Shown here: one piece after another, positions 1 through 64,000 of the stretch
Position numbering within the stretch: position 1 is the first letter of the stretch
How the letters are laid out: every line of letters starts with the position of its first letter
Virus record (IMG/VR): IMGVR_UViG_3300042305_001773
Location: 141,045-205,044 of that record
Length of the DNA stretch: 64,000 nucleotides
Reading direction: 5' to 3' (one strand)
Notes under the pieces: generated by a model
The model's database searches: none
What the model saw: the letters and a program-made list of their open reading frames with translations, nothing else
What the model was told of the DNA's origin: nothing
Translations under genes and position numbers: made by a program

Positions 1-21
1 CAAGATAGATATCAATACCCA

Positions 22-252
22 TTACTTGTTTACCTTTTGCCGTTTGAGGGTGTCGAGCCACGCAGATTTGTCTGTTTCTGAAACGGAAATTGCTGAACTG
101 CGGTTAGCCGGTAGTTTGACAATTTTTTTGTTGTCACATTTGCCGGTGGCGGCGGCAGTCATGGCAATCAATTCAGCCGATTTTCTATCTGTCGCATTGA
201 CAACAAATTGCTGGTTTTCGCTGTCGGTAATATCAATGTGGTAATAGGGCAT
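22..252 (-). CDS. hypothetical protein
   Basis: 76-aa ORF with GGAG Shine-Dalgarno (SD) upstream of the ATG; same strand as neighbours. Confidence 0.6.
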   Translation of the reverse strand: MPYYHIDITDSENQQFVVNATDRKSAELIAMTAAATGKCDNKKIVKLPANRSSAISVSETDKSAWLDTLKRQKVNK

Positions 253-271
253 GTGTGCTCCAGTTAAATGA

Positions 272-305
272 GGAGGGCGCCGGGGCCGAAACCCCGACGC
301 CCTCC
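272..305 (-). terminator. GC-rich stem-loop after the 340..669 gene, probable intrinsic terminator
   Basis: Minus strand GGAGGGCGTCGGGGT-TTCG-GCCCCGGCGCCCTCC. Both mismatches are G-U pairs on this strand only. The U-tract (TCATTT) is weak. Confidence 0.6.
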
Positions 306-339
306 ATGGCGTTTAAAGTCGGTACCTACAGCCGGTAGT

Positions 340-669
340 TCACCGGCAGCAGCGGCAGCCGCGGCAGCTGCGGCAAGCGCGGACGGCGCGAACCGGAGCG
401 GCTACAACCTGCACCGGGACTTCTACCACGGCGCGGGTCACGGTGCGAGTCTTCTCGATCGTCCGCCCGAAAAGCCCCTCGCGGCACGAGCTGCGGCACG
501 AGCTTTCCGTGCAGCAGGTGCCGTTGGCGCAAGCCGTGGCGGGGGCAGCGGCGATTACGGCCGCGGCCTCCGGGGCCTGCTTCAGCACGCTCTGCGGCTC
601 ACCGGCATCGCCAGCGAGAACGACGGACGAAACGAACGCAAGAACAACCGCTGCAACACAAGACTTCAT
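340..669 (-). CDS. secreted Cys-rich small protein
   Basis: Signal-peptide-like N-terminus (MKSCVAAVVLAFVSSVVLA), 10 Cys in the mature part, AAGGAG SD. Confidence 0.75.
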   Translation of the reverse strand: MKSCVAAVVLAFVSSVVLAGDAGEPQSVLKQAPEAAAVIAAAPATACANGTCCTESSCRSSCREGLFGRTIEKTRTVTRAVVEVPVQVVAAPVRAVRACRSCRGCRCCR

Positions 670-719
670 GTCAATCTCCTTGAACTACCGAACAAATACT
701 CCGACACGCGTCGGTGTAA

Positions 720-766
720 CCTGCTCAGCTGTACTATCTGTATAGCTGAGCGGGATTTGATTGCAA
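720..766 (-). promoter_or_regulatory. sigma70-like promoter (TTGCAA-N16-TATACA) overlapped by an inverted repeat
   Basis: -35 at 766..761, -10 at 744..739; perfect 8-bp arms at 723-730 and 744-751 with a 13-nt spacer. Confidence 0.55.
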
Positions 767-815
767 CCCCAAAAATCAACATAGATTATGGGGAGTTTTG
801 GCAAAATGCGTAACG

Positions 816-1082
816 CTATTCGCGCACGACGTGCACGTTGTACCAACGCATTTGATTATTCAACCACCTAGCTTCGGCGTCGAGGGCTTCGGCGCGCGAG
901 GTAAACCCTGTGAACAACGGACCACCGACGGGAGCCATATCAGCTATCCATTCGCCGGGTCTGCGTGCATCTGGTTCGACGTGGCTCGCTCGTTTGATGT
1001 CCAACGCGCCGAGCGCTTTCAAATCAATCTCTTCGCCGTAAAGGCATTGAGCCGCGCCGTTAGGTCGCACAAAAATTTGCAT
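816..1082 (-). CDS. small conserved protein with RASHVEP motif, recalled as accompanying DUF1257/DUF2997/AAA clusters
   Basis: Motif KRASHVEPD...W.ADMAPVGGP...R.EAL.AE..WL, recalled from planctomycete gene clusters; not searched. Confidence 0.65.
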   Translation of the reverse strand: MQIFVRPNGAAQCLYGEEIDLKALGALDIKRASHVEPDARRPGEWIADMAPVGGPLFTGFTSRAEALDAEARWLNNQMRWYNVHVVRE

Positions 1083-1089
1083 GGGCGCC

Positions 1090-2091
1090 TCACATCGAGA
1101 TTAAACGGCGGGTTGGAATCAATTCGTTCATATTTACAGGCGGCCGCAGATTAGCCGCAGCGGTGGGCCTGTACAGGTTTTGCTGCCGCTGGTCGGAACG
1201 CGACACGTTAAACGCGTTAAACTGATCTATCCGATCAATAAACGTGTTTGCAAACAGCGCCTGATCGTGGGTGTCTACTCGCGTATAACGACCAACAGTC
1301 GAGTCGTGCTGCGGGCGGAAAATGATATGCCCGCCGGCAACGACCGAGTGGCCGCAAAACGCGATAAGCGCATTGATCTGGTCGGCGTTTGCGATGATTG
1401 CGTAATCAACAACTTTGAGTCGCGACATTTCAATCGTCGGGTCATCCTCGGCGCGCGAATAGATCGACACCTGCATCAGCTTGCTTCCAACTACCTGCGC
1501 TTTTCCGGCAACAGTTACAAAACCGCGCAATGACGAGCTGCTGACCTGTGCTTCGCCGCCGATGTACGACATGCCGTCTAGCGCTACTTGGATTGCTACT
1601 GCGCGGCCGGCAACGCCGCTGCTGCCGCGAATTGTACAGCTGATTACACGCGCGGCGTCACGCACAAACGCGTCATCGTACACGTTAGTAGAACCAGATA
1701 CGGTGCCGCCATATGCGCGAGAGTTGCCCCACAGCTGGCTGTCTTCACCAACGTGCGCACGACCGCTCACAATAGCGTTATTTCGTACGCGCACATTATC
1801 GCGAACGACCGCGTTGCCGCACACGTGAGATCGGTCCATCACGCTGACTCGGCCCTCTACGGTGGCGTTGTGGTACACCTGCGCCCATTTAGTGACTAGT
1901 ACAGAATCAGCCACTTTTGCTGTGTCGGCGACCCAGCCATTGCCGTTTACGTGGCGATGCGCAAACACGCGTCCACGCCCGTCTTTGAAATCGTGTTTAG
2001 ATGCTCGCTTTTTTCGGGGTTTTACTGCGGGCATCTCGACCGTCGGCGCTTCAAGTACGCCGACGGCCCCGTTTTTCTGTTCCTCCATCAC
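1090..2091 (-). CDS. left-handed beta-helix (hexapeptide repeat) protein
   Basis: AHRHVNGNGWVADTA leader followed by hexapeptide periodicity (VCGNAV VRDNVR VRNNAI VSGRAH VGEDSQ LWGNSR). Confidence 0.8.
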   Translation of the reverse strand: MMEEQKNGAVGVLEAPTVEMPAVKPRKKRASKHDFKDGRGRVFAHRHVNGNGWVADTAKVADSVLVTKWAQVYHNATVEGRVSVMDRSHVCGNAVVRDNVRVRNNAIVSGRAHVGEDSQLWGNSRAYGGTVSGSTNVYDDAFVRDAARVISCTIRGSSGVAGRAVAIQVALDGMSYIGGEAQVSSSSLRGFVTVAGKAQVVGSKLMQVSIYSRAEDDPTIEMSRLKVVDYAIIANADQINALIAFCGHSVVAGGHIIFRPQHDSTVGRYTRVDTHDQALFANTFIDRIDQFNAFNVSRSDQRQQNLYRPTAAANLRPPVNMNELIPTRRLISM

Positions 2092-3035
2092 GACTCCATG
2101 GGAAGTACACGACGCCGCGGGGCGTTCGTGATCAGGTTGTCCAGCGCGGTCTTGACTTCGCCCATCTGCTGGGTCAAGTTCTGCCGCAAGTTGGTGTTCT
2201 TGCGCAGATCTTTCACGTCGACACCCGAAACAATGTCAGTAGCGCGCTGAATTAAGTTATCCAGCTGCGCGTTTGAGCGAATATTCATTTGCCGGAAGTT
2301 GTCATAAAACTCTTTAAAGTTTTCGATTGCAGAGTTTTGAAACTTCTTTTTCGTGCCGTCCGGTTCGTCGGTTAGCCGCTCGATCAGGTGCGAGATCATG
2401 TCCTGTAGCTGCTCGGCAAACGCGTTTTCAGCCATGACTACCGCTGTCTCGAACCGATGCTGCACGCGCTGCTGTTCCTGCTGATACAGCTCAGGATTGA
2501 ACGTCATCAGATAGTTCGGCGGATCGACCGGCGGGTACTCCCACCGAAGATCAAACACGCCTTCTAGCGACGGCGGATAGTCGTTGGGGTTGTACAGATC
2601 GCCTAGCTTTTCGCGGGCGGCGACTTTGATCGCTTCGTATTCCAGCTGCAGGTTTGCGGCCGCCACCACAAGCTGCTCTTTGTATTCGCGCATCCGGGTT
2701 TCAAACGCGCCGATGTCAGCCTGCTTGATGAGGCGCACGCCTTCCTGCGGATATGGCAGCGTCATGGAGCGCCAGTACGCCGACGCCTGACTTTTGAGCG
2801 TTGTCAGTACACGATAAGTTGTATTCTTAGTATCAATCAGGCGCTTGGATGCCGTGACCAGATCCGTGGCTGCGTGAAACGTATCCGCGGCTTGCTTGGT
2901 CTGCGCGTCCGAAAGCTTGCGCTGCGTTCCTAGCCACGAGAACGACAGCTTGACCGCACCCATCGTCTGACGCAGCTCGCTTGCAGTCTGCTCGACTGTT
3001 GTGTTTTCTTCGGGCGTTGTGTCGGCTGTAGACAT
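2088..3035 (-). CDS. DUF3150-like alpha-helical protein
   Basis: SW.G..RKL ... SKRLID ... LPY..G..L ... Y.P.DYP ... F...W pattern; lies in the AAA ATPase cluster. Confidence 0.55.
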   Translation of the reverse strand: MSTADTTPEENTTVEQTASELRQTMGAVKLSFSWLGTQRKLSDAQTKQAADTFHAATDLVTASKRLIDTKNTTYRVLTTLKSQASAYWRSMTLPYPQEGVRLIKQADIGAFETRMREYKEQLVVAAANLQLEYEAIKVAAREKLGDLYNPNDYPPSLEGVFDLRWEYPPVDPPNYLMTFNPELYQQEQQRVQHRFETAVVMAENAFAEQLQDMISHLIERLTDEPDGTKKKFQNSAIENFKEFYDNFRQMNIRSNAQLDNLIQRATDIVSGVDVKDLRKNTNLRQNLTQQMGEVKTALDNLITNAPRRRVLPMES

Positions 3036-3635
3036 TCAGTCTCCTTCTTCGTCTGTGTCAAGTTCTTCTTCAATTGTTTGCTCCACCCATTCGTCTATCG
3101 CAAACGCCTTGACGAGATCGCGCGGTAATTTCGCTAGATCTTCAAAGTCGCTTGGGATGTTGAAATCTGTAAGCTTTCCGTCGCGGTACACACCACAGAA
3201 CCCTACGCCCGGCTCGAAGCAGTAGGCTGTGATATCAAAACCCTCAACGGTCCGCAGGTGGTCAAAGAATTGAATTGGGGGCGACCACGCGGAATCAAAC
3301 GTTAGCGTCAGCTGCGTAGCTTTTGCCGGAAGTCGGCGGGGCGACTGATCTGTCTCGCGCCCTACGTCCCACTTTGTCCCCCAATGACCGACCTGCCAGT
3401 CGTACCAGTTTCTCGCTCCGTACAACTCGATGTTTTGCCGTTCTTGCGCCTCTAAAGCCAGTTGTGCGTCAGACCCGGTAGGGCCAGCACAACCGGCGAT
3501 AGTCGCTTTTAATTCGGCTGGGCACGGCAGAAATGTACCCATCAGACAACCACTGTTCCATGCGCGCACCAACTTGTGCAACTGCTCCGGGTCGTTGTGT
3601 TTAAACGTAACTCTGTTGGCGCACCAGTTAGGCAT
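3036..3635 (-). CDS. Api92/YubB-type ferredoxin-like domain protein
   Basis: MPNWCANR, NWYDW...WGTKWDV, FDSAWSPP and EPG.GFCG motifs; start moved to the ATG at 3635. Confidence 0.8.
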   Translation of the reverse strand: MPNWCANRVTFKHNDPEQLHKLVRAWNSGCLMGTFLPCPAELKATIAGCAGPTGSDAQLALEAQERQNIELYGARNWYDWQVGHWGTKWDVGRETDQSPRRLPAKATQLTLTFDSAWSPPIQFFDHLRTVEGFDITAYCFEPGVGFCGVYRDGKLTDFNIPSDFEDLAKLPRDLVKAFAIDEWVEQTIEEELDTDEEGD

Positions 3636-3653
3636 AATGTTTGCCGGCAATCC

Positions 3654-3685
3654 GCAGCTGCGGGGCAGTTACGCCCCGCAGCCGC
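3654..3685 (-). terminator. 13-bp stem-loop between the AAA ATPase and YubB-like genes
   Basis: GCGGCTGCGGGGC-GTAACT-GCCCCGCAGCTGC with one G-U pair on the minus strand; no U-tract, so it may be a processing or stability hairpin. Confidence 0.4.
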
Positions 3686-3699
3686 AGTATTGCTAGCAC

Positions 3700-5184
3700 T
3701 TAGCCTTTCGCCGGCGCCGCGACACGGCGCGGGCGCTGCGTTGTAACCGCCGGCTTACCAACACGCGTGTAAATACCGCGGTTGTCAGCCGACAGGCAGC
3801 GACCTTCAGCCCAGCCGCGCAGACGCTCAATCTGCTCGGCCGACGTCACCGAAATCGGTACCACGTTCTGTGCCGCTTCAACAAGCGGGATATCGAGCAG
3901 CGCCGCGAGCCTGCAGCACGACTTGATCTCGGCGCCGGTCCAGTTGGCGTCATCCGGCTTTTCCTGCGACTCGTCTACGCCGAAGTGCTTCAGGTAGATA
4001 TCCCAGATCGCCGCGCGCTGATCGGCGCCGGGCAGATCCACAAAGAAGATACCGTCGAAGCGCTCGGCGCGGGCAAACGGCGCCGGCAGCTGGCTGGCGT
4101 CGTTGCAGGTGCCGATGAAGAACACATCGGACGTGTGGTCGTTGAGCCACGTCAGCAGCGTGCCGAAAAGACGCGCCGAGACGCCCGAGTCTGTCTGGCC
4201 GGAGCTTCCGACGCCGGCAAGACCCTTCTCGATCTCGTCGACGAACAGAACGCACGGGGCCATGGCGTCGACCTGCTTGAGTGCACGCCGCATATTACCC
4301 TCGGACTCGCCCACGAACTTACCCATGAGCGAACCGAAATCCAGCATTACGGTCGGACGGCCGACCTCGTTGCCAAGTGCTTTGGCAAACTGCGACTTGC
4401 CGCAGCCCGGAGGCGACAGCAGTAGCACGCCCTTGGGGCGCTTTTCTACGTTGGTCTCACCCTGTCGTCGCATAGCGCGCAGGCAGAAACTCTTAAGGTT
4501 TTCGAGACCGCCAAGGTTCTCGAAGTTCGCGTCGCCACGATACAGCGTCATCGTTCCGCTCTTTTCGAGCGTCTGTGCCTTGATGCCCCAGATCGTATCC
4601 GGCGACAGCTTGTTATTGCGCACCAGCGACAGCGCGAACGCGTTCTCGGCCTCCTGCCGCGTCAGGCCGCGTGAGGCGTCGACGACAGCAGCTACGTCCT
4701 GCTCGGCCGGCTTGGCGAACGGAGAGCCGTCCGGGAACAGCTCGTTGCAGACCGTGGTCAGCTGCGGGAGATCCGGCAGCTCGTGATGCACTACCGTGAA
4801 CAGCTTCTCAACCTCGGGCTGCAGCTGCAGCACCGGCGCCACGATAATGATATGTTTGCCCTCGCCCTTGCCCTGCACCACACGATTGGCCAGAGCCTGC
4901 AGCACCTCGGGGTTACCAAGGAAGCGATGAAAATTCTTCAGGACGAGCAGCATCGGCTGCTTGGGCTGCGGCTGGTCGAGAAACCGCAACGCCTGAAGCG
5001 GGCCGGGAGCCGGGGCGGCACCCGAATACAGCTGGCGGTCGATGTCCCACACATCAAAACCCCAGTCCTTTTCTTCAGTTACGCGGCGAATCGACGCAAT
5101 TGCGTCATCGCACTCCTGTGATTCAACCCAGATGCCGGAGAAGCCGGCGCAAACCAGCTCCTTGATTTCTTTTTCGAGCGACAC
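3700..5184 (-). CDS. Ycf46-like AAA+ ATPase (degenerate N-terminal AAA-like domain plus active AAA domain)
   Basis: GGLENLK, Walker A SPPGCGKS, Walker B VLFVDEIEK, R.ERFD.IFFVDLP, WTGAEIK. Confidence 0.9.
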   Translation of the reverse strand: MSLEKEIKELVCAGFSGIWVESQECDDAIASIRRVTEEKDWGFDVWDIDRQLYSGAAPAPGPLQALRFLDQPQPKQPMLLVLKNFHRFLGNPEVLQALANRVVQGKGEGKHIIIVAPVLQLQPEVEKLFTVVHHELPDLPQLTTVCNELFPDGSPFAKPAEQDVAAVVDASRGLTRQEAENAFALSLVRNNKLSPDTIWGIKAQTLEKSGTMTLYRGDANFENLGGLENLKSFCLRAMRRQGETNVEKRPKGVLLLSPPGCGKSQFAKALGNEVGRPTVMLDFGSLMGKFVGESEGNMRRALKQVDAMAPCVLFVDEIEKGLAGVGSSGQTDSGVSARLFGTLLTWLNDHTSDVFFIGTCNDASQLPAPFARAERFDGIFFVDLPGADQRAAIWDIYLKHFGVDESQEKPDDANWTGAEIKSCCRLAALLDIPLVEAAQNVVPISVTSAEQIERLRGWAEGRCLSADNRGIYTRVGKPAVTTQRPRRVAAPAKG

Positions 5185-5223
5185 GTGTGACCTTTGGTTT
5201 GGTTTGGAAAAGACCCGCTATTG

Positions 5224-5415
5224 TCAGTTGCTTTCAGCGATCTGCTCGTCGTTGCTGGCGGCGTAGAACTCGCCCGTCAGCTGCTCGTCCACTTTTGCGC
5301 CCAGCGCTTGCTCAAGCGCGCGGGTTGCGTCCTGACAAGAGCTACCGGTAAAGCCGCTCGTTTCGATCTTGGTGCCGCCCTTGGGGTCGACAATGATTTC
5401 GATGGTCTTCGACAT
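5224..5415 (-). CDS. DUF2997 family protein
   Basis: IEIIVDPKGGTKIETSGFTGSSCQDATRALEQALG matches the DUF2997 pattern; 63 aa, next to DUF1257. Confidence 0.8.
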   Translation of the reverse strand: MSKTIEIIVDPKGGTKIETSGFTGSSCQDATRALEQALGAKVDEQLTGEFYAASNDEQIAESN

Positions 5416-5417
5416 GC

Positions 5418-5783
5418 TTAGAAACCTCCCGTCAGGCTGAGTTTGACCGAACCGTCCGGCAGCATTTCCTCGAACACCGAGTAGCCGCCCTTCTGCGCCT
5501 CATAGATCGCCTTTTCCACCGCGTACGCCTGCAGGAAATGATCCAGCTCTTCCTGCTTGCCCCACGCGCCGTTGTAGTTGTCGTACGCCGCGGCACCCGT
5601 CTCCGTGTTAAACACGGCCGGATACTGCCAGCCGGGAAGCTTTACAGCGAGGCCGTCCGCCGACTGCCCGGCAAACAGCACATGGTGCCCGGCTTTCGGG
5701 GCCTCAAGCCCGAGACGCTTGCAGGCCGCTTCAATCGCGGCGGCGTCCTTTACTTCCGTCTTGATCTGAACAATGTGAGACAT
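5418..5783 (-). CDS. DUF1257 (Ycf35-like) protein
   Basis: MSH...IKTEVKD...I.AAC..LG start, YA.E......GY and EE...DGSVKL end. Confidence 0.8.
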   Translation of the reverse strand: MSHIVQIKTEVKDAAAIEAACKRLGLEAPKAGHHVLFAGQSADGLAVKLPGWQYPAVFNTETGAAAYDNYNGAWGKQEELDHFLQAYAVEKAIYEAQKGGYSVFEEMLPDGSVKLSLTGGF

Positions 5784-5807
5784 GTTTAGCCTCTTCTGTC
5801 CTTTGCT

Positions 5808-6107
5808 TTAAGGTAGTTCTTGAAGTGCACACACAATTGTGTTTTCAAATTGTTCCGGCGAGATGTAATCATTGCCGGCAAAATATTCCAATACAGCAAC
5901 CGCGGTTTTGCGGTCATAAACCTGTTTAAATTCGCGAGGGCCGCGCGGCGTATCCAGACGATACTCAGTTATGTCGTGAAGTGTCACAACTTCTGGTATC
6001 GCCAGCACGTCTTTGTATTTCGTGCGTATCGCGTCTAACTCATCAAGCGCGGTCAGGATTCGCTCGCGATCGTTAGCATAAGAACTATCGTTCGCGTACG
6101 GTGTCAT
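5808..6107 (-). CDS. hypothetical protein
   Basis: ATG at 6107 overlaps the upstream stop (ATGA). Confidence 0.6.
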   Translation of the reverse strand: MTPYANDSSYANDRERILTALDELDAIRTKYKDVLAIPEVVTLHDITEYRLDTPRGPREFKQVYDRKTAVAVLEYFAGNDYISPEQFENTIVCALQELP

Positions 6108-6412
6108 CTGTAGGCTACGACCTCGGCGCGGGTTTCCACCCAAACGTGCGCGCCACAAGAAAGCGGCGAGTCGGGAGAATAGACAACCCGCGACTCGCCG
6201 CGCACGTCAACGGTTTTGGCCGCGTATGTTTTATTACGCCACTTAATAGTCAGCGGCGGTACGCGCAGGTTTTGATTTTTGTTGCTGCGAATAATGTGCT
6301 GGTTGACGTGTATGCGTTTAATTGTCCCAGCCGGCATTGTCATTTCATCAGCGTCCCCCGGGAAACGCAGCGGAATACGGGGCTCTAGCAGGCAGACGTC
6401 TTCTGTCGCCAT
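6104..6412 (-). CDS. conserved hypothetical phage protein
   Basis: IHVNQH.IR.N ... VYSPD.PLSCGA.VW.ET motif, common in large phages. Confidence 0.7.
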   Translation of the reverse strand: MATEDVCLLEPRIPLRFPGDADEMTMPAGTIKRIHVNQHIIRSNKNQNLRVPPLTIKWRNKTYAAKTVDVRGESRVVYSPDSPLSCGAHVWVETRAEVVAYR

Positions 6413-6484
6413 TGTGACGTTATTTATTCCGCGTCGGCTTGGTCGTCCGTGACCGTCGCCGAACGCGGTTTAAATAGACAGGCG

Positions 6485-7366
6485 TCAGGTCGCCATCATC
6501 GAGCGGAGCTGCTTGTGCGCCGAAAGAATCTCGGCGGCCGTCGTGTAACAGCCGTCGCACGTCTCCAGAAACGCAGACGCGGCGTTCAGCTGCTCCATCG
6601 GCAGCGTCGTCGTGCCGCTCGGCGCTTTCGCGACCGGGCGCTTCGGCGCAGCCTTGGCGGGTTCTGCCGCCTTGGTTGCGTGCTTGCGTCGCGCGGCGTC
6701 ACGGCTGCGCTCCTCGCCGGCGGCCACAGCCACCGCACCGCGCTTCGCCGGGGCAACGCCCGCCTTCTTCAACAGCTGGCTCACCTGAGCCGGGCTGACC
6801 GTTACACGCTTCTTGGCGAGCGCGGCCACGATGTCAACACCGCGGAGCGAATCGCCAGACTCCTGCCGACGCTCGATCTCCTCGCGGATGTGATCGGCGC
6901 CGCTCTTCTTCTCGGCCATGTCCTTCACCTTCCCTTTTGGGGTCTTGGTCGCCTTGGGCGCCTCGACCGGGTCATCGTCTTCGTCGGTCTCCACAGTGGA
7001 GTCGACAGCTTCGTCAGAAACCTCGTCGCCTTCTTCTGGCGCGTACTCGGTCTCGTCGTCGTCTTCGTCGATCTCTTCGTCGGGCAGCTTGGCAGCCGTC
7101 TCACGAACGTCTGTGCTGCCTTCGTCTTCGTAGTCGGCGTCTGCTTCCGCGTACGCCGCTTCGTCATCGACCGTGTCTTCTTCAAGCTCGGCGTCAACAT
7201 CTGCGTCAACGTCTTCGTCGTCGTAATCTTCTGGTGTCGCGAACCGCATCCGTGTGGTTCCTTTCTCCTTCTTCTTTTCTTTCTCTGCAGGCGCCTTGCT
7301 GGTTGCGCCCGGTAGTGGCTTCCCCCACAAATTTGCCGGACTCACAAACTCTTCAGCTTTGGCCAT
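6485..7366 (-). CDS. acidic N-terminal region fused to a planctomycete-type small DNA-binding (nucleoid-like) protein
   Basis: D/E-rich region at about aa 45-135; C-terminal KKS.ADHIRE...GVDIVAALAKK.VTVSPAQVS and a Lys/Ala/Pro-rich linker; GGAGAGGA SD. Confidence 0.65.
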   Translation of the reverse strand: MAKAEEFVSPANLWGKPLPGATSKAPAEKEKKKEKGTTRMRFATPEDYDDEDVDADVDAELEEDTVDDEAAYAEADADYEDEGSTDVRETAAKLPDEEIDEDDDETEYAPEEGDEVSDEAVDSTVETDEDDDPVEAPKATKTPKGKVKDMAEKKSGADHIREEIERRQESGDSLRGVDIVAALAKKRVTVSPAQVSQLLKKAGVAPAKRGAVAVAAGEERSRDAARRKHATKAAEPAKAAPKRPVAKAPSGTTTLPMEQLNAASAFLETCDGCYTTAAEILSAHKQLRSMMAT

Positions 7367-7390
7367 AGCGTCCTCTCCTAAAGCGCCGCC

Positions 7391-7408
7391 GGCCGAAACG
7401 TTTCGGCC
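7391..7408. promoter_or_regulatory. perfect 18-bp palindrome upstream of the 6485..7366 gene
   Basis: GGCCGAAACGTTTCGGCC; possible operator or 5' UTR hairpin. Confidence 0.4.
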
Positions 7409-7474
7409 TCGTCGTGCGGCTAAATGAAAAATACACCGCCGGAAACAAAAAGCAACTACCGTAGAAAACAGCGG

Positions 7475-7837
7475 TTATTTGCTGCTTCGGTAGTTGTCCG
7501 GCACGTTGCCGTCTTTGGTGCGAAGTACGCCGGCGTTTAGTTCTGGCCACTTTTCTAGCGAATGAATAGCGCCGATGACATTCCACGCCGCGTGCCCCAG
7601 ATGGTCTTCGCTGCGGTCGCCGTTCAAAAAATTATAGATGTGCGCGATCGCGTGATTCAGCAGGTCAGAGACGGGCATGCCGTTTTCCCAGTTGTATGGG
7701 CCAAATTTTTCAGCCCCTTCGTGGTAGGTCTGCGCGAGCGCCCGCAGACCGATCGGCGAAATTAGATCGTAACGCACGGCGTCACAATCAGCGCTGCGTA
7801 CCGCGCCAGTGTCGTACTCGTGACGTTCGTTACTCAT
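7475..7837 (-). CDS. dATP/dGTP diphosphohydrolase domain protein (DUF5664-like)
   Basis: TGAVRS...RYDLI.P..L..LA..Y..GAEK....NW..G ... H...H ... EDHL.HAAWN. Confidence 0.85.
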   Translation of the reverse strand: MSNERHEYDTGAVRSADCDAVRYDLISPIGLRALAQTYHEGAEKFGPYNWENGMPVSDLLNHAIAHIYNFLNGDRSEDHLGHAAWNVIGAIHSLEKWPELNAGVLRTKDGNVPDNYRSSK

Positions 7838-8145
7838 TAGAGATAACCTTCTTGTCGGAAAGCAAAATAGAGCCGCGGGTTGTCGTTGAACGCGACTGTG
7901 CCTCGAACACCGTCGACTTTTCTAATTACGTGTACGTAAGGCGGTTCAAAGTGCGACACCTCAAATGTGTCCAGTAATTGCTCGCTGCTCCAAACATGTT
8001 CGCCGTACTGCTCTTGCAATACTGTACGAATTTCGTCTAGCCCGCGGCGGTCAAGTTGTTCTTTGATAACATTACGCAACATCACGTGCCCGATGTCGAG
8101 CGGTATCTGCGTTGCCAGTTCTTTAACTTTGGGTGGTGTCGGCAT
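7837..8145 (-). CDS. conserved hypothetical phage protein
   Basis: VW.....L..FEV..F..PYV.V.RK.DG..G...F...PR.YF.F pattern; start moved to the ATG at 8145 (uncertain). Confidence 0.65.
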   Translation of the reverse strand: MPTPPKVKELATQIPLDIGHVMLRNVIKEQLDRRGLDEIRTVLQEQYGEHVWSSEQLLDTFEVSHFEPPYVHVIRKVDGVRGTVAFNDNPRLYFAFRQEGYL

Positions 8146-8521
8146 TTGATTGTGCAAGCTTGTCCAGTTCTTCTTTCTGTTGTTTGATTTGCTCTGCGAC
8201 ATGCGCCGCATACTGGTCAAGCATCCTAAGCTGGCCGACAAGATCTTTGTGCACGTCAACGCTAAACAACGAAAGCCGCCGCATCAGCATGAGTAGGCTT
8301 GCGGTAAAAGGCGGTTCTTTGCTGCGTAAACTCAGTAGGCCGGGCGGGGCGTTTTCGGGTTGCGAAGTCCACAGCGGGACAAGCGCAAGTCCGTGTAGTT
8401 CTGGAACAGCGGCCATTACTTCGTTACAAAACTCTTCGCCGCGCCGCATAAACTCGACGTCAAACGGGAGGCGGTCAGATTGAATTTCAGGTTGCTGATC
8501 AGGTTGCTGCGGCGTATCCAT
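8123..8521 (-). CDS. hypothetical protein with C-terminal coiled coil
   Basis: 132-aa ORF, GGA SD. Confidence 0.65.
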   Translation of the reverse strand: MDTPQQPDQQPEIQSDRLPFDVEFMRRGEEFCNEVMAAVPELHGLALVPLWTSQPENAPPGLLSLRSKEPPFTASLLMLMRRLSLFSVDVHKDLVGQLRMLDQYAAHVAEQIKQQKEELDKLAQSNADTTQS

Positions 8522-8534
8522 TAAACATCCTTTG

Positions 8535-8882
8535 TTATTGTGCGTAGCGTGATTCTTTTGGAAGCACGCCGTCGATTACGTTACCCAGTCGTGTAGCGGC
8601 AAGGCTGTAGATCACCACCCTAACGGCAGTCTCGACCATACCGCCAATTCCTGTTCCTGCCAAGAGCAGCAGAAACAAGTACAGCGGCGCGTGATATGAC
8701 TTGCAAAACGGGCAATTGATCAGCTCTAGCAGCTTGCCTTTTGCCGTGTTGTATGGTGTCACATCTTGAAGCGCCTGCGCGTAGGCTCGCGCTGTTTCAA
8801 ACAGAGAACCTTTGTGCCACACCTCGATGATTGCGCCAGCAGCGAGTGTGACAGCCAAAAAGTCTAGAGCACTGATTGTCAT
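8535..8882 (-). CDS. DUF1360-like membrane protein
   Basis: Hydrophobic segments around LINCPFCKSYH; ATG at 8882 overlaps the upstream stop. Confidence 0.7.
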   Translation of the reverse strand: MTISALDFLAVTLAAGAIIEVWHKGSLFETARAYAQALQDVTPYNTAKGKLLELINCPFCKSYHAPLYLFLLLLAGTGIGGMVETAVRVVIYSLAATRLGNVIDGVLPKESRYAQ

Positions 8883-9061
8883 CGCCGTCTTCGTTTGTGT
8901 GTTGTTGATGTGGTGCCGCGTACAAAGCACGCGCCACTATAGATCGCCGCGCCCGCCACCACGAGCCCGGCAACGCCAATTTGCGGTATTGCGCAGATTC
9001 CGGCAAGAAGCATAAGCGCAGCGTAACCGGAAAACGTGGCGTGAGGATCTGGTTGTGACAT
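8879..9061 (-). CDS. small membrane protein with basic C-terminus
   Basis: Two hydrophobic stretches then HKRRRR; TAATG overlap with the upstream gene. Confidence 0.55.
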   Translation of the reverse strand: MSQPDPHATFSGYAALMLLAGICAIPQIGVAGLVVAGAAIYSGACFVRGTTSTTHKRRRR

Positions 9062-9285
9062 TAGGGTGCCTGACTGTCGCCGTGCGGCCACACCTGTGTT
9101 CGAGTTGTGTCCGGCGCGGCTGGGTTAAATTGATATTGCGGTAGCGGCAACGGCGCCTCAAGTTTAAGATGGTTTACTGCGTTATCAGGGAAATAGAGTT
9201 GCGGGCCGGGGCCGCGACGCGTGCCCTCGACGTAGTGCTGTTTTCGTTCCTGATACAATTTTGCGGAGCGTCCGACGTTTGCCAT
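9061..9285 (-). CDS. hypothetical protein
   Basis: GGAGG SD 4 nt before the ATG. Confidence 0.65.
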   Translation of the reverse strand: MANVGRSAKLYQERKQHYVEGTRRGPGPQLYFPDNAVNHLKLEAPLPLPQYQFNPAAPDTTRTQVWPHGDSQAP

Positions 9286-9302
9286 ATAACCTCCAGAAAG
9301 TA

Positions 9303-9337
9303 CGTGGCCGGGTCACCGTTTAGTATACCCGGCCGCG
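9303..9337 (-). promoter_or_regulatory. TATACT -10 element framed by an inverted repeat
   Basis: Arms GGCCGGGT (9306-9313) and ACCCGGCC (9327-9334), 13-nt spacer, -10 at 9327..9322, about 30 nt upstream of an SD-bearing gene. Confidence 0.5.
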
Positions 9338-9506
9338 CAGCTATCACTTGCGAGTCGTTTCTTTGGCGGCGGCCGCTGCAACCTGACACATGTAACCGAG
9401 TACATTTGCCAGTCCAGCAAGACCGTATATGAAAACATGCCCAGTGTATTTGAGGCTGTCTTCAACCCATTGAAATTCAGACTCGCTACCGTTGTTATTG
9501 TGGTTC

Positions 9507-11423
9507 ATGGATAAACCTGATCAAACAGTTACTGAAGCAGTTGACATGCCTTCCGTAGGCGTGCAATCACTTCTACAAGAATTAATCTCGATCGACGTGA
9601 CGGATGTGCATTCTGTTCACGCGCGTGCCGCTGTTTTGCAGCAGCTCGCGGGTCGGCATGCTTTCCCGTCGCTCGAACCTATTTTGCCTTTGGTTCTGAA
9701 CCTTAATGGACGCCCGTACAGCATTCAGAATCATATGCCTTTTTCCCCACTTTTCCGGCTACTGACGCCGAAAAATCAAGTGTGGTGCACGGGGCGTCAG
9801 GTATCAAAATCGACCAGCCTAGCAGCGCACGGAGTTGTAGTTGCCAACTCTATCCCGTTCTTCAAAACGTTATTCATCACACCGTTGTACGAACAGATAC
9901 GCCGGTTCTCGAATAACTATGTGCGTCCGTTTATCGATCAGTCTCCTGTGAAGTCGCAATGGAGCGGCACGACGACCGAGAATTCAGTTCTGCAAAGATC
10001 TTTTAAAAACAACTCAATGATGTTGTTTAGCTTTGCGCTTTTAGATTCGGATCGTGTGCGTGGTGTTTCTGCAGACCGCGTGTGCATCGACGAAGTTCAG
10101 GACATGGATCCTGATCACGTGCCGATCATTCAAGAAACGATGTCTTACTCCAAATGGGCGACGAGTTATTACACAGGAACGCCGAAGACGCTAGATAACT
10201 TAATTTACGGATTGTATAAACGATCATCACAGGCCGAATGGTTTATACCTTGTCATTCATGCAAGCACTGGAGCATCCCTTCGCTTGAGTATGACTTAGA
10301 TAAAATGATCGGCCCATACAGCATTCATATCAGCGAGAACTATCCGGGCACCGTCTGCGCTAAATGTCAGAAACCGATCAGCCCAAGGCATGGTCGGTGG
10401 GTGCATAGATATCCCGAACGCCGCTGGCAATTTGCCGGGTATCACGTACCGCAGATGATACTACCGCTTCATTTCTCCGACCCTGAAAAGTGGTCAACTC
10501 TATTGTTGAAGAGGGAAGGCTTTGGGAATATGACCCAAGCGCAGTTCTACAACGAGGTAATGGGAGAAAGCGTTGATACCGGTCAGAAGCTCATCAGCGA
10601 AACTGATTTGAAGGCTGCGTGCGTGCTAGACTGGGAAAACAAGAAAGAACCAGACCCTAAGTGCTTTGCAAATCTCTCGAACTACAAACATCGCATCCTT
10701 GCGGTCGACTGGGGCGGTGGCGGAGAAGCAGGTATTAGTTTCACCGTGCTTACTGTGCTGGGGTTCCGCCCAGATGGGACCATCGACACGCTGTGGGCCA
10801 AGCGCCTGCTTATTGGCGGCGATCATTTGGCCGAAGCGGTTGAATGTATGCGCTGGTCTAACTTGTTTAATTGCGATTTTGTCGCTCACGATTACACGGG
10901 CGCCGGCACGGTCCGCGAAACGGTCATGGTGCAGGCTGGGTTTAATCTAGAGCGAGTCTTGGCGATGCGACTTGTTCGTTCCGCGTCGCAAGATTTGATG
11001 GTGTTCAAACCGCCGACAGAGATCAATCATCGAGCGCACTATAGCCTCGACAAAACGCGGTCGTTGCTGTACACGTGTCAGGCGATCAAGCTGAAGCAAG
11101 TCCGCTTCTTCCAGTATGACTGGGCGTCGCAGGACTCGCCGGGCTTGGTGTCGGACTTTCTTGCGCTGGTAGAAAGTAAAGCCGAGTCTAGACTAGGCGG
11201 CGATATTTATACCATTACAAGGAACACGTTGTTGACTGACGACTTTGCGCAAGCTGTTAACCTAGGCTGCGCCGCTCTTTGGCACGTGAATAACGCGTGG
11301 CCTAATTTCGCGGAGATAGCTGGCGTAGCCCGGTTAAGCGAGCGTGTTGTTAAGGCAGAGACGCCGATGGATGACGACTGGGCGGATGATTCCATCGGGC
11401 GAAACTACTTTGGCGGGTATTAA
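9507..11423 (+). CDS. terL: terminase large subunit, GpA-like
   Basis: Walker A GRQVSKST, Walker B RVCIDEVQD, coupling motif TGTP, CxxC...CxxC Zn lid, RuvC-like AVDWGGG; start uncertain (9492, 9507 or 9546). Confidence 0.9.
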   Translation: MDKPDQTVTEAVDMPSVGVQSLLQELISIDVTDVHSVHARAAVLQQLAGRHAFPSLEPILPLVLNLNGRPYSIQNHMPFSPLFRLLTPKNQVWCTGRQVSKSTSLAAHGVVVANSIPFFKTLFITPLYEQIRRFSNNYVRPFIDQSPVKSQWSGTTTENSVLQRSFKNNSMMLFSFALLDSDRVRGVSADRVCIDEVQDMDPDHVPIIQETMSYSKWATSYYTGTPKTLDNLIYGLYKRSSQAEWFIPCHSCKHWSIPSLEYDLDKMIGPYSIHISENYPGTVCAKCQKPISPRHGRWVHRYPERRWQFAGYHVPQMILPLHFSDPEKWSTLLLKREGFGNMTQAQFYNEVMGESVDTGQKLISETDLKAACVLDWENKKEPDPKCFANLSNYKHRILAVDWGGGGEAGISFTVLTVLGFRPDGTIDTLWAKRLLIGGDHLAEAVECMRWSNLFNCDFVAHDYTGAGTVRETVMVQAGFNLERVLAMRLVRSASQDLMVFKPPTEINHRAHYSLDKTRSLLYTCQAIKLKQVRFFQYDWASQDSPGLVSDFLALVESKAESRLGGDIYTITRNTLLTDDFAQAVNLGCAALWHVNNAWPNFAEIAGVARLSERVVKAETPMDDDWADDSIGRNYFGGY

Positions 11424-11746
11424 AAAATCCGCCAGCAGTAGTCCTCGATAAATTTTTTCATCGCCGCGTAATCTCTAATCTTGGCGGTTTCAATAACGTC
11501 AACGACGGCACAAGCCGCGGTATACAGCGCGGTCGCCGCTTCCGTACAATCCATTGAGGAGTCATACAACTCCCAATTAGCGCCAGAGCGCGGCACGGCT
11601 GGTTCCTTGCCTTCAAACGCGTCGGCGACGATTCGCTGAAATACGCCATCTGGTTCGGTATCCATCGCGCCAAACGAGCGATACTTTTCTTGAACTTTTT
11701 CGAATCTACGAATCGCTTCTTTGAGCGTCGTCACGGCAAGTGTCAT
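11420..11746 (-). CDS. hypothetical protein
   Basis: ORF converging on terL; start uncertain. Confidence 0.6.
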   Translation of the reverse strand: MTLAVTTLKEAIRRFEKVQEKYRSFGAMDTEPDGVFQRIVADAFEGKEPAVPRSGANWELYDSSMDCTEAATALYTAACAVVDVIETAKIRDYAAMKKFIEDYCWRIF

Positions 11747-12188
11747 CGGATTTACCGCCGGCGTTGACAATCTCCATACCCTTTTCAGTTATCGAGAAAT
11801 TGAAATCGTTTTTTTCGCAGTCATACTCAGCGTCTAGCAAACCACGCTGTACGCCGACACGCATAATGTTCGATATGACACGAGCACCGAGCGCGCGAAA
11901 TAACCGAAGCATCTTTTCTTTGTACTCTTCAAACGAGTTTGCGCCGATGCCGTACGCGCCGTCTGTTTGAATATCTGACAGGTCGCGTACAATTTGCTCG
12001 ACCTCCCATATCTCCAAGAATTGACGCTGGTAGTCCAGATCGCATTCGGCTTCAGTCGGCTTTTCGTTTTGCATCTTTGCGATAAAGCCAGCAAACATCA
12101 TAAGCACGTGATCGCGCAAATCTTCAATCGATCCGCAAATGCGGCGAGACGGCTGCTCGTCGTTTTCGTCTTCGTAGTCTTCGAACAT
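11706..12188 (-). CDS. hypothetical protein
   Basis: GAGG SD before the ATG at 12188. Confidence 0.65.
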   Translation of the reverse strand: MFEDYEDENDEQPSRRICGSIEDLRDHVLMMFAGFIAKMQNEKPTEAECDLDYQRQFLEIWEVEQIVRDLSDIQTDGAYGIGANSFEEYKEKMLRLFRALGARVISNIMRVGVQRGLLDAEYDCEKNDFNFSITEKGMEIVNAGGKSDDTCRDDAQRSDS

Positions 12189-12195
12189 GTTTACC

Positions 12196-12510
12196 TCAGA
12201 CAGCCTCGGCGGCAAGGCGGGCCGTCGCTAGTGCGGCGTCGTAGTTGCCGCGCGCAATCATACGCGCGTGGGCCGCATCGCGGCACTGACCTAGATAGTC
12301 CGAGTAGGCGGCGTCTGTGTTGACCAGCGCTTCGGCCGAGCTGAAGCTGTGCGGTTTGCTGGTCAGCGGATTGTCGCCGCTACGCATGATCCGCTCAACG
12401 GCGGACATCTTGACCGAGATCCGGTTGTCTTCCAATTCCGACTCGCGCCGGACAGCGTCCGCGAGGGCGGAGGCGGCAGCAGTAATGTTATCAGCAAAGT
12501 TCTTCGACAT
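12196..12510 (-). CDS. hypothetical helical protein
   Basis: AAGGAG SD before the ATG at 12510. Confidence 0.65.
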   Translation of the reverse strand: MSKNFADNITAAASALADAVRRESELEDNRISVKMSAVERIMRSGDNPLTSKPHSFSSAEALVNTDAAYSDYLGQCRDAAHARMIARGNYDAALATARLAAEAV

Positions 12511-12519
12511 GGTCACTCC

Positions 12520-12879
12520 TTATTTATCTATGGCGCGACGAACACGAAGTATGTCGTCTAGCGCGCGGTCGAGCATATGGACTGCTTCTTCGCGGTTACC
12601 CGCGTCAACCAACTCAAATATCAAAAACGCAAATAGTGTGTCACCGCATTCGCGAATTTGTTTTTTGCCTTGGCGATTAATGTAGTCTTGAAACGTTTCG
12701 CCAATTTCCGGCGGATCAATTGCTAACAGATCGGACGCCGGGTATGAATCGTATATTTCTTTCGGAGTTAGCGGATTATTCGTCACTTCTCCAGTTTTGT
12801 TTTTCTTGCCGCGTCGGAATGCGTTTTGGATATTTCTCTGGGTGGCAAGCCTGACAGCGTGCGCGGGTGCACCCAGCAC
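12520..12879 (-). CDS. hypothetical protein (true start probably near 12786)
   Basis: The 3' part reads as a real protein; the 5' part overlaps the upstream gene. Confidence 0.55.
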   Translation of the reverse strand: MLGAPAHAVRLATQRNIQNAFRRGKKNKTGEVTNNPLTPKEIYDSYPASDLLAIDPPEIGETFQDYINRQGKKQIRECGDTLFAFLIFELVDAGNREEAVHMLDRALDDILRVRRAIDK

Positions 12880-13033
12880 AGCGCAAAGCTTTACGGTAGT
12901 GACCGTCGTCGATTACATGCGCGGGCTTGCCGTCTTGCAGGCTTTGCCGCCATATATCCATACCGGCGTTAAGTTGCTTACGCTTTTTAATCCGGCGTTC
13001 GATGATGTGCTTTTCGCTGTGATATCGTTTCAT
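12776..13033 (-). CDS. small basic protein with CxxC..CxxC motif
   Basis: RCAGCTRARCQACHPEK; Arg/Lys rich. Confidence 0.6.
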   Translation of the reverse strand: MKRYHSEKHIIERRIKKRKQLNAGMDIWRQSLQDGKPAHVIDDGHYRKALRCAGCTRARCQACHPEKYPKRIPTRQEKQNWRSDE

Positions 13034-13356
13034 TACATAAGTCCTATGTCGCGCAAGACGCCGTACTGCATAGCCAGCCGTTCCTGCGCTGTGTGTTTCA
13101 TACGCCCGTGCGCTGATTGAGACACGTCAAGCGAACTGGCCGCGCGCCATTTTGCTAGGTCTAAACGTTTGCGTAATTTCAACGGGTTTTTGTCGTCAGT
13201 ATTTCCGTGCTGCAATCCGCGGCGGAAACTGGCTTCTGAAATGCGCGCTATTAGCCGCACTAACTTTTTTTTCGTCGCGGCTGGTAGATTATCAAACTCT
13301 TGTCGCCGCAAACCGTTTGCGACCGACATGCGAGAAAAATCCGTTTTTGTTTTCAT
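13033..13356 (-). CDS. hypothetical basic protein
   Basis: 107-aa ORF, coupled to its neighbours; SEASFRRG.QHG motif. Confidence 0.6.
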   Translation of the reverse strand: MKTKTDFSRMSVANGLRRQEFDNLPAATKKKLVRLIARISEASFRRGLQHGNTDDKNPLKLRKRLDLAKWRAASSLDVSQSAHGRMKHTAQERLAMQYGVLRDIGLM

Positions 13357-13360
13357 TACC

Positions 13361-13804
13361 TTAAGCTTCGCAGTAAATAACTACTTTGCAACCGCATTGC
13401 TCGGCTAATTTGATAACGTCGGGCGAGTACACCGACACGATCTGGTCGCGTTTAACCGCGCCAGCTGTGATCAGCGCCTGCAGCCCGAGCTTAGCGATAC
13501 CGCGTCGCCGGTATTCTGGGTCTACAAAACATTCGATTGTTTGCGCTGTAACCGCGCGACCTTTGAACTTCTCTGGCCACGGGCGCGAACCAACCCAGCC
13601 TACTAACGTCTCGTCAAACCAGACAAGGGCCATAGCCATTTCCGGGTGCGGCTGCTCGTGGTTAACGTGCAGATACCGCTTAGCGAGTTCTTTTCGAATT
13701 GAGCTGTCGCTACCCGAATCCGGCCACGACAACCTTGTCATAATGGCCGTCACATCGACCAGTCCAAGCCGGTTGATGTCTTTGATTTTGATAGAAATAT
13801 CCAT
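13361..13804 (-). CDS. GNAT family N-acetyltransferase
   Basis: Acetyl-CoA motif A FVDPEYRRRGIAK; CGGAGG SD before the ATG at 13804. Confidence 0.8.
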   Translation of the reverse strand: MDISIKIKDINRLGLVDVTAIMTRLSWPDSGSDSSIRKELAKRYLHVNHEQPHPEMAMALVWFDETLVGWVGSRPWPEKFKGRAVTAQTIECFVDPEYRRRGIAKLGLQALITAGAVKRDQIVSVYSPDVIKLAEQCGCKVVIYCEA

Positions 13805-13839
13805 GCCGCGTCCTCCGAGACACAGCATGAAGTATACAA

Positions 13840-13912
13840 AGCCGGCGGTCGGATTCGAACCGACGACAGGCAGTTTACAAAACTGCTACTCTACCAACTG
13901 AGTTACGCCGGC
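13840..13912 (-). tRNA. trnT: tRNA-Thr (anticodon UGU), CCA not encoded
   Basis: Full cloverleaf: acceptor GCCGGCG/CGCCGGC, D arm ACTC-AGTTGGTA-GAGT, anticodon arm GCAGT-TTTGTAA-ACTGC, T arm GTCGG-TTCGAAT-CCGAC. Confidence 0.95.
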
Positions 13913-13917
13913 AAATA

Positions 13918-14385
13918 TCAAACAAGTTCAGTGATTAAACCAGTTGGCCAGTAGTATGGCATGTCGATTGGCTCCTGCCAACCAAACCGCGAATAGTGGC
14001 GGAAATCTTTGCGGAGAAGATTGCTGCGGTGGCTCGCGTGAAATTGCTCGTCACCAATCCACGGCGGATATACGTTGCGCTCAATAGTGTCGCGCAGTGT
14101 GGTATAGCTGCCCATGAACTGCGGGCAGAGCGTGTCGTTAAATCCGCGGCGTATCCATTCGCGGCACACGACTATGGCGTATACAGCTAGCGCAGTTTCA
14201 TATCCAACCCACATGCGGACGGCGGGGTGATTGCGCCAACTACTTGTCCCGGGTTCGTGCTCACCAACCGGGACGCCGAGACATAATAAGATCTGTTTAC
14301 ATTCAACCCGTTGTTTGCCGAGCCTTTTGTTATCAAGGCAGGCAGCCGAGTGTTTGAATCTCGGCAGGGGTAAGAATGTCTGCAT
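13918..14385 (-). CDS. pyrimidine dimer DNA glycosylase / MSMEG_6728-like protein
   Basis: MQTFLP...SA..LD.KRLGKQRVE..Q, W.NHPA..MW.GY, H.SH.SNLL.KD. Confidence 0.85.
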   Translation of the reverse strand: MQTFLPLPRFKHSAACLDNKRLGKQRVECKQILLCLGVPVGEHEPGTSSWRNHPAVRMWVGYETALAVYAIVVCREWIRRGFNDTLCPQFMGSYTTLRDTIERNVYPPWIGDEQFHASHRSNLLRKDFRHYSRFGWQEPIDMPYYWPTGLITELV

Positions 14386-14389
14386 TTAA

Positions 14390-14704
14390 TCAATCGTCAA
14401 ACTCGTCGTCAAAATCTTCTTCGTATTCTGGATCATTGTCTTCTTCGTCCTCGTACTCTTCGTCCCACTCTTCGTCATCGTCGCCCCATTCTTCTTCCTC
14501 TTCTTCATCATCATCGTCGTCATCGTCGTCTGTGAATACGTAATTCGGCTTGGGAATGGCTATGTCGCTATCGTCATCGTCATCGTCGTCGTCGTTTACA
14601 AACTGCCACTCTTCTTCGATGAAATCGTCGTCGAGACCGTCGTCATGGCGGCCGGCGCGTTCGTTGGGCATGTCGCGAAACAACGGAGATTCAAAGTAGC
14701 GCAT
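14390..14704 (-). CDS. extremely acidic low-complexity protein
   Basis: About 57 of 104 residues are D/E, interspersed with W/Y/F; tightly packed between flanking genes. Confidence 0.7.
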   Translation of the reverse strand: MRYFESPLFRDMPNERAGRHDDGLDDDFIEEEWQFVNDDDDDDDDSDIAIPKPNYVFTDDDDDDDDEEEEEEWGDDDEEWDEEYEDEEDNDPEYEEDFDDEFDD

Positions 14705-14706
14705 AG

Positions 14707-17340
14707 TTATCCAATGTCCCGGGCAAGGTCAGCTGCAGGTAACAAATATTGATCGCACCAACTGCTGTCAACAAGAATACCCGGCAGGTTGCGCACCGCT
14801 TCCTCTCCGCCGAAAACTCCGCGACGCGTCAATAGTTTAACAAGCCAGAGCCAGTTTGGGGCTAGTGCTTTTCTATCGTAAAAGTAGCGATTGACCGCAC
14901 GCTGGTTCAACCACCAATGCGTTTTTTTACGCACAATGTAGTTATTGGGCTGGCCGACCTTTCTTGCCCGCGGCAATACAGCTAACGCGCCGGTTTGAAC
15001 AGCGGTTGTTAACTCTGCAAAAAACGACAAATCAGCTTCGTTTTGCGTGATTAAATGTTTGCAGGCGTAGTCGAGCTGGAATGCGCTGCCATACGTTTCT
15101 TGCAGCCAGTCGTGCAGGTCGGTAAGCACGGCTAATGCGGTCACCGGATTTGTCAGGCTAATGCGCATACGTTGACGCATCGCACGCTGAATATAGCCGG
15201 GCAAAATATACGCCAGCGGCGCAAAATCAGTTTTAAGCGGCGCCGCACCGCAAATAATCTGCCAGCCATACATTGGCGCAATTGCCGCAGCCGTATGCGC
15301 CAGATGTACAAGCACGGGCCGGTTATGGCAGCGCGGTATCGTCAGACTCAGGCTGGTCGCGTCGAATACGCTAGCAACAGTTGTCGGCCACGCTAACTCC
15401 GCTGTGCGAGAGTACACTGCAGCGCTTGCGGACGCCCGGTGCAAAATATCAATACGCTGATGCGGGCAGCCAAGGACAGTCGCGATTTGTTGCGCGACGG
15501 CAAAGCTGTCGCCTGTAAAACCAGTGGCTACAGGATCGCGCCGCAAGATCGGGTCTACAAGATCCGCGATAATGGTTGCCGCAACAGTCCAGACAAATGC
15601 GTTCTCTTGGCTAGGCGTTAAGAACTGGCGGATGGCCGGCGGGGCAACTGCCACCGGTTCAGGGAATATGGCATGTTTGTTTTTTTCGCTTGGCTGGTTT
15701 GGCGCTGATGGCGCGCCGTCAGCGGCTAGCTCGTAGTTTGCAAAACGAAATACGCTTGCGCGGTCATCCCAACCCAACCTGTTGGAGACGCACACCAGTT
15801 CTGGTTTACTCAAACCGATGGCGAGCAAATGGCTTCTGCTGTTCCACCGACTGTCGTACAGCATCACTTTTTTGTGTGACGCCACTACGCCAGCTGCATA
15901 CGCCAGCAGCCCAGCCCGTTCGATTTTAAACGCGTTGTCGGCAAAATTGATTTCTTCGCCGTTGAGATAGATTGTACCGGCGTATGTTTTTTCGCCGTCG
16001 TCGGCTTGCGTGATCTTACTGATAACAATGTTCGCGTCGCAGATGTGGTGATTTGTAACGCTCCACCAGCCGTCAGCCTTTGGAATAACGGTATGTCGCC
16101 ACGGCTGGGGCGCGGTTGGGGTAATGTGCTTGGACGTCTTGACGTGTGTTAACACTCGATCTGAAAAGCCGGGAGAAAAGTTACTACCAATTTTGTTTAA
16201 GAACGGCACTAACTTGTCTGGCGGTATTGTGAGCCGCGTCGCAAACGAGTGCGCCGCGATTTCATTCATCTGGCCAAGCGCGTTGCTCAGCCGGCTTTGC
16301 CACGTCTCGGCATTTCTACGAATTGAGACTAGCCGCGTCATTGCGTCTGTAGCCAGCCTGTTTTTTACGCGCTGGTTTTGCGCGACGATAGCGACGTAGC
16401 CACGGGCGTTGGCTGTACGGCTGATTAGTTCCGGCGACACTAAATGACTCTGAAAGATTCGCGGGACTGGCGCAAATGAACACCAGCTACCGCCCCAGCT
16501 ATTTGCCTCGACACCTGTATAACTCGCCATGACAGGCAGCAACGACTGCCCGCGGCGCAACATTTCACACTGCATACTCAGCGCCCACATCGGATCGTCT
16601 ACGACGAATTGCGTGCTCTTTAGCGGTTCGGCGGCGGGAAGAAGTGCCGTACGCAATAAGAAGTAACCGGCTTCTGGGCGACTGCGCTTGTACTGGTTTA
16701 GCGAGATAAAGTTTTGCTTGGCCATAAACTGCTCGTCGTACTGCACGACCAGAAAGCCGGTTATACGCCCGGGTAGGTCATAATACGGGAACACAAGGCT
16801 GGCGCCGTTTTCGCGCACGGGGCTAATAAGCGGCCGGCGCACAAAGCGTTGGAGTGTGTCTATCTGTTCTTTGTACGCCACACCGACAAGTCCGGCAGCG
16901 TCTATTTCTGGATATACACCAAGCTCGCGCAAGCGGCAGGCAATAACGTCGTCGTGGTGTCCCCAAATTTGCGCTTCGGCGTCAAACCAGAACTGCTCAA
17001 ATTTTTCAAAGCGTTCAATTGCCCGGGCGTACTCGACGACCGCATTATCTTTTTCGGCCGGGTTTATAGCGTTTAACTCGATAAAACGGGCGATCGCTAC
17101 ATCCGGGCTTGTATTCCATAATGCCGCGCCAAACGTTATGATATCTCCATGGGCCGAGCACGAATTACAGTGCAGCCAAATACCGTTAGTGCTTGCGTCG
17201 TCGAACAGGTGTAGCGTATTTTTTTGACATAGCGGACAACTGACGACAGCCGGGAAAACCAACTGGTCCGGCGCAATGCCCAACGCCGACAGGGCAATCG
17301 CGTGGTGTTGGCGGCCAATTAAACAGGTAGGAAATCCCAT
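14707..17340 (-). CDS. degenerate primase-helicase-like protein (Zn ribbon, DnaG-like core, DUF927-like C-terminus)
   Basis: CPLC...HCNSC; VFPYYDLPGRITGF; VVDDPMWAL in place of TOPRIM EG..D; LGWDD...F; GFTGDSF in place of Walker A. Confidence 0.55.
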   Translation of the reverse strand: MGFPTCLIGRQHHAIALSALGIAPDQLVFPAVVSCPLCQKNTLHLFDDASTNGIWLHCNSCSAHGDIITFGAALWNTSPDVAIARFIELNAINPAEKDNAVVEYARAIERFEKFEQFWFDAEAQIWGHHDDVIACRLRELGVYPEIDAAGLVGVAYKEQIDTLQRFVRRPLISPVRENGASLVFPYYDLPGRITGFLVVQYDEQFMAKQNFISLNQYKRSRPEAGYFLLRTALLPAAEPLKSTQFVVDDPMWALSMQCEMLRRGQSLLPVMASYTGVEANSWGGSWCSFAPVPRIFQSHLVSPELISRTANARGYVAIVAQNQRVKNRLATDAMTRLVSIRRNAETWQSRLSNALGQMNEIAAHSFATRLTIPPDKLVPFLNKIGSNFSPGFSDRVLTHVKTSKHITPTAPQPWRHTVIPKADGWWSVTNHHICDANIVISKITQADDGEKTYAGTIYLNGEEINFADNAFKIERAGLLAYAAGVVASHKKVMLYDSRWNSRSHLLAIGLSKPELVCVSNRLGWDDRASVFRFANYELAADGAPSAPNQPSEKNKHAIFPEPVAVAPPAIRQFLTPSQENAFVWTVAATIIADLVDPILRRDPVATGFTGDSFAVAQQIATVLGCPHQRIDILHRASASAAVYSRTAELAWPTTVASVFDATSLSLTIPRCHNRPVLVHLAHTAAAIAPMYGWQIICGAAPLKTDFAPLAYILPGYIQRAMRQRMRISLTNPVTALAVLTDLHDWLQETYGSAFQLDYACKHLITQNEADLSFFAELTTAVQTGALAVLPRARKVGQPNNYIVRKKTHWWLNQRAVNRYFYDRKALAPNWLWLVKLLTRRGVFGGEEAVRNLPGILVDSSWCDQYLLPAADLARDIG

Positions 17341-18520
17341 GACAAATATCCCGCTCGATCAAGCGCACGACGTCAGTGGCCGCGAAACCCACAGGCTGAC
17401 TACCCTGTATCCGCAACCTGACTTTGTAAAAAATGCCGCGCACGAAAAACTAAGCAGTGCCGCGGATTTACCACGCCATCTATACGCTGATCAGCGCCAT
17501 AAACTTTATCCGTGCCATACTGCCCCTGCAACATGGATGTCGGCGCTTTTCTTTGCTGACAAGCAAGCGCAGTTCGACGCCAAGGAGGCAGCGGCTATTC
17601 AATCTAAGATACACCAAGCCGCCGAGTATTTTGGTATTCGCGGGGCTGTGGCGGAACTAGAAGAGAAGATTGCGGCCAGCTCGGCGCAGGATATTAACAG
17701 TTTGCCGGACTCGGAGTTCGCCATCGTGTGGGTCAGCGAGGTGGGCGGTAAAGAGCGCCACTGGCCGCTGCGGAACGCCGAGGAAGTCAAGTTCGCTGCG
17801 GCGCATTTTAAGACATTCCGCGACAACTTTGTGTTCGACGACCGGCACGTGATCGCCACCAAGATCCTCGAAAAGGCCGCGCAATACGGCGCCGACGTTT
17901 CGGGCGCTGAGGGCTCGCTAGAGCTGGCGGCTGGTCTGGGTGCGTGCGCCGCCAAGGTCGCGAGCGACATGATCAAAGACCGCGTAGGGCTCACCCGCCG
18001 GCAGCATTCGCAGCTGGCAGGCGAGTTGTCCAAGTTAGCCGAGGTTATCGACCAGAACCCTGAAAGGGCTCGTACGGTCGAGATGCGGCTAAAGTTGGCG
18101 AGCGCGGTCGATAATTTCGATAGAAGCACCAACCTCTATCGCCTGTACGACGCCGGCGGCCTACCGCGGCCGGAAGAAGTCCTGTTTGCCATTACTGAAA
18201 AGGTGGCGCGCGACTTTTTAGATAGCAATGTCGAAACCACCACCGGCAACGTCTACGCCCTCACTGATTTAGAGAAACTAGCGGTTGAAGACGTACGCGA
18301 GTGGCTTGGCGACGACTTTGCAGACGCGGTAAGTGCCGGCGGCGTATACATGGACCGCGACAAGCTGGCGGCGATTGTGCCCACGCTTGACCGTGGCATG
18401 GCTACCATGCTGGACCGGCTCATGCAGGACAAGTCTGCTGCGCCGGTTGTGAAGTCAGCGTCGGCGGCCAGTAACCTTCTTTCGCTTGCTCGCCTGCACG
18501 AGCTTGCGGCTGGCGGTTGA
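17339..18520 (+). CDS. probable virion/head protein with two DUF6582-like repeats
   Basis: LP...(Y/F)A.....R.(Y/W)P......A..F ... I..AA.(F/Y)G occurs twice; AGGA SD before the ATG at 17339. Confidence 0.65.
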   Translation: MTNIPLDQAHDVSGRETHRLTTLYPQPDFVKNAAHEKLSSAADLPRHLYADQRHKLYPCHTAPATWMSALFFADKQAQFDAKEAAAIQSKIHQAAEYFGIRGAVAELEEKIAASSAQDINSLPDSEFAIVWVSEVGGKERHWPLRNAEEVKFAAAHFKTFRDNFVFDDRHVIATKILEKAAQYGADVSGAEGSLELAAGLGACAAKVASDMIKDRVGLTRRQHSQLAGELSKLAEVIDQNPERARTVEMRLKLASAVDNFDRSTNLYRLYDAGGLPRPEEVLFAITEKVARDFLDSNVETTTGNVYALTDLEKLAVEDVREWLGDDFADAVSAGGVYMDRDKLAAIVPTLDRGMATMLDRLMQDKSAAPVVKSASAASNLLSLARLHELAAGG

Positions 18521-18985
18521 CGCTTTCTTTTTTGGCTTACGCTTTTTGACAGGCGGATTAAACAACGTCCGTATGCGACTGAGCACGGCGGTGTCGGCGG
18601 TGCGTTTGTAATTCACCACGTCCCACGCTTGATCAACGTGATACGTAAGCGCGCCTTCTAGGCGGCCAACACGACGCTGGTGTTCTAAGTCGTGAAGCAA
18701 GCTATACGCCGGATTGTACCACTTCCACGCGGCGTTCTTTACCTCATCAGCCGCCGAAATTTCAAATACCTCATGCGTGCGCTTGTCGATAATCATCTGC
18801 GCGCTGGCGGTAACTTTCGCGGGTGTTCCCGGTCGACGCTGTTGATCGTAAACCGCGTCAATAATGATTGCGTTCTTGCCGTAGCAGTTCCACAAAAATT
18901 GCGTAACTTCTTGAATGCGATAATTGCATGCCCGGAAAAACTCGGCTATCCGCGCTACACCCGCGTGGTCTATTTGAATGCTCAC
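18455..18985 (-). CDS. hypothetical protein with basic C-terminal tail
   Basis: 176-aa ORF; its 3' end overlaps the convergent plus-strand gene. Confidence 0.6.
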   Translation of the reverse strand: MSIQIDHAGVARIAEFFRACNYRIQEVTQFLWNCYGKNAIIIDAVYDQQRRPGTPAKVTASAQMIIDKRTHEVFEISAADEVKNAAWKWYNPAYSLLHDLEHQRRVGRLEGALTYHVDQAWDVVNYKRTADTAVLSRIRTLFNPPVKKRKPKKKASTASRKLVQASKRKKVTGRRR

Positions 18986-19230
18986 TGGAAAACTAACTCC
19001 TTTAGCTTTGTAAGTAACCTACGCACACTCCAGCGCGGAGTTGCGGTAACCGGCTGCGTACTCACAGTGCCGGGCTCAACGTTCTGAGAAGATAAGCCGC
19101 CCGTTTGTTCGTCTAACTCGCTGCGGCAGTATTCGAGATAGAGTTGCCAGTTGTCGTAGGCATCTCTGTCTTCGGCTCGTTCGTATGGGATGTAGGGGGG
19201 TTCGTCAGGGACTCTGTCGTTCCAGCCCAT
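18982..19230 (-). CDS. hypothetical protein
   Basis: AAGGA SD; stop overlaps the next start; overlaps the csrA tail by 118 nt. Confidence 0.5.
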   Translation of the reverse strand: MGWNDRVPDEPPYIPYERAEDRDAYDNWQLYLEYCRSELDEQTGGLSSQNVEPGTVSTQPVTATPRWSVRRLLTKLKELVFQ

Positions 19231-19403
19231 TGTTTGGTGTCCTTCTTTTTGCTCCCGTCAATTAATTCGCCACGCACGATTGATGTCGTTTGCGGCGCCG
19301 TTAGTCCAATCTTGACGCGATCGCCTGTGATTCCCAAAACCTTCACGACGATCCCATCGCCAATTACGACTTCCTGTTCTTTCTTCCTTGAGAGTACAAG
19401 CAT
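19113..19403 (-). CDS. csrA: carbon storage regulator CsrA homolog
   Basis: MLVLSRK.....VIGD.I.V.VL...GD.V.IG..AP....I.R.EL. Confidence 0.9.
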   Translation of the reverse strand: MLVLSRKKEQEVVIGDGIVVKVLGITGDRVKIGLTAPQTTSIVRGELIDGSKKKDTKQWAGTTESLTNPPTSHTNEPKTEMPTTTGNSISNTAAAS

Positions 19404-19413
19404 TGTGTCACCA

Positions 19414-20085
19414 TCATGATGTGGCTGAACCTTGTAACATTTTTACGACATACTCCGTGTTGCCGTTTTTAAGGTCCAGTGCGGCCATTTGTTTAATAAG
19501 TAAACCCGTTTTCAATCGAATCGACTGGTTAATGTCTTCTGTCTTTCCCGCTTCAAAATCGTAGACCGCATTAAACATCGTTGGGTCATCTGAGAAATCT
19601 GTGATGTTGGGGCTGACCCGCGCGGCCCGCAACGCGATACGAAGAATGTCAGGGGCGTTGATGATCCCCTCGCTGTCTAAAACGGCGCCGATGTAGCCGC
19701 GCACTTCGTCTGTGAACGGTTCTTTGTCGTCGTCTTCCGGCGGGCTGATCAGCAACGCCTCTGTAATACCCCACGCAACTTCTTCAGCGTCTGCGGGGTC
19801 CCACATATCTGGGCGGTATGTGTCACCACCCAGCACGTTGCAGAACGTTACGAAGTCCGGCAGGCTCTTAAAAAACTTGTCGGTCGTGAGGATCTGGATC
19901 GCGACTAACAGCTTGTCGAGCGCTAGCTGCGGTAGTTCGACGTCGAACTCCTCTTCGATTTCGAGGGTGATCGTCGCCGGGTCCCAGTCCAGCGCTTCGA
20001 TGCCGAACTTATCCAGAAACAGGGTCAGTAGAACGCTCGCAAACGTCTCCCTGCTTTTCCAAGCTTCCTGCGCTATTGTCGCCAT
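19414..20085 (-). CDS. conserved hypothetical phage protein (possibly structural)
   Basis: 223 aa, well-formed; WDP.TI..EI...F.V ... F..FCNVL pattern. Confidence 0.7.
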   Translation of the reverse strand: MATIAQEAWKSRETFASVLLTLFLDKFGIEALDWDPATITLEIEEEFDVELPQLALDKLLVAIQILTTDKFFKSLPDFVTFCNVLGGDTYRPDMWDPADAEEVAWGITEALLISPPEDDDKEPFTDEVRGYIGAVLDSEGIINAPDILRIALRAARVSPNITDFSDDPTMFNAVYDFEAGKTEDINQSIRLKTGLLIKQMAALDLKNGNTEYVVKMLQGSATS

Positions 20086-20530
20086 TAAGACCGTTCCTGC
20101 TCTTGATGATCTGCACGCCCCGGCGGTACAGCTCTTCTAGATTATACGCAATCGTCTCCAGTGGTGGCCTAGGCAGCTGCGCTACGCTATCGCCAGACTC
20201 CAGCGAAATCCAGCCCGTTGCGCCGGACCACGTGGCGTACCGGCCGTCTGCGAACGCCAGCTGGTCGCCGCACGGACTGCCAGTCAGGCCCAGCTCGGTT
20301 CTGGTGGCGCGCAGCCGCTCTCCGATCAACAGCCGCTGTTCGCTGGATAGGAACTGGAGGTTTTCTAGCATGTCGGCGAGCAGCAGATAGAACACCGCCT
20401 CTTTGTCCACATAGTCGCCGCCGGCGGCAAATCCGCGCTGTAAAACCGCGGTGAATACGCTGCGAATTTGCAACTTGCTAAGTTTTATGACGCGCATTAC
20501 CATATCAAGCGTCAGGTCTGTTTCTTCCAT
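20009..20530 (-). CDS. hypothetical protein
   Basis: The 3' part of the 251-aa ORF; its 5' extension is antisense to the plus-strand gene at 20541; start uncertain. Confidence 0.55.
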   Translation of the reverse strand: MEETDLTLDMVMRVIKLSKLQIRSVFTAVLQRGFAAGGDYVDKEAVFYLLLADMLENLQFLSSEQRLLIGERLRATRTELGLTGSPCGDQLAFADGRYATWSGATGWISLESGDSVAQLPRPPLETIAYNLEELYRRGVQIIKSRNGLNGDNSAGSLEKQGDVCERSTDPVSG

Positions 20531-20540
20531 GGAGGTATTT

Positions 20541-20819
20541 ATGTCCGTTTCCATCATTGACGGCCTTTCTAATGTCACGCAGGGTCGCGCCGAGATTATC
20601 GTCAGCGGCGATGGTATCGAGGAGCTGCTGTCGGCTGCAACTGCGAATGTTGTGCTGCAGAAAGCAGCGGAAGCCGGACTGCACCGGCCGGGCGTGTCCA
20701 GCGCGAGCGGGCCGTACCCGGTTGACGCCGAGGGCAAGACCGACGATGACTTGCTCATGGGCAAGCGCGGGCCGGTCGCGGGCTACCGCCGAGATTTTGT
20801 TATCTTGGCGTCGCTCTGA
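20541..20819 (+). CDS. small hypothetical protein
   Basis: GGAGG SD 5 nt before the ATG at 20541. Confidence 0.7.
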   Translation: MSVSIIDGLSNVTQGRAEIIVSGDGIEELLSAATANVVLQKAAEAGLHRPGVSSASGPYPVDAEGKTDDDLLMGKRGPVAGYRRDFVILASL

Positions 20820-21149
20820 TCAGACGTCGTCCGGGCGGTCAATGACGAGCATGTCTGTAGGCATACCGTTGTCAAACGTGATGACGGCAAAGCATACAGG
20901 CGTCCTGCAATCTATATCGAGCTTCTTAGCGCGGGCATAGCCGGCGCGGAAGCTCGTTTTCTTTGCAGCGGTCATCGCGTCTGTTTTTGTTTTGAACAGC
21001 CCGATCGGCACGTCGTCCATTGTGTGTCGCCACACGACGAGGTAGCCGGTAAGGCCGGGCACAACTTCTGTGCCTTTTGGTTTGCGCAGTAGTTTATTCT
21101 CACCCGAGGCGCGCGGAGCGCGCCTCTTCTTTTGCATTTTTACTTTCAT
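20820..21149 (-). CDS. hypothetical protein
   Basis: 109 aa, basic N-terminus, overlaps the upstream stop. Confidence 0.6.
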   Translation of the reverse strand: MKVKMQKKRRAPRASGENKLLRKPKGTEVVPGLTGYLVVWRHTMDDVPIGLFKTKTDAMTAAKKTSFRAGYARAKKLDIDCRTPVCFAVITFDNGMPTDMLVIDRPDDV

Positions 21150-21619
21150 TCTTCTACTCCAAACTTGTCGATATGCGCCAGTCTGGCGCAGTAGAACTCC
21201 GCTACAAGCCCGGCTACGTTGCCGAACCGTTTGACCATGTCGGGAATCACCTGATCATTAAACACGCGCAGAATGACTTTTCGAAATTTGGCGATTGCTT
21301 CTTTTGTGTAACCTTCTGCGCGAGCTTTTTCAGCGGCTTTACGAATATCCTCGTTGCCGTCGAGTTGAAGCTGGAGATACGCCGGATTTACAAACTCGAT
21401 AATGTGCCCGTAGACCTGCCGGACCGCGTAGGAGCACGGCACGTCAAAAACACCGCGCCCGGGCCAGCGCTCGCCGTTAACCTCGTCGTCTGACAGGTAC
21501 CGCAGCTTTCCCAGCGTCCAACCGAATGCCGCTGCGTCATCATTCGGTGCAGCCATGACAAAGGCTGGTTTTGGCGCTGGTGGTTGCTTGTCTAGTTTTG
21601 CTTTGCTTTTACGCGCCAT
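21146..21619 (-). CDS. hypothetical protein
   Basis: 157-aa ORF. Confidence 0.65.
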   Translation of the reverse strand: MARKSKAKLDKQPPAPKPAFVMAAPNDDAAAFGWTLGKLRYLSDDEVNGERWPGRGVFDVPCSYAVRQVYGHIIEFVNPAYLQLQLDGNEDIRKAAEKARAEGYTKEAIAKFRKVILRVFNDQVIPDMVKRFGNVAGLVAEFYCARLAHIDKFGVEE

Positions 21620-21653
21620 AATTCACAATAGCTAAGGAAAATTGGGACAGTTT

Positions 21654-21730
21654 TGTTCTGACCGTGTAGCCGGGAGTCACATCAGCCGTCATAAGACGAA
21701 TAGATGTGTCCCGACTACACAGTCAGAACA
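21654..21730 (-). other. long (~28-bp) intergenic RNA hairpin
   Basis: Arms at 21654-21683 and 21703-21730; two mismatches that are G-U only on the minus strand, a 2-nt bulge, and a nested CGTC-TTAT-GACG hairpin in the loop. Confidence 0.7.
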
Positions 21731-21739
21731 CGCCGAAGA

Positions 21740-22114
21740 TCAGTCTCCGGCGGTGCAAGCAAGGTACGCATGGTAGCGCGCTAGTTCCTCAATGTTAGGA
21801 TCAATCTCTCTAAAGACTGGCTCATCATCCATAGTGGCCAGATCACCGCGAAAAAGTGCCGTCGTGTACTCGTGATACAGCCGAGCCATATCACCACGCA
21901 GGTTCTTCTTGGTGAATTTAAGCACGCGCTCCTTCAGAAAGGCGGCGCGTTCCCAGAAGTTCGGCATCAGGTCGAGCTGATCCCGGAACTTCTCTGCAGT
22001 CTTCTCGAAAAGCTTATGCGCCCTATCAGGAACAATCTGAAATTGGGGCACGGCCTTTTTGCATCGAGAGGTGACTGCAAGGCGGATTTGCTCCGCCGGG
22101 GGCGAAAGAAGCAT
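21740..22114 (-). CDS. hypothetical protein
   Basis: GGAG SD before the ATG. Confidence 0.65.
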   Translation of the reverse strand: MLLSPPAEQIRLAVTSRCKKAVPQFQIVPDRAHKLFEKTAEKFRDQLDLMPNFWERAAFLKERVLKFTKKNLRGDMARLYHEYTTALFRGDLATMDDEPVFREIDPNIEELARYHAYLACTAGD

Positions 22115-22298
22115 GCGTTAACTCCGTTGTAACGCGGTAGAGAAGAGCTGCTGATACGACACAGCAGCGACAATAAATATGCCGCGTTTTTGCCGGAAAT
22201 TTAGCGGGCGTCCGCGATTCGCGAATTGCGAAAATGCCTGTGATTACAGGACTTACGGCAAATATTCCAGATTCCAGAACACGCGTGACCGGTGCCGG

Positions 22299-22601
22299 CT
22301 AGAACGTCAACTGGACGACTTGCCCGCCCGCGTTGACATATACGACTCGAACCTTTTTAGCGTCCAGCAGAGATTTGAGTTGCATCTTTTTTTCGCTGCT
22401 CATGCCGGCAAGGCATGATTTAATCTGCGCCATTGCGCTGCGGCGTTTTTCTTGCCGTTTGTGTGCGCAGGCGCCGCAGCCGTTATTGGTCGTGCGAAAC
22501 AATTCGCGCTTATTGTAAAAGCATGGAATCGACTCGGCGTACGACGGGTCGTTTAGTAAAGATATAATTGTGTTGTCTTCGAGCACGACCAGATCGCGCA
22601 T
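22299..22601 (-). CDS. small Cys-containing hypothetical protein
   Basis: GAGG SD before the ATG at 22601; GCGAC motif. Confidence 0.7.
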   Translation of the reverse strand: MRDLVVLEDNTIISLLNDPSYAESIPCFYNKRELFRTTNNGCGACAHKRQEKRRSAMAQIKSCLAGMSSEKKMQLKSLLDAKKVRVVYVNAGGQVVQLTF

Positions 22602-22608
22602 GGCAACC

Positions 22609-23139
22609 TCACGGAGGCGGGGCTTGAACCGGCGGCGTACCGATCCACGTCTGTCCGCCCGGGAGCAGCGTGTCTGCGATATCAAGCGTTGTCTTGAGCC
22701 GCTGTACGTCTTCGGCTACATCTTCAATAAACGCTTTGACTTCAGCGCGCGAGCGCAGCAGCACGTCAACGTAGTTCAGTCGAAACCACGCCGGACGGTA
22801 ATTCGGAAGCGGGTCGTCTTCCGGGTATTCCTCAAGGTCTGTTGGCGAGCATACGTGGTCAAACGCCCCGACCCGTTCTTCTGCTCCCGGTTTGAGGGGC
22901 AGCATTTGATAGGCGAATATTTTTGTCGGCATATCCACCGCGTCACTTGCTGTAATGCGCACGCGAATGCCGTCTGTAGTTTCGTAGTTATACCGGCTGA
23001 CCTGCCACGTTAATTTGACACGCCGAGGATTGCCCGGCGGAGGGGGCGGCGGATCAAGATCGGGGATATAGAAATTGAGCCCAAGCGTTTCCGGCAGCTC
23101 AATGATTCCCTCAATTGGATCTGGTTGGCAGTCTGGCAT
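22609..23139 (-). CDS. hypothetical (likely virion) protein
   Basis: End of the tail/fibre operon; Pro-rich N-terminus. Confidence 0.65.
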   Translation of the reverse strand: MPDCQPDPIEGIIELPETLGLNFYIPDLDPPPPPPGNPRRVKLTWQVSRYNYETTDGIRVRITASDAVDMPTKIFAYQMLPLKPGAEERVGAFDHVCSPTDLEEYPEDDPLPNYRPAWFRLNYVDVLLRSRAEVKAFIEDVAEDVQRLKTTLDIADTLLPGGQTWIGTPPVQAPPP

Positions 23140-23140
23140 G

Positions 23141-23419
23141 TTATTCTTGCTCCGGTAAAACGCGGGCGGTAATGTTAACAGGCCCCGGCGTTGTGGATCG
23201 CACGTACGCCAGCGCTAAGCCCTCGTCGTCGGTTGGTCCCGGTTGTGTTATCTGGGCGGTCGGTACATCGGCCACGATTTCTGTTTGCCGCCCTACGACG
23301 GGCCTGTTCCAGTGATCGCGCAAACGAATTTTGACAACCGCTGCTTTTAGGCCGTCCGCGAGCACCTGCGGTTTTGAGCCGTACAGGATTTTAGAGTTCT
23401 GCGGGCTTACATAGCTCAT
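23141..23419 (-). CDS. stand-alone Ig-like (Big_1/invasin-type) domain protein
   Basis: ADG.....V...LRD....PV.G ... TD..G.A...V.ST.PG.V.ITA.V. Confidence 0.75.
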   Translation of the reverse strand: MSYVSPQNSKILYGSKPQVLADGLKAAVVKIRLRDHWNRPVVGRQTEIVADVPTAQITQPGPTDDEGLALAYVRSTTPGPVNITARVLPEQE

Positions 23420-23784
23420 GGATACGAATACCTCTGCGGCGTCTCACCGTTTGGCGGCGCGTAATATATTGTAACCCCTGTTGTCTCAATACTCGGCGTC
23501 TTGGCGACAAATTGAATAAACTGCCGCATTGTTTCGCCGTCGCCGTCTTTGGATGTATTTAGCGCTTCAATAAACGCCTGCACGCACGGCGACAATACGT
23601 TATTGTCCGCGCGACACCGACAGCCGCGTTCTTTTGCCGAGCGCTCAAATGACTCGTGGCATTCAGTAAATTTTGCTTTAAGCTCCTGCATCCCCGGCAC
23701 GGCGTTAAAAAACTCGTCCTGCCGGCCAAACTGCATTATGTTATCTCGACTGATCGAGATCATGCGCGTAATGCGCTGCGTCAT
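23416..23784 (-). CDS. small Cys-containing hypothetical protein
   Basis: GAGGA SD; GCRC motif. Confidence 0.65.
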   Translation of the reverse strand: MTQRITRMISISRDNIMQFGRQDEFFNAVPGMQELKAKFTECHESFERSAKERGCRCRADNNVLSPCVQAFIEALNTSKDGDGETMRQFIQFVAKTPSIETTGVTIYYAPPNGETPQRYSYP

Positions 23785-23839
23785 AACTAGAGTCCTCGCG
23801 GGGTTATGGTCGCATTCTAATCAGGACGCAAAAATAGCG

Positions 23840-24739
23840 CTACGACTGCGCAGCGGCTTTGACAGCCGCGCGGAGGGTCGCGTTGGTTTGTAGTTCCGCA
23901 ATAAGCTGAGTAAGCGTTAACTCGCCTTGCGGCCCTGTTGGCCCTGTAGCGCCCATATTGCCGCAGGGGCCGGTTGCACCCGCCTCTCCGACGCCTGTGG
24001 CTCCTGTCGCGCCACGCGGCCCTGACGGGCCTGTTATGCCGCGAGGGCCTGTGGCGCCCTGCGGACCCGTCGAGCCTGTGTCGCCTTTAGCGCCGCGGGT
24101 GCCAGCCGGCCCGGACTGCCCCTGTGGACCCTGTGCGCCTTGTGGGCCGGCCGTACCTTGTGGGCCCATTAAACCCTGCGGCCCAATTAAGCCCTGCGGC
24201 CCCGGCGAGCCTTGCTGCCCGCGGTCTCCCTTTGGTCCGGTTGCCCCGCGTGGCCCGGTGGCTCCTGTGGCGCCCGTAGCGCCTGTAGAGCCGCGCGCGC
24301 CGTTTGTGCCGTTTATACCCGCCGGGCCAGTAGGGCCGGTGGCGCCTCTGGGACCGGTCGGGCCAGTGGGGCCGGTTGGCCCGGTTGGTCCCGTGGGGCC
24401 AGACGGACCGGTAGGGCCAGTAGCGCCAGTGGTTCCTTTTGGCCCGGTCGCGCCTGTTATGCCAGAAACGCCTGTCGAGCCGCGCGGACCTGTTGCGCCT
24501 ATTTTGCCTGTCGGACCCGTTAAACCTGTCGGGCCTTTGTCGCCTTTGATTCCTTGCGCCCCCTGCGGTCCAGCGGGGCCTCTGGCGCCGGCGGGACCTT
24601 GCGGCCCAATAGGCCCGGGGTTTCCTTGCGGGCCTTGCGGTCCGGCAGGGCACACACCGCAGCCACCGCCGCCCTGCGCCATTGTCGTACCGTCATACGG
24701 CACAAACTCGATTTCGTCGTTGTTGTCAGTGTCTGCCAT
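23840..24739 (-). CDS. collagen-like fibre protein (~80 Gly-X-Y triplets)
   Basis: Continuous GPQ/GAT/GPT triplets, CGVC N-cap, short helical C-terminus. Confidence 0.9.
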
Positions 24740-24741
24740 GT

Positions 24742-30498
<5,757 letters not shown>

Positions 30499-30499
<1 letters not shown>

Positions 30500-31275
30500 T
30501 AGACAACACTCCTGCCGACAGTATCAACAACAATTGTCTCGCCGTCAGCGTAAATTCGCAACACAGCGTCGGCGACTGCTTGATTTGTTGCTGTAAACGT
30601 GAAATTACCAAAGTCGTCGGGACCGCAACCGTTGATTGTTTTTAGATATCGCTTGTTCGGAAAATCGTCGCTTTGTGGTTCGCAGAGGAACCGGCGAAAC
30701 AGCGGCACGCCCACGATGTCGACACGAATGACGCCCGGCCCGTCTTGGCGCAGCACAACACCCTGATCGCCGACTAACCAGATATCGCCGGTCAGGAATT
30801 GTTTTGTCTCAGGCCGCACGGCTCGAACGCCCGGCTCGTTTGCGGGAATAGAGACGCTGCTTACAAATTCTGTCTGATCGATTTCAAACGTATACGTGCC
30901 GGGGCCCCAGCCAGAAAAGCGCGCAAGCCCCGTAGTTGTCGAGAGCAGCATTCCGGCTGGGCGACCGTATTGATCCGCAAACAGCAGTACGCCGTCTGCC
31001 GGCGGACTCAGCGGATTGTACGATGCCGACACGCGTGTGCTCAGCTCTTCATCGCCTACGTTTATTGTGACGCTTTGTGGCGCCACGACGATCGAAGATA
31101 TGTAAACACGTTGATACCCACCAATAATGAAAAACGACGCGTCAATAAACGTGTCTGGCGCGATTGAAATGTTTTCTGTAGTTTCGCTTTGCAGCCCGGC
31201 CGAGTCTGCAAACGGATACCGCGACGCTTCTTGCTCGTCGCGGAACTCTGGAAATAGAATTCGTGCGCCTGACAT
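30499..31275 (-). CDS. distal tail/baseplate protein, paralog B
   Basis: SRYPF, GDIWLVG and LKTINGC.PD..GN motifs. Confidence 0.7.
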
Positions 31276-33005
31276 TATTGCACCACAAACTTGTTAAAAA
31301 ACGTAGACGCTTGATTAGTAAATAAACCAATAGACCCGGTCACTTCGCCCGGGTTGTTGATACTGGTTGTGCCGCTCACCGGATGTGAGCCATTCAGCTC
31401 GGAGACGGAAAAAGAAACAGACAAGCTGCTTCCGTTCAACGACAGGCTTGCGTACATCCGGTACCACATGTTTACTTTTGCGCTGTAATTGACTGACAAC
31501 TCGTCGACGAATATGTCACCGTTGTACCGCAGTACACGCACCTTGCCGCGCGTCCCGTCGACGATGACGACAACATATCTTGTTACAACTTGCCCCAGTT
31601 CCAGCGTCTGCATGTAGTTCAACACAAGGCCGCCGTTTCTGGCTGCTCCGTTTGTGCCTAGTTTGAACTCGGTCATGATCGAGCGATTCAGCGCCCAGTC
31701 AGTTGCGCAGTTTTTAAGCACGGCGATATTCGTACCGCCGATGCCGATAGACAGATATGTGCCGTGATTTGTTAATGCCGCGCCAAGCTCCGGGTCAAAC
31801 TCGCCCGGTGCGCAGTTTCCGCAAATCGGCGGGGCAAGTGTTTCTTGCGGCGAGAACGAACCCGCTTTAGTAACAAAATACGCGTTCGGCTGACACGAGC
31901 CAAAATCAACGCAAAGCGGCAGCGGCATGCACGCGTAGTCAGGCGGATCTAGCGTCTCATCTACAACCAGATCAATTGCCGCTGTCGGATCTGGCCAGCA
32001 ATATTCGTCAATTACGATATCTGTCTCGACGTAATTTGAACCATCCCATCGATACACCTTATTGGTATCAAACGCTAAATACAGTCGTTCAAGTTCGCCC
32101 GCCGGTGGAAACGACGCTTGGTTTGCGTACACCGTAATGTTTTCGCCAGTGGGTTCGCAGCATAGGTCTTTAAACGCTTGCGGCGGTTTGGGTTTGTTAG
32201 CGTCACACACCGCGCCTAAACCAATGTCTGTCACTATGTCTGCGCCGCCGCAGTTTTCAAAGTTCACGGCGGTAAAACCGTCGAATACAATGTCGATATT
32301 TCCGTCGCAATCCGGCGCCACGCCGTTGATTGTTTCAATCGGTGTTTTGGGGCACGTGCCGCTTTCGGGTCGTTGCGCGCACGGCCCTAAGAACGTCGCA
32401 AGCGGGTTATAGTCGCCAGTAACAAGCGCGCTGTCTAGGCGAAAGACAATCGCCGGATAATCGACAGCGTCGTATTGAATCGTTTCGTATTTTGCCGTAA
32501 CGGGTGACGTACCAATAAGGTTCACTACCCCCTGTAGCGCCGTGCCAAGATTAATTTTGCCAATTGTGGGGATAGGTAGCGGGCGATACGGGCGCGCGTT
32601 TCTCGGTTGCACAAGTGTTTGTCGTGCTGCGCTGTATCGGCCGACAAATGGCGTATCTACACCGGGGCCGAACACCACCCACCCAGAGACGCCAGACGTC
32701 ATAGCGGTCACAGGATAATTTACGTATGGCGCGACAGGTTGCGGAACTGACACGGCGCACACGGTCTGCCCGCTTGAATCAATCTCTGTCGCCGCGCCGA
32801 ATAAGATCGTGACAATACCGGCTGATACCGTCATCCCCTGAACGTATAAATACTCGCCCAGCGTTGAAGGAAAACGGATATGGCAATCAACGAGCACGTC
32901 TTCGCGAATAAACGCGCCACGGTCGTCGACGCCCGTTGAAATATCGTCAAGCGGGTACCGTCGTGTGGACTGCAGGTTGTACCAGTTTTGATTGCGAATA
33001 GACAT
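31275..33005 (-). CDS. distal tail protein, paralog C, with C-terminal ConA-like lectin-type domain
   Basis: RRYPL and IETINGVAPDCDGN motifs; fibre motif FP..GE...Y.A.DTNKVYRW.GS.YV; beta-sandwich C-terminus. Confidence 0.7.
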   Translation of the reverse strand: MSIRNQNWYNLQSTRRYPLDDISTGVDDRGAFIREDVLVDCHIRFPSTLGEYLYVQGMTVSAGIVTILFGAATEIDSSGQTVCAVSVPQPVAPYVNYPVTAMTSGVSGWVVFGPGVDTPFVGRYSAARQTLVQPRNARPYRPLPIPTIGKINLGTALQGVVNLIGTSPVTAKYETIQYDAVDYPAIVFRLDSALVTGDYNPLATFLGPCAQRPESGTCPKTPIETINGVAPDCDGNIDIVFDGFTAVNFENCGGADIVTDIGLGAVCDANKPKPPQAFKDLCCEPTGENITVYANQASFPPAGELERLYLAFDTNKVYRWDGSNYVETDIVIDEYCWPDPTAAIDLVVDETLDPPDYACMPLPLCVDFGSCQPNAYFVTKAGSFSPQETLAPPICGNCAPGEFDPELGAALTNHGTYLSIGIGGTNIAVLKNCATDWALNRSIMTEFKLGTNGAARNGGLVLNYMQTLELGQVVTRYVVVIVDGTRGKVRVLRYNGDIFVDELSVNYSAKVNMWYRMYASLSLNGSSLSVSFSVSELNGSHPVSGTTSINNPGEVTGSIGLFTNQASTFFNKFVVQ

Positions 33006-33008
33006 GAT

Positions 33009-34619
33009 TTAACACGGCGCCTCTGTTTTACCTTCCGCGTTACAGTGCAGTGTTTGCACGGTTTCAGCTATAGCTGGTAATGGCGGCAGTCCGTCATCAA
33101 GGTTGTTACCGCAATTTGTCAAAATAGGTTGCGCGCTGCTGAGATATGTTCCAGTAAGCGTGCCGGTGATCACATACGGTCCGCGGGCGCGGGTGTACTC
33201 CGCGGCTGGGTTAGTCGGGTCGTACTGATTGAATTTAACCCGAAACTGCACGTACGCCGAATCACCGGGTTTGATTTGCGGAAACACAGCTGAATACTGG
33301 AAACCGCCACCAGTAACGTTGATACCGACGGCCGAGCCGCGAATGCCCGGCGCGTACATGGCTGTATACCCGCATTCTAGTTCCGGGCGTACGGCAACCG
33401 ATGTTTGCGTTTCCGGGTCGGCTGGCACGAGGTCGCCGCTGACTGAAAGGTTTACAGTCAGGCGTGTCGGCTCGGCGCACGTTTCGCACGGGTTGCAAAG
33501 CATCATCACGATATCTAAATACGAGCAACGCTGCGGCACCATAAACAAGCGTAGCGGGCGCTGTACGCTGCACGACCGTTGATCTAACCAGCGCGCGATG
33601 TTGTTCTCGTGCTCTGTGCGCACATTTTCGGCACGCTGCCCGATCAGCTTGTATCGGTAACTTGTCTCATTCATGTACTGCGCAGTATTTGCATAGTCGT
33701 CGCAACCGCAGCACGGAACGCAGTCTGCGCCGACTTGTTGATGCGCCGTCGTAGACGGGTTTACCGGGTGCGGCGTCGCGACGCCAACGGTAACGGGGCG
33801 TCGAACCCAGAGGCAGTCCGTCGCGCCGAGCCTGAAATCTCCATCTGCGCCAGTCACGCCGTTAATCTTTGTGATAGGTACTGCAACGCCACCGGGACAA
33901 TTGCTGTAGCGCCCCAATCCCGTACCAGCCACCGCGCTAAAATTAACACTCGTAATGTTGCGAAAGTTTTTTGTGGCTGGCGGTGTAGTGGTAATTTCTG
34001 TGTTGTATCCGTTGTTGAATGTGAACGCGCCGGTATACCGCGGCGAAGTAGTTTGTCCGTTGCGAACACGCAACGACAATAACCGGCGCGGCATTTTGTA
34101 TACCGCACGCTCGTCGAGCCGGGCGTTTATAGGCGTCAAAAATTTGTCGTAGTTTCTGCGCGTATCGTCGTCGGTTTCGCCGTTGTCGTCGTCTGGCCAC
34201 GTTGTGTAAACAACAAGCCGGCACACCGCCCGCGCCGTTTTCCACTCGTAGATGCGATAATCGCCGCTCCACGGTTGGCTGTTAAACGTAGTTCCTGCTG
34301 ACGTCGTATCGATGATTACGCGGTCGTTTTCGTCGACAATGACGATATCGGCTGCGTGGGTCGGTGTCGGAAAACCAGCGGGCGGTGCGTTCTCTATGCA
34401 ACCAATTCCGTATAAATGTTTAATCCGTAGCGGGTGGGCCGCGGGCACAATTGCAGTGTCGTACTCTCCGTCGTCGTCATAGGCGAGATGCAAGTCGGCT
34501 ATCAAATAGCGGATATCGGCCGACGGCGCTACGAGCGGATAGTCCAACCCACTTTGTGGCTGGACGACACCGATACCCGCGCGGCCGTATTTTGATGTTT
34601 GAAAGTCGGGGCATGTCAT
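33009..34619 (-). CDS. distal tail protein, paralog D
   Basis: LDYPL, GYN, ITKINGV...DGD and PCCGC motifs. Confidence 0.7.
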   Translation of the reverse strand: MTCPDFQTSKYGRAGIGVVQPQSGLDYPLVAPSADIRYLIADLHLAYDDDGEYDTAIVPAAHPLRIKHLYGIGCIENAPPAGFPTPTHAADIVIVDENDRVIIDTTSAGTTFNSQPWSGDYRIYEWKTARAVCRLVVYTTWPDDDNGETDDDTRRNYDKFLTPINARLDERAVYKMPRRLLSLRVRNGQTTSPRYTGAFTFNNGYNTEITTTPPATKNFRNITSVNFSAVAGTGLGRYSNCPGGVAVPITKINGVTGADGDFRLGATDCLWVRRPVTVGVATPHPVNPSTTAHQQVGADCVPCCGCDDYANTAQYMNETSYRYKLIGQRAENVRTEHENNIARWLDQRSCSVQRPLRLFMVPQRCSYLDIVMMLCNPCETCAEPTRLTVNLSVSGDLVPADPETQTSVAVRPELECGYTAMYAPGIRGSAVGINVTGGGFQYSAVFPQIKPGDSAYVQFRVKFNQYDPTNPAAEYTRARGPYVITGTLTGTYLSSAQPILTNCGNNLDDGLPPLPAIAETVQTLHCNAEGKTEAPC

Positions 34620-34622
34620 GTG

Positions 34623-35567
34623 TCACCCCGACGCTGAGCAGCCCGAGTCGCCGAGCTGGCTCCCCAGTACGACCAGACTCATCTGTGTTACTTCAGAACC
34701 GAGCCGCGTAATAAAGTTTTGCAACGTTGTCACGCCGTCGCCAAACCGGTTGATTTGATTGACAATAGCGTCCAGCTCCGTGCAGCCGCAGCAAGGTTGC
34801 GCGCACGTGTCAGAAAACTTTAAACCGTTGCTCATCGGCGTGATTTGAATGCAATCGTCTGGAGCAAGAATAAAATTACCGTCTGTGCTGCACACGCCGT
34901 TGATACACCGAATACACGATCCAATTTCTGGTGTTTCGCAGTAGCACTCTTCGTTTAAGTTTGTACCCGAGATCGCGTCAAAAACGATTTCAGTTTCCGT
35001 GGCAAATGACACAGCGGTGATGCGCACGTTGTTTCCAGCGACAAGCGTTACGTCGCCGTAAATAGGCGCGCTCATTTCGCCGTTGTTTGATATGCGCAGC
35101 CGCGTGACCGCGCGCAGCATCGGGCGGATCGTATCCGGCTCTAGCTCGCCGGCTGCAAATGTAAACTCGTACAAACCCGGCGGCATTTGATCAATCTCAT
35201 CAAGCGTGCCGAGTACGACCCGCCCGACACAGTCATCAAAATCGTCTAAGCCGCCGAGCGCGTACGACCGATTAGGCTGGTAATTACTTCGGACAATGTT
35301 CGCCGCCGCCACGTCAACAGCTGTGCCGTTGTTGTCGTATCCGATAGTGATATTGAAACCGGTCGGGGCTATTAACAGGCTTTTGATAAAAAAACGATTG
35401 GGAGCAAACGCCAGCCCGGAATGAATTGGCAGATACAGCGCGACGATAAAACTATCGGGCAGTCTGACCGTGCCAGTCGGGTCTGTTTTGGTGGCGCGCT
35501 CGGTTAGCGGGTACGACCGCTGCGAGTTGTGATTGAGCCACTGTAGATTCCAGTTTCCAATCGGCAT
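34623..35567 (-). CDS. distal tail protein, paralog E
   Basis: RSYPL, GDVTLVAGNN, IRCINGV...DGN and PCCGC motifs plus a coiled coil. Confidence 0.7.
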   Translation of the reverse strand: MPIGNWNLQWLNHNSQRSYPLTERATKTDPTGTVRLPDSFIVALYLPIHSGLAFAPNRFFIKSLLIAPTGFNITIGYDNNGTAVDVAAANIVRSNYQPNRSYALGGLDDFDDCVGRVVLGTLDEIDQMPPGLYEFTFAAGELEPDTIRPMLRAVTRLRISNNGEMSAPIYGDVTLVAGNNVRITAVSFATETEIVFDAISGTNLNEECYCETPEIGSCIRCINGVCSTDGNFILAPDDCIQITPMSNGLKFSDTCAQPCCGCTELDAIVNQINRFGDGVTTLQNFITRLGSEVTQMSLVVLGSQLGDSGCSASG

Positions 35568-35580
35568 GGTGGCTCACCTG

Positions 35581-37440
35581 TTATGTCGCGCTATAGATGA
35601 TACCCGTAACGCGCAATACGCCGATTTCGCCGTAGGCGTTGTCCTCGGTGCGGCCGATGGTGACCAACACGGTGTCGCCCTGTTCTACGTTAAACGGCGC
35701 GCTATCGCGCGTGATAACATGATTCATAAACAAATCCGCGCCAGAATTAAATGTGAGCGAATTGTCTGTTGTTATCAGCGGCTCACCTTCGGTAGACGTC
35801 AACGCAGGGGCCGGTAAAATACGTTGAGTCATATACAGCGACGGCATTACTTTTTTACTGTTATTTGGTCCGCTGTCGCGCCCAAACAACTGCACGCGAA
35901 TTTTCATTTGCAGATTATCGCCGAGATTGCTGCCGGGCACATTAAACCGCAAGCGCAGCAACGACGCCTGATCACCCGGAAAACCGAGATAGGGAATGTC
36001 CATATACAGCCGCTCAACGGCATCGCTCAGCCGAATGATCTGCGGCGAAATCTCGCGTTCGACTAGCTGATCCGTGTAATCTATTTTTAGAATCCCTTGG
36101 TGCAGCGTGATCGGCGTTGTTATTCCGTCAAGGTTGAACTGCGCTTTTTCTTGCTCTGTTAACGCGCGCGGGTTTGCACGTGAACCTGTAATAGCAATCT
36201 GATTTGACAGCGTAAACGCACCCTCAGCGATCCAGCCGCGCGTTAACTGGTGCCGGTTGATTACGCCCTTAAGCGCCTGCCCGCCGGCCGTATCGGCGGC
36301 TGCAATTTGCAAATCTAAGTTGAGTTGCAGGTCGCCAGTCGACGCCGGATCATCTGCGCAGTTCGAAATAGCAATTGGGCTTGTAACTGTTGCGGCAGCG
36401 GGGGTAACCACCGTCTCGGGTGTTGTTCCGTCGACGTCTTTTACGAGGCTTGTGACGACGTTACGATCATTGCCTGTGAGCATTCGGAGATACACCACAG
36501 ATACGCGCATATGCTCGTAGCGCGGGCATTCAGCTGTTTCTTCTGGGTGCTCCGTAGGTGGTGTAAACGGTACGTCATCTTCGCAATCGCTCATCCACCA
36601 AATGCCGTTGGTGTCACAAATCGCAAGGCCGGTCGAACCAAGCGGGATCTCGGTCGCGCCGACGTGATTCACGCCTTTGTCCCACAGCATGGCGACAGAC
36701 TGAATCGGGAGCGGCGGCCAGACGTTTGAAAGCGCCGGATGCTGACTCAGGTTGTAACCAAACACGGCGCCATTCGGCGCTTTGCCGTTAAAGCTCGCGT
36801 GGTTTGCCGGCAACCAGCCCGGGTCGTTTGCCGTTGCGGCTTGCAGTGTTACAAGATCAAAACGATAGTGCGTGTGGTCGTCAATGAAGTCCCGAATGTG
36901 CGGCATGACAACGACGCGCGGTACAGTCGTGCAACTGTCTTTCGGCCCTTGCACGTGGCATACACTGACAGTTACAGCCGGGCGCTGCTTTACGAGTTTG
37001 CCAGCTTCAGCGGCCGACAGGTAATAGCGGCCCGGCGTGATTGCGCCGTCAATAGCGTTGGCTAATTCGGGGATATCGACAATCCCGCGCAGCACGATAT
37101 CGCCAAGTGTTTCGGAGCGTTTGCGTACGCAGATACCGACGCAATCCGACGACGGTTGCACGACAAGCGTTTGAGTGTTGGCGTCTGGCTCGACAGCTGC
37201 CATTGCCCGCTCATACCGATGCTCGGCCCAGTTCCAGTAAACTGGCTGCCCGGGTAGTACGGAGCTACAGATAGTCGCGTTGCTATCGACTAGTACCTTG
37301 CCAAGCTCAGCCGCGTCGAGGCGATCTTTGAGGTAATCCGTGCGGTCTTCAAGCGTACGGTCTGGGCGCGAAACTACGCCAGCCTGTACGGGCTCACCCG
37401 GATTAACGTGTTTGATGTTGTGCAGCCAGTTCCCGGACAT
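35581..37440 (-). CDS. tail fibre / baseplate-attachment structural protein
   Basis: N-terminal V.PGEPV.A...RP...L..RT.YLK fibre-anchor pattern; GGAGG SD. Confidence 0.65.
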   Translation of the reverse strand: MSGNWLHNIKHVNPGEPVQAGVVSRPDRTLEDRTDYLKDRLDAAELGKVLVDSNATICSSVLPGQPVYWNWAEHRYERAMAAVEPDANTQTLVVQPSSDCVGICVRKRSETLGDIVLRGIVDIPELANAIDGAITPGRYYLSAAEAGKLVKQRPAVTVSVCHVQGPKDSCTTVPRVVVMPHIRDFIDDHTHYRFDLVTLQAATANDPGWLPANHASFNGKAPNGAVFGYNLSQHPALSNVWPPLPIQSVAMLWDKGVNHVGATEIPLGSTGLAICDTNGIWWMSDCEDDVPFTPPTEHPEETAECPRYEHMRVSVVYLRMLTGNDRNVVTSLVKDVDGTTPETVVTPAAATVTSPIAISNCADDPASTGDLQLNLDLQIAAADTAGGQALKGVINRHQLTRGWIAEGAFTLSNQIAITGSRANPRALTEQEKAQFNLDGITTPITLHQGILKIDYTDQLVEREISPQIIRLSDAVERLYMDIPYLGFPGDQASLLRLRFNVPGSNLGDNLQMKIRVQLFGRDSGPNNSKKVMPSLYMTQRILPAPALTSTEGEPLITTDNSLTFNSGADLFMNHVITRDSAPFNVEQGDTVLVTIGRTEDNAYGEIGVLRVTGIIYSAT

Positions 37441-37464
37441 CCTTGTCCTCCGGCAGTTAGTTGA

Positions 37465-38097
37465 TTACAAGAACGCGACATCCCAAGTGATGCCGATTTG
37501 CGATGACGCTTCCTTGGTCACCTGATTTCCGCCGCTAAAAACTGTTCGCGCAAACACGACGTCTTTTGATCGATCGCTTAACACCGGCGCGGCTATGAGA
37601 GCGGCGGCGTACACGCGGCTGTTGTTTGCGCTGTTAAACTGCCGCTCTTCACCTTCGTACACAACGCGCGCTTCGGAGGTCTGCGCAAAGAACGTGAGCT
37701 GATTGCCAGATTGATTAACGGGTAGGTTGGCGTCGTAACCGGCCGACACGCTTAAGGCTGGTTCAATGCTCAGCGGGACGCGAATAAAATTGCGCGTCTG
37801 AGAGTCGACTAGCGAGTTGTAGTACGTGATATCTACGTTACGGCCGAAGCTGGGTGTCGAGACAGTCAGCTCGGGATCGATGTTTTCGTACTCGATGTAC
37901 ATAGCCGAAATGTGATAATCCAGCCGGTCAGGCTGCCGACGATAGCCCAGCTGTTTGGCAGCGATAAACCCCCAGCCGTATTGGATCTGGTTTGCTTGCG
38001 AGAACAACGGCAGCTTTAGGCCGGTCTTCTCGTCAATGCGCCACACCGACACGTGTCCGCGTACGCCAAAAGCGGGGGTAATGTTATCGGCAGCCAT
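37465..38097 (-). CDS. baseplate / tail-collar protein
   Basis: C-terminal FART.F.....TK......I.W.V.F pattern of fibre-collar proteins; position. Confidence 0.6.
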   Translation of the reverse strand: MAADNITPAFGVRGHVSVWRIDEKTGLKLPLFSQANQIQYGWGFIAAKQLGYRRQPDRLDYHISAMYIEYENIDPELTVSTPSFGRNVDITYYNSLVDSQTRNFIRVPLSIEPALSVSAGYDANLPVNQSGNQLTFFAQTSEARVVYEGEERQFNSANNSRVYAAALIAAPVLSDRSKDVVFARTVFSGGNQVTKEASSQIGITWDVAFL

Positions 38098-38106
38098 GTG
38101 TTGTCC

Positions 38107-39828
38107 TTATTGGCAGGTACCGGACACGAGTCTGGCGGTGGCGCCCAAATCGTGCACTAAAGATACCGGTACGTCGTCGTTTGCGGGGTTCATTCCTGTA
38201 AAGCGCGTTACGGCCTCAAAAACGGCGTCCTCTGGCGTTATCTTATCTTTATCGGCCGCCAGCTCGAAAATCACGATCATTGCCGTTTGCGGCGGTAATA
38301 ACTGACGTAGATGCCTAATATTGTACAGTCCCAGATGATTTAGCCCTAGCGCACTTACCGAGATTCTTACCACAAATACGTTATTTCTCAGCACGTTTTC
38401 AACTAGGAAACGTAACGGGTTAATTGTCTTCGGTAAATGCGCCACCGTCGGTTCCGTGGCGGCGTTAACTCGTTTATCGAGCAACTGCGCCAGCGTGCCA
38501 ATTTTGGGTTTAAGCGCGCAATCTGGCTGCGCTTTTCGAAACTCAGCAGCCTGTACGCCGCGCTCATGAATCTCGTCAAAGAACTGTTGCACGTCTGCCG
38601 GATAACCGCCTAAACGGAATTTTACGTATGTGTAGCCGGTGTGGTGTGCGGTGTTTACTTCAAGCGGCACGTTTTGGTTTTCAAAGACAAGGTCGCCGTA
38701 AAAGCACGACGAAAGGAATCCGCTATCCAGTGCCAGCGCCGTAATAGCTCGACGAACCGGTTGACAAGAATCTGCGTTCGGATCAAGCAACAGCTCGTCT
38801 TCTGCTTCGGTCGCTAGCGGTTCCCATGCGTTGCTGGCCAGAATGTTGTTAGGCGGCGGGCAGCAAATAATCTCGCCCGGCGTTTCTCGCGCGTACGTAT
38901 TGCCAACAAAGAACTCGTATACGTCGATGCCGTGAACGAGCGGCGTACCAGCGGAGATTGTCTGCCCGACTTCAACGCGCGGTACAGTGTTTTCTGCAAA
39001 ACGATAGACAGCTTTGTCTGTCACAATAAGAATGCCGCGTGCATCGTCGTCAACAAGCTCGACGGTCTCTACAGGCCCAATACTGACTGGTACGCCGCAG
39101 ATCGCGGCGATTGCGGCGTCGAGCACGGTCGCTGTTGCGCCGCCCTCTACGAGCCCGGAGATGACGGCGTTTGTTAAATCTTTGTACGCCTGACTGGTGC
39201 GCAGCTTTATACCGACCGCGTAGGCAAATTGATTAAAGACTGTGTTGTAATCGAACTGGCCGCAAAACCCCCACAGTGTCAGCTCTTCGTCGTCGGAGTT
39301 GTTGGGTGACGGGCGCTTTGTGAACACCGGGTTTTCAAACGGGTCTTTGGCAAAAACAATGGCGTTTCGCGTTGTGTCGATGAGGAAGTCCGAGTTTTTG
39401 ATCAGTACGCCCGTGGGGTACGTAATGCGGTTAAACAACTGCATCACGTCTGTTAACCCAGCCGGAAGCGGGAACGAGAAGAAAGTTGTCGTTGGTGGCA
39501 CGTCAAACCGCAGCCCAGAATCAAACGTAGCTGAATTGCGGTCAAACTGTGTAATTGTCGTGCGCGCGGTGTTACGCTCAGATTTCTTTAAGACAATTGG
39601 AGTCAGCGTTTCCGCGTGAAACAGCGGTACGTCAAAACGGCTCAACGCCTCAATAGTTTCAATGAGGTTTTGATACGTTTGATTTACAACTTGCGCGGTT
39701 GCAATTGCGTACGAATGCACCTGATCTACGCCCGTGTACGTGCGCGCCCAGAAACTACCCAGCGCCGCGATCAGGTTGCGGCTGCGGTCAAAGTCAGACC
39801 CGGGGTATACAAATTCTGGTTTGTTCAT
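38107..39828 (-). CDS. baseplate wedge protein (gpI/gp7-like position)
   Basis: Directly follows the J-like gene; ends LRQLLPPQTA-like. Confidence 0.6.
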   Translation of the reverse strand: MNKPEFVYPGSDFDRSRNLIAALGSFWARTYTGVDQVHSYAIATAQVVNQTYQNLIETIEALSRFDVPLFHAETLTPIVLKKSERNTARTTITQFDRNSATFDSGLRFDVPPTTTFFSFPLPAGLTDVMQLFNRITYPTGVLIKNSDFLIDTTRNAIVFAKDPFENPVFTKRPSPNNSDDEELTLWGFCGQFDYNTVFNQFAYAVGIKLRTSQAYKDLTNAVISGLVEGGATATVLDAAIAAICGVPVSIGPVETVELVDDDARGILIVTDKAVYRFAENTVPRVEVGQTISAGTPLVHGIDVYEFFVGNTYARETPGEIICCPPPNNILASNAWEPLATEAEDELLLDPNADSCQPVRRAITALALDSGFLSSCFYGDLVFENQNVPLEVNTAHHTGYTYVKFRLGGYPADVQQFFDEIHERGVQAAEFRKAQPDCALKPKIGTLAQLLDKRVNAATEPTVAHLPKTINPLRFLVENVLRNNVFVVRISVSALGLNHLGLYNIRHLRQLLPPQTAMIVIFELAADKDKITPEDAVFEAVTRFTGMNPANDDVPVSLVHDLGATARLVSGTCQ

Positions 39829-39830
39829 GG

Positions 39831-41552
39831 TCAGTTAGCCCAGCCGGCAGAGACAACAGACACCGACACGTCTTGCGGTCCGGTTAAAAACACAGTTGTG
39901 CGGCCGGTAACGAGGCGGGCGATGTCCGTAGGTAGTTTCAAAATTGTGTTGTCACGCACATACATGATGCTGCCGTCGGGGCGGCGAATACGGCCAAACA
40001 TATCAATACTGCCGAGCGCCTGCTGACTCGATAGGTGTTTGTGCGCGGCGTTACTGATGACCGACGCGTGCAGCTGCCCGGAGAACCCAACACTGGCGAC
40101 CGCGGCGCTGACGCTCTTTTGAATAGCTTCAATATCAGGCGTAGCGACGGCGGGGCTTTTGCGGATCTCAAACGAAATCTTTGTGAAACACGGCACAGCA
40201 GCTTTTACAAGCACGTCGGCAGCACGGGGGCGAGTATCGCGTCCGGCAAAATAGTCTTGTAACTCGCCGATCAGCGGCATGCCCGTCGTGGTGATGGCGT
40301 ACCACTTTTTCGTCTGGTTTGGAATCAGCGCTGTCGCCGGTTGGATGTCGGTGTTCACAAAACGGATGATGGCAGTCTGATATCGTGTATACGCGCTTTC
40401 GTGGAGATACAGCACGTCGGGCACGAAATCGAGTTCTAAGAAATCAGCCGTTCTTGTGTCTTGCAGCACGGAGTAATTTGCTTGCGGCACTCCAGCCAGC
40501 GCCGGATCCACGATGCGCGTGACTTCGTAAAACCCGGGGGCAGTGTTTCGACCAATTGAGACCTGCCAGACAGTGCCGGTTGGTGTGCCGCCAACCAGAG
40601 CCTGTTCGTCGCAATTCCCGGCTGGAGTCGTCGGCGGCGTGTATGGTCCGACGTAAGTTGCCTCTAGCAAGTGCTCAATTTCTTGCGCGGACGCGTTGGT
40701 CTGCGCGTAGATGTCAACTTTTCCGCCACCCGAGATCGGGAACAAGGAGTGCTGGTCGCGCTGCTGCTCCGCGTCGCCGCAACCTAATACAGACAGGTGC
40801 TTGGTGTTTTTGAAGACCGGCTGCGCCATCACGGCCGCGACGTAGCTGGCGCGGCTGCCGATGGTCTTTGCCGCTAACCCTGTTGACAACCGCGCTAAAT
40901 ATTCTTCGTTGGTGGCTGGATCGCGACCGTCAATAAAATCTGCGGCTGCAAACGCGGCCGCTACGTTATTTAAAAGGTTGTCAGGAATCAGATTGACGCC
41001 GCGTTTAATGTTGCCAGCCGCACCAATTGAAAGTGCAACCACGTTGACCGTGGCGGCAAAAGTCCCGTCACCGACCGGGATCATTTTGCGTTGATTTGCG
41101 TCAGTCAGCGCTTCTGTCGTTGTTGTCGGTAATATGAGAAACGCCCCAGTTGGCACAAAAATGGTTTCAGCGTCTTCGGCCGTAAACCGCACGGTGGCGG
41201 GAATCTCGGTGCGTACATCCGCGTTGAAAATGATCGTAATCGACCCGACGGCCGGAGTGCCGTTGTCGCGCTGCACGTTGAAGTTAGACAGCACCTGATC
41301 AACGATGTCCGTGTCAGCGAGCGTCGGGTCTTGCGTAATCTTTAATAGGCTGTTGCTTTGCTGAACGCGCGCAATGTTTTCTTGAATCGCCGCGTTTAAC
41401 AGGCCGTCAAAATACAACACAAGATCGTGAAATACGCCGCGCGTTAGCTCGACCTCTGGGTGGCGTTCCACCATAAGCTGCGACAACGTCGCAACCATTT
41501 CTTGCACTTTAGTTGGGCTAAGCTGCGTTAAACTGGTTATTTCAATCGGCAT
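39831..41552 (-). CDS. baseplate J-like protein (gp6/gpJ)
   Basis: V.V.A...G..GNI ... F.DG.D..TNEE...R pattern. Confidence 0.8.
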   Translation of the reverse strand: MPIEITSLTQLSPTKVQEMVATLSQLMVERHPEVELTRGVFHDLVLYFDGLLNAAIQENIARVQQSNSLLKITQDPTLADTDIVDQVLSNFNVQRDNGTPAVGSITIIFNADVRTEIPATVRFTAEDAETIFVPTGAFLILPTTTTEALTDANQRKMIPVGDGTFAATVNVVALSIGAAGNIKRGVNLIPDNLLNNVAAAFAAADFIDGRDPATNEEYLARLSTGLAAKTIGSRASYVAAVMAQPVFKNTKHLSVLGCGDAEQQRDQHSLFPISGGGKVDIYAQTNASAQEIEHLLEATYVGPYTPPTTPAGNCDEQALVGGTPTGTVWQVSIGRNTAPGFYEVTRIVDPALAGVPQANYSVLQDTRTADFLELDFVPDVLYLHESAYTRYQTAIIRFVNTDIQPATALIPNQTKKWYAITTTGMPLIGELQDYFAGRDTRPRAADVLVKAAVPCFTKISFEIRKSPAVATPDIEAIQKSVSAAVASVGFSGQLHASVISNAAHKHLSSQQALGSIDMFGRIRRPDGSIMYVRDNTILKLPTDIARLVTGRTTVFLTGPQDVSVSVVSAGWAN

Positions 41553-41553
41553 A

Positions 41554-42027
41554 TTACACCTGTGGTAGCGTGGCTACCGGTAAAATCACAACCCGCTCGT
41601 CGCCGGCAATGCTTGTAATCATAACACGCATGTTTAGATATCCCGGCAGGATTGCAACAGATAACAATTCAGCGTCGTCAAATCGCTCGTCGTCAGGCAT
41701 TCCTTCGTATTCTTCGTTTTGTAGCGTAACGCGTAACCGTAGATTGGCGGCATAAAAGTTCTGAGTAACGTCAAGCTGGCTGCGCATCTGCCCCTGTCGG
41801 ACCAGCGTCATAAAATCGGTGCCGCGATCTGGGAGGCCGGGCATTGAACCGATCTCGGTCAGAAACTCTAGCGCCCAGCGCTGCGCCAACTTTTGGATAC
41901 CGACGCAAATAAGCCCGCTGTTGTCTTCGTCATATAGGACTAGACCAAGTTTGTTGTCGCGCGCAGTGTTGACATTCTGCAACGCGAGATAGTCGTATTT
42001 GCGGTTTGCAAAGTCAGCTAGGCTCAT
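41554..42027 (-). CDS. gp25/gpW-like baseplate wedge protein
   Basis: GIQKLAQRW..E.LTE.GS.P..P.RGT.F pattern; precedes the J-like gene. Confidence 0.75.
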   Translation of the reverse strand: MSLADFANRKYDYLALQNVNTARDNKLGLVLYDEDNSGLICVGIQKLAQRWALEFLTEIGSMPGLPDRGTDFMTLVRQGQMRSQLDVTQNFYAANLRLRVTLQNEEYEGMPDDERFDDAELLSVAILPGYLNMRVMITSIAGDERVVILPVATLPQV

Positions 42028-42029
42028 TG

Positions 42030-42512
42030 TTAACCTCCGGCCGCGCCGGCATCAATGTGAGTTTGTACGTTGTCTTTGAAGAACGAAAACACGCTGACTT
42101 TCGCTTTACCGTGCCCGTTTAGGCGCCCGTGCATGAACGACATGCACCGCGCGTAACTTGCATGCCGCGTCCGCCACGCCCGCTCTTCTACGGCCATAAA
42201 GTCCGCCTGCCATTTCATTGCTATTAAGTCACCGGTCGTTCCGCCTTGCTTCTCCGGCCCCGCGAGCACTGAGTCCGAGTAGATTTGATTAATGTTGTTG
42301 CGGTCCCAGCTCGGAAAACTCATGCCGGGAACGTCGAGCAGTTCTTTTGTTTTGATCTCTTCTGGTGTGTGCCACGGGCGCCACTCAGTCATGTAGTTTT
42401 TGAAGACTTCGGCCATTTTCTTGGCGCGCTCTTCCAGCTGGTCGATACGGGCTTGAAACTTTCCGTCGACCTGCCCTTTTTTTGCGCCGAGGCCGGGTTT
42501 TTCTTCTGCCAT
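42030..42512 (-). CDS. hypothetical protein
   Basis: GGAG SD; 160 aa. Confidence 0.65.
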   Translation of the reverse strand: MAEEKPGLGAKKGQVDGKFQARIDQLEERAKKMAEVFKNYMTEWRPWHTPEEIKTKELLDVPGMSFPSWDRNNINQIYSDSVLAGPEKQGGTTGDLIAMKWQADFMAVEERAWRTRHASYARCMSFMHGRLNGHGKAKVSVFSFFKDNVQTHIDAGAAGG

Positions 42513-42521
42513 GACAGCTCC

Positions 42522-43343
42522 TTAAAAATTGCCTTGCGTATATTGTTTGTCGAGCATTGCCTGAATCTTGGCGGCGCGCTGACTTACAGCGCCGGGCGTG
42601 ATGTTTAATCGTCGCGCAATTTCTTGTGTGCTGGTTTTTCTTCGTCCGTTGCGGCCAAGTGTCATATCCGCAATTAACTTGTCGACCGGACCAAGATCTT
42701 CATAGACAAAGTTAAACCACGCGTCGGCGGATCGATTGCTGTTTGGAATCGTGCTCGCGACATCACCGCCGTAGCTTTCTTCGTCGGTGACTTCGCGCGT
42801 TGTCATGCCCTCTGATACCGGCTGGTTAAACGCGCGGATTTTCTGAATACGGCGTTTTGACAGCCCGGTGTGATCCGCCAGCTCGTCGTCCGTAGGGTCA
42901 CGACCTAGCTGGTCGTACAGCTCGGATTCGCTCTCCGTTAGCCGTCCGTAATCGAGGCCGACCTGCTCAGGAATCGAGATGATGTTTTGCGCCTGCGCAG
43001 ACACGCGGCGCAAACTCTGCAACTGCGACAGCAAGTGTGTGCGCACGTTACCGCGCTGCGGGTCGTATGTATCCAACGCTTTGAGCGCCATAAGCCGCGC
43101 CTTGGAGCGGGTTGTCGGGCTGGCGTTTTGGCCGGCGTAACTCATCACGGCCGTGTCGATAACCGGCTGAAGCGTCCCCAGCAGCGCCGTATTCGTTTCC
43201 GGCGTTTTAGTGCGCTGCCATTGCGCATAAGCGTTGTCAAAGTCGGTGCTGACGCCAGTCGGCATTCGGGCCGAGAACGGCGCGGGCACGTCGCCTAAAA
43301 TAGACGGCATGCCGGCTGGCGTACTGGTTTTGTTATCAGCCAT
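42522..43343 (-). CDS. RNA polymerase sigma-70 family factor (regions 2, 3, 4)
   Basis: AL.TYDPQRG (region 2), LGRDPTDDELA.HTGLS (region 3), T.EIARRLNITPGAVSQR (region 4 HTH); start moved to the ATG at 43343. Confidence 0.85.
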   Translation of the reverse strand: MADNKTSTPAGMPSILGDVPAPFSARMPTGVSTDFDNAYAQWQRTKTPETNTALLGTLQPVIDTAVMSYAGQNASPTTRSKARLMALKALDTYDPQRGNVRTHLLSQLQSLRRVSAQAQNIISIPEQVGLDYGRLTESESELYDQLGRDPTDDELADHTGLSKRRIQKIRAFNQPVSEGMTTREVTDEESYGGDVASTIPNSNRSADAWFNFVYEDLGPVDKLIADMTLGRNGRRKTSTQEIARRLNITPGAVSQRAAKIQAMLDKQYTQGNF

Positions 43344-43345
43344 GA

Positions 43346-44953
43346 TTATGCCTTCTTGAGTGGGCCGCCGGGCCATTTAATGCTATCTTTGTACAGCGGC
43401 GCGTACGTCTGTGAAATAAGTGTCGTGTCTTCGTCTTCTTCTTCGGTGCGGATGTATGACAGCGCAAACGACGTACCAGCCAACGCACGTTCGGCGTTGA
43501 TGGCGTACGACACCTGCGTGACGGCTGCGATCATTGCGCCGTCTGATTGAATTTCTGAGTCTGGTAGCTCAATTCTAACAATACTACCCGGGGCAATATC
43601 GAACCGCAGTTTGCCCGATAGTTCTCCGTAGCGCTGGCTCAAAAACTCGGTTTTGTAAAAGTGCTCTGCAAAACGTTTACTCACGCCGTCCGCCATTCCG
43701 GTCGCGACGTCCGCCGGCAATAACCACTCTGGCGGCGGGTCACCCTCGCCGGTCGCGGGCGCAATGCAGTCGCCGGGACGCTTTCCTTTTACGCCGGTTG
43801 TTGCGCCCGTAAAAATGGGCCATGGCGACATATTTGTCAGCCACGCGGGCAAGTCTTTAAACAGCTTCAACCCGGGACGTTCTTCTCCGGGTTTAAACGG
43901 GTACTGCCCGGCGGGCTGGGTGTATACGTCTGCCATACGAACTTGCCCGCCGGCCGACAACATCGGGTCCATTTGTTGCGGCCAAAACACGACCACGCTG
44001 TCAATGAGCTGGCTCATAGACGCGTTAAAGTTGGCGTAGCTGTATTCATCGCCTTTGATGACGTACTTTTTATTACCGTCATGTTTGAGGCCGCCAAAAA
44101 ACGGAACCACGTATGCGTGCTCGATTGCTGGCGACACGGCAAAGAAAAACTGCGACGCGTACTCGCCAACAAGCTTTCCCCAGAACGACGTGTACGCAAA
44201 CGACTCTAACGCGTCTTTTGTTAGCGCCGTTCGCACCGACATTTCAATGTTGTTGCCGTTTAAGCCGTCAAGGTTCAAAGCGAGCTTGGCGTTACCCGGC
44301 GCAACGGGCATGCGTTTCAGCGCTTTTATTGCTGCTTCGTTTGGGCGTGATTGCGGTAATTTATATTCAGCCATTTTGTTGAAGATCGGCTTGATAACCT
44401 CGCCCCACAAATCGCGCGAGATTTTGTCTTTGCGGATTAGATCGCCGTTGGCGTCAATAATCGGAACGCTGGAGTGCGCGTTACCTTCAGTCTGCAGCGC
44501 CACAAAGGCTGCGTTTGTGGCCATAAGGAACGGCGCGTTTTGAAACCACTTGCCGTTGAGGGCTGACGAGTTGTTCAAGTCGTCGAGCCAATGGATGAGT
44601 TGCAGCACGTAATTAGCGCTGTTGTGTGAGCGTTGATACCCGATGCCGGCAAGCATGCCTTCAAATATCACAAACCGGCCGTTCTCCATTTTGTCTTTCT
44701 GCCCGGCTTCAGGGATAATTCTGAGCCAGACAGTCACAGGATCGCGCGGTTTGATTTGTTTACGTAGTTTATGAATCGTCGCTTCGCGCGTTTTGCCGGA
44801 CGCCGCGTCGTAACCTACTGCGACTGTAAGCGACGCAGTTGGAATACTGTTCAACCCAAATGTGGCAGAGATAGCAACAATGTCGTCAAACACGGTGTCT
44901 TTGATCTTGGCCGTGATTTCAAACTTCGAGTAAACGTACGGCTGTTTAGCCAT
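43346..44953 (-). CDS. baseplate hub protein (gp27/gpD-like)
   Basis: Position; C-terminal GKLRFDIAPGS.V.I ... V.QVS..I pattern. Confidence 0.65.
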   Translation of the reverse strand: MAKQPYVYSKFEITAKIKDTVFDDIVAISATFGLNSIPTASLTVAVGYDAASGKTREATIHKLRKQIKPRDPVTVWLRIIPEAGQKDKMENGRFVIFEGMLAGIGYQRSHNSANYVLQLIHWLDDLNNSSALNGKWFQNAPFLMATNAAFVALQTEGNAHSSVPIIDANGDLIRKDKISRDLWGEVIKPIFNKMAEYKLPQSRPNEAAIKALKRMPVAPGNAKLALNLDGLNGNNIEMSVRTALTKDALESFAYTSFWGKLVGEYASQFFFAVSPAIEHAYVVPFFGGLKHDGNKKYVIKGDEYSYANFNASMSQLIDSVVVFWPQQMDPMLSAGGQVRMADVYTQPAGQYPFKPGEERPGLKLFKDLPAWLTNMSPWPIFTGATTGVKGKRPGDCIAPATGEGDPPPEWLLPADVATGMADGVSKRFAEHFYKTEFLSQRYGELSGKLRFDIAPGSIVRIELPDSEIQSDGAMIAAVTQVSYAINAERALAGTSFALSYIRTEEEDEDTTLISQTYAPLYKDSIKWPGGPLKKA

Positions 44954-45839
44954 TTGTATGCCTTCTTACGCTTTCCATACGGTAAATAAACGCCAGCACT
45001 AAACCGGCAAGGCGGTACGCCGGTAGCGGATGATCAAACCACAGATTTTTGAATGTCGCATATGGTTGTGCATCGTCAAGGCCAAACAGCTCAATAAATA
45101 CGGGTTCGCCAATCAGCTCCAATGTCGGAAACAACGTTGTGATAGCGGGAGCCGGATTAGCGTTTAGCGCGACGTACCACCGGCCGTTGAATGTCGTTGG
45201 ATCTGTTATCAGCCGCTCTAGTCGCAATTTGATATCTGTTTCTGGCAGCGTCACAACAGGTAGCTCTCCGGCTGAACGCGCGCTTGTTCGCGGGGCCGGG
45301 TCGTACACGGTTTGCGTAGTTAAAAATACTTCAGCGTCTGGATCAAGTTCTTTGATTAGCACGCCGCGATTGTCTTCAAGTGTTAAAAAAGCATCTTCTT
45401 CGGCAGCCAGCGGATCGGGCGGCGCGGGGTACAAACCCAACGTGTACTGGCGATTTGCGCGGCCGGTGCTGTTGCTGGCAATAAACTCGCCGCCAATTGC
45501 GACATTCCTTGGCGCGCCGGCCATTTGGGTAACGCGCAACGACGGTTGATATTTAAACTCGTTTTCTGCCGGTTCTGGCCAGTACGTTACACGTTCATCG
45601 AGTTTGTACAGATACTCGACCGCTGGTGTTTGATGGATGTAGCTAAGCAGCTCTCGCGCACGAAGATTCAAAAACCGCTGATCGGGACTGCTGCCAAACA
45701 ATACGCGCCGCACCGTGGTCAATACGGTCGGCAACACTAACGGCCGAAACTCTGGCGGGATGTATTCATATCCTGCCTGTTGTTTCTGCGCGCTTTGCGC
45801 CCAAATGTTTAACAGCAATGTGCGGCCGTGATTAATCAT
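44946..45839 (-). CDS. tail/baseplate structural protein
   Basis: Coupled within the tail operon. Confidence 0.55.
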   Translation of the reverse strand: MINHGRTLLLNIWAQSAQKQQAGYEYIPPEFRPLVLPTVLTTVRRVLFGSSPDQRFLNLRARELLSYIHQTPAVEYLYKLDERVTYWPEPAENEFKYQPSLRVTQMAGAPRNVAIGGEFIASNSTGRANRQYTLGLYPAPPDPLAAEEDAFLTLEDNRGVLIKELDPDAEVFLTTQTVYDPAPRTSARSAGELPVVTLPETDIKLRLERLITDPTTFNGRWYVALNANPAPAITTLFPTLELIGEPVFIELFGLDDAQPYATFKNLWFDHPLPAYRLAGLVLAFIYRMESVRRHTNG

Positions 45840-45840
45840 G

Positions 45841-46305
45841 TTATTTTTTAGGCACGATGTTAAAACGAAGTGACCACTGGCCGACCAGCGTCTGCGGATC
45901 TTGCAGTTCTAATCGCATGCCGGTTAGAAAGGCCCAAAACGTGGAGTTTGAGCAGTCGCCGATTGTGACAGACATCTTGCCGTTTTCTTTAATGCGATTT
46001 TTTTGATAGAAGTCGTAGACGTTACAGATTTTTGCGCTGTCTGCGCCGGGGCAGGGTTTTACAAAACCAAAACCAGACACAGTTAATTCACCCACGCGAT
46101 CGCCGAACGCGTACACGTAAATAAAATCATTTACGGTGTGAAGGAACTGATAGTTTCCGTTTAGTTCTAACGCAAAACCGCTAGTCGGCGCTGTCAGCTG
46201 ACCGCCTTTAACGCCACCAAACTTGATTTTGAAAATATCGCCAGTGCAGTTCTTGGGCTTGATAATCGCCACAGCGCCGGCGCACGGGGTAAAAGCTACT
46301 GGCAT
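45841..46305 (-). CDS. tail tube initiator-like protein
   Basis: Tube-like beta pattern (IYVYAFGDRVG.L.VSG); follows the tape measure. Confidence 0.55.
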   Translation of the reverse strand: MPVAFTPCAGAVAIIKPKNCTGDIFKIKFGGVKGGQLTAPTSGFALELNGNYQFLHTVNDFIYVYAFGDRVGELTVSGFGFVKPCPGADSAKICNVYDFYQKNRIKENGKMSVTIGDCSNSTFWAFLTGMRLELQDPQTLVGQWSLRFNIVPKK

Positions 46306-46308
46306 GGG

Positions 46309-49300
46309 TTACTTTCCGTAGTTTGCGCCGGTGCCGCCAGCCATATCGACTGCCGGTCCGTTGTCTGGGGTATCTTCCATGCGGTGACCGGTTGCCGCCA
46401 GCACCGCCTCCGACAGCCCGTGCAGCGTCAACGTGCCGTTCACGTTCATATCGCCACCACCCCCGCCGCCCATACCTCCGGCTGATCGCGCGGCATCGTA
46501 TTGCGAGATCGTGTCGCTGAGGTAGTTGTAGCGGGCTTGATCTTTTTCATCGTCAAAGTATTCGCCACTCCACCAGCTCGTTTTCTTTTTCTTTTCTAGC
46601 TCGCCGAGACGTTGCCGTGCCGATTGAATAGGATCGGCTGACTGCGCGTCTAGCAGCGCCTGTTCGGCGACCAGCCGCATATGGGGTTTTTCAATTACTT
46701 GCTGTACCGACCCATCCGCCCCAGTAACGTTGACTTTTTTAGCGCCGCCGCGCCGTTTAAACTCCGCTTTTTCTTCAGCTGTGCCGAATCGTTCCACGTC
46801 CGCGGCGGCTTGCTCTTCGGTGTACTCTGGGTTGTACGGAATAAATACGCGCTCAGAAACATCTTGATGGCCGCCAAAAAGATGCCAATCAGCCTCGCCA
46901 CGAATTTCGCGCATCGACATCGTCGTTCCGGCCATTTGACCCATTCTGTTAAACGGGTCGTGCACCGTGAACTCTTGAATATCGCCGGCGCCGCCGCTAG
47001 TTTTACCGCCGTGCGTCATCGATTGTTGCCGGGCAACAAGATCGTCGTGGCGTTCTCGATCTTCTTTGCTGTACCACCAATTACCCTCGTTTCGTTTTGC
47101 GATGTCAGCAATCTCTTTTTGAATCGCGCCTAACGCTTCTTGCCGGGTCTGTGTACGAGTAACGCCAGTCGGCCCCGCGGGCGACGACGAGCGGCTTGGC
47201 TGATTTGATGCGCCAGCGTGCCCGGCGCGATTTAACTGCTGCACCTGCCCGGGCGTTAAATTCTGGGACGACACACCAGCGCCCGTTTTACTTTCCGAAA
47301 TAGCGCCGTGAATACGCTCCATGTTTGCGAGGTCGTCGTCGCTCAGGTTGTAAAACATTTTTGCGGCATCAGGCGCCTGCAGCGCGCGGCTGAAATTTGT
47401 CATCGCGTCTTGTTGCGCCGCTGGATCCAGCTTGTTGAACAATTTAACGGCGTCAGCAGACGGCAACGTCAAAAGCTGTTGTCGTTTTTTCTGATCTGTA
47501 AGCGCGTTTTTTAGCGCCGCGCCGGTCGGATCTTTACTGACCTCGTCGAGCACGGTTTGCTGGTCTGTAGTGACTTTTTCGGTGGCGGAGGCAACACCTT
47601 GTCCGTGCGCGCGTTTAGCTTCTTCAGCTACGCGTAGTGCGCTAGTCGTGCGACGTACAATAGCTTCTTTGTCTTTACCCATGACCGCGGTTAACTGCTT
47701 GCGCGCTTCGGCTCGTGCGGCTTCGGGGTCCATTCCCTCCATAATGAACTGATCAGTGAGGTGCTGCGTCATGCGCCCCGTCATTGCTAGTGCGCGCTCT
47801 TCATCCGACTTTCCGACCGTATCACCCATCTGGTTTACAGCAACGTCCGACATGGCGATGCTAATTTGCCGCAGCCTTTTTTTGCTGTGCGTGTCAAACT
47901 GCGAGTCAGACATACCCTTCGGCCGCAGTTTTTCGTACTCGGCTTTGTCGTAGTTCTTTTCAAGCGAGTCGTAAATGCTTTTGCCGACGTCGGCGGAAAT
48001 ACGATTTGAAGTGGCAGTTCCACGTTTTTGCGCTTTGGCAACATCAACCGGGGTTTGCTCCAGCCCGGCGCCGGCCAGTCCGCCAATGTCGCGCGCAACG
48101 CGGAGTGCCTGCGCAACACCGCGGGCCTGCTCTTTTTTCTCGTCCGATAATCCACCCCACCCGTCCCACGCAGCCGACATCTGTTTTTCAAAGTCGGTGC
48201 TGTCGGCGGCCAGCGCAGCAGAGGCAAACTTTTCAATTTGAGCGGTCGTGGCTCCGGCGCCCAGCGTTTGCTGCGCCATAGCTTTAGCGGCGGCCTGCAC
48301 GTCTTCAGCTTTGCCGGTGTTGAAACCGCGCATAATCAGATCTGCGCGGTTCCGTTGCTGCTCGTTTTTAGCTCGTTCCGCGTCTGTGCTGCCTGCGGCC
48401 GTATCCGCAGACTTCATCTTGGCAGCGCCGCGTAGTGCGCCCAGCTCGTCAGCCGTGAGCTTCTTGCCGGGATCGACGCCGGCCATGATTTTGAGTTGCT
48501 TGGCTTCGGCGCTGTCTGGATTCTTTTGCGCGGCATCGGCCAGCGTATCGATTTGCTTTTCGGTTACACTGGCCTGCGTATACATACGCGCCGCGGCCAC
48601 AAGTCCTTCTTGCATATCTGGCGCGTAACCCTGCAGCAGCGAATCTTCAGACGCAATGTTAAAAATGCGCTTTAAAGACTCCGTGCGTGTACCGGCATTA
48701 TCGCCGGCCAGCCGTTCAAGCTCGTCGCCCACGCGCTGCATCACGCCCGACTCTGTGCCGCGAGACGCCAGCTTAAACCGATCAGCGCGCCGCTTGTTCA
48801 TCTCTTCTTTAACCGTAGCTTCGTCGGTGGCGCCCTGATGGTGCATTTGTTTATGCGCTTCAATAGACACACCGGTACGCTGCTGTGAAATGGCGCTCGT
48901 TTCGGAGTACGTCGCTAAAAGCGTGTCGCGGCGGTCTGCTTCGTTTGCTCCATAAAACGCGCTGAAGTACTGATCAGCCATACGCTCGGCCGCGGCGCCT
49001 TTGAGCCCGCCGCCAGCGCTGCTCTTAAAGTAACGCACCAGTTCTTCTTTGCCGCGTTTTTCAAGTGTTTTTACGCGCTCTTCCGGCGTCATGTCGGCTG
49101 TTTCGTCCATCATGATGCCGGTCATTTTGGTAGCAAAACTCGTCGCAAGCGTGCTGTTGCGTGAGTGAAAATCTTCTTCTGACATCCCGCGCGGTTTTAA
49201 TTTTTTGAACTCGTCACTGCCCATGCGGTCGACAATTGCGCCAGCGTGCGCGCGCGACAAGTCACGCTGCAGCTCGAAACGCTGGGTTTTATACGCGTAC

Positions 49301-51009
49301 CCAGCTTTCATGTATTCTTCGGTGCCGATTTGATCCGTCATGTAAGCGCGGAACAACCGGTCATCGGCGCCACTTTCGCGCGCCATGTTGTAAAGGCCCT
49401 GAACGCCCTGCTGCCCGGCCATTTCAGCTAAGTTAAACGTCTTGCCCTTGTACTCGTATTTGTCTTCTCCGCGCTGATACGCCTGCATTGCCGCGGCCAG
49501 TTGCGTGTCTTTGTACTTATCCGGGTTCTCAGACACGAGCCGGTTCATCGAAGCCAGCGCGCGGCCAACAGACGAAGCGTCACCGCGAGTAGACATTGCC
49601 GACATGCGCGCTTCAGCTTCGGCGCGGTTGAGCTTCCCAAAACCGGGCTTCTCAAACACGCCGGCGTCAGCCATGGCTTGCCCGCGCAACAGATCGCCGG
49701 CAAGGCCCTTTTCAGCTGTAACTTCTTGTAACCCCATGCCGCGAGCCATGGCTTTCTTTTCGGCGGCAATGGCGTTCAGGTTTTGCAGGTCAGTGTTTGT
49801 ATCGCGCGCAGCTAACCGAATCTCGCGCACCATCGATTCGACCTTGCCCGCGCCCATGCTACCCTGCGCGCCATTTGTTAAATGCTGAAGGTTGGCAATG
49901 AGTTGCTGAATAGGCGCATTTGGGTTGCCGTTGTCGCCAAAGATTTCTCTGATAGCAGATACGGCGCCGTTGTACTCTTTCACCGCGCGCGACACGTTCT
50001 TGGCGTCCAACGCGTTTGCTGCTAACCCGAACCCGCTCATCTGCTCAATTTCTTCAGCGGACTTGGCGCGGGGATCTTTTGCTTGAAACTTGTCTACTTC
50101 GCCCAGTGTTGAATCGAGCCGCTGCCGGAACGACGGTAGTTTGTCTGCCAGCATGATCTTTTGCTCTTCTTCGCTGGCAGAGGCGTAAGCGGCGTCACGC
50201 GACATTAATTCAGCGTGCCCAAACTGGCGGGACAGCTCGTTCATTGTTTTGTCGTCGCGCTTGGTACGACTGATCGCTTTTACACGGTCAGCAGCCGATA
50301 GCGCGCCAATGCTTTGCGGCAGGCGACCTTGCTGGAACAGCGTTTCCATCATCTCGCCGCTGGCTACGGCACCAAAGCCGTGCATCTCGGCAAGGTTGGC
50401 ATCTTCGCCGTACAGATTTTGATATACATTTTGCGAGAACTGCTTGAGCGAGTCCGACGACATGCGCGGCCCTTGGCCGGCGGCGTCTGGACGAAAAAAG
50501 CCAATACGGTTGGTAGCCGCGGCAATTGCTGTCGGGTCGCCTCGGCGGCCGAACATGATGCCTTCAAGGTTTTCGGCGCCGATCTGAGACGCCGCAAATT
50601 GTTTAAATATCGGGTTGTTTAATACCCGCGCGCCAATATTTGCGTGCTCGCGGTCTAGGTCGGTAACTGGTTGGCCGCCGTTAACAAGACGCTGCGCGCC
50701 GATTAACTTTTGTGCCACCTGCGAGTTTCCGGCCATGTTTGCGGCTTCGATAGCCGCGACGCCGTGCCGCTGATAGCGGGCGGCTGTGTACTGATCCAGT
50801 AGCGCTTGCCCGGGCGCCTGATGCGCCAGAAACGCATCCTGCCCGAACATGCCTTGCACCAGCCCGGGACCGTACATGTTGGCCATGTAGCCGAAAGCGT
50901 CGTCTACGTGGGCAGCGTTTTGAAACGGAGAGTATACAGGCGGGGCGTACGGATTACCCGTGTAGTTTTGGGTAAAGCCGGCGGCGTTTTGTGAGTGATA
51001 TTGAGCCAT
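46309..51009 (-). CDS. tail tape measure protein
   Basis: 1566 aa, Ala/Gln/Glu/Lys/Met-rich helical sequence, directly after the chaperone genes. Confidence 0.75.
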   Translation of the reverse strand: MAQYHSQNAAGFTQNYTGNPYAPPVYSPFQNAAHVDDAFGYMANMYGPGLVQGMFGQDAFLAHQAPGQALLDQYTAARYQRHGVAAIEAANMAGNSQVAQKLIGAQRLVNGGQPVTDLDREHANIGARVLNNPIFKQFAASQIGAENLEGIMFGRRGDPTAIAAATNRIGFFRPDAAGQGPRMSSDSLKQFSQNVYQNLYGEDANLAEMHGFGAVASGEMMETLFQQGRLPQSIGALSAADRVKAISRTKRDDKTMNELSRQFGHAELMSRDAAYASASEEEQKIMLADKLPSFRQRLDSTLGEVDKFQAKDPRAKSAEEIEQMSGFGLAANALDAKNVSRAVKEYNGAVSAIREIFGDNGNPNAPIQQLIANLQHLTNGAQGSMGAGKVESMVREIRLAARDTNTDLQNLNAIAAEKKAMARGMGLQEVTAEKGLAGDLLRGQAMADAGVFEKPGFGKLNRAEAEARMSAMSTRGDASSVGRALASMNRLVSENPDKYKDTQLAAAMQAYQRGEDKYEYKGKTFNLAEMAGQQGVQGLYNMARESGADDRLFRAYMTDQIGTEEYMKAGYAYKTQRFELQRDLSRAHAGAIVDRMGSDEFKKLKPRGMSEEDFHSRNSTLATSFATKMTGIMMDETADMTPEERVKTLEKRGKEELVRYFKSSAGGGLKGAAAERMADQYFSAFYGANEADRRDTLLATYSETSAISQQRTGVSIEAHKQMHHQGATDEATVKEEMNKRRADRFKLASRGTESGVMQRVGDELERLAGDNAGTRTESLKRIFNIASEDSLLQGYAPDMQEGLVAAARMYTQASVTEKQIDTLADAAQKNPDSAEAKQLKIMAGVDPGKKLTADELGALRGAAKMKSADTAAGSTDAERAKNEQQRNRADLIMRGFNTGKAEDVQAAAKAMAQQTLGAGATTAQIEKFASAALAADSTDFEKQMSAAWDGWGGLSDEKKEQARGVAQALRVARDIGGLAGAGLEQTPVDVAKAQKRGTATSNRISADVGKSIYDSLEKNYDKAEYEKLRPKGMSDSQFDTHSKKRLRQISIAMSDVAVNQMGDTVGKSDEERALAMTGRMTQHLTDQFIMEGMDPEAARAEARKQLTAVMGKDKEAIVRRTTSALRVAEEAKRAHGQGVASATEKVTTDQQTVLDEVSKDPTGAALKNALTDQKKRQQLLTLPSADAVKLFNKLDPAAQQDAMTNFSRALQAPDAAKMFYNLSDDDLANMERIHGAISESKTGAGVSSQNLTPGQVQQLNRAGHAGASNQPSRSSSPAGPTGVTRTQTRQEALGAIQKEIADIAKRNEGNWWYSKEDRERHDDLVARQQSMTHGGKTSGGAGDIQEFTVHDPFNRMGQMAGTTMSMREIRGEADWHLFGGHQDVSERVFIPYNPEYTEEQAAADVERFGTAEEKAEFKRRGGAKKVNVTGADGSVQQVIEKPHMRLVAEQALLDAQSADPIQSARQRLGELEKKKKTSWWSGEYFDDEKDQARYNYLSDTISQYDAARSAGGMGGGGGGDMNVNGTLTLHGLSEAVLAATGHRMEDTPDNGPAVDMAGGTGANYGK

Positions 51010-51018
51010 ACGCCACCG

Positions 51019-51429
51019 TCATTTTCCGCCATTCAGTTCTTTGTATCGTTCAATAAGTTCCTGCGCTGCTTTGTCAGCTATTATAGCTTTTTTAGGGCTT
51101 GATTTTGGCGTGTCTTTTGCCGCGGCTTTCTGCTCTTCTTTTAGATGATCCCACGGAAAAAGTGTTGTTTGAATGTTTTCCAGCAACTCAATTGCCCGCG
51201 TTTTGGCGTTACCAAAACTGTCTTCAGTCAGACTGCCGTGCGCTACAAGAGCAAGCCAGTGCCTGTGCGCTGCTTGCATTAATTCGTAGTCTTCTCGTCG
51301 CGCCATCTCCGTAAGTGTTAGCAGGTGCTTTATTCGCCACTGTCTGTTTTTGGGATCGGCACCGGTGTAATCAATCACACCGGAAACGGCAGCCCGCACC
51401 ATGAAGGCCGCTACCCGATCCCGTTCCAA
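51019..51429 (-). CDS. tail assembly chaperone extension (gpT-like, probably made by -1 frameshift)
   Basis: In the -1 frame relative to the upstream chaperone; overlap spans a T5 run; only a TTG or weak-SD ATG start. Confidence 0.65.
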   Translation of the reverse strand: MERDRVAAFMVRAAVSGVIDYTGADPKNRQWRIKHLLTLTEMARREDYELMQAAHRHWLALVAHGSLTEDSFGNAKTRAIELLENIQTTLFPWDHLKEEQKAAAKDTPKSSPKKAIIADKAAQELIERYKELNGGK

Positions 51430-52406
51430 AAACTTGGTTCAAGCGCCATAGCTTCCATCGCTTCAACCAACCGCTGAAACTTCCGCAGGTGAGTGGCGGC
51501 AAGGCGGCGCGTTACTTCGTGCGCGAGCGCCTTGCTGTGCACGAACTCACGCGCCGCGGGAAGCGCTGTCTGATTGGGTTTATCTGGGTTGACGTCAAAT
51601 TTAAAGTCGCTCAACTGCGGCACGATCACAAGCGGCTTTCCATTGGCGTCGTATACCGCGGCTAACGAGCAGGCCATGCGGTACTCGAATAGCCGTAGAA
51701 ACCACTCGGCCTCTGACAGGATCAAGCCGTCATTCTGGTCCAGCAGTAGTTGTCGTTGGACGTCAAAGTTCTCGTCGGCCAGCATGCTGCGGAACTCCAG
51801 CACGATCTTACCGCCCATCAGCTCAAACCGGCGCGTAAACCGCGAGCTGCCCAGAATCGTGACGAGGAAATCTTCTTTGTCGCGGTCCGTTACTTCGACG
51901 TCAAACTTTTGCTGCATGTCCCAGCCGCAGCGGGGGCAGAACGGCAAGATAGCCATCGGCGGCACGATGCTCTCTTCTGGTACACCGGGCGCGGCTTCTG
52001 TCGCCGCCTCGGGGGTTGTCGTTTCAGCCGCAGGCGCCGCTTCTTCTGTCGCGGGTGTTTCTCGATCGTCGATGATCTCGGCGTCGGTGTTTTGAAGCTG
52101 CGCGTACATTTCACGCACGCTGTCAGGCATGTTGGCCGTTTCTTCTTCGAACTGTTCTTTTTGCGCTTTTTTCTTGGCGACTTCTTTCGCTTCGCTCAGC
52201 ATGGTTTTGATAGTTTCAACGTCTTCTTCTTTCATGGCGCTTTTGTCGATGAGGACGTCCACGCGCGAAGACGGCGGCAGCGTGTCTTTGATCCGCAGCA
52301 TGAGCTGACCAAGCTCGGCCGGAATCGGGTCGTTTTTCCGCCAACCAAACTGTTCTAGCGTTTTTGCTGTAAAATCGGACACGTACACGTTTTCAACCAA
52401 TTCCAT
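51411..52406 (-). CDS. tail assembly chaperone (gpG-like) with CxxC motif
   Basis: Position before the tape measure; ends EPSFWNGIG; GGAG SD. Confidence 0.65.
   Translation of the reverse strand: MELVENVYVSDFTAKTLEQFGWRKNDPIPAELGQLMLRIKDTLPPSSRVDVLIDKSAMKEEDVETIKTMLSEAKEVAKKKAQKEQFEEETANMPDSVREMYAQLQNTDAEIIDDRETPATEEAAPAAETTTPEAATEAAPGVPEESIVPPMAILPFCPRCGWDMQQKFDVEVTDRDKEDFLVTILGSSRFTRRFELMGGKIVLEFRSMLADENFDVQRQLLLDQNDGLILSEAEWFLRLFEYRMACSLAAVYDANGKPLVIVPQLSDFKFDVNPDKPNQTALPAAREFVHSKALAHEVTRRLAATHLRKFQRLVEAMEAMALEPSFWNGIG
51422..51440 (-). other. candidate -1 ribosomal frameshift site
   Basis: GAA CCA AGT TTT TGG AAC becomes TTT TTG GAA CGG; the -1 frame opens only after a TGA four codons before the TTG. 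Confidence 0.55.
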
Positions 52407-52420
52407 GGTTATCTCCTTCG

Positions 52421-55303
52421 TCAGGTTCGCGGAATGATGGGATAGTTGCCGTTAATGATCTTGGGCGTATTAGATTTGAACTCTGGCTCCTTGTACTCAG
52501 CCGCAAGACCGGGCGCTTCGTTACGGCGCTTGTCGATATACCCGCCTTCGTTTTGCACGATTTTCAAATCTTGCTCAACATAGGCTGGCGCCGAGTTAAG
52601 CCACTTATCGCCCGGGAACGGGAACGTCTTTCCACAGGCAGCCGCATTCACAGGCCGCTCAGTCCACTTATCGGGGCTCTTGCCGCCGATGCGCGCCATC
52701 TGCTGCCACCTGTCTTCGTAAAGCATGAAATCTGGGATCTTGTAGTCTTCGTCGCGCCGGAACGAGAACTCCAGAATCGTCATCACACGATCGTTGCCGG
52801 CACGCTTGTCGGTGTACCACAGCTGCTGAATTTTTTCGTTATCAATTTGATCGCCAATCGCCGGGATATCCACGTCGATTAACGACTTGAACAGCTCGAC
52901 CGCCGCGCGCACCTGCGCCTGACAATCACCGTCGCAGGGGCCCACGAAAATAGCACCGCGAGCGGCCATCTCGGTGAGGATGTGCCCCTTTGATACCAGC
53001 ACGCTGCCGTCGCACAGTACGTTACCGTCGCAGAAGATGTCGCCGTCTGTGCCGATTGGGCCGCAGAGGCAGGTAAGCGTCTGTCGGAACAAGTTTGCTT
53101 TGTTCGTGCCGCCAATTTTCTGCCCACCAAAGAAGTGATAAACTTCGCCGTCTTCTTTGAGATAGTTATAGAAGTTGGTGGACTTCGTAATGATGTCTTT
53201 GCTGCCTTGCGCTGCGTCGAGCATGATGTCGCCGGGTTTTATATTGCCGCCGCCCGTGCGCATGTAGATCTGATGCGCCAGCCCCACCACGTTTGAATAG
53301 GGCGCTCGCGCAACGACACCGGCAAATTTAATTTGATCGCCGCACTGCTCGAAATCGTACTCAATCGTCTTGCCGCGCGACTCCAACAGAATGCCGCCTT
53401 CGCGATCCGACGTTTCGTTACCGGCAAACACCAGTACGTTACGCTCGGCTTTGATTCGCACATTTTTCTCTGTCGCGGATACGTCGACAGACTTGTTGGC
53501 GCGCAGAATGACGTCGTTACCGCCCCACGCTTGAACGTCGCGGCCACCCTTAAGCCACACGTCGCCCGGGGCTGAGATAATTACACACCCAGCCACCATC
53601 CGAATCTCGCCGCCATATCCGTCACCGATAACTACGCCGCCATCCTCAAGCAACGAGATATACGACTCCTGCTCATAGAACTTTTGCTCGTTATAGCGAT
53701 GGTCGATTTTCCACTCTTTGGGCGTAGGCTCCTTGAGGTACATCGAGCCCTTGAGCTGGCTGAACTCCGGGATCTTCTGATTAACGTCAGCATAGCCTTC
53801 ACTTTTTAGATCCTGTTCTTCCCACGTCTTGTAGTCCTTAGCGTGCCAGTAGAACGGGTGCAGGCCGGCGTAGTTAAACAGGTAGCCGTGCAGGTCGAGG
53901 ACAGCCGTGGCGCGCTGCATGTTCGGCCACTTGGAATCCGTCGTCTTGATGTCGCCGGTAATCTTGTGGTCTGGGCCGCTGCCGTATTTACTCGCGGCTT
54001 TGTAGTTCTTTTCGGTGTCGTCACCTTCGCCGGATTCAGGGCGCTTGAGCCGCTGCGGCATCGGCAACAGAATGCGCTTAGATAACACAATGCCCTTAGA
54101 CGACGTAATAAACCGACGGCCGTCTAAACCTGTGTTATCTTCTTGCAAACCGTAAACAGGCTTCTCTTCGTGGTCTTTAGTTTTTTCGCCGCCGCCACAG
54201 TCCGGCGAGAATCCGTCTTTGCCGCGGATGCTCGACTCATACGGCGGTATCGGCCCGCCGGCGCTACCGGGTTTGTACGTCCACCGCTTTACACCCTTTG
54301 GCGGAGCATGTGTGATAGTGCGAGAGCCCTGCCCTAAATAACCAAAGAACGTTTGCGTGCGGTGGTACGGCTGCTGAAATTCGTTCTTGTTTTCCCAGTG
54401 CGAGTAATACGGCACACCAAGCGGGCACTGGTAGTCTTTCGGTTGGAACTCCTGCACCATCGGCAGCCCGGGCTCTATCATGCCTGCGGCTTCCCACGGA
54501 TACGGCGAATACCCTGTGCTGTCGTTGCACTCCGCCTGATCCATGTAGGCGTCGCGCTCGCTACCAGCCGTCCAGACCTGCATGTTGTACCCAGCCACGC
54601 GCAGCATCTGGTCGTGATAGAACCCGTAAATGCCACAGAACTCGTTAACAGAGGCCCGCAACATGAAATCGTCGACAGAGATGCCGATGCCCGTGGTGGA
54701 CACTGCGCCCCACTCACTCGCGAGTGTCGCGTCCCACGGGCGCCAACACGACCAGTCGACCATCTGGCCGTTCAGCTTCTCTTTGATGTACTTTTTGTGG
54801 CAGTCGTCGACGCGCTTTCGAGTAGCCTGCGAGATATAGTCGTGGTAGGCGCGCTTTCCGATATCTAAAACGCTCGGCACGCAGCCGACGATATATGCCT
54901 GCCCCAGCCGGTCGTGAATCATGACGACAACGGGGGTGCCGGGTGCGTACGTGTTAATAGCAGACGCGCCGAAACACACCTGACTTGTCGTAGACAGCGC
55001 GGACGCAATAATCGGCGCCCGGGACTTTTCGACAAACACCTTGTAGCAATTGGCGATTGCCGTACCGTCGACAATCAATCCGGTACACAGGCGACCGGTA
55101 TCCTGAAAGCCGGCCTTGTAGCCGTGCAGCTTAGAAAAGGGGTCAGCTACTGCCTGCACCTGCGAGCCGTAAGCGGCTGTTCCGGTGCGAGTAGCTAACT
55201 GTTTTTGCGCAACAAGCCGGGCAGCGGACGCAAGATCGTAAGAGTGTTGTTGCCCAGTTTGTGGTGTATTACTGACCGGTTTACCCGGCGGGGTAACGCC
55301 CAT
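52421..55303 (-). CDS. baseplate central spike, VgrG/gp5-like
   Basis: N-terminal OB-like PGTPVVVM...YIVG; beta-helix repeats (DVWLKGGRDVQAWGGNDVILRANKSVDVSA). Confidence 0.75.
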   Translation of the reverse strand: MGVTPPGKPVSNTPQTGQQHSYDLASAARLVAQKQLATRTGTAAYGSQVQAVADPFSKLHGYKAGFQDTGRLCTGLIVDGTAIANCYKVFVEKSRAPIIASALSTTSQVCFGASAINTYAPGTPVVVMIHDRLGQAYIVGCVPSVLDIGKRAYHDYISQATRKRVDDCHKKYIKEKLNGQMVDWSCWRPWDATLASEWGAVSTTGIGISVDDFMLRASVNEFCGIYGFYHDQMLRVAGYNMQVWTAGSERDAYMDQAECNDSTGYSPYPWEAAGMIEPGLPMVQEFQPKDYQCPLGVPYYSHWENKNEFQQPYHRTQTFFGYLGQGSRTITHAPPKGVKRWTYKPGSAGGPIPPYESSIRGKDGFSPDCGGGEKTKDHEEKPVYGLQEDNTGLDGRRFITSSKGIVLSKRILLPMPQRLKRPESGEGDDTEKNYKAASKYGSGPDHKITGDIKTTDSKWPNMQRATAVLDLHGYLFNYAGLHPFYWHAKDYKTWEEQDLKSEGYADVNQKIPEFSQLKGSMYLKEPTPKEWKIDHRYNEQKFYEQESYISLLEDGGVVIGDGYGGEIRMVAGCVIISAPGDVWLKGGRDVQAWGGNDVILRANKSVDVSATEKNVRIKAERNVLVFAGNETSDREGGILLESRGKTIEYDFEQCGDQIKFAGVVARAPYSNVVGLAHQIYMRTGGGNIKPGDIMLDAAQGSKDIITKSTNFYNYLKEDGEVYHFFGGQKIGGTNKANLFRQTLTCLCGPIGTDGDIFCDGNVLCDGSVLVSKGHILTEMAARGAIFVGPCDGDCQAQVRAAVELFKSLIDVDIPAIGDQIDNEKIQQLWYTDKRAGNDRVMTILEFSFRRDEDYKIPDFMLYEDRWQQMARIGGKSPDKWTERPVNAAACGKTFPFPGDKWLNSAPAYVEQDLKIVQNEGGYIDKRRNEAPGLAAEYKEPEFKSNTPKIINGNYPIIPRT

Positions 55304-55311
55304 TTTTATGC

Positions 55312-55401
55312 CACCAAATAGGTGTGGTTACGGGCATTACGCCCAAGGCTTTACAGCCTAATACCATAAGCGGCGGCTGCGTTTTGCGCAACCGCCGCTT
55401 A
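55312..55401 (-). promoter_or_regulatory. four consecutive stem-loops between the tube and spike genes
   Basis: 15-bp stem 55367-55401 (G-U on minus strand), AGGCT-GTAA-AGCCT, GGGC-GTAAT-GCCC, CACC-TATTT-GGTG. Confidence 0.55.
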
Positions 55402-55428
55402 CTTAATTGCCTATATTACCGACTAAAA

Positions 55429-55872
55429 TCACTCGTCTTCAAGATCCGAGAAGATGAAGCCGAGATTTTCAGTCAGAACGATTTCCTGCGCCGTGATGCT
55501 CGCGCCAATCGACGTGAGCGTAGCGTCGAGCATCGTGTACGTGCGCTTAGCCTGCGAGCACTTCTGTCCGCCATTGCCGGTAGCCTTCAGCACGAGGGTA
55601 TCGGGCTGACACATGTTACCGAACTTGGTGATGAGTTGGCGCATGCTGGAGTTACCACCAACCACGCGGCTCATCTGGCACTGACCTTGTCGGCGGTTGC
55701 CGACATAGTACACGTTATTCGACCCGATCTCGTACAGCATGTTCACTGTGCGGTTGCACGTGAATTGAACCTGCTGCACAAGCACCGCCTTCTGTCCACC
55801 GAGCGTAAGTTCGAGGTCTTCCGCGCGGAACGAGCCGACGTGCGCTTGTTTATTTCCGAAACTAGCTGGCAT
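55429..55872 (-). CDS. tail tube protein
   Basis: 147 aa directly after the sheath; R.V..LYEIGS..VYYV..R..G...M.R.VG pattern. Confidence 0.8.
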   Translation of the reverse strand: MPASFGNKQAHVGSFRAEDLELTLGGQKAVLVQQVQFTCNRTVNMLYEIGSNNVYYVGNRRQGQCQMSRVVGGNSSMRQLITKFGNMCQPDTLVLKATGNGGQKCSQAKRTYTMLDATLTSIGASITAQEIVLTENLGFIFSDLEDE

Positions 55873-55923
55873 AGCTCACCTTAACCTTTGTTGTTGGTGT
55901 GTACTTTAACTTTGGTCAATTAC

Positions 55924-58900
55924 TCAGACAACTAGGTGCAGCTCAATGTTATTGAGCGGCGCCGGAACAACAAGATCGAGCACGATTTCGATGCGGTCCT
56001 TGAGCAGAGGATGAATCTGCAGGGTCCGAATCTCGCCCGAAATCAGCTGCGAGCCGAGTTCTTGCGTGTTTCCATTCGTCGACAGGAAATTGATTACGCG
56101 TTTAACCTCGTATTCCAGAACCGAAATCATACCCGGCTGCGCGTTCGTGCGGCCGATGTACGGGCGCAGGCGGCGATAGAACAGGTACGACATGCTGTCA
56201 ACATTACGACGAATCATCTCTTCGCGGCGGTTCAGATCGAGGTTGTCGGTCGTGAGGGCGTGCCGCGTATGCGGGGTGCCGTCACGATCTTCTGTCACAA
56301 TCCAGACGCCAGCTTCAGCCATACGGTTTAACTGCGTTTCGTTGAGGTACTTGTAGGACCGCGAGAAGTCGTCGAAACCGGCGACCTCGACGTTTGTCAG
56401 CGGCTGGTGGGGCACCACGCCGCTCACGAGGCCCGCAAGGGCCGCCGCGAGGTAGTAACCGGGCTGAATCGTGCCGGCTTCGCCGACCTGATCCGGCCAC
56501 ACGGCGCACACGCGACGGTTCGAGAGCGAACCACCCTGCTGCGCAATGTCTTCAACGATTTCGTTACGGTTGCGGTTGTGCCAGATTTCGACGCGCTGCG
56601 GAACCGTAACGGCGAAGTCACCGCCCGTGTACAGCAGCAGAGTCGATTCCGAGATAACCTGATCAACCACGTACTCCTCGTACTGCTCCTCGCCGAAGCC
56701 GTCAACCGAGTAGTTGTAGCGGACGATGTCGCCGGGGCGGACGTCGTTCGTGATGAAGTAACCGTTGCCCGACGTGACCGTGAGCCGCGTGTACTGCGTG
56801 TTGGTGGCGTTCGGGTCGTCGGCAAGCGTGGCCAGCACCGGATCATTTACGGTCTCGCCCAGCACGCCTTCGATGTTTACGCCTTCACCAACAACTTTCA
56901 CAGTCGGCACCGCCTTGAGGGCGAAGAAGCCGGCCTTCCAGTTATTCGCGTACTCGTTCGACTCCGCGCCGATGTGCGCTGCCCATAGGTTTTGCACGCG
57001 ACGATCAAACGTCATCGGGACGAGGTTGTACATGTCGTCGCGACCCTTCAGCCGCTCCAGCACCTGTACCCACTTGTCGAGGTCATTACCGAGCGAACGA
57101 CCTTCTTCGTCGTACTTCTCGGGGTCGGCTACGGCGGTGTACTTCACCACAGTGCCGTTGCTGTTGGAGAGCGCCTTGTAAACGCCCCACTTCAGCGGGT
57201 TATCGGGATCGAGCTGACCCTTGATGTTATCAAGATCGGCAACGTCGCTGATCGAGTTGACCTGATCGGCCAGCTCAGACAGCCACTCGCGATACTCGAC
57301 GTACACCTTGCCGGACATAACCGGCAGCGGCTGTTCGGCGCCGGCGCTTGTCCACTCGGGGTGGTAAGCGACGATGCCTTCCTGCACGCAGATCTGGGTG
57401 TCTTCGTACCAGAAGTTGGTCATCGGGGCGTATCCGATTCGATTCTTCGAAATCTGGATATCGTCCTTGATGAACAGCTTGAGGTCCATGTCTTCGCCGC
57501 TGATGAGTTGGCAAGTAGCCGTCGCGCCTGCGCCGACTTCGTTGCCCGGCGCCGCGATCGTAACTGTCGGGGCGCTGGTGTAACCAGCACCACGATCTGT
57601 CACAACAACGCCGACAACCATGTCATCGTTTTCACCTTGGATGCTACCGAGCACGGCATAACCGGTCGCCGTGCGGTTTTGCACGAGGTTACCGGTCGGC
57701 GCCGAGAACGTCACCGCCGGAGCGGAGTTGTAGCCAGCACCAGCATTCGTGATGCTGACCGGACCAACCTTGTCGACCGGCGCGCCGTCTTGCGACAGCA
57801 ACGATGTCGGGAGGTCGTCGCGCAGGATGAGCCGGCGCACCGGACCAGCCTTGCTGGAGTTAACAGTGATGTACCACTTGTCACCCTTACGCAGGCCAGC
57901 GACCGCAAAGTTGTCTTCTTGATCGGTAGCGCCAAGAAAACGAACTTTCACGCCGTTTGTGCCGACGGCTACGGAAATCGCGTTACCGCCAGCGCCGTCG
58001 CCGACAACCTCGGTCGGGCCAGAGAAGTCGAGACCTTTGACCGTGCGAACGGTGATCTCGGGGAGCTGCGCCCATGTGCCGCCCTTGGTGCACTCGATGA
58101 CGTAGGTGTCGTTCTTTGCGCCAGCGTACTTGCCAAGGATGTCAACCGCACCCTGCACGCCGTTTACCGACTCTTCAGTCTGATACACGCCGTCAGCGTC
58201 CGAAACAGCCTTGACCTTTTCGTAGGTCTGCTTGATGTCAAACTTCCACTTCTGACCGACAACAAAGTTATCGACGCCGGTCGTTGTGAAGCGCACCGAG
58301 AGACCGCGCGTGCCAATGAACGTGACGCCATCGTTGTCGTCAAAGTCGTTCGGCTGGATCTCAGCCTGATCGTCAGTGCCGCTAGCCGACTGCACGCGGA
58401 GACGCGCAGCGTTGCAGCCCGCAATCGTGCTCTTGATTACTTCGACAACATACTCTTCTTCGACGTAACCGGCGACGAGGCCGTCATAGTCATTGGCGCC
58501 TTCGTCGTCGGCTGTCAGCACCGTCACAGCAACCGCGTTATCAACACCCTCGATCTGCGTGACAGTGACGTCAACGCCGTTCGGGCTGGTGGCAGTGTAG
58601 CTGTCTTGGTTGTTAACATCAGCGACAGCCGGCAGAATGCGCGACGGAACGAGGTCGCTGGCGAAACCAGTGACGTAAGTCTCAAGCACAGTCTCAAGGC
58701 AGTCGTTATCCGCGCTTACAGTGCGGAGCTGAACCACGTCGCCGAGCTGCACGTCGCGGTCGAGGAACGCACTCGAACGCGGGTAGGCGGCGCCGTTCGA
58801 CTTGAACGAGAGCGTGCTAGACTGAATCCAATTGGTTTTGCCGGGAACAGCAGTGATCGTCGTATCGCCCTCACCCATGTTGTGGGTGTAGTACTGCAAC

Positions 58901-59157
58901 ATAGCATCGTCAACGTAAACCTTGACGTACGGCAGGTCGACAACCGAGCCGGGCTTACGCTGCGGCCACGGGTAGCACGTGTCGTTGAGACGATCGTACT
59001 GACCGAGAAGCGAATGCTGCTTCTCGTCTGTGTTGCTATAGCGATGAAGGATAGCGTGCGGGCCAGCGATGTGGGCGCGCAGCGGCTCCGTGATCTCCGT
59101 GGGGACGATACGGAACTCTTGGAAAACGAGTACTTGTGGTTTTACGTAGCTCGACAT
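55924..59157 (-). CDS. contractile tail sheath protein
   Basis: MSSYVKPQVLVFQEF start; C-terminal LN.M...G.W.V ... RH.LTTD ... REE..RRN.D ... IEI...L.VPAPLNNIE. Confidence 0.85.
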   Translation of the reverse strand: MSSYVKPQVLVFQEFRIVPTEITEPLRAHIAGPHAILHRYSNTDEKQHSLLGQYDRLNDTCYPWPQRKPGSVVDLPYVKVYVDDAMLQYYTHNMGEGDTTITAVPGKTNWIQSSTLSFKSNGAAYPRSSAFLDRDVQLGDVVQLRTVSADNDCLETVLETYVTGFASDLVPSRILPAVADVNNQDSYTATSPNGVDVTVTQIEGVDNAVAVTVLTADDEGANDYDGLVAGYVEEEYVVEVIKSTIAGCNAARLRVQSASGTDDQAEIQPNDFDDNDGVTFIGTRGLSVRFTTTGVDNFVVGQKWKFDIKQTYEKVKAVSDADGVYQTEESVNGVQGAVDILGKYAGAKNDTYVIECTKGGTWAQLPEITVRTVKGLDFSGPTEVVGDGAGGNAISVAVGTNGVKVRFLGATDQEDNFAVAGLRKGDKWYITVNSSKAGPVRRLILRDDLPTSLLSQDGAPVDKVGPVSITNAGAGYNSAPAVTFSAPTGNLVQNRTATGYAVLGSIQGENDDMVVGVVVTDRGAGYTSAPTVTIAAPGNEVGAGATATCQLISGEDMDLKLFIKDDIQISKNRIGYAPMTNFWYEDTQICVQEGIVAYHPEWTSAGAEQPLPVMSGKVYVEYREWLSELADQVNSISDVADLDNIKGQLDPDNPLKWGVYKALSNSNGTVVKYTAVADPEKYDEEGRSLGNDLDKWVQVLERLKGRDDMYNLVPMTFDRRVQNLWAAHIGAESNEYANNWKAGFFALKAVPTVKVVGEGVNIEGVLGETVNDPVLATLADDPNATNTQYTRLTVTSGNGYFITNDVRPGDIVRYNYSVDGFGEEQYEEYVVDQVISESTLLLYTGGDFAVTVPQRVEIWHNRNRNEIVEDIAQQGGSLSNRRVCAVWPDQVGEAGTIQPGYYLAAALAGLVSGVVPHQPLTNVEVAGFDDFSRSYKYLNETQLNRMAEAGVWIVTEDRDGTPHTRHALTTDNLDLNRREEMIRRNVDSMSYLFYRRLRPYIGRTNAQPGMISVLEYEVKRVINFLSTNGNTQELGSQLISGEIRTLQIHPLLKDRIEIVLDLVVPAPLNNIELHLVV

Positions 59158-59213
59158 ACGTCTCGGCCTCCGTGCCTAAAATTTACGTGTGTGCGGTAGG
59201 GCGTTCAGGTCGT

Positions 59214-59220
59214 AGTATAC
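59214..59220 (-). promoter_or_regulatory. TATACT -10-like site upstream of the sheath gene
   Basis: GTATACT about 56 nt before the ATG; CACGGAGG SD. Confidence 0.45.
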
Positions 59221-59262
59221 ACAACCACGAGCTTGCAAAAAAAACACCCTATTTGAAAATTC

Positions 59263-59979
59263 TTAACAAGACAGTAAATCCGATGCCTTGAAGACAATCC
59301 GCTTTAGGCGCGGCGCATACGGCTGGAGCGACCAAGCTTCCTCGGCTACGTATGCAACAGTCACAGGGACGGCATATCCCTGAGCGACCTCTTGAACTTC
59401 TCCTATGCCGCCTACTTCGGCGACGTAAAAACGAAACAAATCCATCTGCTCACGAATCAGCGGTGAAAAGTTGATTAAAAACTTCAACACCTCAGTCGCG
59501 AGAAATTCAGTTTCTGCGCCAGCGGAACTAAGGCAGTATATCGTATGACTACCTTCCCATACTCCGGCATAACTTACTTCTCCAGTATAAAGGTTAGCGC
59601 CTGCAATGTCACCAATAGTTTGTTTTTGCCAGCGCCAGCCGTTTCGTTTAATTAGTACCGCGGGGCGTTTGTCAGCCGTATTGGGTGACCAGCGTGTAAT
59701 ACTTTCTATCAAAATACCGCCTTTGTTGTCTCCGGCGTCGGACGGGCGCCAAGCGCCTAAAGTTTCAACGTGCCGGCGGATACGCGGTTCTTCAATATTT
59801 TCGGGGTCGGCAAAGTGCCCCATTAACAGCTGCCGCAGTAACCCGGTCATAACGTGCGGCCGCATTCCGTACGAGCACAGCGCGCTAACTTTGTCGACGC
59901 GGTTTTCCGGTTTACTGCCGGCCGGAAACTGCGCGTCAACTTCCGGCGGATTCGGATCGTCGCATGTGCTCACGGTCAC
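59263..59979 (-). CDS. tail terminator / neck protein
   Basis: Position immediately upstream of the sheath; acidic beta-rich fold pattern. Confidence 0.6.
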   Translation of the reverse strand: MTVSTCDDPNPPEVDAQFPAGSKPENRVDKVSALCSYGMRPHVMTGLLRQLLMGHFADPENIEEPRIRRHVETLGAWRPSDAGDNKGGILIESITRWSPNTADKRPAVLIKRNGWRWQKQTIGDIAGANLYTGEVSYAGVWEGSHTIYCLSSAGAETEFLATEVLKFLINFSPLIREQMDLFRFYVAEVGGIGEVQEVAQGYAVPVTVAYVAEEAWSLQPYAPRLKRIVFKASDLLSC

Positions 59980-60088
59980 TGCCCTTTAGTTTTTGGTCAT
60001 AGAACTTGGCGGGTTCAAACAAACTGATTTTTTTGGGTGTTATACGAATTTTATCGAGTTTCGGCTCGGCCGGGTTTTTGTTGGTCAT
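59936..60088 (-). CDS. 50-aa basic ORF missed by the ORF track
   Basis: MTNKNPAEPKLDKIRITPKKISLFEPAKFYDQKLKGSDREHMRRSESAGS; TAATG overlap; fills the gap. Confidence 0.45.
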   Translation of the reverse strand: MTNKNPAEPKLDKIRITPKKISLFEPAKFYDQKLKGSDREHMRRSESAGS

Positions 60089-61401
60089 TAAATATCCCAA
60101 AAGCTTTCTGGATTGCTTTGCGGCGCCGGTGTGTCATCGCACTGTTTAAAATCGCCGTCTGTTGACAGTTTTTTATCGTCTTCAGTTGTTATTAAAAACA
60201 GATCGCCGTTCGTATTCGCGGCGAGTGGCACCGCCGGCACCCACACACAGGGTTGTACCGGGGCTGTAGAGACGACGGTTACAAAATCGACGTTTGGACC
60301 GTACTCGCCAAGCTTTTCGTATACGATAGCATACTCGCCCGGATCTAGCGCGATAGATTGCGCCCACCGCCCGTTAGCTGTTGTTGAAGTTACACCCAGC
60401 GCAAGGTTTTTCGGGGTGTCAAAGCCACTGACGTCAAACACGCTTTTGGCGTAGATATAAATAGCCGCGCCGTGAATCGGGCAACCGTCTTCGGTTTTGT
60501 AAACAAACCGGTCAAGGCTGCCGTAGTTTTGATCTACGGGTACCTCGCCGCAACCCTCGACCGGCAACGTGGGGCCAACACGCTCCGCCGGCTCGCCGCC
60601 GATTTCGATGGCGTACGCGGTGTTACTGAATGGAAGCAGGCCCATCTTGATTTGATATACGATCGGCACATTGCGAATAGCCGCGGCGATCTGAATTGTT
60701 TCAACCAGCCACCGTTCGTCACTGGAGCCGTTGACCCAGATGTCGCTTTTGTTAATAGCCGGAAAGCCGATGACGCGCGCGGTGATATACGGGTTATGGC
60801 GCGTCATGCCCTTAAATTGTGCGTCAACGTCTTCTTGAATTGTCTGTGTCGACAAATCCCAGCATTGCAAAGACAGCGGCGGGTGATAACCAACCTCGAA
60901 GCCTGTACCGTTACAAACAGGGCAGTCTGAATCCAGCACTTCTTGCGTAAGCTGATCGCGGCACCTACGGCAGGGCTTCCCAAACCGAAACGGCTTTAAC
61001 AGGTAGCCCGGCACGGCGACATATTTAAACCGCAGCTGCTCTTTACGGATAATCTCGCGCGCAATCAGCCAGTCTTTCTCGGGTAGGTCGCCGTAGCAGT
61101 TGGCGGCCTGCGAAACGTAAACACTAGTCGGCGTGGTCAGTACGACGCGGTAATGGTCGAGCAGGTCGTAGCCCGCCTCGCGCCACGCCGGGTCAGACGC
61201 CGTGTAGCCGTTTACTACCGGCGGCCCAATGTTTATCCAGTCAGTGGCGTCGCGTAAGCCGGTCTTACCCAGCTGCAGTTGAAAGACGTACGGCCCGGGC
61301 TCGTTAAACGTCCGCTCTAACTGCCACCAAACACGGGTAGTGCCGCGGACCATATGATCCACTGAAACCCGGCGGAACGGAAAGATGCGAGACTGGGGCA
61401 T
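60088..61401 (-). CDS. head closure (stopper)-like neck protein with Zn ribbon and extra domains
   Basis: PCRRC...DCPVCNGTGF..GY motif; position; C-terminal transthyretin-like beta domain. Confidence 0.65.
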   Translation of the reverse strand: MPQSRIFPFRRVSVDHMVRGTTRVWWQLERTFNEPGPYVFQLQLGKTGLRDATDWINIGPPVVNGYTASDPAWREAGYDLLDHYRVVLTTPTSVYVSQAANCYGDLPEKDWLIAREIIRKEQLRFKYVAVPGYLLKPFRFGKPCRRCRDQLTQEVLDSDCPVCNGTGFEVGYHPPLSLQCWDLSTQTIQEDVDAQFKGMTRHNPYITARVIGFPAINKSDIWVNGSSDERWLVETIQIAAAIRNVPIVYQIKMGLLPFSNTAYAIEIGGEPAERVGPTLPVEGCGEVPVDQNYGSLDRFVYKTEDGCPIHGAAIYIYAKSVFDVSGFDTPKNLALGVTSTTANGRWAQSIALDPGEYAIVYEKLGEYGPNVDFVTVVSTAPVQPCVWVPAVPLAANTNGDLFLITTEDDKKLSTDGDFKQCDDTPAPQSNPESFWDI

Positions 61402-61461
61402 TGTTTATTTGAGCCTCCGCGCGGATCGACATAAAGATATCATGTCAAACCGCGCAAACCA

Positions 61462-62454
61462 TCAATAACGGATACGAATCGCGTCTGTGTAGGCCGAATA
61501 CTTGTACGTCGAAGAAACCTCGCCGTAGCCGCCCTCCAGATTGATACTAGCCTTTGTCGCGCGCACCCACTCTCGATACGCCTGCCACCGCGCTTGGCCG
61601 GCACGTTCATAGCTGGCTTCTTTGTTCTGGTCGTTTACCGATAACCCAGCCGCCGAGTAGTCAAACTGATTGCGGCGAAACTGCTCAGCTACCATCATGA
61701 ATAGGTTAGCGCAGATACCCTCTAACCAGTGATACCTGAACGGAAACGACTGTGTGTTGTATACGGCGTCAATCGGAGGCGGCACTTCATTCCAGTACAT
61801 AACCGGCCGCGCAATTGCCAGCGCAATCTCGGCGTCATCAAACATTAAGTTATCAAGCAGAAAACTCTCGCCCGGCGCTGAGTCACGAAGGTGCAGGCGG
61901 ATTTCGGCAATGCTCGGCGGTCCACCCGGCTGGTTTACACTATCAAAAGTACTGCGGGCGATTACCACCGAGAACGTATTAGAGAAGATCACGCACGGTT
62001 GGTTGCTGGTCTGCGCCGGAATACTCACCAGCGCCATCTCGCCGTAATACACGCCGGGCACACTTGTGGCGTTGCTGGACAACGAGACAGAGACTTTGCC
62101 GGTCTCGGGCGCTACGATCGTCGCCTGAACCTCTACGGGCGGGTTTTGATTCCCCAGCGACAGCTGTTCTTTCAGCCGTAAAACCACTTTAAAATCCTGC
62201 GGATCATCGCACGCCGTCAGGCTCACCGGGCGGCCTTCGCGGTCGTGCATTGTCCATTCAATCGTGGCGCATTGGCCCTGCGTGAGCGTAATAGCCCGCA
62301 TGCGCGTCAAGATAGGCTGCCCGTTAACGCTGGAAATCGGCGCGCTAACGATGTTCTGGCCGACGCACGGCACAGGTGTAATAGCTTGACCGTTCGTATT
62401 GCCGTTGCAACACGGCACAATGGGGTGCGCGGCGGGTGTAGCGATAACGACCAT
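61462..62454 (-). CDS. head-tail adaptor-like protein with N-terminal BppU-like domain
   Basis: EIRL.LRD ... F.D.EI..A...P..YWNE.PP pattern; position after the capsid genes. Confidence 0.65.
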   Translation of the reverse strand: MVVIATPAAHPIVPCCNGNTNGQAITPVPCVGQNIVSAPISSVNGQPILTRMRAITLTQGQCATIEWTMHDREGRPVSLTACDDPQDFKVVLRLKEQLSLGNQNPPVEVQATIVAPETGKVSVSLSSNATSVPGVYYGEMALVSIPAQTSNQPCVIFSNTFSVVIARSTFDSVNQPGGPPSIAEIRLHLRDSAPGESFLLDNLMFDDAEIALAIARPVMYWNEVPPPIDAVYNTQSFPFRYHWLEGICANLFMMVAEQFRRNQFDYSAAGLSVNDQNKEASYERAGQARWQAYREWVRATKASINLEGGYGEVSSTYKYSAYTDAIRIRY

Positions 62455-62484
62455 GTAAGCCTCCGTGTTACACCGTAAGTATAC

Positions 62485-62522
62485 AAATAAAAACGGCTGG
62501 CCGCTTACGCAGCCAGCCGTTC
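62485..62522 (-). terminator. intrinsic terminator after the capsid cluster
   Basis: AAACGGCTGGCTGC-GTAA-GCGGCCAGCCGTTT followed by TTATTT. Confidence 0.85.
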
Positions 62523-62546
62523 AGAAGAGCTTGATTAGGTTTACGC

Positions 62547-62870
62547 TCAGCTATCCCAACCTTCTGGGGTTGTGGTGCCCAGAGTGTCTTCGTTGAGGTT
62601 CACCTGATCGACGCTTCCATCGTCCGCGTCGGTGAGGTAAACGGCCGGCGACTTGGTGATTTGAAGCGCGCCGTCTTCCAGCGCCCTCTCAAGCGCCTTG
62701 AACTGCCGCTGACCACCGCGACCGCCCTTGCCTACCGTCGCGACAAGATCGCCGGGGACGGTGTACGTCTCGTTGTTAGCGAGCCGCTTGCCGTGCGCAC
62801 CGAGGAAGCCGAACACGCGGGCGGCGCCCGAAGTGTTCTTAACTGTCGTGTATAAACCGGGAACTGCCAT
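62547..62870 (-). CDS. small head-associated (decoration-like) protein
   Basis: Follows the capsid gene; biased codon usage suggests high expression. Confidence 0.55.
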   Translation of the reverse strand: MAVPGLYTTVKNTSGAARVFGFLGAHGKRLANNETYTVPGDLVATVGKGGRGGQRQFKALERALEDGALQITKSPAVYLTDADDGSVDQVNLNEDTLGTTTPEGWDS

Positions 62871-62889
62871 TGTTATTTACTCCATTTCT

Positions 62890-63279
62890 TCAGGATGCGC
62901 TTTGCAGAGCAGCGGCAGCAGCGGCCTGCAGCGTCAGAACAGCCTGCGCAATCGCAGGTTGCTCCGCCGCCACGTTCGCCACGTCGCCGTAAGCAGCCGC
63001 CTTTTCACCAGTGCCGCCAAGGCCCGCGGCGGCAAGCATCTCGTCCAGCTGCTTGTTAGCAGCCGAGAGCGAGGAAGCTTGCGCGGCCGCGACCTTTTCT
63101 TGCTCCGCCGTGTAGAGCACATGAAGCTTGGAGGCAGCAGCCCACATCTCTGCGGCTTCGCCTTCCGAACGCGGCTGAATGCCGTGCGCGGCAAGCTTCT
63201 CGAAGAAATACGGCGCGGCAAGTTCCGACACAATTGTGGCGTAAGCTTGCTCAGCCGCTTCTTTAACATTATCAGACAT
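62890..63279 (-). CDS. hypothetical Ala-rich protein in the capsid cluster
   Basis: AAGGAG SD; helical. Confidence 0.6.
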   Translation of the reverse strand: MSDNVKEAAEQAYATIVSELAAPYFFEKLAAHGIQPRSEGEAAEMWAAASKLHVLYTAEQEKVAAAQASSLSAANKQLDEMLAAAGLGGTGEKAAAYGDVANVAAEQPAIAQAVLTLQAAAAAALQSAS

Positions 63280-63313
63280 AACGTGCTCCTTTGGGTTTAA
63301 TTCCTACACGGCA

Positions 63314-64000
63314 TCACTTGAAGTTAACGCGAGCCAGACCGTTGGTATGGCCGAAAGAGCCGCCCGAAGTCTGGTAGGCGAAGTACTCAAGCATGTAAGC
63401 TTCACGACGGATGTACATCGTGGTGGGCTCCAGCTCGTAGTTCTTGCCGATGAACTTCGGCGAGGCGAACATGAACAGCGAATCATCGGGGACAAGATCG
63501 CGCTTGATCGTGACGATCCAGCGGCAGTTGAGGAAGTTAGTCTCCGCCCAGCCGTTCTTGATGATGTCCTGCGAGAAATCACCGCCCATCTCGTCGCGGC
63601 CGAACTTGAGGAGTTCCTTGATCGTGATGTTATTCACGAGGCAGGTTTCAACCTCGAAGTGCGACGGCGTCCGCGGCATGACCTTCAGCGCGTCGACAAG
63701 CGTCTCACGCGTGATGCCACCCGAGATCTCCTCGTACTGCACAACGCCGCTGGCGACGTTGGCAACACCCGGAGTCGGGAGCACGGCGTTGAAGGCGGCA
63801 ATAAACTTGCCGTCTTCTTCAGCCAGCATGTCCTTGATCATGTTGTCGCTGAGGACCTGACGGATGTCGATCACGTAGGTACGCAGCTCGTCGACGTCCT
63901 TCACAGCGCGGGGCGACACGATCCGGTCAAACATGACGCGGTAGCGCGGGCCACGGATGTAGAAGTTAATCGGGAGCGTCGCGAACGGAAGCGACACGGC
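63314..64000 (-). CDS. major capsid protein, C-terminal part (5' end outside the window)
   Basis: Open to the window edge; head of the head-neck-sheath-tube gene order; strongly biased codons; HK97-like C-terminal beta pattern. Confidence 0.7.
   Translation of the reverse strand, partial: AVSLPFATLPINFYIRGPRYRVMFDRIVSPRAVKDVDELRTYVIDIRQVLSDNMIKDMLAEEDGKFIAAFNAVLPTPGVANVASGVVQYEEISGGITRETLVDALKVMPRTPSHFEVETCLVNNITIKELLKFGRDEMGGDFSQDIIKNGWAETNFLNCRWIVTIKRDLVPDDSLFMFASPKFIGKNYELEPTTMYIRREAYMLEYFAYQTSGGSFGHTNGLARVNFK

What the first reader, a model, noticed from the sequence alone, without database searches (positions are those of the whole stretch)
720..766. Promoter whose inverted repeat frames the -11..+2 melting region (site 1 of 2)
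Seen: plus strand CC-T-GCTCAGCT-[13 nt]-AGCTGAGC-G-GG. On the minus strand the upstream arm ends on the first T of the -10 hexamer TATACA, so the 13-nt spacer runs from -11 to +2. Known: that is the span melted in a sigma70 open complex. Site 2 (9303-9337) has the same layout (2 bp, template-strand T.G, 8 bp, 13-nt loop, same -10 register) but unrelated arm sequences. If these -10s are used, the predicted start sites fall inside the loop, so the hairpin could not form in the mRNA. The different arms argue against one shared repressor. Inference: a structure-specific cruciform or template-hairpin promoter class, loosely analogous to N4 virion-RNAP hairpin promoters but with a different loop size, perhaps read by the phage sigma factor.
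Basis: partly seen in the sequence, partly recalled or inferred. Interest (0 to 1): 0.7.

Follow-up and report, generated by a model that had tools for sequence, protein, structure and literature searches.

The report
RNA hairpins overlapping phage promoter boxes
The two inverted repeats are real and conserved across a family of about 200-kb freshwater phages, but they behave as RNA stem-loops on the messenger strand that carry a promoter-like TATAC box, not as a DNA cruciform promoter.

Summary
Two are in register with TATAC, against none in 200 shuffled genomes. The phage is a novel 205-kb lake-water myovirus.

Site 2 lies next to the terminase large-subunit gene. It has orthologues in 63 distinct relatives. 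These share an invariant GTATACT, while the arm sequences vary completely (47 different 5' arms) yet stay complementary.

Selection acts on the sense strand, not on a duplex. G.U pairs outnumber A.C by 116 to 22, and the sense RNA fold is more stable in 55 of 63 sequences. The supposed 13-nt loop closes in RNA to a tetraloop at site 2 and a 5-nt loop at site 1.

The element is single-copy per genome. Two other promoters in the same phages use the same hexamer without any framing repeat, and there the hexamer drifts TATACT/TATAAT/TAAAAT. So TATACT is plausibly a real -10 box, and the phage does encode a sigma-like protein and its own beta/beta' RNA polymerase. The repeat itself is best read as an intercistronic RNA hairpin that overlaps that box. 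Its exact role is not settled, and no RNA data were available. This is a new conserved RNA motif of moderate interest.

The parts
720..754 (-). Site 1 stem-loop: a 15-position stem with a 5-nt apical loop at 735-739.
   Evidence: In 7 relatives 91% of cells are paired against 41% or less when the partner is slid, and 4 pairs change on both sides.
739..744 (-). Invariant TATACA in the 5' apical strand of site 1. It is a possible -10 hexamer but lacks the -7 T.
   Evidence: Invariant in the 7 sequences of alignment A2.
761..766 (-). TTGCAA box 16 nt upstream of TATACA; -35-like.
   Evidence: Conserved in six of the seven aligned sequences (TTGATT in L094); all of these are close relatives.
767..793 (-). 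AU-rich covarying hairpin upstream of site 1, in the same intergenic region.
   Evidence: Read by eye from the sequences printed.
701..714 (-). Second small hairpin downstream of site 1. The loop (A/G)CGCGTG is conserved and the stems covary.
340..669 (-). Gene downstream of site 1: 109 aa with a hydrophobic, signal-peptide-like N-terminus and a Cys-rich tail. Ribosome-binding site AAGGAG.
9299..9341 (-). Site 2 stem-loop. The core arms are 9303-9313 and 9327-9337. In RNA the outer stem is followed by a bulged A (9326), an inner stem UACU (9325-9322) with GGUG (9317-9314), and an AAAC loop (9321-9318).
9322..9328 (-). GTATACT: TATACT is invariant in the 42 aligned orthologues, with G preceding it in 41 of 42. 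It is both a -10-type hexamer and the 5' strand of the apical stem.
   Evidence: The same hexamer serves as a drifting -10 box at other loci.
9344..9508 (-). Conserved 54-aa gene (E-L/F-Q-W-L/V-E-D motif) ending 6 nt before the hairpin core. It is the likely source of read-through RNA.
9061..9285 (-). Gene downstream of site 2: a conserved 74-aa Pro-rich protein (MxxxGRSAKLYQER...), function unknown.
9507..11423 (+). Terminase large subunit, transcribed divergently. Its ATG overlaps the ATG of the 54-aa gene.
62478..62484 (-). GTATACT after an intrinsic terminator, 23 nt before the start codon of the 330-aa gene. A comparison promoter with no framing repeat.
13831..13837 (-). GTATACT just after tRNA-Thr, 26 nt before the start codon of the GNAT acetyltransferase gene. 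A comparison promoter with no framing repeat.
42522..43376 (-). Sigma-like 284-aa protein, a possible reader of the TATACT boxes.
   Evidence: Sigma70_r3 at 38 bits, above the cut-off, plus a region-4-like helix-turn-helix. Region 2 was not detected.

Best explanation
The inverted repeats are the two strands of RNA stem-loops that form in minus-strand (sense) transcripts.

At site 2 the hairpin fills the short gap between a conserved 54-aa gene and a conserved 74-aa gene, next to the divergently transcribed terminase gene. It has four parts: an outer stem of free sequence, a bulged A, a 4-bp apical stem (UACU paired with RGUR), and a variable tetraloop.

The 5' apical strand, GUAUACU, is frozen because it carries two constraints. 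It must pair in the RNA, and in the DNA it is the phage's -10-type promoter hexamer TATACT.

The proposed working is as follows. Transcripts reading through from the upstream gene fold the hairpin, which marks the cistron boundary. It could act as a 3'-end or processing and stability structure, or as a protein-binding operator. Transcripts started at the embedded box carry only the 3' arm.

Site 1 is a second element with a similar build: an outer covarying stem, a UAUAC/GUR apical stem and a 5-nt loop. It lies in the 5' region of a gene for a small secreted-looking, Cys-rich protein.

What is shown: conservation, covariation, sense-strand asymmetry, and -10-like behaviour of the hexamer at other loci. 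What is inferred: read-through transcription, use of the embedded box as a promoter, and the downstream effect of the hairpin.
For: Site 2 covariation:
- 42 orthologues align without gaps. 82.5% of cells are paired against 36-47% in slid controls.
- 129 cells change on both sides, against 52 in shuffles (0 of 500 shuffles reached the observed value).
- 12 of 17 pairs change on both sides.

Strand asymmetry:
- Pair classes are 473 Watson-Crick, 116 sense G.U and 22 A.C. The apical stem has 57 G.U and 0 A.C.
- A scoring scheme that penalises G.T and A.C equally still gives 58 against 21.
- Over 63 distinct orthologues the sense RNA is more stable in 55, by a mean of 5.0 kcal/mol (Wilcoxon p = 9e-9). 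There are 47 different 8-nt arm sequences.

Separability of hairpin and box:
- A distant relative (L080, terminase 51% identical) keeps the same architecture with apical stem UGCU/GGCG. That is a compensatory A-U to G-C change that destroys TATACT. It carries a separate TTTGT-TATGCT box downstream.

Copy number:
- One copy in this genome and one in each of five complete relatives.
- One copy per fetched locus in the relatives, always between the small gene and the 74-aa gene.

Site 1:
- 91% of cells paired against 41% or less when slid, with 4 pairs changed on both sides.

The hexamer as a -10 box elsewhere:
- TATACT, TATAAT, TATATT and TAAAAT interchange at a fixed distance from the start codon, after a terminator or a tRNA gene.
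- At site 2 the hexamer never drifts (42 of 42), as expected under an added pairing constraint.
- The phage encodes a sigma-like protein and its own beta/beta' RNA polymerase.
Against: - No RNA run could be listed, so there is no direct evidence that the region is transcribed through, or where transcripts start.
- No U tract follows the hairpin (mean 1.9 U in 8 nt), so it is not a canonical terminator.
- Predicted accessibility of the ribosome-binding site is the same with and without the 5' arm (0.38 against 0.39), so no simple translational switch is evident.
- The window's own site 1 copy folds better on the plus strand (-27.8 against -18.5 kcal/mol). The site 1 family shows only a weak sense preference.
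- Site 1 is not found by the site 2 covariance model, so the kinship of the two sites rests on a short shared apical motif.
- Sense-strand asymmetry would also fit a sense-strand single-stranded DNA hairpin.
- One relative (L215) keeps GTATACT but has lost the inner stem.
- The orthologues are related to one another, so the p-values overstate independence.
Confidence: 0.55

Rival explanations
1. The repeat forms a DNA cruciform or a template-strand hairpin that presents the -11..+2 region as single-stranded DNA to a phage sigma factor or RNA polymerase, making a structure-specific promoter class.
For: - The register with TATAC is beyond chance.
- TATACT behaves as a -10 box elsewhere.
- In the DNA fold of the plus (template) strand at site 2 the 13-nt spacer stays open.
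- The phage has its own sigma-like protein and beta/beta' polymerase.
- A jumbo-phage polymerase that reads single-stranded template-strand promoters is known: AR9 (review PMC7598289, read).
Against: - The asymmetry favours the sense (non-template) strand: 116 against 22, and 57 against 0 in the apical stem.
- The element is single-copy per genome.
- Sister promoters lack any framing repeat.
- L080 keeps the hairpin without the box.
- From general knowledge, a 13-nt spacer makes cruciform extrusion costly. The N4 hairpins have 3-nt loops (PMC4496689).
- In an open complex the two arms are each held in duplex DNA and cannot pair with one another (inference).
Confidence: 0.07
2. The RNA hairpin is an operator for a phage protein. 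This could be a translational repressor or a nut/boxB-like antitermination site. The protein would read the invariant GUAUACU strand and the bulged A. Sites 1 and 2 would be two targets of one factor.
For: - Seven invariant bases on one strand plus an invariant bulged A.
- Both sites share a UAUAC/GUR apical stem.
- There are two sites per genome, and both lie just upstream of a ribosome-binding site.
- The adjacent 74-aa protein is basic at its N-terminus and probably disordered.
Against: - The loop is variable, unlike boxB or coat-protein operators.
- The invariance is also explained by the -10 role of the hexamer.
- No RNA-binding domain was found in the neighbouring genes.
- The complex prediction was not run by the tool, so it gives no evidence either way.
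- L080 changes the supposed recognition strand.
Confidence: 0.2
3. The hairpin is a host RNase III (or other endonuclease) processing site, or a 3' stabiliser at an operon junction. The TATAC box would be incidental.
For: - The total duplex is 12-24 bp with a bulge and sits in an intercistronic position.
- There is no U tract.
- From memory, phage T7 pairs RNase III sites with promoters.
Against: - The phage encodes no RNase III.
- Stem length is very variable, with some orthologues at only about 11 bp.
- A processing role alone does not explain the invariant GUAUACU.
Confidence: 0.12
4. A DNA signal for the neighbouring terminase (a cos or pac site), or a sense-strand single-stranded DNA hairpin used in replication priming.
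For: - The element is single-copy and always lies next to the terminase large-subunit gene.
- Sense-strand asymmetry is compatible with folding of the lagging-strand template.
Against: - Arms that change freely are not what a sequence-reading terminase needs.
- Contig ends in relatives do not coincide with the element. In two relatives that have direct terminal repeats the element is internal.
- Site 1 lies 8.6 kb away from the terminase gene.
- U.G pairs close the apical stem on both sides, which is weak in DNA.
Confidence: 0.04

Closest known systems
Bacteriophage N4 virion-RNA-polymerase early promoters (hairpin promoters)
   Same: An inverted repeat with both conserved and free positions. 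Non-conserved stem bases are free as long as pairing is kept (PMC4496689).
   Different: The N4 hairpins have 5-7 bp stems and a 3-nt loop. They are extruded on the template strand, are read by a giant T7-like virion polymerase, and start transcription downstream of the hairpin. Here the stems are 11-20 bp, the asymmetry favours the non-template (sense) strand, no T7-like polymerase was found, and the box would place the start inside the hairpin.
Terminator-then-promoter junctions of this same phage group, for example upstream of the 330-aa gene
   Same: A hairpin at the end of one transcription unit, followed by G-TATACT about 25-40 nt before the next start codon. In relative L080 the site 2 hairpin and a TATGCT box are arranged the same way.
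   Different: At site 2 the box lies inside the hairpin's apical stem, and there is no U tract.
RNase III processing hairpins beside promoters in phage T7 (recalled from memory, not checked here)
   Same: Intercistronic, bulged hairpins of about 20 bp closely associated with promoters.
   Different: In T7 the hairpin lies downstream of the start site, so both kinds of transcript carry it. Here transcripts started at the box would lack the 5' arm.
Lambda nut/boxB sites and coat-protein operators (RNA hairpins read by a phage protein)
   Same: A small hairpin with an invariant bulged A and invariant bases. There are two sites per genome, and one lies just upstream of a small basic protein gene.
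   Different: Those systems read a conserved loop. Here the loop varies and the invariant bases sit in the stem. No boxA-like partner and no binding protein were identified.
Bidirectional -10 elements (TAnnnTA; Warman et al. 2021, as summarised in PMC10268837)
   Same: TATACTA at site 2 (A follows the hexamer in 33 of 42 orthologues) places -11A and -7T reciprocally on both strands. It sits between divergent genes (the terminase gene and the 74-aa operon).
   Different: The terminase start codon lies about 180 nt away, across the 54-aa gene. No start sites have been mapped.

Membership tests
N4-type hairpin promoter | Short hairpin (5-7 bp stem, 3-nt loop) centred near -11. | tested here: not met
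   Stems are 11-20 bp. The spacer is 13 nt in the template-strand DNA fold and closes to 4-5 nt in RNA. The N4 features are taken from PMC4496689.
N4-type hairpin promoter | The functional hairpin is on the template strand. | tested here: not met
   G.T-type pairs lie on the sense strand at 116 against 22. The antisense fold is weaker in 55 of 63 orthologues.
N4-type hairpin promoter | A cognate T7-like virion RNA polymerase is encoded. | tested here: inconclusive
   PF00940 gave no match in the genome, but the control genomes did not ring either. The largest open reading frames in the window carry no polymerase domain. The phage has a multisubunit beta/beta' enzyme instead.
N4-type hairpin promoter | Several copies in front of early genes. 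| tested here: not met
   One site-2-type element per genome in six genomes, plus one site-1-type element.
Sigma70-type -10 promoter | A TAnnnT hexamer with -11A and -7T at a plausible distance from the gene. | tested here: met
   Site 2: TATACT lies 37 nt before the ATG. The same box at two other loci drifts as TATAAT, TATATT and TAAAAT. Site 1 has TATACA, which lacks the -7 T.
Sigma70-type -10 promoter | A -35 element 16-18 nt upstream. | tested here: inconclusive
   Site 1 has TTGCAA at 16 nt, conserved in close relatives. Site 2 has none that is conserved.
Sigma70-type -10 promoter | A transcription start about 7 nt downstream of the hexamer. | not testable with these tools
   No RNA run could be listed.
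Intrinsic (Rho-independent) terminator | A stable hairpin followed directly by a U tract. | tested here: not met
   The hairpin is present, but the mean is 1.9 U in the 8 nt after the stem, which equals background.
Conserved cis-acting RNA stem-loop | Pairing maintained by compensatory changes, with G.U tolerated on one strand only. | tested here: met
   There was no Rfam match.
Conserved cis-acting RNA stem-loop | The element is present in a transcript. | not testable with these tools
   None was listed. It is inferred from the 54-aa gene ending 6 nt upstream.
Lambda nut/boxB-like antitermination site | A conserved loop read by an arginine-rich peptide, with a boxA partner. | tested here: not met
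   The loop is variable and no boxA-like block is conserved. Binding was not testable.
cos/pac packaging signal | Sequence-conserved duplex sites at or near the genome ends. | tested here: not met
   The arms are not sequence-conserved. The element is internal in two relatives that have terminal repeats.

The most novel reading that the evidence does not exclude
The same 7 nt are dual-coded. In DNA they are the -10 box read by the phage's own sigma-like factor and beta/beta' polymerase. In nucleic-acid hairpin form, either RNA from read-through or the displaced sense DNA strand, they are hidden or presented. Hairpin formation would then directly gate firing of the embedded promoter. This would be a structure-dependent promoter of a kind not described for multisubunit polymerases.
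Probability: 0.08. Interest if true: 0.85.

Novelty: new member of a known kind. Interest (0 to 1): 0.45.

Why it matters
- It defines a new, deeply conserved structured element with no Rfam match. There are 63 sequence variants across a whole family of uncultured freshwater phages of about 200 kb. The element sits at the junction between the terminase gene and a divergent operon.
- It shows a clear case of one short sequence under two constraints, a promoter hexamer and an RNA stem.
- Along the way, the analysis gave this phage group a comparative promoter hexamer and located its sigma-like factor and a fused beta-beta' RNA polymerase.
- It also gives a usable way to tell DNA-level from RNA-level selection on an inverted repeat without any experiment: count G.U against A.C.

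Tried and rejected
- **Near or distant DNA matches among deposited phages:** none. The closest protein hit is about 26% identical.
- **Rfam:** nothing relevant.
- **Covariance model of site 2 against the whole genome:** it finds only site 2. Site 1 is not recovered even with filters off, so 'same family' rests on a short motif only.
- **Third candidate at window 11524:** dropped. The region is conserved in distant relatives in the way coding DNA is.
- **Terminator reading:** rejected, because no U tract follows the hairpin.
- **Switch based on hiding the ribosome-binding site in read-through RNA:** rejected. Predicted accessibility is 0.38 against 0.39, p = 0.85.
- **Phage-encoded RNase III:** none.
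- **T7-like polymerase:** no hit, but the controls were silent too.
- **Sigma region 2:** no hit.
- **PurZ:** none.
- **RNA sequencing runs:** none was listed.
- **Complex prediction of the 74-aa protein with the hairpin RNA:** the tool did not fold it, so it gives no evidence either way.
- **Homologues of the 74-aa protein:** all hypothetical.
- **cos/pac reading:** rejected on contig ends and arm variability.

Full report
**Setting**

The window is the last 64 kb of a single 205,044-bp virus record with 55% G+C. IMG/VR classes the record as linear, and CheckV estimates it as complete. It comes from lake-water metagenomes.

About 97% of the genes lie on the minus strand. Nothing close exists among deposited phages. 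A tail-sheath-like protein is 26% identical to proteins of Vibrio and Salmonella myoviruses.

**The observation**

Both inverted repeats are exactly as described.

- Site 1 (720-754) lies between the stop codon of an 88-aa gene (816) and the ATG of a 109-aa gene (669).
- Site 2 (9303-9337) lies between the stop codon of a 54-aa gene (9344) and the ATG of a 74-aa gene (9285).

All four genes are on the minus strand. The 638-aa plus-strand gene that starts at 9507 is the terminase large subunit (Pfam GpA_ATPase).

Each hairpin folds much better than shuffled sequence, with z-scores from -4 to -7. Repeats with 8-bp arms and a 13-nt spacer are not rare in themselves: 9 were observed against 4.6 +/- 2.2 in shuffles. 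Two of them in register with TATAC, however, never occurred in 200 dinucleotide-preserving shuffles of the genome.

One caveat concerns the loop. The site 1 spacer pairs further, leaving a 5-nt loop. The site 2 spacer closes in RNA to a 4-bp stem with a tetraloop.

**Relatives**

The terminase protein recovered 78 related loci in IMG/VR, at 50-100% identity. A second scan with an alignment of the 74-aa protein added more. In total there are 63 distinct versions of the site 2 element. All lie in the same place, after the small gene and a few nucleotides before the ribosome-binding site of the 74-aa gene.

An ungapped alignment of 42 of them shows the following:

- TATACT is invariant.
- The G before it is nearly invariant (41 of 42).
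- A GT pair six and seven bases after the hexamer is invariant.
- The two positions flanking that GT are almost always purines.
- The loop between is variable (mostly AAAC).
- The flanking arms have essentially no sequence conservation.

The arms nevertheless stay complementary:

- 82.5% of cells form pairs, against 36-47% when the partner column is slid.
- 129 cells change on both sides, against 52 in column shuffles (0 of 500 shuffles reached the observed value).
- 12 of 17 pairs show double changes.

The alignment was anchored only on the hexamer and was not fitted to the structure.

**Which molecule folds**

The key test is strand asymmetry. A G.U pair on one strand is an A.C mismatch on the other.

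- In the named structure there are 473 Watson-Crick cells, 116 sense-strand G.U cells and only 22 A.C cells. In the apical stem the count is 57 to 0.
- A register search that penalises G.T and A.C equally gives 58 against 21.
- Folding every orthologue on both strands shows the sense RNA more stable in 55 of 63, by 5.0 kcal/mol on average.
- The purines flanking the invariant GT sit opposite invariant U. They switch only between G and A, which is the behaviour of U.G and U-A pairs.

A cruciform predicts no asymmetry. An N4-like template-strand hairpin predicts the opposite asymmetry. I therefore conclude that selection acts on a sense-strand fold, most simply the RNA. A sense-strand single-stranded DNA hairpin cannot be formally excluded. 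It is disfavoured because the apical stem would be closed by two G.T pairs.

**Is TATACT a promoter box?**

GTATACT occurs seven times on the minus strand. Five of these are intergenic and lie 30-63 nt before start codons. Two of the five could be followed in relatives.

- Upstream of the 330-aa gene, the box comes directly after an intrinsic terminator and reads GTATACT, TATAAT, TATATT or TACACT in different relatives.
- Upstream of a GNAT acetyltransferase gene, it comes directly after tRNA-Thr and reads TATACT, TATAAT or TAAAAT.

This is the drift expected of a sigma70-type -10 hexamer. Neither site is framed by a repeat.

At site 2 the hexamer never drifts (42 of 42), which fits a second constraint, namely pairing of A and C with the invariant U and G. 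Two outliers separate the two features. L080 keeps the whole architecture with a compensatory A-U to G-C change (UGCU/GGCG) that abolishes TATACT, and it has a TATGCT box further downstream. L215 keeps GTATACT but has lost the inner stem.

**Copy number**

A covariance model of site 2 finds one hit in this genome and one in each of five complete relatives. In the relatives' fetched loci it finds at most one hit each, all but one at the orthologous position. It does not find site 1, even with filters off. There is no class of such promoters.

**Site 1**

Seven relatives carry site 1.

- The stem is 15 positions with a 5-nt loop.
- 91% of cells are paired, against 41% or less when slid.
- Four pairs change on both sides.
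- TATACA and a TTGCAA box 16 nt upstream are conserved, but these are close relatives.
- The sense preference is weak (-19.3 against -16.6 kcal/mol). The window's own copy is the exception, at -18.5 against -27.8 kcal/mol.
- It shares with site 2 only the apical UAUAC/GUR motif and the general build.
- Two more covarying hairpins flank it.

**What the hairpin does**

This part is inference.

- It is not a canonical terminator, because no U tract follows it.
- Hiding of the ribosome-binding site does not differ between read-through and box-initiated RNA in predicted ensembles.
- The phage has no RNase III of its own.
- The 74-aa protein has no known domain, and the protein-RNA complex job was not folded.
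- No RNA run could be listed.

I therefore commit only to a boundary RNA stem-loop in read-through transcripts that overlaps an internal -10 box. Its most likely roles are as a 3'-end, processing or stability element, or as a protein operator.

**Who reads the box**

- The window encodes a 284-aa sigma-like protein, with Sigma70_r3 above the cut-off and a region-4-like helix-turn-helix.
- Outside the window, the genome encodes a 1467-aa fusion of beta with the N-terminal part of beta', and a 626-aa C-terminal part of beta'.
- Jumbo-phage polymerases are known to use short AT-rich boxes near -10. One of them reads the template strand as single-stranded DNA (PMC7598289). This keeps a small probability alive for a structure-dependent reading.

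**Comparison with the known**

- N4 hairpin promoters differ in stem and loop size, in the strand that folds, in the polymerase and in copy number (PMC4496689).
- The nearest analogue is the terminator-then-promoter junction of this same phage group, here compressed so that the box lies inside the stem.
- TATACTA also has the TAnnnTA form of bidirectional -10 elements (PMC10268837). This may bear on the divergent terminase gene, but it is untested.

**Verdict**

The DNA-structure promoter reading is not supported, while the -10 call is plausibly right. The element is a new conserved RNA stem-loop family of moderate interest.

Noticed in passing
Genome G000 13344-17747 (-) and 10484-12364 (-), outside the window (L151:3345-7748 and 485-2365): The phage encodes a multisubunit RNA polymerase. 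One 1467-aa protein carries Rpb2 domains 2, 3 and 6 followed by Rpb1 domain 2, so it is a fusion of beta with the N-terminal part of beta'. A separate 626-aa protein carries Rpb1 domain 5. The Pfam scores (172 and 87 bits) look unusually high for a jumbo-phage polymerase (my impression; not checked here).
   Followed up: partly
window 42522-43376 (-): A 284-aa sigma-like protein: Sigma70_r3 at 38 bits (above the cut-off) plus a region-4-like helix-turn-helix. Region 2 was not detected. It sits among baseplate and tail genes.
   Followed up: partly
window 9506-9509, with relatives: The terminase gene is one of very few plus-strand genes. Its ATG overlaps or abuts the ATG of the minus-strand 54-aa gene (CATG here, CATATG in most relatives), so each gene's translation signals lie inside the other gene. 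In the more distant relatives a covarying hairpin sits within the first ~50 nt of the terminase coding sequence (seen by eye in the printed sequences; not checked in the window).
   Followed up: partly
window 7475-7837 (-): An N-terminal domain of dATP/dGTP diphosphohydrolase (MazZ-like, as in 2-aminoadenine phages). No PurZ-like adenylosuccinate synthetase is present in the genome.
   Followed up: partly
window 22183; genome 95101, 62950, 53875, 55211 (minus strand): A second promoter-like two-block motif, CTAAAT - about 17 nt - (G)CATATT, recurs in intergenic regions.
   Followed up: no
genome 46814, 53875, 54529, 55211, 93294; window 21634: Terminator hairpin, then a T run, then TAGCTAT: six of the seven occurrences of TAGCTAT are intergenic. 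In two cases the motif lies only 15-17 nt before a start codon, so it is unlikely to be a -10 box.
   Followed up: no
window 13805-13833 (-): The 5' leader of the GNAT acetyltransferase gene forms an 11-bp hairpin that holds the ribosome-binding site in its loop and pairs the AUG. The arms covary among relatives. It starts 1-2 nt after the TATACT box.
   Followed up: partly
window 24742-29259 (-) and 23840-24739 (-): Two proteins with collagen triple-helix repeats (1505 aa and 299 aa), probably fibres.
   Followed up: no
window 11424-11705: My gene call left this stretch intergenic. It is conserved in distant relatives in the way coding DNA is, so it probably holds an uncalled minus-strand open reading frame.
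   Followed up: partly
window 340-669 (-): The gene after site 1 encodes a 109-aa protein with a hydrophobic, signal-peptide-like N-terminus and a Cys/Arg-rich tail. A strong hairpin follows it at 272-305.
   Followed up: no

What the first reader, a model, noticed from the sequence alone, without database searches (positions are those of the whole stretch)
816..5783. Uncharacterised AAA-ATPase module: DUF1257, DUF2997, Ycf46-like AAA, DUF3150-like, RASHVEP protein
Seen: a co-oriented, tightly packed run of DUF1257-like, DUF2997-like, AAA ATPase (intact Walker A/B, degenerate N-terminal AAA-like half), a long helical DUF3150-like protein and a small RASHVEP protein. A YubB-like gene and a beta-helix gene sit inside the run. 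Known: Ycf46 and Ycf35/DUF1257 homologs occur in cyanobacteria and algal plastids with unresolved function. Inference: a conserved multi-protein remodelling machine (unfoldase plus adaptors or substrates) carried by a phage, possibly for host takeover, counter-defence or assembly of a polymer.
Basis: partly seen in the sequence, partly recalled or inferred. Interest (0 to 1): 0.7.

Follow-up and report, generated by a model that had tools for sequence, protein, structure and literature searches.

The report
Conserved Ycf46-type AAA+ module in phages
A freshwater jumbo phage carries a five-gene cassette, built around a Ycf46-type AAA+ ATPase, that recurs in rearranged gene order in many unrelated phages, plasmids and Planctomycetota genomes, so the five proteins almost certainly work together, though on what target is still unknown.

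Summary
Window 816-5783 carries seven tightly packed minus-strand genes, and most family calls are right.

- **AAA protein:** it is a full-length Ycf46-family ATPase. It has a degenerate N-terminal AAA half and an intact C-terminal motor.
- **63-aa protein:** it is DUF2997.
- **121-aa and 315-aa proteins:** they are divergent DUF1257 and DUF3150 members. This is shown through their homologues and, for DUF3150, by predicted structure.
- **88-aa "RASHVEP" protein:** it belongs to a large family with no Pfam model.

I compared 23 AAA lineages from phages, plasmids and bacterial genomes. DUF1257-like genes accompany the ATPase in 18 lineages, DUF2997-like in 17, DUF3150-like in 15 and the 88-aa family in 8. 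Partner genes are always on the ATPase's strand. More than six gene orders occur.

The YubB-like and beta-helix genes occur only in this phage's own lineage. They are inserts, not core parts.

DUF3150 also pairs with MoxR-type ATPases elsewhere, so it looks like a general AAA+ partner.

The best reading is a substrate-threading unfoldase with two dedicated small-protein pairs. The target and biological role are inferred, not shown. The complex prediction gave no answer. The module is not described in the searchable literature. It links the long-unexplained ycf46 and ycf35 genes.

The parts
5418..5783 (-). DUF1257 (Ycf35)-like small protein, 121 aa. Core part. Its N-terminus (Met-Ser-His) is nearly invariant.
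   Evidence: Pfam DUF1257 scores 17.8 bits, below the cutoff. Fourteen of 22 homologues hit PF06868, best E 4.4e-15. Atlas score is 0.96 to DUF1257 clusters. A DUF1257-like gene accompanies the AAA in 18 of 23 lineages.
5224..5415 (-). DUF2997 small protein, 63 aa. Core part. Cys27 is invariant. It almost always lies directly after the DUF1257-like gene.
   Evidence: PF11211 scores 59.7 bits against a cutoff of 24.1. The median gap to the DUF1257-like gene is 10 nt in 124 pairs. It is present in 17 of 23 lineages.
3700..5184 (-). Ycf46-family AAA+ ATPase, 494 aa. Residues 1 to ~215 form a degenerate AAA-like half with no P-loop. Residues ~245-430 form an active classical AAA domain with a pore loop. 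A conserved C-terminal extension follows.
   Evidence: PF00004 E 1.7e-27. The AF2 model has pLDDT 85.7. The best Swiss-Prot structural matches are plastid ycf46 over the full length, TM 0.82-0.86, E ~1e-37; PEX6, AFG2 and p97 D1-D2 come next. Conserved motifs are shown.
3036..3650 (-). DUF1281_C-like ('YubB-like') protein, 204 aa. It is a lineage-specific insert and not part of the core module.
   Evidence: DUF1281_C scores 22.1 bits against a cutoff of 22.8; phrog_20518 E 2.7e-18. It is absent between AAA and DUF3150 in relatives such as L014 and L022. In L024, L026, L029 and L042 it sits 7-9 kb away. It occurs in 1 of 23 lineages.
2088..3035 (-). DUF3150-superfamily protein, 315 aa. Core part. 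It has an N-terminal alpha/beta unit, a long helical hairpin and a C-terminal helical bundle. A disordered C-terminal tail carries invariant Arg308.
   Evidence: There is no direct Pfam hit, but 9 of 20 homologues hit PF11348. The AF2 model has pLDDT 89.3. It matches AFDB DUF3150 clusters at E 8e-19, TM 0.79. No solved-structure analogue was found. It is present in 15 of 23 lineages.
1090..2091 (-). Hexapeptide-repeat (left-handed beta-helix type) protein, 333 aa. It is an insert between the DUF3150-like and RASHVEP genes, found only in the jumbo-phage lineage.
   Evidence: Hexapep scores 26.8 bits against a cutoff of 27; phrog_7964 and phrog_5070 E ~1e-19. It is present in 38 loci, all from one AAA lineage. 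In Planctomycetota and plasmid copies the flanking genes are directly adjacent.
816..1082 (-). 88-aa 'RASHVEP' protein. It belongs to a family with no Pfam model and usually follows the DUF3150-like gene.
   Evidence: No Pfam, PHROG or NCBIfam hit. Thirteen columns are invariant, including R31, S33, V35 and P37. The family has 2,858 50%-identity clusters at E<=1e-3. It is present in 8 of 23 lineages. It lies directly after DUF3150 in Ca. Manganitrophus plasmids, at 41% identity.
701..754 (.). Two hairpins 60-115 nt downstream of the last gene: a 15-bp stem at 720-754 and a 5-bp stem at 701-714. They may mark the end of the transcription unit.
   Evidence: Consensus scan and sequence. The long stem has no clear U-run, so a terminator function is not shown.

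Best explanation
The core is a five-gene functional module centred on a Ycf46-type AAA+ protein unfoldase or remodeller.

**Shown:**
- The ATPase has an inactive N-terminal AAA-like half. It also has one catalytically complete classical AAA domain with an aromatic pore loop. This is the layout of the D1-D2 segregases (p97/Cdc48, PEX6, AFG2), except that here the N-terminal half has lost its P-loop.
- Four partner families travel with the ATPase as two fixed gene pairs: DUF1257 with DUF2997, and DUF3150 with the RASHVEP protein.

**Inferred:**
- The ATPase forms a hexamer. Its active ring threads a protein substrate, and its degenerate ring serves as a docking platform.
- The DUF1257/DUF2997 pair acts as an adaptor or regulator. 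Its conserved N-terminal His (or Cys) and the invariant Cys (or His) of DUF2997 may bind a metal or sense redox state.
- DUF3150, with its RASHVEP partner, is the scaffold that recruits the client, or is itself the client. Its invariant Arg-bearing disordered C-terminal tail is the likely handle for the ATPase.

The module is mostly carried by mobile elements, often beside replication and recombination genes. The client is therefore most likely a host or element protein complex that must be taken apart or matured early in the element's life cycle. The YubB-like and beta-helix genes are lineage-specific additions.
For: **ATPase identity and motifs**
- The ATPase matches Ycf46 over its full length, and D1-D2 segregases come next.
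- The Walker A, pore loop, Walker B, sensor-1 and Arg fingers are conserved across 31 sequences down to 28% identity.

**Co-occurrence**
- Among 23 AAA lineages (60% identity clusters), DUF1257-like accompanies the ATPase in 18, DUF2997-like in 17, DUF3150-like in 15 and RASHVEP in 8.
- All partner genes within 10 kb of the ATPase lie on its strand: 132 of 132, 127 of 127, 114 of 114 and 87 of 87. More than six gene orders occur.
- The module is found in independent replicon types:
  - a ~200-kb freshwater phage lineage;
  - Rhizobium phage L338C and Tunturiibacter phage Tunturi_3;
  - three Ca. Manganitrophus plasmids with all five genes in a row;
  - many Planctomycetota chromosomes.
- Divergent loci keep recognisable DUF1257-like and DUF2997-like variants (hhalign 92.5% and 68.6%).

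**DUF3150 as an AAA+ partner**
- DUF3150 also sits next to MoxR/AAA_5 ATPases together with a VWA-metallopeptidase protein, in a Cupriavidus plasmid and in cyanophage MinM2.

**Cellular relatives**
- ycf35 and ycf46 are lost together in freshwater red-algal plastids (PMC5940233).
Against: - No physical interaction is shown. The only complex prediction returned 'no answer'.
- No substrate, phenotype or expression data exist for any phage copy. No RNA run was listed.
- DUF3150 has no solved-structure analogue that would hint at a role.
- Some AAA lineages lack detectable partners: mycobacteriophage cluster O, Streptococcus satellite Javan368 and a short Desulfamplus contig.
- RASHVEP is found in only 8 of 23 lineages.
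- In S. elongatus the ycf46 operon holds a CopG-like gene rather than ycf35 or DUF2997 (PMC13683863), so the linkage is not universal.
Confidence: 0.5

Rival explanations
1. The module is an anti-phage defence system, or a counter-defence or superinfection-exclusion system, carried by mobile elements. The AAA+ would act as a sensor or effector, as in IetAS/SgiAT-type systems.
For: The module sits on phages, plasmids and multi-copy chromosomal islands. One planctomycete copy lies near a type I R-M S subunit. One copy lies next to an E1-JAB-RING-E2 cluster of the kind known from defence islands. The AAA domain scores against IetA models.
Against: PADLOC matches only the generic AAA domain and none of the four partners. 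No protease, nuclease or other obvious effector lies in the core. The module is a syntenic, conserved block across a whole phage lineage (66-100% AAA identity) rather than a variable hotspot cargo. Its relatives Ycf46 and Ycf35 are housekeeping or stress genes of cyanobacteria and plastids.
Confidence: 0.2
2. The module is a metal- or cofactor-insertion chaperone, functionally parallel to MoxR-VWA systems. It would mature a metalloprotein needed by the element or the host.
For: DUF3150 occurs in MoxR/AAA_5 + VWA-metallopeptidase cassettes. DUF2997 has an invariant Cys. Its distant variants carry His at that position and end in His-rich tails. DUF1257 keeps His or Cys at position 3. DUF2997-ycf35 cluster with ferredoxin fed7 in cyanobacteria (PMC4284462). 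ycf35 and ycf46 are co-lost with the haem oxygenase gene pbsA in plastids (PMC5940233).
Against: The ATPase here is a classical-clade threading motor with a pore loop, not a MoxR-type one. No metalloenzyme client is conserved nearby. All metal-binding arguments rest on single residues and low-complexity tails.
Confidence: 0.15
3. The module is a replication, recombination or particle-assembly helper. The ATPase would remodel DNA-bound or structural complexes of the element itself.
For: Neighbours in several loci are helicases, a clamp-loader-like protein, a PD-(D/E)XK nuclease, toprim, ParB and terminase.
Against: No partner has a recognisable DNA-binding or structural fold. The neighbourhood differs between replicons. 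Plastid and cyanobacterial relatives have no such context.
Confidence: 0.1
4. The genes are merely neighbours inherited together and have no shared function.
For: Within the close phage lineage, synteny alone would explain the arrangement.
Against: The same families recur with AAA homologues of 28-48% identity, on different replicon types and in at least six gene orders, with 100% strand concordance.
Confidence: 0.03

Closest known systems
Ycf46 (AAA) and Ycf35 (DUF1257) of cyanobacteria and red-lineage plastids, with DUF2997
   Same: The ATPase matches plastid Ycf46 over its whole length (TM 0.82-0.86, 26-28% identity). The small partners belong to the same Pfam families as Ycf35 and the cyanobacterial DUF2997 proteins.
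   Different: Here all are fused into one co-directional cassette together with DUF3150 and the RASHVEP protein. The cassette rides on phages, plasmids and Planctomycetota islands. In model cyanobacteria ycf46 sits in a stress operon with other genes, and DUF2997-ycf35 cluster with fed7 (PMC13683863, PMC7496141, PMC4284462). DUF3150 did not pass the family cut-off in the Synechococcus control genome.
Type II AAA+ segregases with two stacked AAA rings (p97/Cdc48, AFG2, Rix7, PEX1/PEX6)
   Same: Two stacked AAA-fold halves, a classical-clade motor with an aromatic pore loop, and structural alignment across both halves. The expected mechanism is the same: substrate threading aided by cofactors.
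   Different: There is no N-terminal double-psi-barrel cofactor domain. The N-terminal half lacks any P-loop. The protein is half the size. The partners are unrelated to UBX, Npl4 or PEX cofactors. This is a resemblance in how it works, not membership.
MoxR/AAA_5 - DUF3150 - VWA/metallopeptidase (DUF2201) cassettes of plasmids and cyanophages
   Same: They share the DUF3150 partner next to an AAA+ ATPase on mobile elements.
   Different: The ATPase clade differs (MoxR versus classical Ycf46 type). A VWA-metallopeptidase protein takes the place of DUF1257, DUF2997 and RASHVEP.
IetAS / SgiAT-type AAA+ plus protease pairs (defence or toxin-antitoxin)
   Same: The AAA domain scores against IetA models (53-57 bits). 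Both are carried on mobile elements.
   Different: No subtilisin-like partner is present. The match covers only the generic AAA domain. The NCBIfam IteA cutoff of 510 bits is far from reached.

Membership tests
Ycf46 family AAA+ ATPase | About 500 aa, with an N-terminal non-catalytic domain plus a single classical AAA domain, alignable to plastid or cyanobacterial Ycf46 over the full length | tested here: met
   The AF2 model aligns at residues 1-466/474 to five Swiss-Prot ycf46 entries, TM 0.82-0.86, E 1e-35 to 1e-38. The next hits (PEX6) are at about 1e-24.
Ycf46 family AAA+ ATPase | Catalytically complete AAA domain: Walker A, Walker B, sensor-1, Arg fingers and pore loop 1 | tested here: met
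   G260, G262, K263, D316, E317, N361, R372, R375 and the pore-loop residues G292 and E295 are invariant or nearly so in 31 sequences. PF00004 E 1.7e-27.
Ycf46 family AAA+ ATPase | Phylogenetic placement inside the Ycf46 clade rather than a sister clade | not tested
   No tree with cyanobacterial Ycf46 sequences was built, because none were available as tool-derived sequences.
DUF1257 (PF06868, Ycf35) | Score above the Pfam gathering cut-off | tested here: not met
   The window protein scores 17.8 bits against 22.2.
DUF1257 (PF06868, Ycf35) | Homology to bona fide members shown through intermediates | tested here: met
   Fourteen of 22 aligned homologues hit PF06868, best E 4.4e-15. The iterated HMM links the window protein to the L338C and Tunturi_3 proteins, which pass the cut-off. 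Atlas score is 0.96.
DUF2997 (PF11211) | Score above the Pfam gathering cut-off over the whole model | tested here: met
   59.7 bits against 24.1, covering model positions 1-47 of 47.
DUF3150 (PF11348) | Score above the Pfam gathering cut-off | tested here: not met
   No hit for the window protein at E<=0.1 or in the whole phage genome at E<=1.
DUF3150 (PF11348) | Same fold and transitive homology to named members | tested here: met
   Nine of 20 homologues hit PF11348, best E 1.1e-20. The model matches AFDB 'DUF3150' clusters at E 8e-19, TM 0.79. My family HMM hits the annotated DUF3150 proteins of Cupriavidus (1e-41) and phage MinM2 (3e-34).
DUF1281 / Api92-like C-terminal domain ('YubB-like') | Score above the Pfam gathering cut-off | tested here: not met
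   22.1 bits against 22.8, covering 61 residues only. The few plasmid homologues are all annotated as hypothetical.
IetAS / IteA anti-phage system | IetA-type ATPase above the family cut-off together with an IetS protease partner | tested here: not met
   NCBIfam IteA scores 53.5 bits against a cutoff of 510. PADLOC hits only the AAA domain and no partner.
MoxR-VWA-DUF3150 cassette | MoxR/AAA_5 ATPase and a VWA-domain partner next to DUF3150 | tested here: not met
   The window ATPase is PF00004 classical type with no AAA_5 hit, and no VWA gene is in the run. The cassette itself was seen.

The most novel reading that the evidence does not exclude
Ycf46-type ATPase, Ycf35/DUF1257, DUF2997, DUF3150 and the RASHVEP protein form one previously unrecognised prokaryotic segregase machine with its own cofactor set. 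Phages and plasmids use it to dismantle or mature specific host complexes. The orphan plastid and cyanobacterial genes ycf46 and ycf35 are the two surviving halves of the same machine.
Probability: 0.25. Interest if true: 0.8.

Novelty: new variant of a known kind. Interest (0 to 1): 0.55.

Why it matters
ycf46 and ycf35 have been conserved 'hypothetical' genes of cyanobacteria and algal plastids for decades. DUF2997 and DUF3150 are equally blank.

Finding them welded into one cassette across phages, plasmids and Planctomycetota gives a concrete, testable hypothesis: they are parts of one AAA+ machine. It also adds two unexpected partners, DUF3150 and a family with no Pfam model that has about 2,900 sequence clusters.

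Cultivable carriers exist in which the module can be deleted, namely Tunturiibacter phage Tunturi_3 and Rhizobium phage L338C.

DUF3150 pairs with two different AAA+ clades. This suggests a general mobile-element strategy built on ATP-driven protein remodelling.

Tried and rejected
- **DNA-level search:** searching the phage collection with the region found nothing.
- **PADLOC and NCBIfam:** they gave only generic AAA hits.
- **Four-chain complex prediction:** the job with AAA, DUF1257-like, DUF2997 and DUF3150-like returned 'no answer' (score 0.01). It is not used as evidence either way.
- **Fold searches of the DUF3150 model:** Foldseek and VIA-align wide searches against solved structures gave only generic helical-bundle matches.
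- **Profile search of the DUF3150 family:** searching PDB sequences found only designed helical bundles.
- **De novo clustering of all locus ORFs:** overlapping-frame ORFs polluted the clusters. The analysis yielded only the two variant small-protein families.
- **Apparent DUF3150-RASHVEP fusion protein (P0184):** I considered it as Rosetta-stone evidence and then discounted it. Its contig carries a multiply frameshifted AAA gene, so the fusion may be an assembly error or decay.
- **Link to ubiquitin-like conjugation genes:** E1, JAB and E2 genes lie beside three DUF3150 loci, but the window's phage has no ThiF or Prok-JAB match.
- **Cyanobacterial ycf46 operon:** I had recalled that it contains DUF1257 and DUF2997. 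The literature read here describes one of the flanking genes, 0416, as a CopG-like gene (PMC13683863).
- **RNA runs:** none was listed for the region, so co-transcription could not be examined.

Full report
**Context**

The window is the last 64 kb of a 205,044-bp IMG/VR virus record rated complete. It carries a gpA-type terminase large subunit at 9492-11423. Near-identical DNA occurs in lake and freshwater metagenomes from at least 16 studies. The closest cellular homologues of its proteins are in Planctomycetota MAGs. The element is therefore a freshwater jumbo phage, probably of Planctomycetota.

**The observation**

Seven intact minus-strand ORFs fill 816-5783. Spacers between successive genes are 2, 39, 49, 0, -4 and 7 nt. 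Hairpins follow the last gene. Direct family scans gave the following results.

| Gene (aa) | Direct scan result |
|---|---|
| 63 | DUF2997, clearly above cut-off |
| 494 | PF00004 AAA, clear hit |
| 121 | DUF1257, just under threshold |
| 204 | DUF1281_C, just under threshold |
| 333 | Hexapep, just under threshold |
| 315 | no hit |
| 88 | no hit |

**The ATPase**

- An AF2 model built on 31 diverse homologues has pLDDT 85.7.
- It aligns over both halves to D1-D2 ATPases such as p97, Cdc48 and Rix7.
- In Swiss-Prot its five best matches are plastid Ycf46 proteins over the full length (TM 0.82-0.86, 26-28% identity, E about 1e-37). PEX6 and AFG2 come well behind.
- The first ~215 residues have the strand-helix pattern and lid of an AAA module but no P-loop.
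- The second half keeps Walker A, the KFVGESE pore loop, Walker B, sensor-1 and both Arg fingers. All are conserved down to 28% identity.

**The partners**

- *315-aa protein.* It gave a confident model (pLDDT 89.3). The model has an alpha/beta unit, a long helical hairpin, a helical bundle and a disordered tail. The only invariant residue, Arg308, lies in that tail. Nine of 20 homologues hit Pfam DUF3150. The model matches AFDB and Atlas clusters named DUF3150. My family HMM hits annotated DUF3150 proteins. No solved structure resembles it beyond generic bundles.
- *121-aa protein.* It is tied to DUF1257 through homologues (14 of 22) and Atlas features. Its N-terminal Met-Ser-His is almost invariant.
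- *DUF2997.* It has one invariant Cys.
- *88-aa protein.* It has 13 invariant positions, including the RASHVEP core. It has no Pfam model. The family comprises 2,858 50%-identity clusters at E<=1e-3.

**Co-occurrence**

I fetched the following loci, then built iterated HMMs for each window protein:

- 70 viral loci;
- 80 genome loci;
- contigs encoding bacterial and phage homologues;
- GenBank phage and plasmid loci.

Grouping the ATPases at 60% identity gave 23 lineages.

| Family | Lineages with it, of 23 |
|---|---|
| DUF1257-like | 18 |
| DUF2997-like | 17 |
| DUF3150-like | 15 |
| RASHVEP | 8 |
| YubB-like | 1 |
| beta-helix | 1 |

- Every partner gene within 10 kb lies on the ATPase's strand: 132 of 132, 127 of 127, 114 of 114 and 87 of 87. 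More than six gene orders occur.
- DUF1257-like and DUF2997 are almost always adjacent, with a median gap of 10 nt.
- DUF3150-like and RASHVEP are adjacent except in the jumbo-phage lineage, where the beta-helix gene is inserted between them.
- Three Ca. Manganitrophus (Nitrospirota) plasmids carry AAA, DUF1257, DUF2997, DUF3150 and RASHVEP back to back.
- Tunturiibacter phage Tunturi_3 has all five. Rhizobium phage L338C has the three-gene version.
- Planctomycetota genomes often hold several copies. In one Tepidisphaeraceae chromosome the flanking genes encode helicases, a clamp-loader-like protein and a PD-(D/E)XK nuclease.
- In the most distant loci the small proteins are present as variants. 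The DUF1257-like variant starts MPC. The DUF2997-like variant has His in place of the Cys, often with a His-rich tail.

**A second architecture for DUF3150**

In Cupriavidus plasmid pRK1-1 and in cyanophage MinM2, DUF3150 lies beside a MoxR/AAA_5-type ATPase. The same cassette also holds a protein with a putative metallopeptidase domain plus a VWA-like domain. DUF3150 therefore partners with two different AAA+ clades. This argues that it is an ATPase cofactor or client rather than a bystander.

**Cellular relatives**

- The Synechocystis slr0373-0374-0376 operon (ycf46) is a strongly stress-induced operon of unknown function (PMC7496141).
- The S. elongatus ycf46 operon has the same character and depends on (p)ppGpp (10.1101/2025.07.21.665879, PMC13683863).
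- In S. elongatus a neighbouring gene of ycf46 (0416) is CopG-like, not ycf35 (PMC13683863).
- DUF2997 and ycf35 cluster with ferredoxin fed7 (PMC4284462).
- ycf35 and ycf46 are lost together in freshwater red-algal plastids (PMC5940233).
- No paper in the searchable library describes the cassette found here.

**Mechanism**

Two things are shown: a complete threading-type motor and a conserved set of co-directional partners. The following points are inferred.

- The ATPase forms a hexamer with a degenerate docking ring.
- DUF1257/DUF2997 act as an adaptor or regulator, possibly metal- or redox-sensitive.
- DUF3150/RASHVEP act as a recruiting scaffold or as the client, engaged through the Arg-bearing tail.

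The one complex prediction returned no answer. Rival readings (defence or counter-defence, metal-cofactor chaperone, replication or assembly helper) cannot be excluded and are scored separately.

**Verdict**

The module is real and conserved. Two of the seven genes are inserts. The biological role is open.
- It is a new variant of a known kind: an AAA+ unfoldase with a novel cofactor set.
- It is of moderate to good interest because it links four orphan families and offers cultivable systems for testing.

Noticed in passing
L051:8939-9721 (also L052, L054, L055, L056, L065): In several related phages the AAA gene is split at the Walker B codons by a ~780-nt group I intron (Rfam RF00028, 68.6 bits). 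The insert has many in-frame stops, so it is not an intein. The window's copy is uninterrupted.
   Followed up: yes
L075:2795-4261, L077:2096-3583 (also L078, L082): These distant AAA homologues carry the Walker B-like segment (FIDEIEKGLAG...) upstream of the Walker A (GTGKS). This suggests a permuted or rearranged ATPase core.
   Followed up: partly
L070-L084 (e.g. L072:11401-11610, L075:4840-5052): DUF2997-like variants replace the invariant Cys with His, and many end in His-rich tails (HAHVHSHNVAHHHH type). The matching DUF1257-like variants start MPC instead of MSH. These are possible metal ligands.
   Followed up: partly
L168:7935-12872; L166:1-2177; L165:5816-6241: Ubiquitin-like conjugation genes lie beside three independent DUF3150 loci. 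L168 has ThiF/E1, JAB, FHA, RING and E2. The Cupriavidus plasmid has a PRTRC cassette with ThiF. The Manganitrophus plasmid has a JAB gene. The window's own phage has no ThiF or Prok-JAB match.
   Followed up: partly
window 3036-3650; L024, L026, L029, L042, L053: The DUF1281_C-like gene sits inside the module only in the closest relatives. In others it lies 7-9 kb downstream, and in some it is absent from the locus, so it moves within this phage lineage.
   Followed up: partly
window 24742-29346: A 1,534-aa ORF with seven stretches of collagen triple-helix repeats (Pfam E 9e-51) lies in the window's most GC-rich segment (0.66). It is probably a fibre or decoration protein.
   Followed up: no
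window 5808-7366: Three tightly packed upstream genes (116, 102 and 293 aa) are syntenic with the module throughout the phage lineage. The 293-aa protein is very acidic. A homologue of it appears on the opposite strand in some Planctomycetota loci.
   Followed up: partly
window 340-669: A small Cys-rich ORF with a signal-peptide-like N-terminus (MKSCVAAVVLAFVSSVVLAG...) follows the module after the hairpins. It has a good ribosome-binding site.
   Followed up: no
L168:5821-6939 (protein P0184): The DUF3150-like and RASHVEP domains lie in one reading frame. The same contig has a multiply frameshifted AAA gene, so the fusion may be an assembly artefact or a decaying copy.
   Followed up: yes

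What the first reader, a model, noticed from the sequence alone, without database searches (positions are those of the whole stretch)
9303..9337. Second promoter with identical inverted-repeat geometry (site 2 of 2)
Seen: plus strand CG-T-GGCCGGGT-[CACCGTTTAGTAT]-ACCCGGCC-G-CG. The minus-strand -10 TATACT begins on the last base of the upstream arm, as at 720-754. Both loops are 13 nt and end in GTAT, and both have a T.G at the ninth stem position followed by two more pairs. No good -35 is present here. The site lies about 30 nt before a GGAGG-led gene.
Basis: partly seen in the sequence, partly recalled or inferred. Interest (0 to 1): 0.6.

Follow-up and report, generated by a model that had tools for sequence, protein, structure and literature searches.

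The report
Promoter-like box inside conserved RNA hairpin
Between two small genes of an uncultivated 205-kb phage sits a hairpin whose stem keeps changing sequence while staying paired and whose tip always carries the promoter-like word GTATACT; it is most likely a combined transcript-end hairpin and promoter, a kind of element already known from T4-like phages.

Summary
The inverted repeat at 9303-9337 is exactly as described. It is a real, selected element. In about 47 distinct relatives (terminase 75-99% identical) the arms differ completely yet stay complementary (87% paired against 30-44% in slid controls; 11 pairs with compensatory changes). The tip keeps GTATACT, then 3-5 free bases, then RGTR, which pairs back onto UACU using G.U pairs. 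Those pairs form only in RNA of the gene-sense (minus) strand, so the repeat acts as a sense-strand RNA hairpin, not a DNA operator. The TATACT word is still best read as a -10 box. Such hexamers are about five-fold depleted genome-wide. GTATACT also recurs, conserved, upstream of the tail-sheath gene and of a 330-aa gene, where distant relatives replace it with other TAnnnT hexamers. Relatives that lack the downstream 74-aa gene keep the hairpin but lose the TATACT. A structure model finds only one copy per genome. Site 1 (720-754) has a similar layout (TATACA tip, covarying arms) but exists only in the closest relatives. Best reading: a composite attenuator hairpin plus embedded -35-less promoter, functionally like the PeSL cassettes of T4-type phages. 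No transcript data could be obtained.

The parts
9327..9337 (-). 5' arm of the hairpin in gene sense (CGCGGCCGGGT). Its sequence is free in relatives but stays complementary to the 3' arm.
9322..9328 (-). GTATACT: -10-like hexamer TATACT (9327-9322) preceded by G. Invariant in all orthologs that have the 74-aa gene.
   Evidence: recurrence at other genes; genome-wide depletion
9314..9326 (-). Tip of the hairpin: bulged A, inner helix UACU (9325-9322) with GGUG (9317-9314) including two U.G pairs, and tetraloop AAAC (9321-9318). The predicted transcription start at 9314-9316 lies here.
   Evidence: the start position is inferred from -10 spacing, not measured
9303..9313 (-). 3' arm of the hairpin (ACCCGGCCACG)
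9295..9302 (-). T-rich tail (5 T in 8) directly after the stem. It is terminator-like here and in about a quarter of relatives, and absent in others.
9283..9294 (-). Shine-Dalgarno GGAGG (9294-9290) and ATG (9285-9283) of the 74-aa gene
9061..9285 (-). Conserved 74-aa gene of unknown function (N-terminal basic helix, rest Pro-rich and probably disordered). The TATACT tip is present only where this gene is present.
9344..9508 (-). Conserved 54-aa membrane-protein gene (ELQWLED-type motif plus TM segment) that ends 6 nt before the hairpin. The hairpin follows this gene in all relatives.
8879..9061 (-). 60-aa membrane-protein gene whose ATG overlaps the stop of the 74-aa gene (TAATG). It is the next gene of the same leftward unit.
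9507..11423 (+). Large terminase, divergent. Its ATG overlaps the ATG of the 54-aa gene.
720..754 (-). Site 1: hairpin with a similar layout (arms, invariant GCTATACA at the 5' side of the tip, AGTR on the 3' side), upstream of a 109-aa secreted-protein gene. Found only in the closest relatives.
59214..59220 (-). GTATACT 56 nt before the tail-sheath ATG, conserved in relatives and with no enclosing hairpin
62478..62484 (-). GTATACT directly after a canonical terminator and 23 nt before the ATG of the 330-aa gene; conserved in relatives

Best explanation
A composite intercistronic element with two layers. RNA layer: transcripts coming from the 54-aa membrane-protein gene fold into a 15-20-bp sense-strand hairpin. 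It consists of an outer stem of free sequence, a bulged A, an inner UACU/RGUR helix and a tetraloop, and it ends 0-10 nt before the ribosome site of the next gene. It most likely attenuates or terminates that transcription, or caps the RNA end; here it is followed by a 5-of-8 T tail. DNA layer: the 5' half of the tip is GTATACT, a sigma-70-family -10 box without a -35. It starts new transcripts at about 9314-9316 for the 74-aa gene and the leftward genes behind it, probably with help from a phage factor such as the sigma-like protein at 42522-43376. The -10 box fixes the 5' half of the tip, so only the 3' half can vary, and only between G and A, both of which pair with U. Shown: the hairpin, its covariation, its strand bias, the invariance and recurrence of the box, and its link to the gene. 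Inferred: promoter activity, start site, and termination.
For: Covariation: 87.3% of cells paired against 30-44% for slid partners, 11 of 17 pairs with changes on both sides, and 0 of 500 shuffles reach the score. RNAalifold finds the same stem unaided.
Strand: sense-strand RNA folds better in 41 of 49 orthologs, -21.9 against -17.3 kcal/mol. G.U outnumbers A.C 18 to 6 in the outer stems. The inner pairs are U.G or U-A only.
Box as -10: TATACT occurs 13 times against about 62 expected and TATAAT 9 against about 50, while GTATAC is not depleted. GTATACT is conserved before the sheath gene and the 330-aa gene in G0, G3 and G4. In more distant genomes it is replaced there by TACAAT, TACACT or TATATC, which keeps the TAnnnT form.
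Link to the gene: 61 loci (46 distinct) have both box and gene. Nine loci (L053/L055, L054, L059-L063, L066; one search lists a tenth, L079, which is a spurious match in a truncated locus) lack the gene and lack the box but keep a hairpin, some with the same arms. There are no real discordant cases; the one listed is a regex artefact for L012, which has both.
Tail: at least 5 T in 8 in 13 of 48 orthologs, including the window.
Precedent: PeSL cassettes of T4-type phages combine a promoter with a stem-loop that may overlap the -10, with G-T pairs, and both activities were shown experimentally (PMC2839356).
Against: There is no -35, no extended -10 and no T-rich upstream region at this site, so an unaided sigma-70 promoter would be weak. 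The T-rich tail is absent (2 T or fewer) in 17 of 48 orthologs, so classical intrinsic termination cannot be the conserved function of the stem. A terminator that encloses the promoter does not shield it from read-through polymerases. Perfect arm complementarity could be helped by template-switch repair of quasi-palindromes rather than by selection alone. The invariance of GTATACT could equally reflect recognition of the RNA by a protein.
Confidence: 0.5

Rival explanations
1. RNA operator. The hairpin tip (bulged A plus UACU/RGUR helix) is bound by a phage protein that controls translation of the adjacent 74-aa gene or modifies the transcribing polymerase, in the manner of nut/boxB with N. 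The binder could be the 74-aa protein itself. TATACT is then conserved as RNA, not as a promoter.
For: The hairpin is a sense-strand RNA structure. It ends 0-10 nt before the ribosome site in all relatives. The tip is present only with the 74-aa gene. There is one copy per genome. The 74-aa protein is predicted as one N-terminal basic helix (residues 6-19) and otherwise unstructured, pLDDT 61. Site 1 has a similar tip.
Against: The tetraloop is free to vary, and the 3' strand of the inner helix switches between G and A, which changes helix geometry. Only the strand that would be the non-template -10 is invariant. The same word recurs upstream of two other genes without any hairpin and drifts there within the TAnnnT family. 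The protein has few arginines and no known RNA-binding family.
Confidence: 0.2
2. A plain intercistronic RNA hairpin (terminator, RNase III site or stabiliser) with no promoter. The TATACT word is a frozen accident of the tip.
For: Strong sense-strand hairpin. T-rich tail in a subset. The hairpin persists after the 54-aa gene even where the 74-aa gene is missing.
Against: Tips of simple terminators are not held invariant over this divergence while the stems turn over completely. The word is otherwise avoided in the genome. The tip decays exactly where the downstream gene is lost.
Confidence: 0.15
3. Structure-dependent DNA promoter. The repeat extrudes as a cruciform or hairpin in supercoiled DNA and presents the -10 box single-stranded to a polymerase or sigma, as phage N4 early promoters do for the virion RNA polymerase.
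For: The box sits in the 13-nt spacer of a perfect inverted repeat. No -35 is present. Very few copies per genome.
Against: The DNA fold is weak (-11 to -13 kcal/mol, z -2.3 to -3.4). A 13-nt spacer with 8-bp arms disfavours extrusion. G.T pairs are tolerated and biased to one strand, which fits RNA rather than DNA. The other GTATACT sites have no repeat.
Confidence: 0.05
4. Packaging or replication signal next to the terminase gene (pac/cos-like site or nicking hairpin).
For: Single copy, next to the large terminase, with a conserved tip in a hairpin.
Against: Relatives with the same terminase lack the tip when the 74-aa gene is absent. The element always keeps a fixed spacing to that gene's ribosome site. 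The strand bias points to RNA.
Confidence: 0.03

Closest known systems
PeSL (promoter-early stem-loop) cassettes of T4-type phages (Arbiol et al. 2010, PMC2839356; Comeau et al. 2014, PMC4122927)
   Same: An intergenic composite of a stem-loop and a sigma-70-type promoter between an upstream stop codon and a downstream Shine-Dalgarno and ATG. The stem-loop may overlap the -10 box and contains G-T pairs. It precedes small accessory genes that come and go between relatives. The stem-loop is read as an attenuator of upstream transcription.
   Different: There is no -35 and no AT-rich upstream block. There are one or two copies per genome rather than dozens of repeated copies. The -10 sits at the tip of a long 15-20-bp hairpin. 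The element is orthologous and covarying across a whole phage group rather than a dispersed repeat, with no sign of recombination between copies. The phage lineage is unrelated.
Phage N4 early promoters for the virion RNA polymerase (own knowledge: 5-7-bp stem, 3-nt loop, DNA hairpin extruded with supercoiling and SSB)
   Same: A promoter tied to an inverted repeat, few copies per genome, no -35.
   Different: In N4 the hairpin is in DNA, is small, and has conserved stem and loop bases. Here the arms are free in sequence, the spacer is 13 nt, and the pairing rules fit RNA.
Lambda nut sites (boxB hairpin) with N protein (own knowledge)
   Same: A small RNA hairpin just upstream of a gene for a small, largely disordered protein with a basic N-terminal helix, possibly with a second site elsewhere in the same transcription direction.
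   Different: In boxB the loop is the conserved recognised part; here the loop is free. No boxA-like element was seen, and no similarity between the 74-aa protein and N was found.
Single-element promoters of phage sigma factors, e.g. phiEco32 gp36 (AATGTA centred at -11.5; PMC12276001)
   Same: A conserved -10-region word without a -35, used for a handful of later genes, in a phage that encodes its own sigma-like protein.
   Different: The word is different. Recognition by the sigma-like protein at 42522-43376 is untested.
Rho-independent terminators
   Same: A GC-rich sense-strand hairpin after a stop codon, followed by a T-rich tail in the window and in a quarter of relatives.
   Different: The tip sequence is invariant, there is a bulge and a long stem, and the T tail is missing in a third of relatives.

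Membership tests
PeSL cassette | Sigma-70-like -35 and -10 boxes 17 bp apart | tested here: not met
   A -10-like TATACT is present, but there is no -35 match at 16-18 bp and the position is not conserved in relatives.
PeSL cassette | Stem-loop adjacent to or overlapping the promoter, between an upstream stop and a downstream SD/ATG | tested here: met
   The hairpin encloses the -10. The stop codon lies 6 nt upstream and the SD 8 nt downstream.
PeSL cassette | Many dispersed, sequence-similar copies in plastic genome regions | tested here: not met
   The covariance model finds one copy per genome in five genomes. Only sites 1 and 2 have this layout.
PeSL cassette | Association with accessory genes that are inserted or deleted between relatives | tested here: met
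   The 74-aa gene and the TATACT tip are absent together in 9 loci. Site 1 and its 109-aa gene are absent together in G3 and G4.
PeSL cassette | Demonstrated promoter and terminator activity | not testable with these tools
   Needs reporter assays or transcript mapping.
Sigma-70-type promoter | -10 hexamer with T-12, A-11 and T-7, conserved at a fixed distance from the gene | tested here: met
   TATACT is invariant in 46 distinct orthologs, with G of GTATACT 37-51 nt before the ATG.
Sigma-70-type promoter | A primary transcript 5' end about 7 nt downstream of the hexamer | not testable with these tools
   No RNA data available.
Rho-independent terminator | Stable GC-rich RNA hairpin in the sense of the upstream gene | tested here: met
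   -25.2 kcal/mol, z -4.3; sense strand favoured.
Rho-independent terminator | U-tract directly after the stem | tested here: inconclusive
   5 of 8 in the window. At least 5 of 8 in 13 of 48 orthologs and 2 or fewer in 17 of 48.
N4-type DNA hairpin promoter | Short DNA hairpin with conserved stem and loop bases, stable as DNA | tested here: not met
   The arms are not conserved in sequence. The DNA fold is weak. G.T pairs are biased to one strand.
Known RNA families (Rfam 15) | Match to a curated covariance model | tested here: not met
   No match at E up to 1 in window 1-12000.

The most novel reading that the evidence does not exclude
The element is a dual-use switch in which the same seven bases are a -10 box in DNA and one strand of a protein-recognised helix in RNA. 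The small, largely disordered 74-aa protein with a basic N-terminal helix binds the hairpin in front of its own gene, and the similar hairpin at 720-754. It would control read-through or translation, making this an N/nut-like system unrelated in sequence to the lambdoid one, in a group of uncultivated 200-kb phages.
Probability: 0.12. Interest if true: 0.75.

Novelty: new variant of a known kind. Interest (0 to 1): 0.5.

Why it matters
The element is a clean natural example of one short sequence under two constraints at once: a DNA promoter word and an RNA helix strand. This is visible directly in the substitution pattern across dozens of relatives. It gives a testable handle on transcription-unit boundaries and promoter grammar in a large group of uncultivated roughly 200-kb phages for which nothing is known. 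If confirmed, it would show that the composite promoter/stem-loop design described for T4-type phages arose independently elsewhere. It also flags a conserved 74-aa protein whose presence is tied to the element.

Tried and rejected
- Similarity to cultured phages: no DNA match. The terminase is at most 31% identical to any cultured phage.
- Rfam: nothing.
- Generic promoter and terminator scan: it does not see this site on the minus strand, because of the bulge and the loop limit.
- Site 1 as a member of the site 2 family: rejected at model level, although the layout is similar.
- Similarity of the tip to TATACT-N-ACGGTG before the 330-aa gene: rejected as chance, because it is not conserved in G3 and G4.
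- Plus-strand promoter for the terminase from the palindromic AGTATACT: rejected as a conserved feature. The base that would give T at -7 on the plus strand is a covarying stem position, A in 12 and G in 14 of 26 sequences.
- Packaging signal: rejected.
- DNA cruciform: disfavoured.
- Universal intrinsic terminator: not supported.
- Function of the 74-aa protein: Pfam and PHROGs gave nothing. The word search gave only hypothetical metagenomic proteins. The AlphaFold model was low-confidence, so no fold search was run.

Full report
What is there. The window is the last 64 kb of a 205,044-bp virus record from a metagenome. It has no DNA similarity to any cultured phage, and its large terminase is at most 31% identical to known ones. 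It has 8-bp perfect arms (9306-9313 and 9327-9334), which extend to 11 positions with a plus-strand T.G at the ninth. The spacer is 13 nt and ends in GTAT. On the minus strand, TATACT begins on the last base of the upstream arm. Perfect 8-bp inverted repeats are common in this genome (148 register hits), so the repeat alone proves nothing.

Context. The site lies between two real minus-strand genes:
- Upstream is a 54-aa membrane protein (9344-9508). Its ELQWLED-type motif and hydrophobic segment are conserved in all relatives.
- Downstream is a 74-aa protein (9061-9285) with a conserved N-terminus and a GGAGG ribosome site.
- The stop of the 74-aa gene overlaps the start of a 60-aa membrane-protein gene.
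- The large terminase (9507-11423, plus strand) is divergent, and its ATG overlaps that of the 54-aa gene.

Relatives. A terminase-based search returned 80 related loci, 75-99% identical in protein. Almost all carry a hairpin at the same place. The arms have entirely different sequences but remain complementary, and the tip is nearly invariant.
- On a gap-free alignment of 26 orthologs, 87.3% of cells pair, against 30-44% when partners are slid. Eleven of 17 pairs show changes on both sides, and no shuffle reaches the observed score.
- RNAalifold on all 49 distinct sequences finds the same structure unaided.
- The exact 15-mer of the tip occurs 45 times in the viral collection. Every occurrence flanked by arms is followed by the 74-aa gene. 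The dozen chance occurrences elsewhere have no comparable arms.

RNA or DNA, and which strand. Three observations point to RNA of the gene-sense (minus) strand:
- After GTATACT come 3-5 free bases and then RGTR, which pairs back onto UACU. The two positions opposite U are G or A and nothing else (U.G 29, U-A 19; U.G 28, U-A 17).
- In the outer stems, G.U-type cells outnumber A.C-type cells 18 to 6 in gene sense.
- Folded as RNA, the gene-sense strand is more stable than the opposite strand in 41 of 49 orthologs. The means are -21.9 and -17.3 kcal/mol, with Wilcoxon p about 2e-7; the sequences are related, so this p is generous.

As DNA the fold is weak. The repeat is therefore a hairpin in the sense-strand RNA: 15-20 bp with a bulged A and a tetraloop, ending 0-10 nt before the ribosome site. 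An RNA begun at the predicted start inside the spacer could not form it. The hairpin must therefore act on transcripts arriving from the 54-aa gene.

Why the box still looks like a promoter. The 5' strand of the tip never covaries; only its partner changes. That asymmetry is expected if the 5' strand is also read as the non-template -10 strand. Three further observations fit this:
- Hexamers of the -10 type are strongly depleted in this genome and in two relatives (TATAAT 9 against about 50 expected, TATACT 13 against about 62). GTATAC, which shares the TATA core, is not depleted.
- Of the few GTATACT words, most sit in intergenic DNA shortly upstream of minus-strand genes. Two of these positions are conserved in G0, G3 and G4: one before the tail-sheath gene and one before a 330-aa gene just after a canonical terminator.
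- In more distant genomes the word at those two positions becomes TACAAT, TACACT or TATATC, so it drifts while largely keeping the TAnnnT form of a -10 box.

A natural experiment. Nine loci lack the 74-aa gene. All of them still have a strong hairpin right after the 54-aa gene, and some share arm sequences with gene-bearing relatives. None of them has TATACT at the tip; one has TATAAC. All 61 loci scored as having the gene also have the box, as do the gene-bearing loci that its upstream-gene filter missed (L011-L015, L012, L076). There are no real discordant cases. The stem therefore belongs with the upstream gene or the operon, and the tip belongs with the downstream gene. The T-rich tail that would make the hairpin a classical terminator is present in the window (5 of 8) and in 13 of 48 orthologs. 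It is missing in 17 of 48, so termination is plausible here but is not the universal role of the stem.

Copy number and site 1. A covariance model of the element finds exactly one copy in each of five near-complete genomes and does not match site 1. Site 1 (720-754) exists only in the closest relatives, together with the 109-aa secreted-protein gene behind it. Both are missing in G3 and G4. Its layout is nevertheless alike. The arms covary modestly (90.5% paired, three double changes), GCTATACA is invariant on the 5' side of the tip, and AGTR lies on the 3' side with A/G switching. Its hexamer lacks the T at -7, and the window's own copy folds better in the opposite sense. I therefore treat it as a possible weaker relative, not a proven second member.

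Mechanism proposed. The element is a composite. A sense-strand RNA hairpin attenuates, terminates or caps transcripts from the upstream gene. Embedded at its tip is a -35-less -10 box that starts transcripts for the 74-aa gene and the genes behind it, probably with a phage factor such as the sigma-like protein at 42522-43376 (Sigma70_r3). The closest described design is the PeSL cassette of T4-type phages. There a sigma-70 promoter and a stem-loop, often overlapping the -10 and containing G-T pairs, sit between a stop codon and the next ribosome site and travel with accessory genes. Both activities were shown experimentally for PeSLs (PMC2839356; PMC4122927). This element fails the PeSL definition on the -35, the AT-rich block and the multi-copy criterion, so it works like a PeSL without being one.

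Rivals. The main rival is an RNA operator bound by a protein, possibly the 74-aa protein itself. That protein is modelled as one basic N-terminal helix followed by unstructured chain (pLDDT 61) and has only hypothetical relatives. This rival fits the position next to the ribosome site and the gene linkage. It fits less well the free loop, the G/A switching in the helix, and the hairpin-free recurrence of the word. A plain terminator, a DNA cruciform promoter of the N4 type and a packaging signal are each less likely, for the reasons given in their entries.

Limits. Gene calls outside the studied loci come from a simple script. The expected hexamer counts use base composition only. Many relatives are close to each other, so counts of sequences overstate independent events.

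Noticed in passing
G000:C1 47598, 51627, 53859, 54241, 55194, 62971 (minus strand; outside the window): A repeated promoter-like family: CTAAATAAAC, then a 12-16-nt spacer that often holds a short covarying hairpin (ACCCG/CGGGT, ACGCG/CGCGT), then (C/T)ATAT(C/T)TAGT. Two copies follow a terminator plus TTTTTTTAGCTATC. It looks more like a classical multi-copy PeSL set than the site studied.
   Followed up: partly
window 13831-13912: tRNA-Thr (tgt) at 13840-13912 on the minus strand is followed at once by GTATACT (13837-13831) and an acetyltransferase-like gene.
   Followed up: partly
window 9506-9509: The start codons of the terminase (ATG 9507) and of the divergent 54-aa gene (ATG 9508 on the minus strand) overlap, and relatives show the same pattern. 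Each gene's promoter must therefore lie inside the other gene.
   Followed up: partly
L056 and L075, 2351-5608: The terminase reading frame is about 1085 aa instead of about 640, suggesting an insertion (an intein or an added domain) in these relatives.
   Followed up: no
whole genome G000, also G003 and G004: Hexamers of the -10 type are about five-fold rarer than base composition predicts (TATAAT, TATACT, TATAGT, TAGAAT), while GTATAC and TAAAAT are not.
   Followed up: partly
window 670-815: The 146-nt spacer that holds site 1 carries three hairpins in a row. The third (701-714) is followed by a T-rich tail and covaries in relatives, so a terminator-like hairpin lies between site 1 and the 109-aa gene.
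   Followed up: partly
window 9059-9063: The stop of the 74-aa gene and the start of the next 60-aa membrane-protein gene overlap as TAATG, suggesting coupled translation. In relatives without the 74-aa gene, a roughly 150-nt non-coding stretch takes its place.
   Followed up: partly
G000:C1 about 69000-70100 (outside the window): A run of GGTATACAAGG-type repeats lies inside a gene and looks like collagen-like Gly-X-Y coding repeats. It accounts for several GTATAC counts.
   Followed up: no
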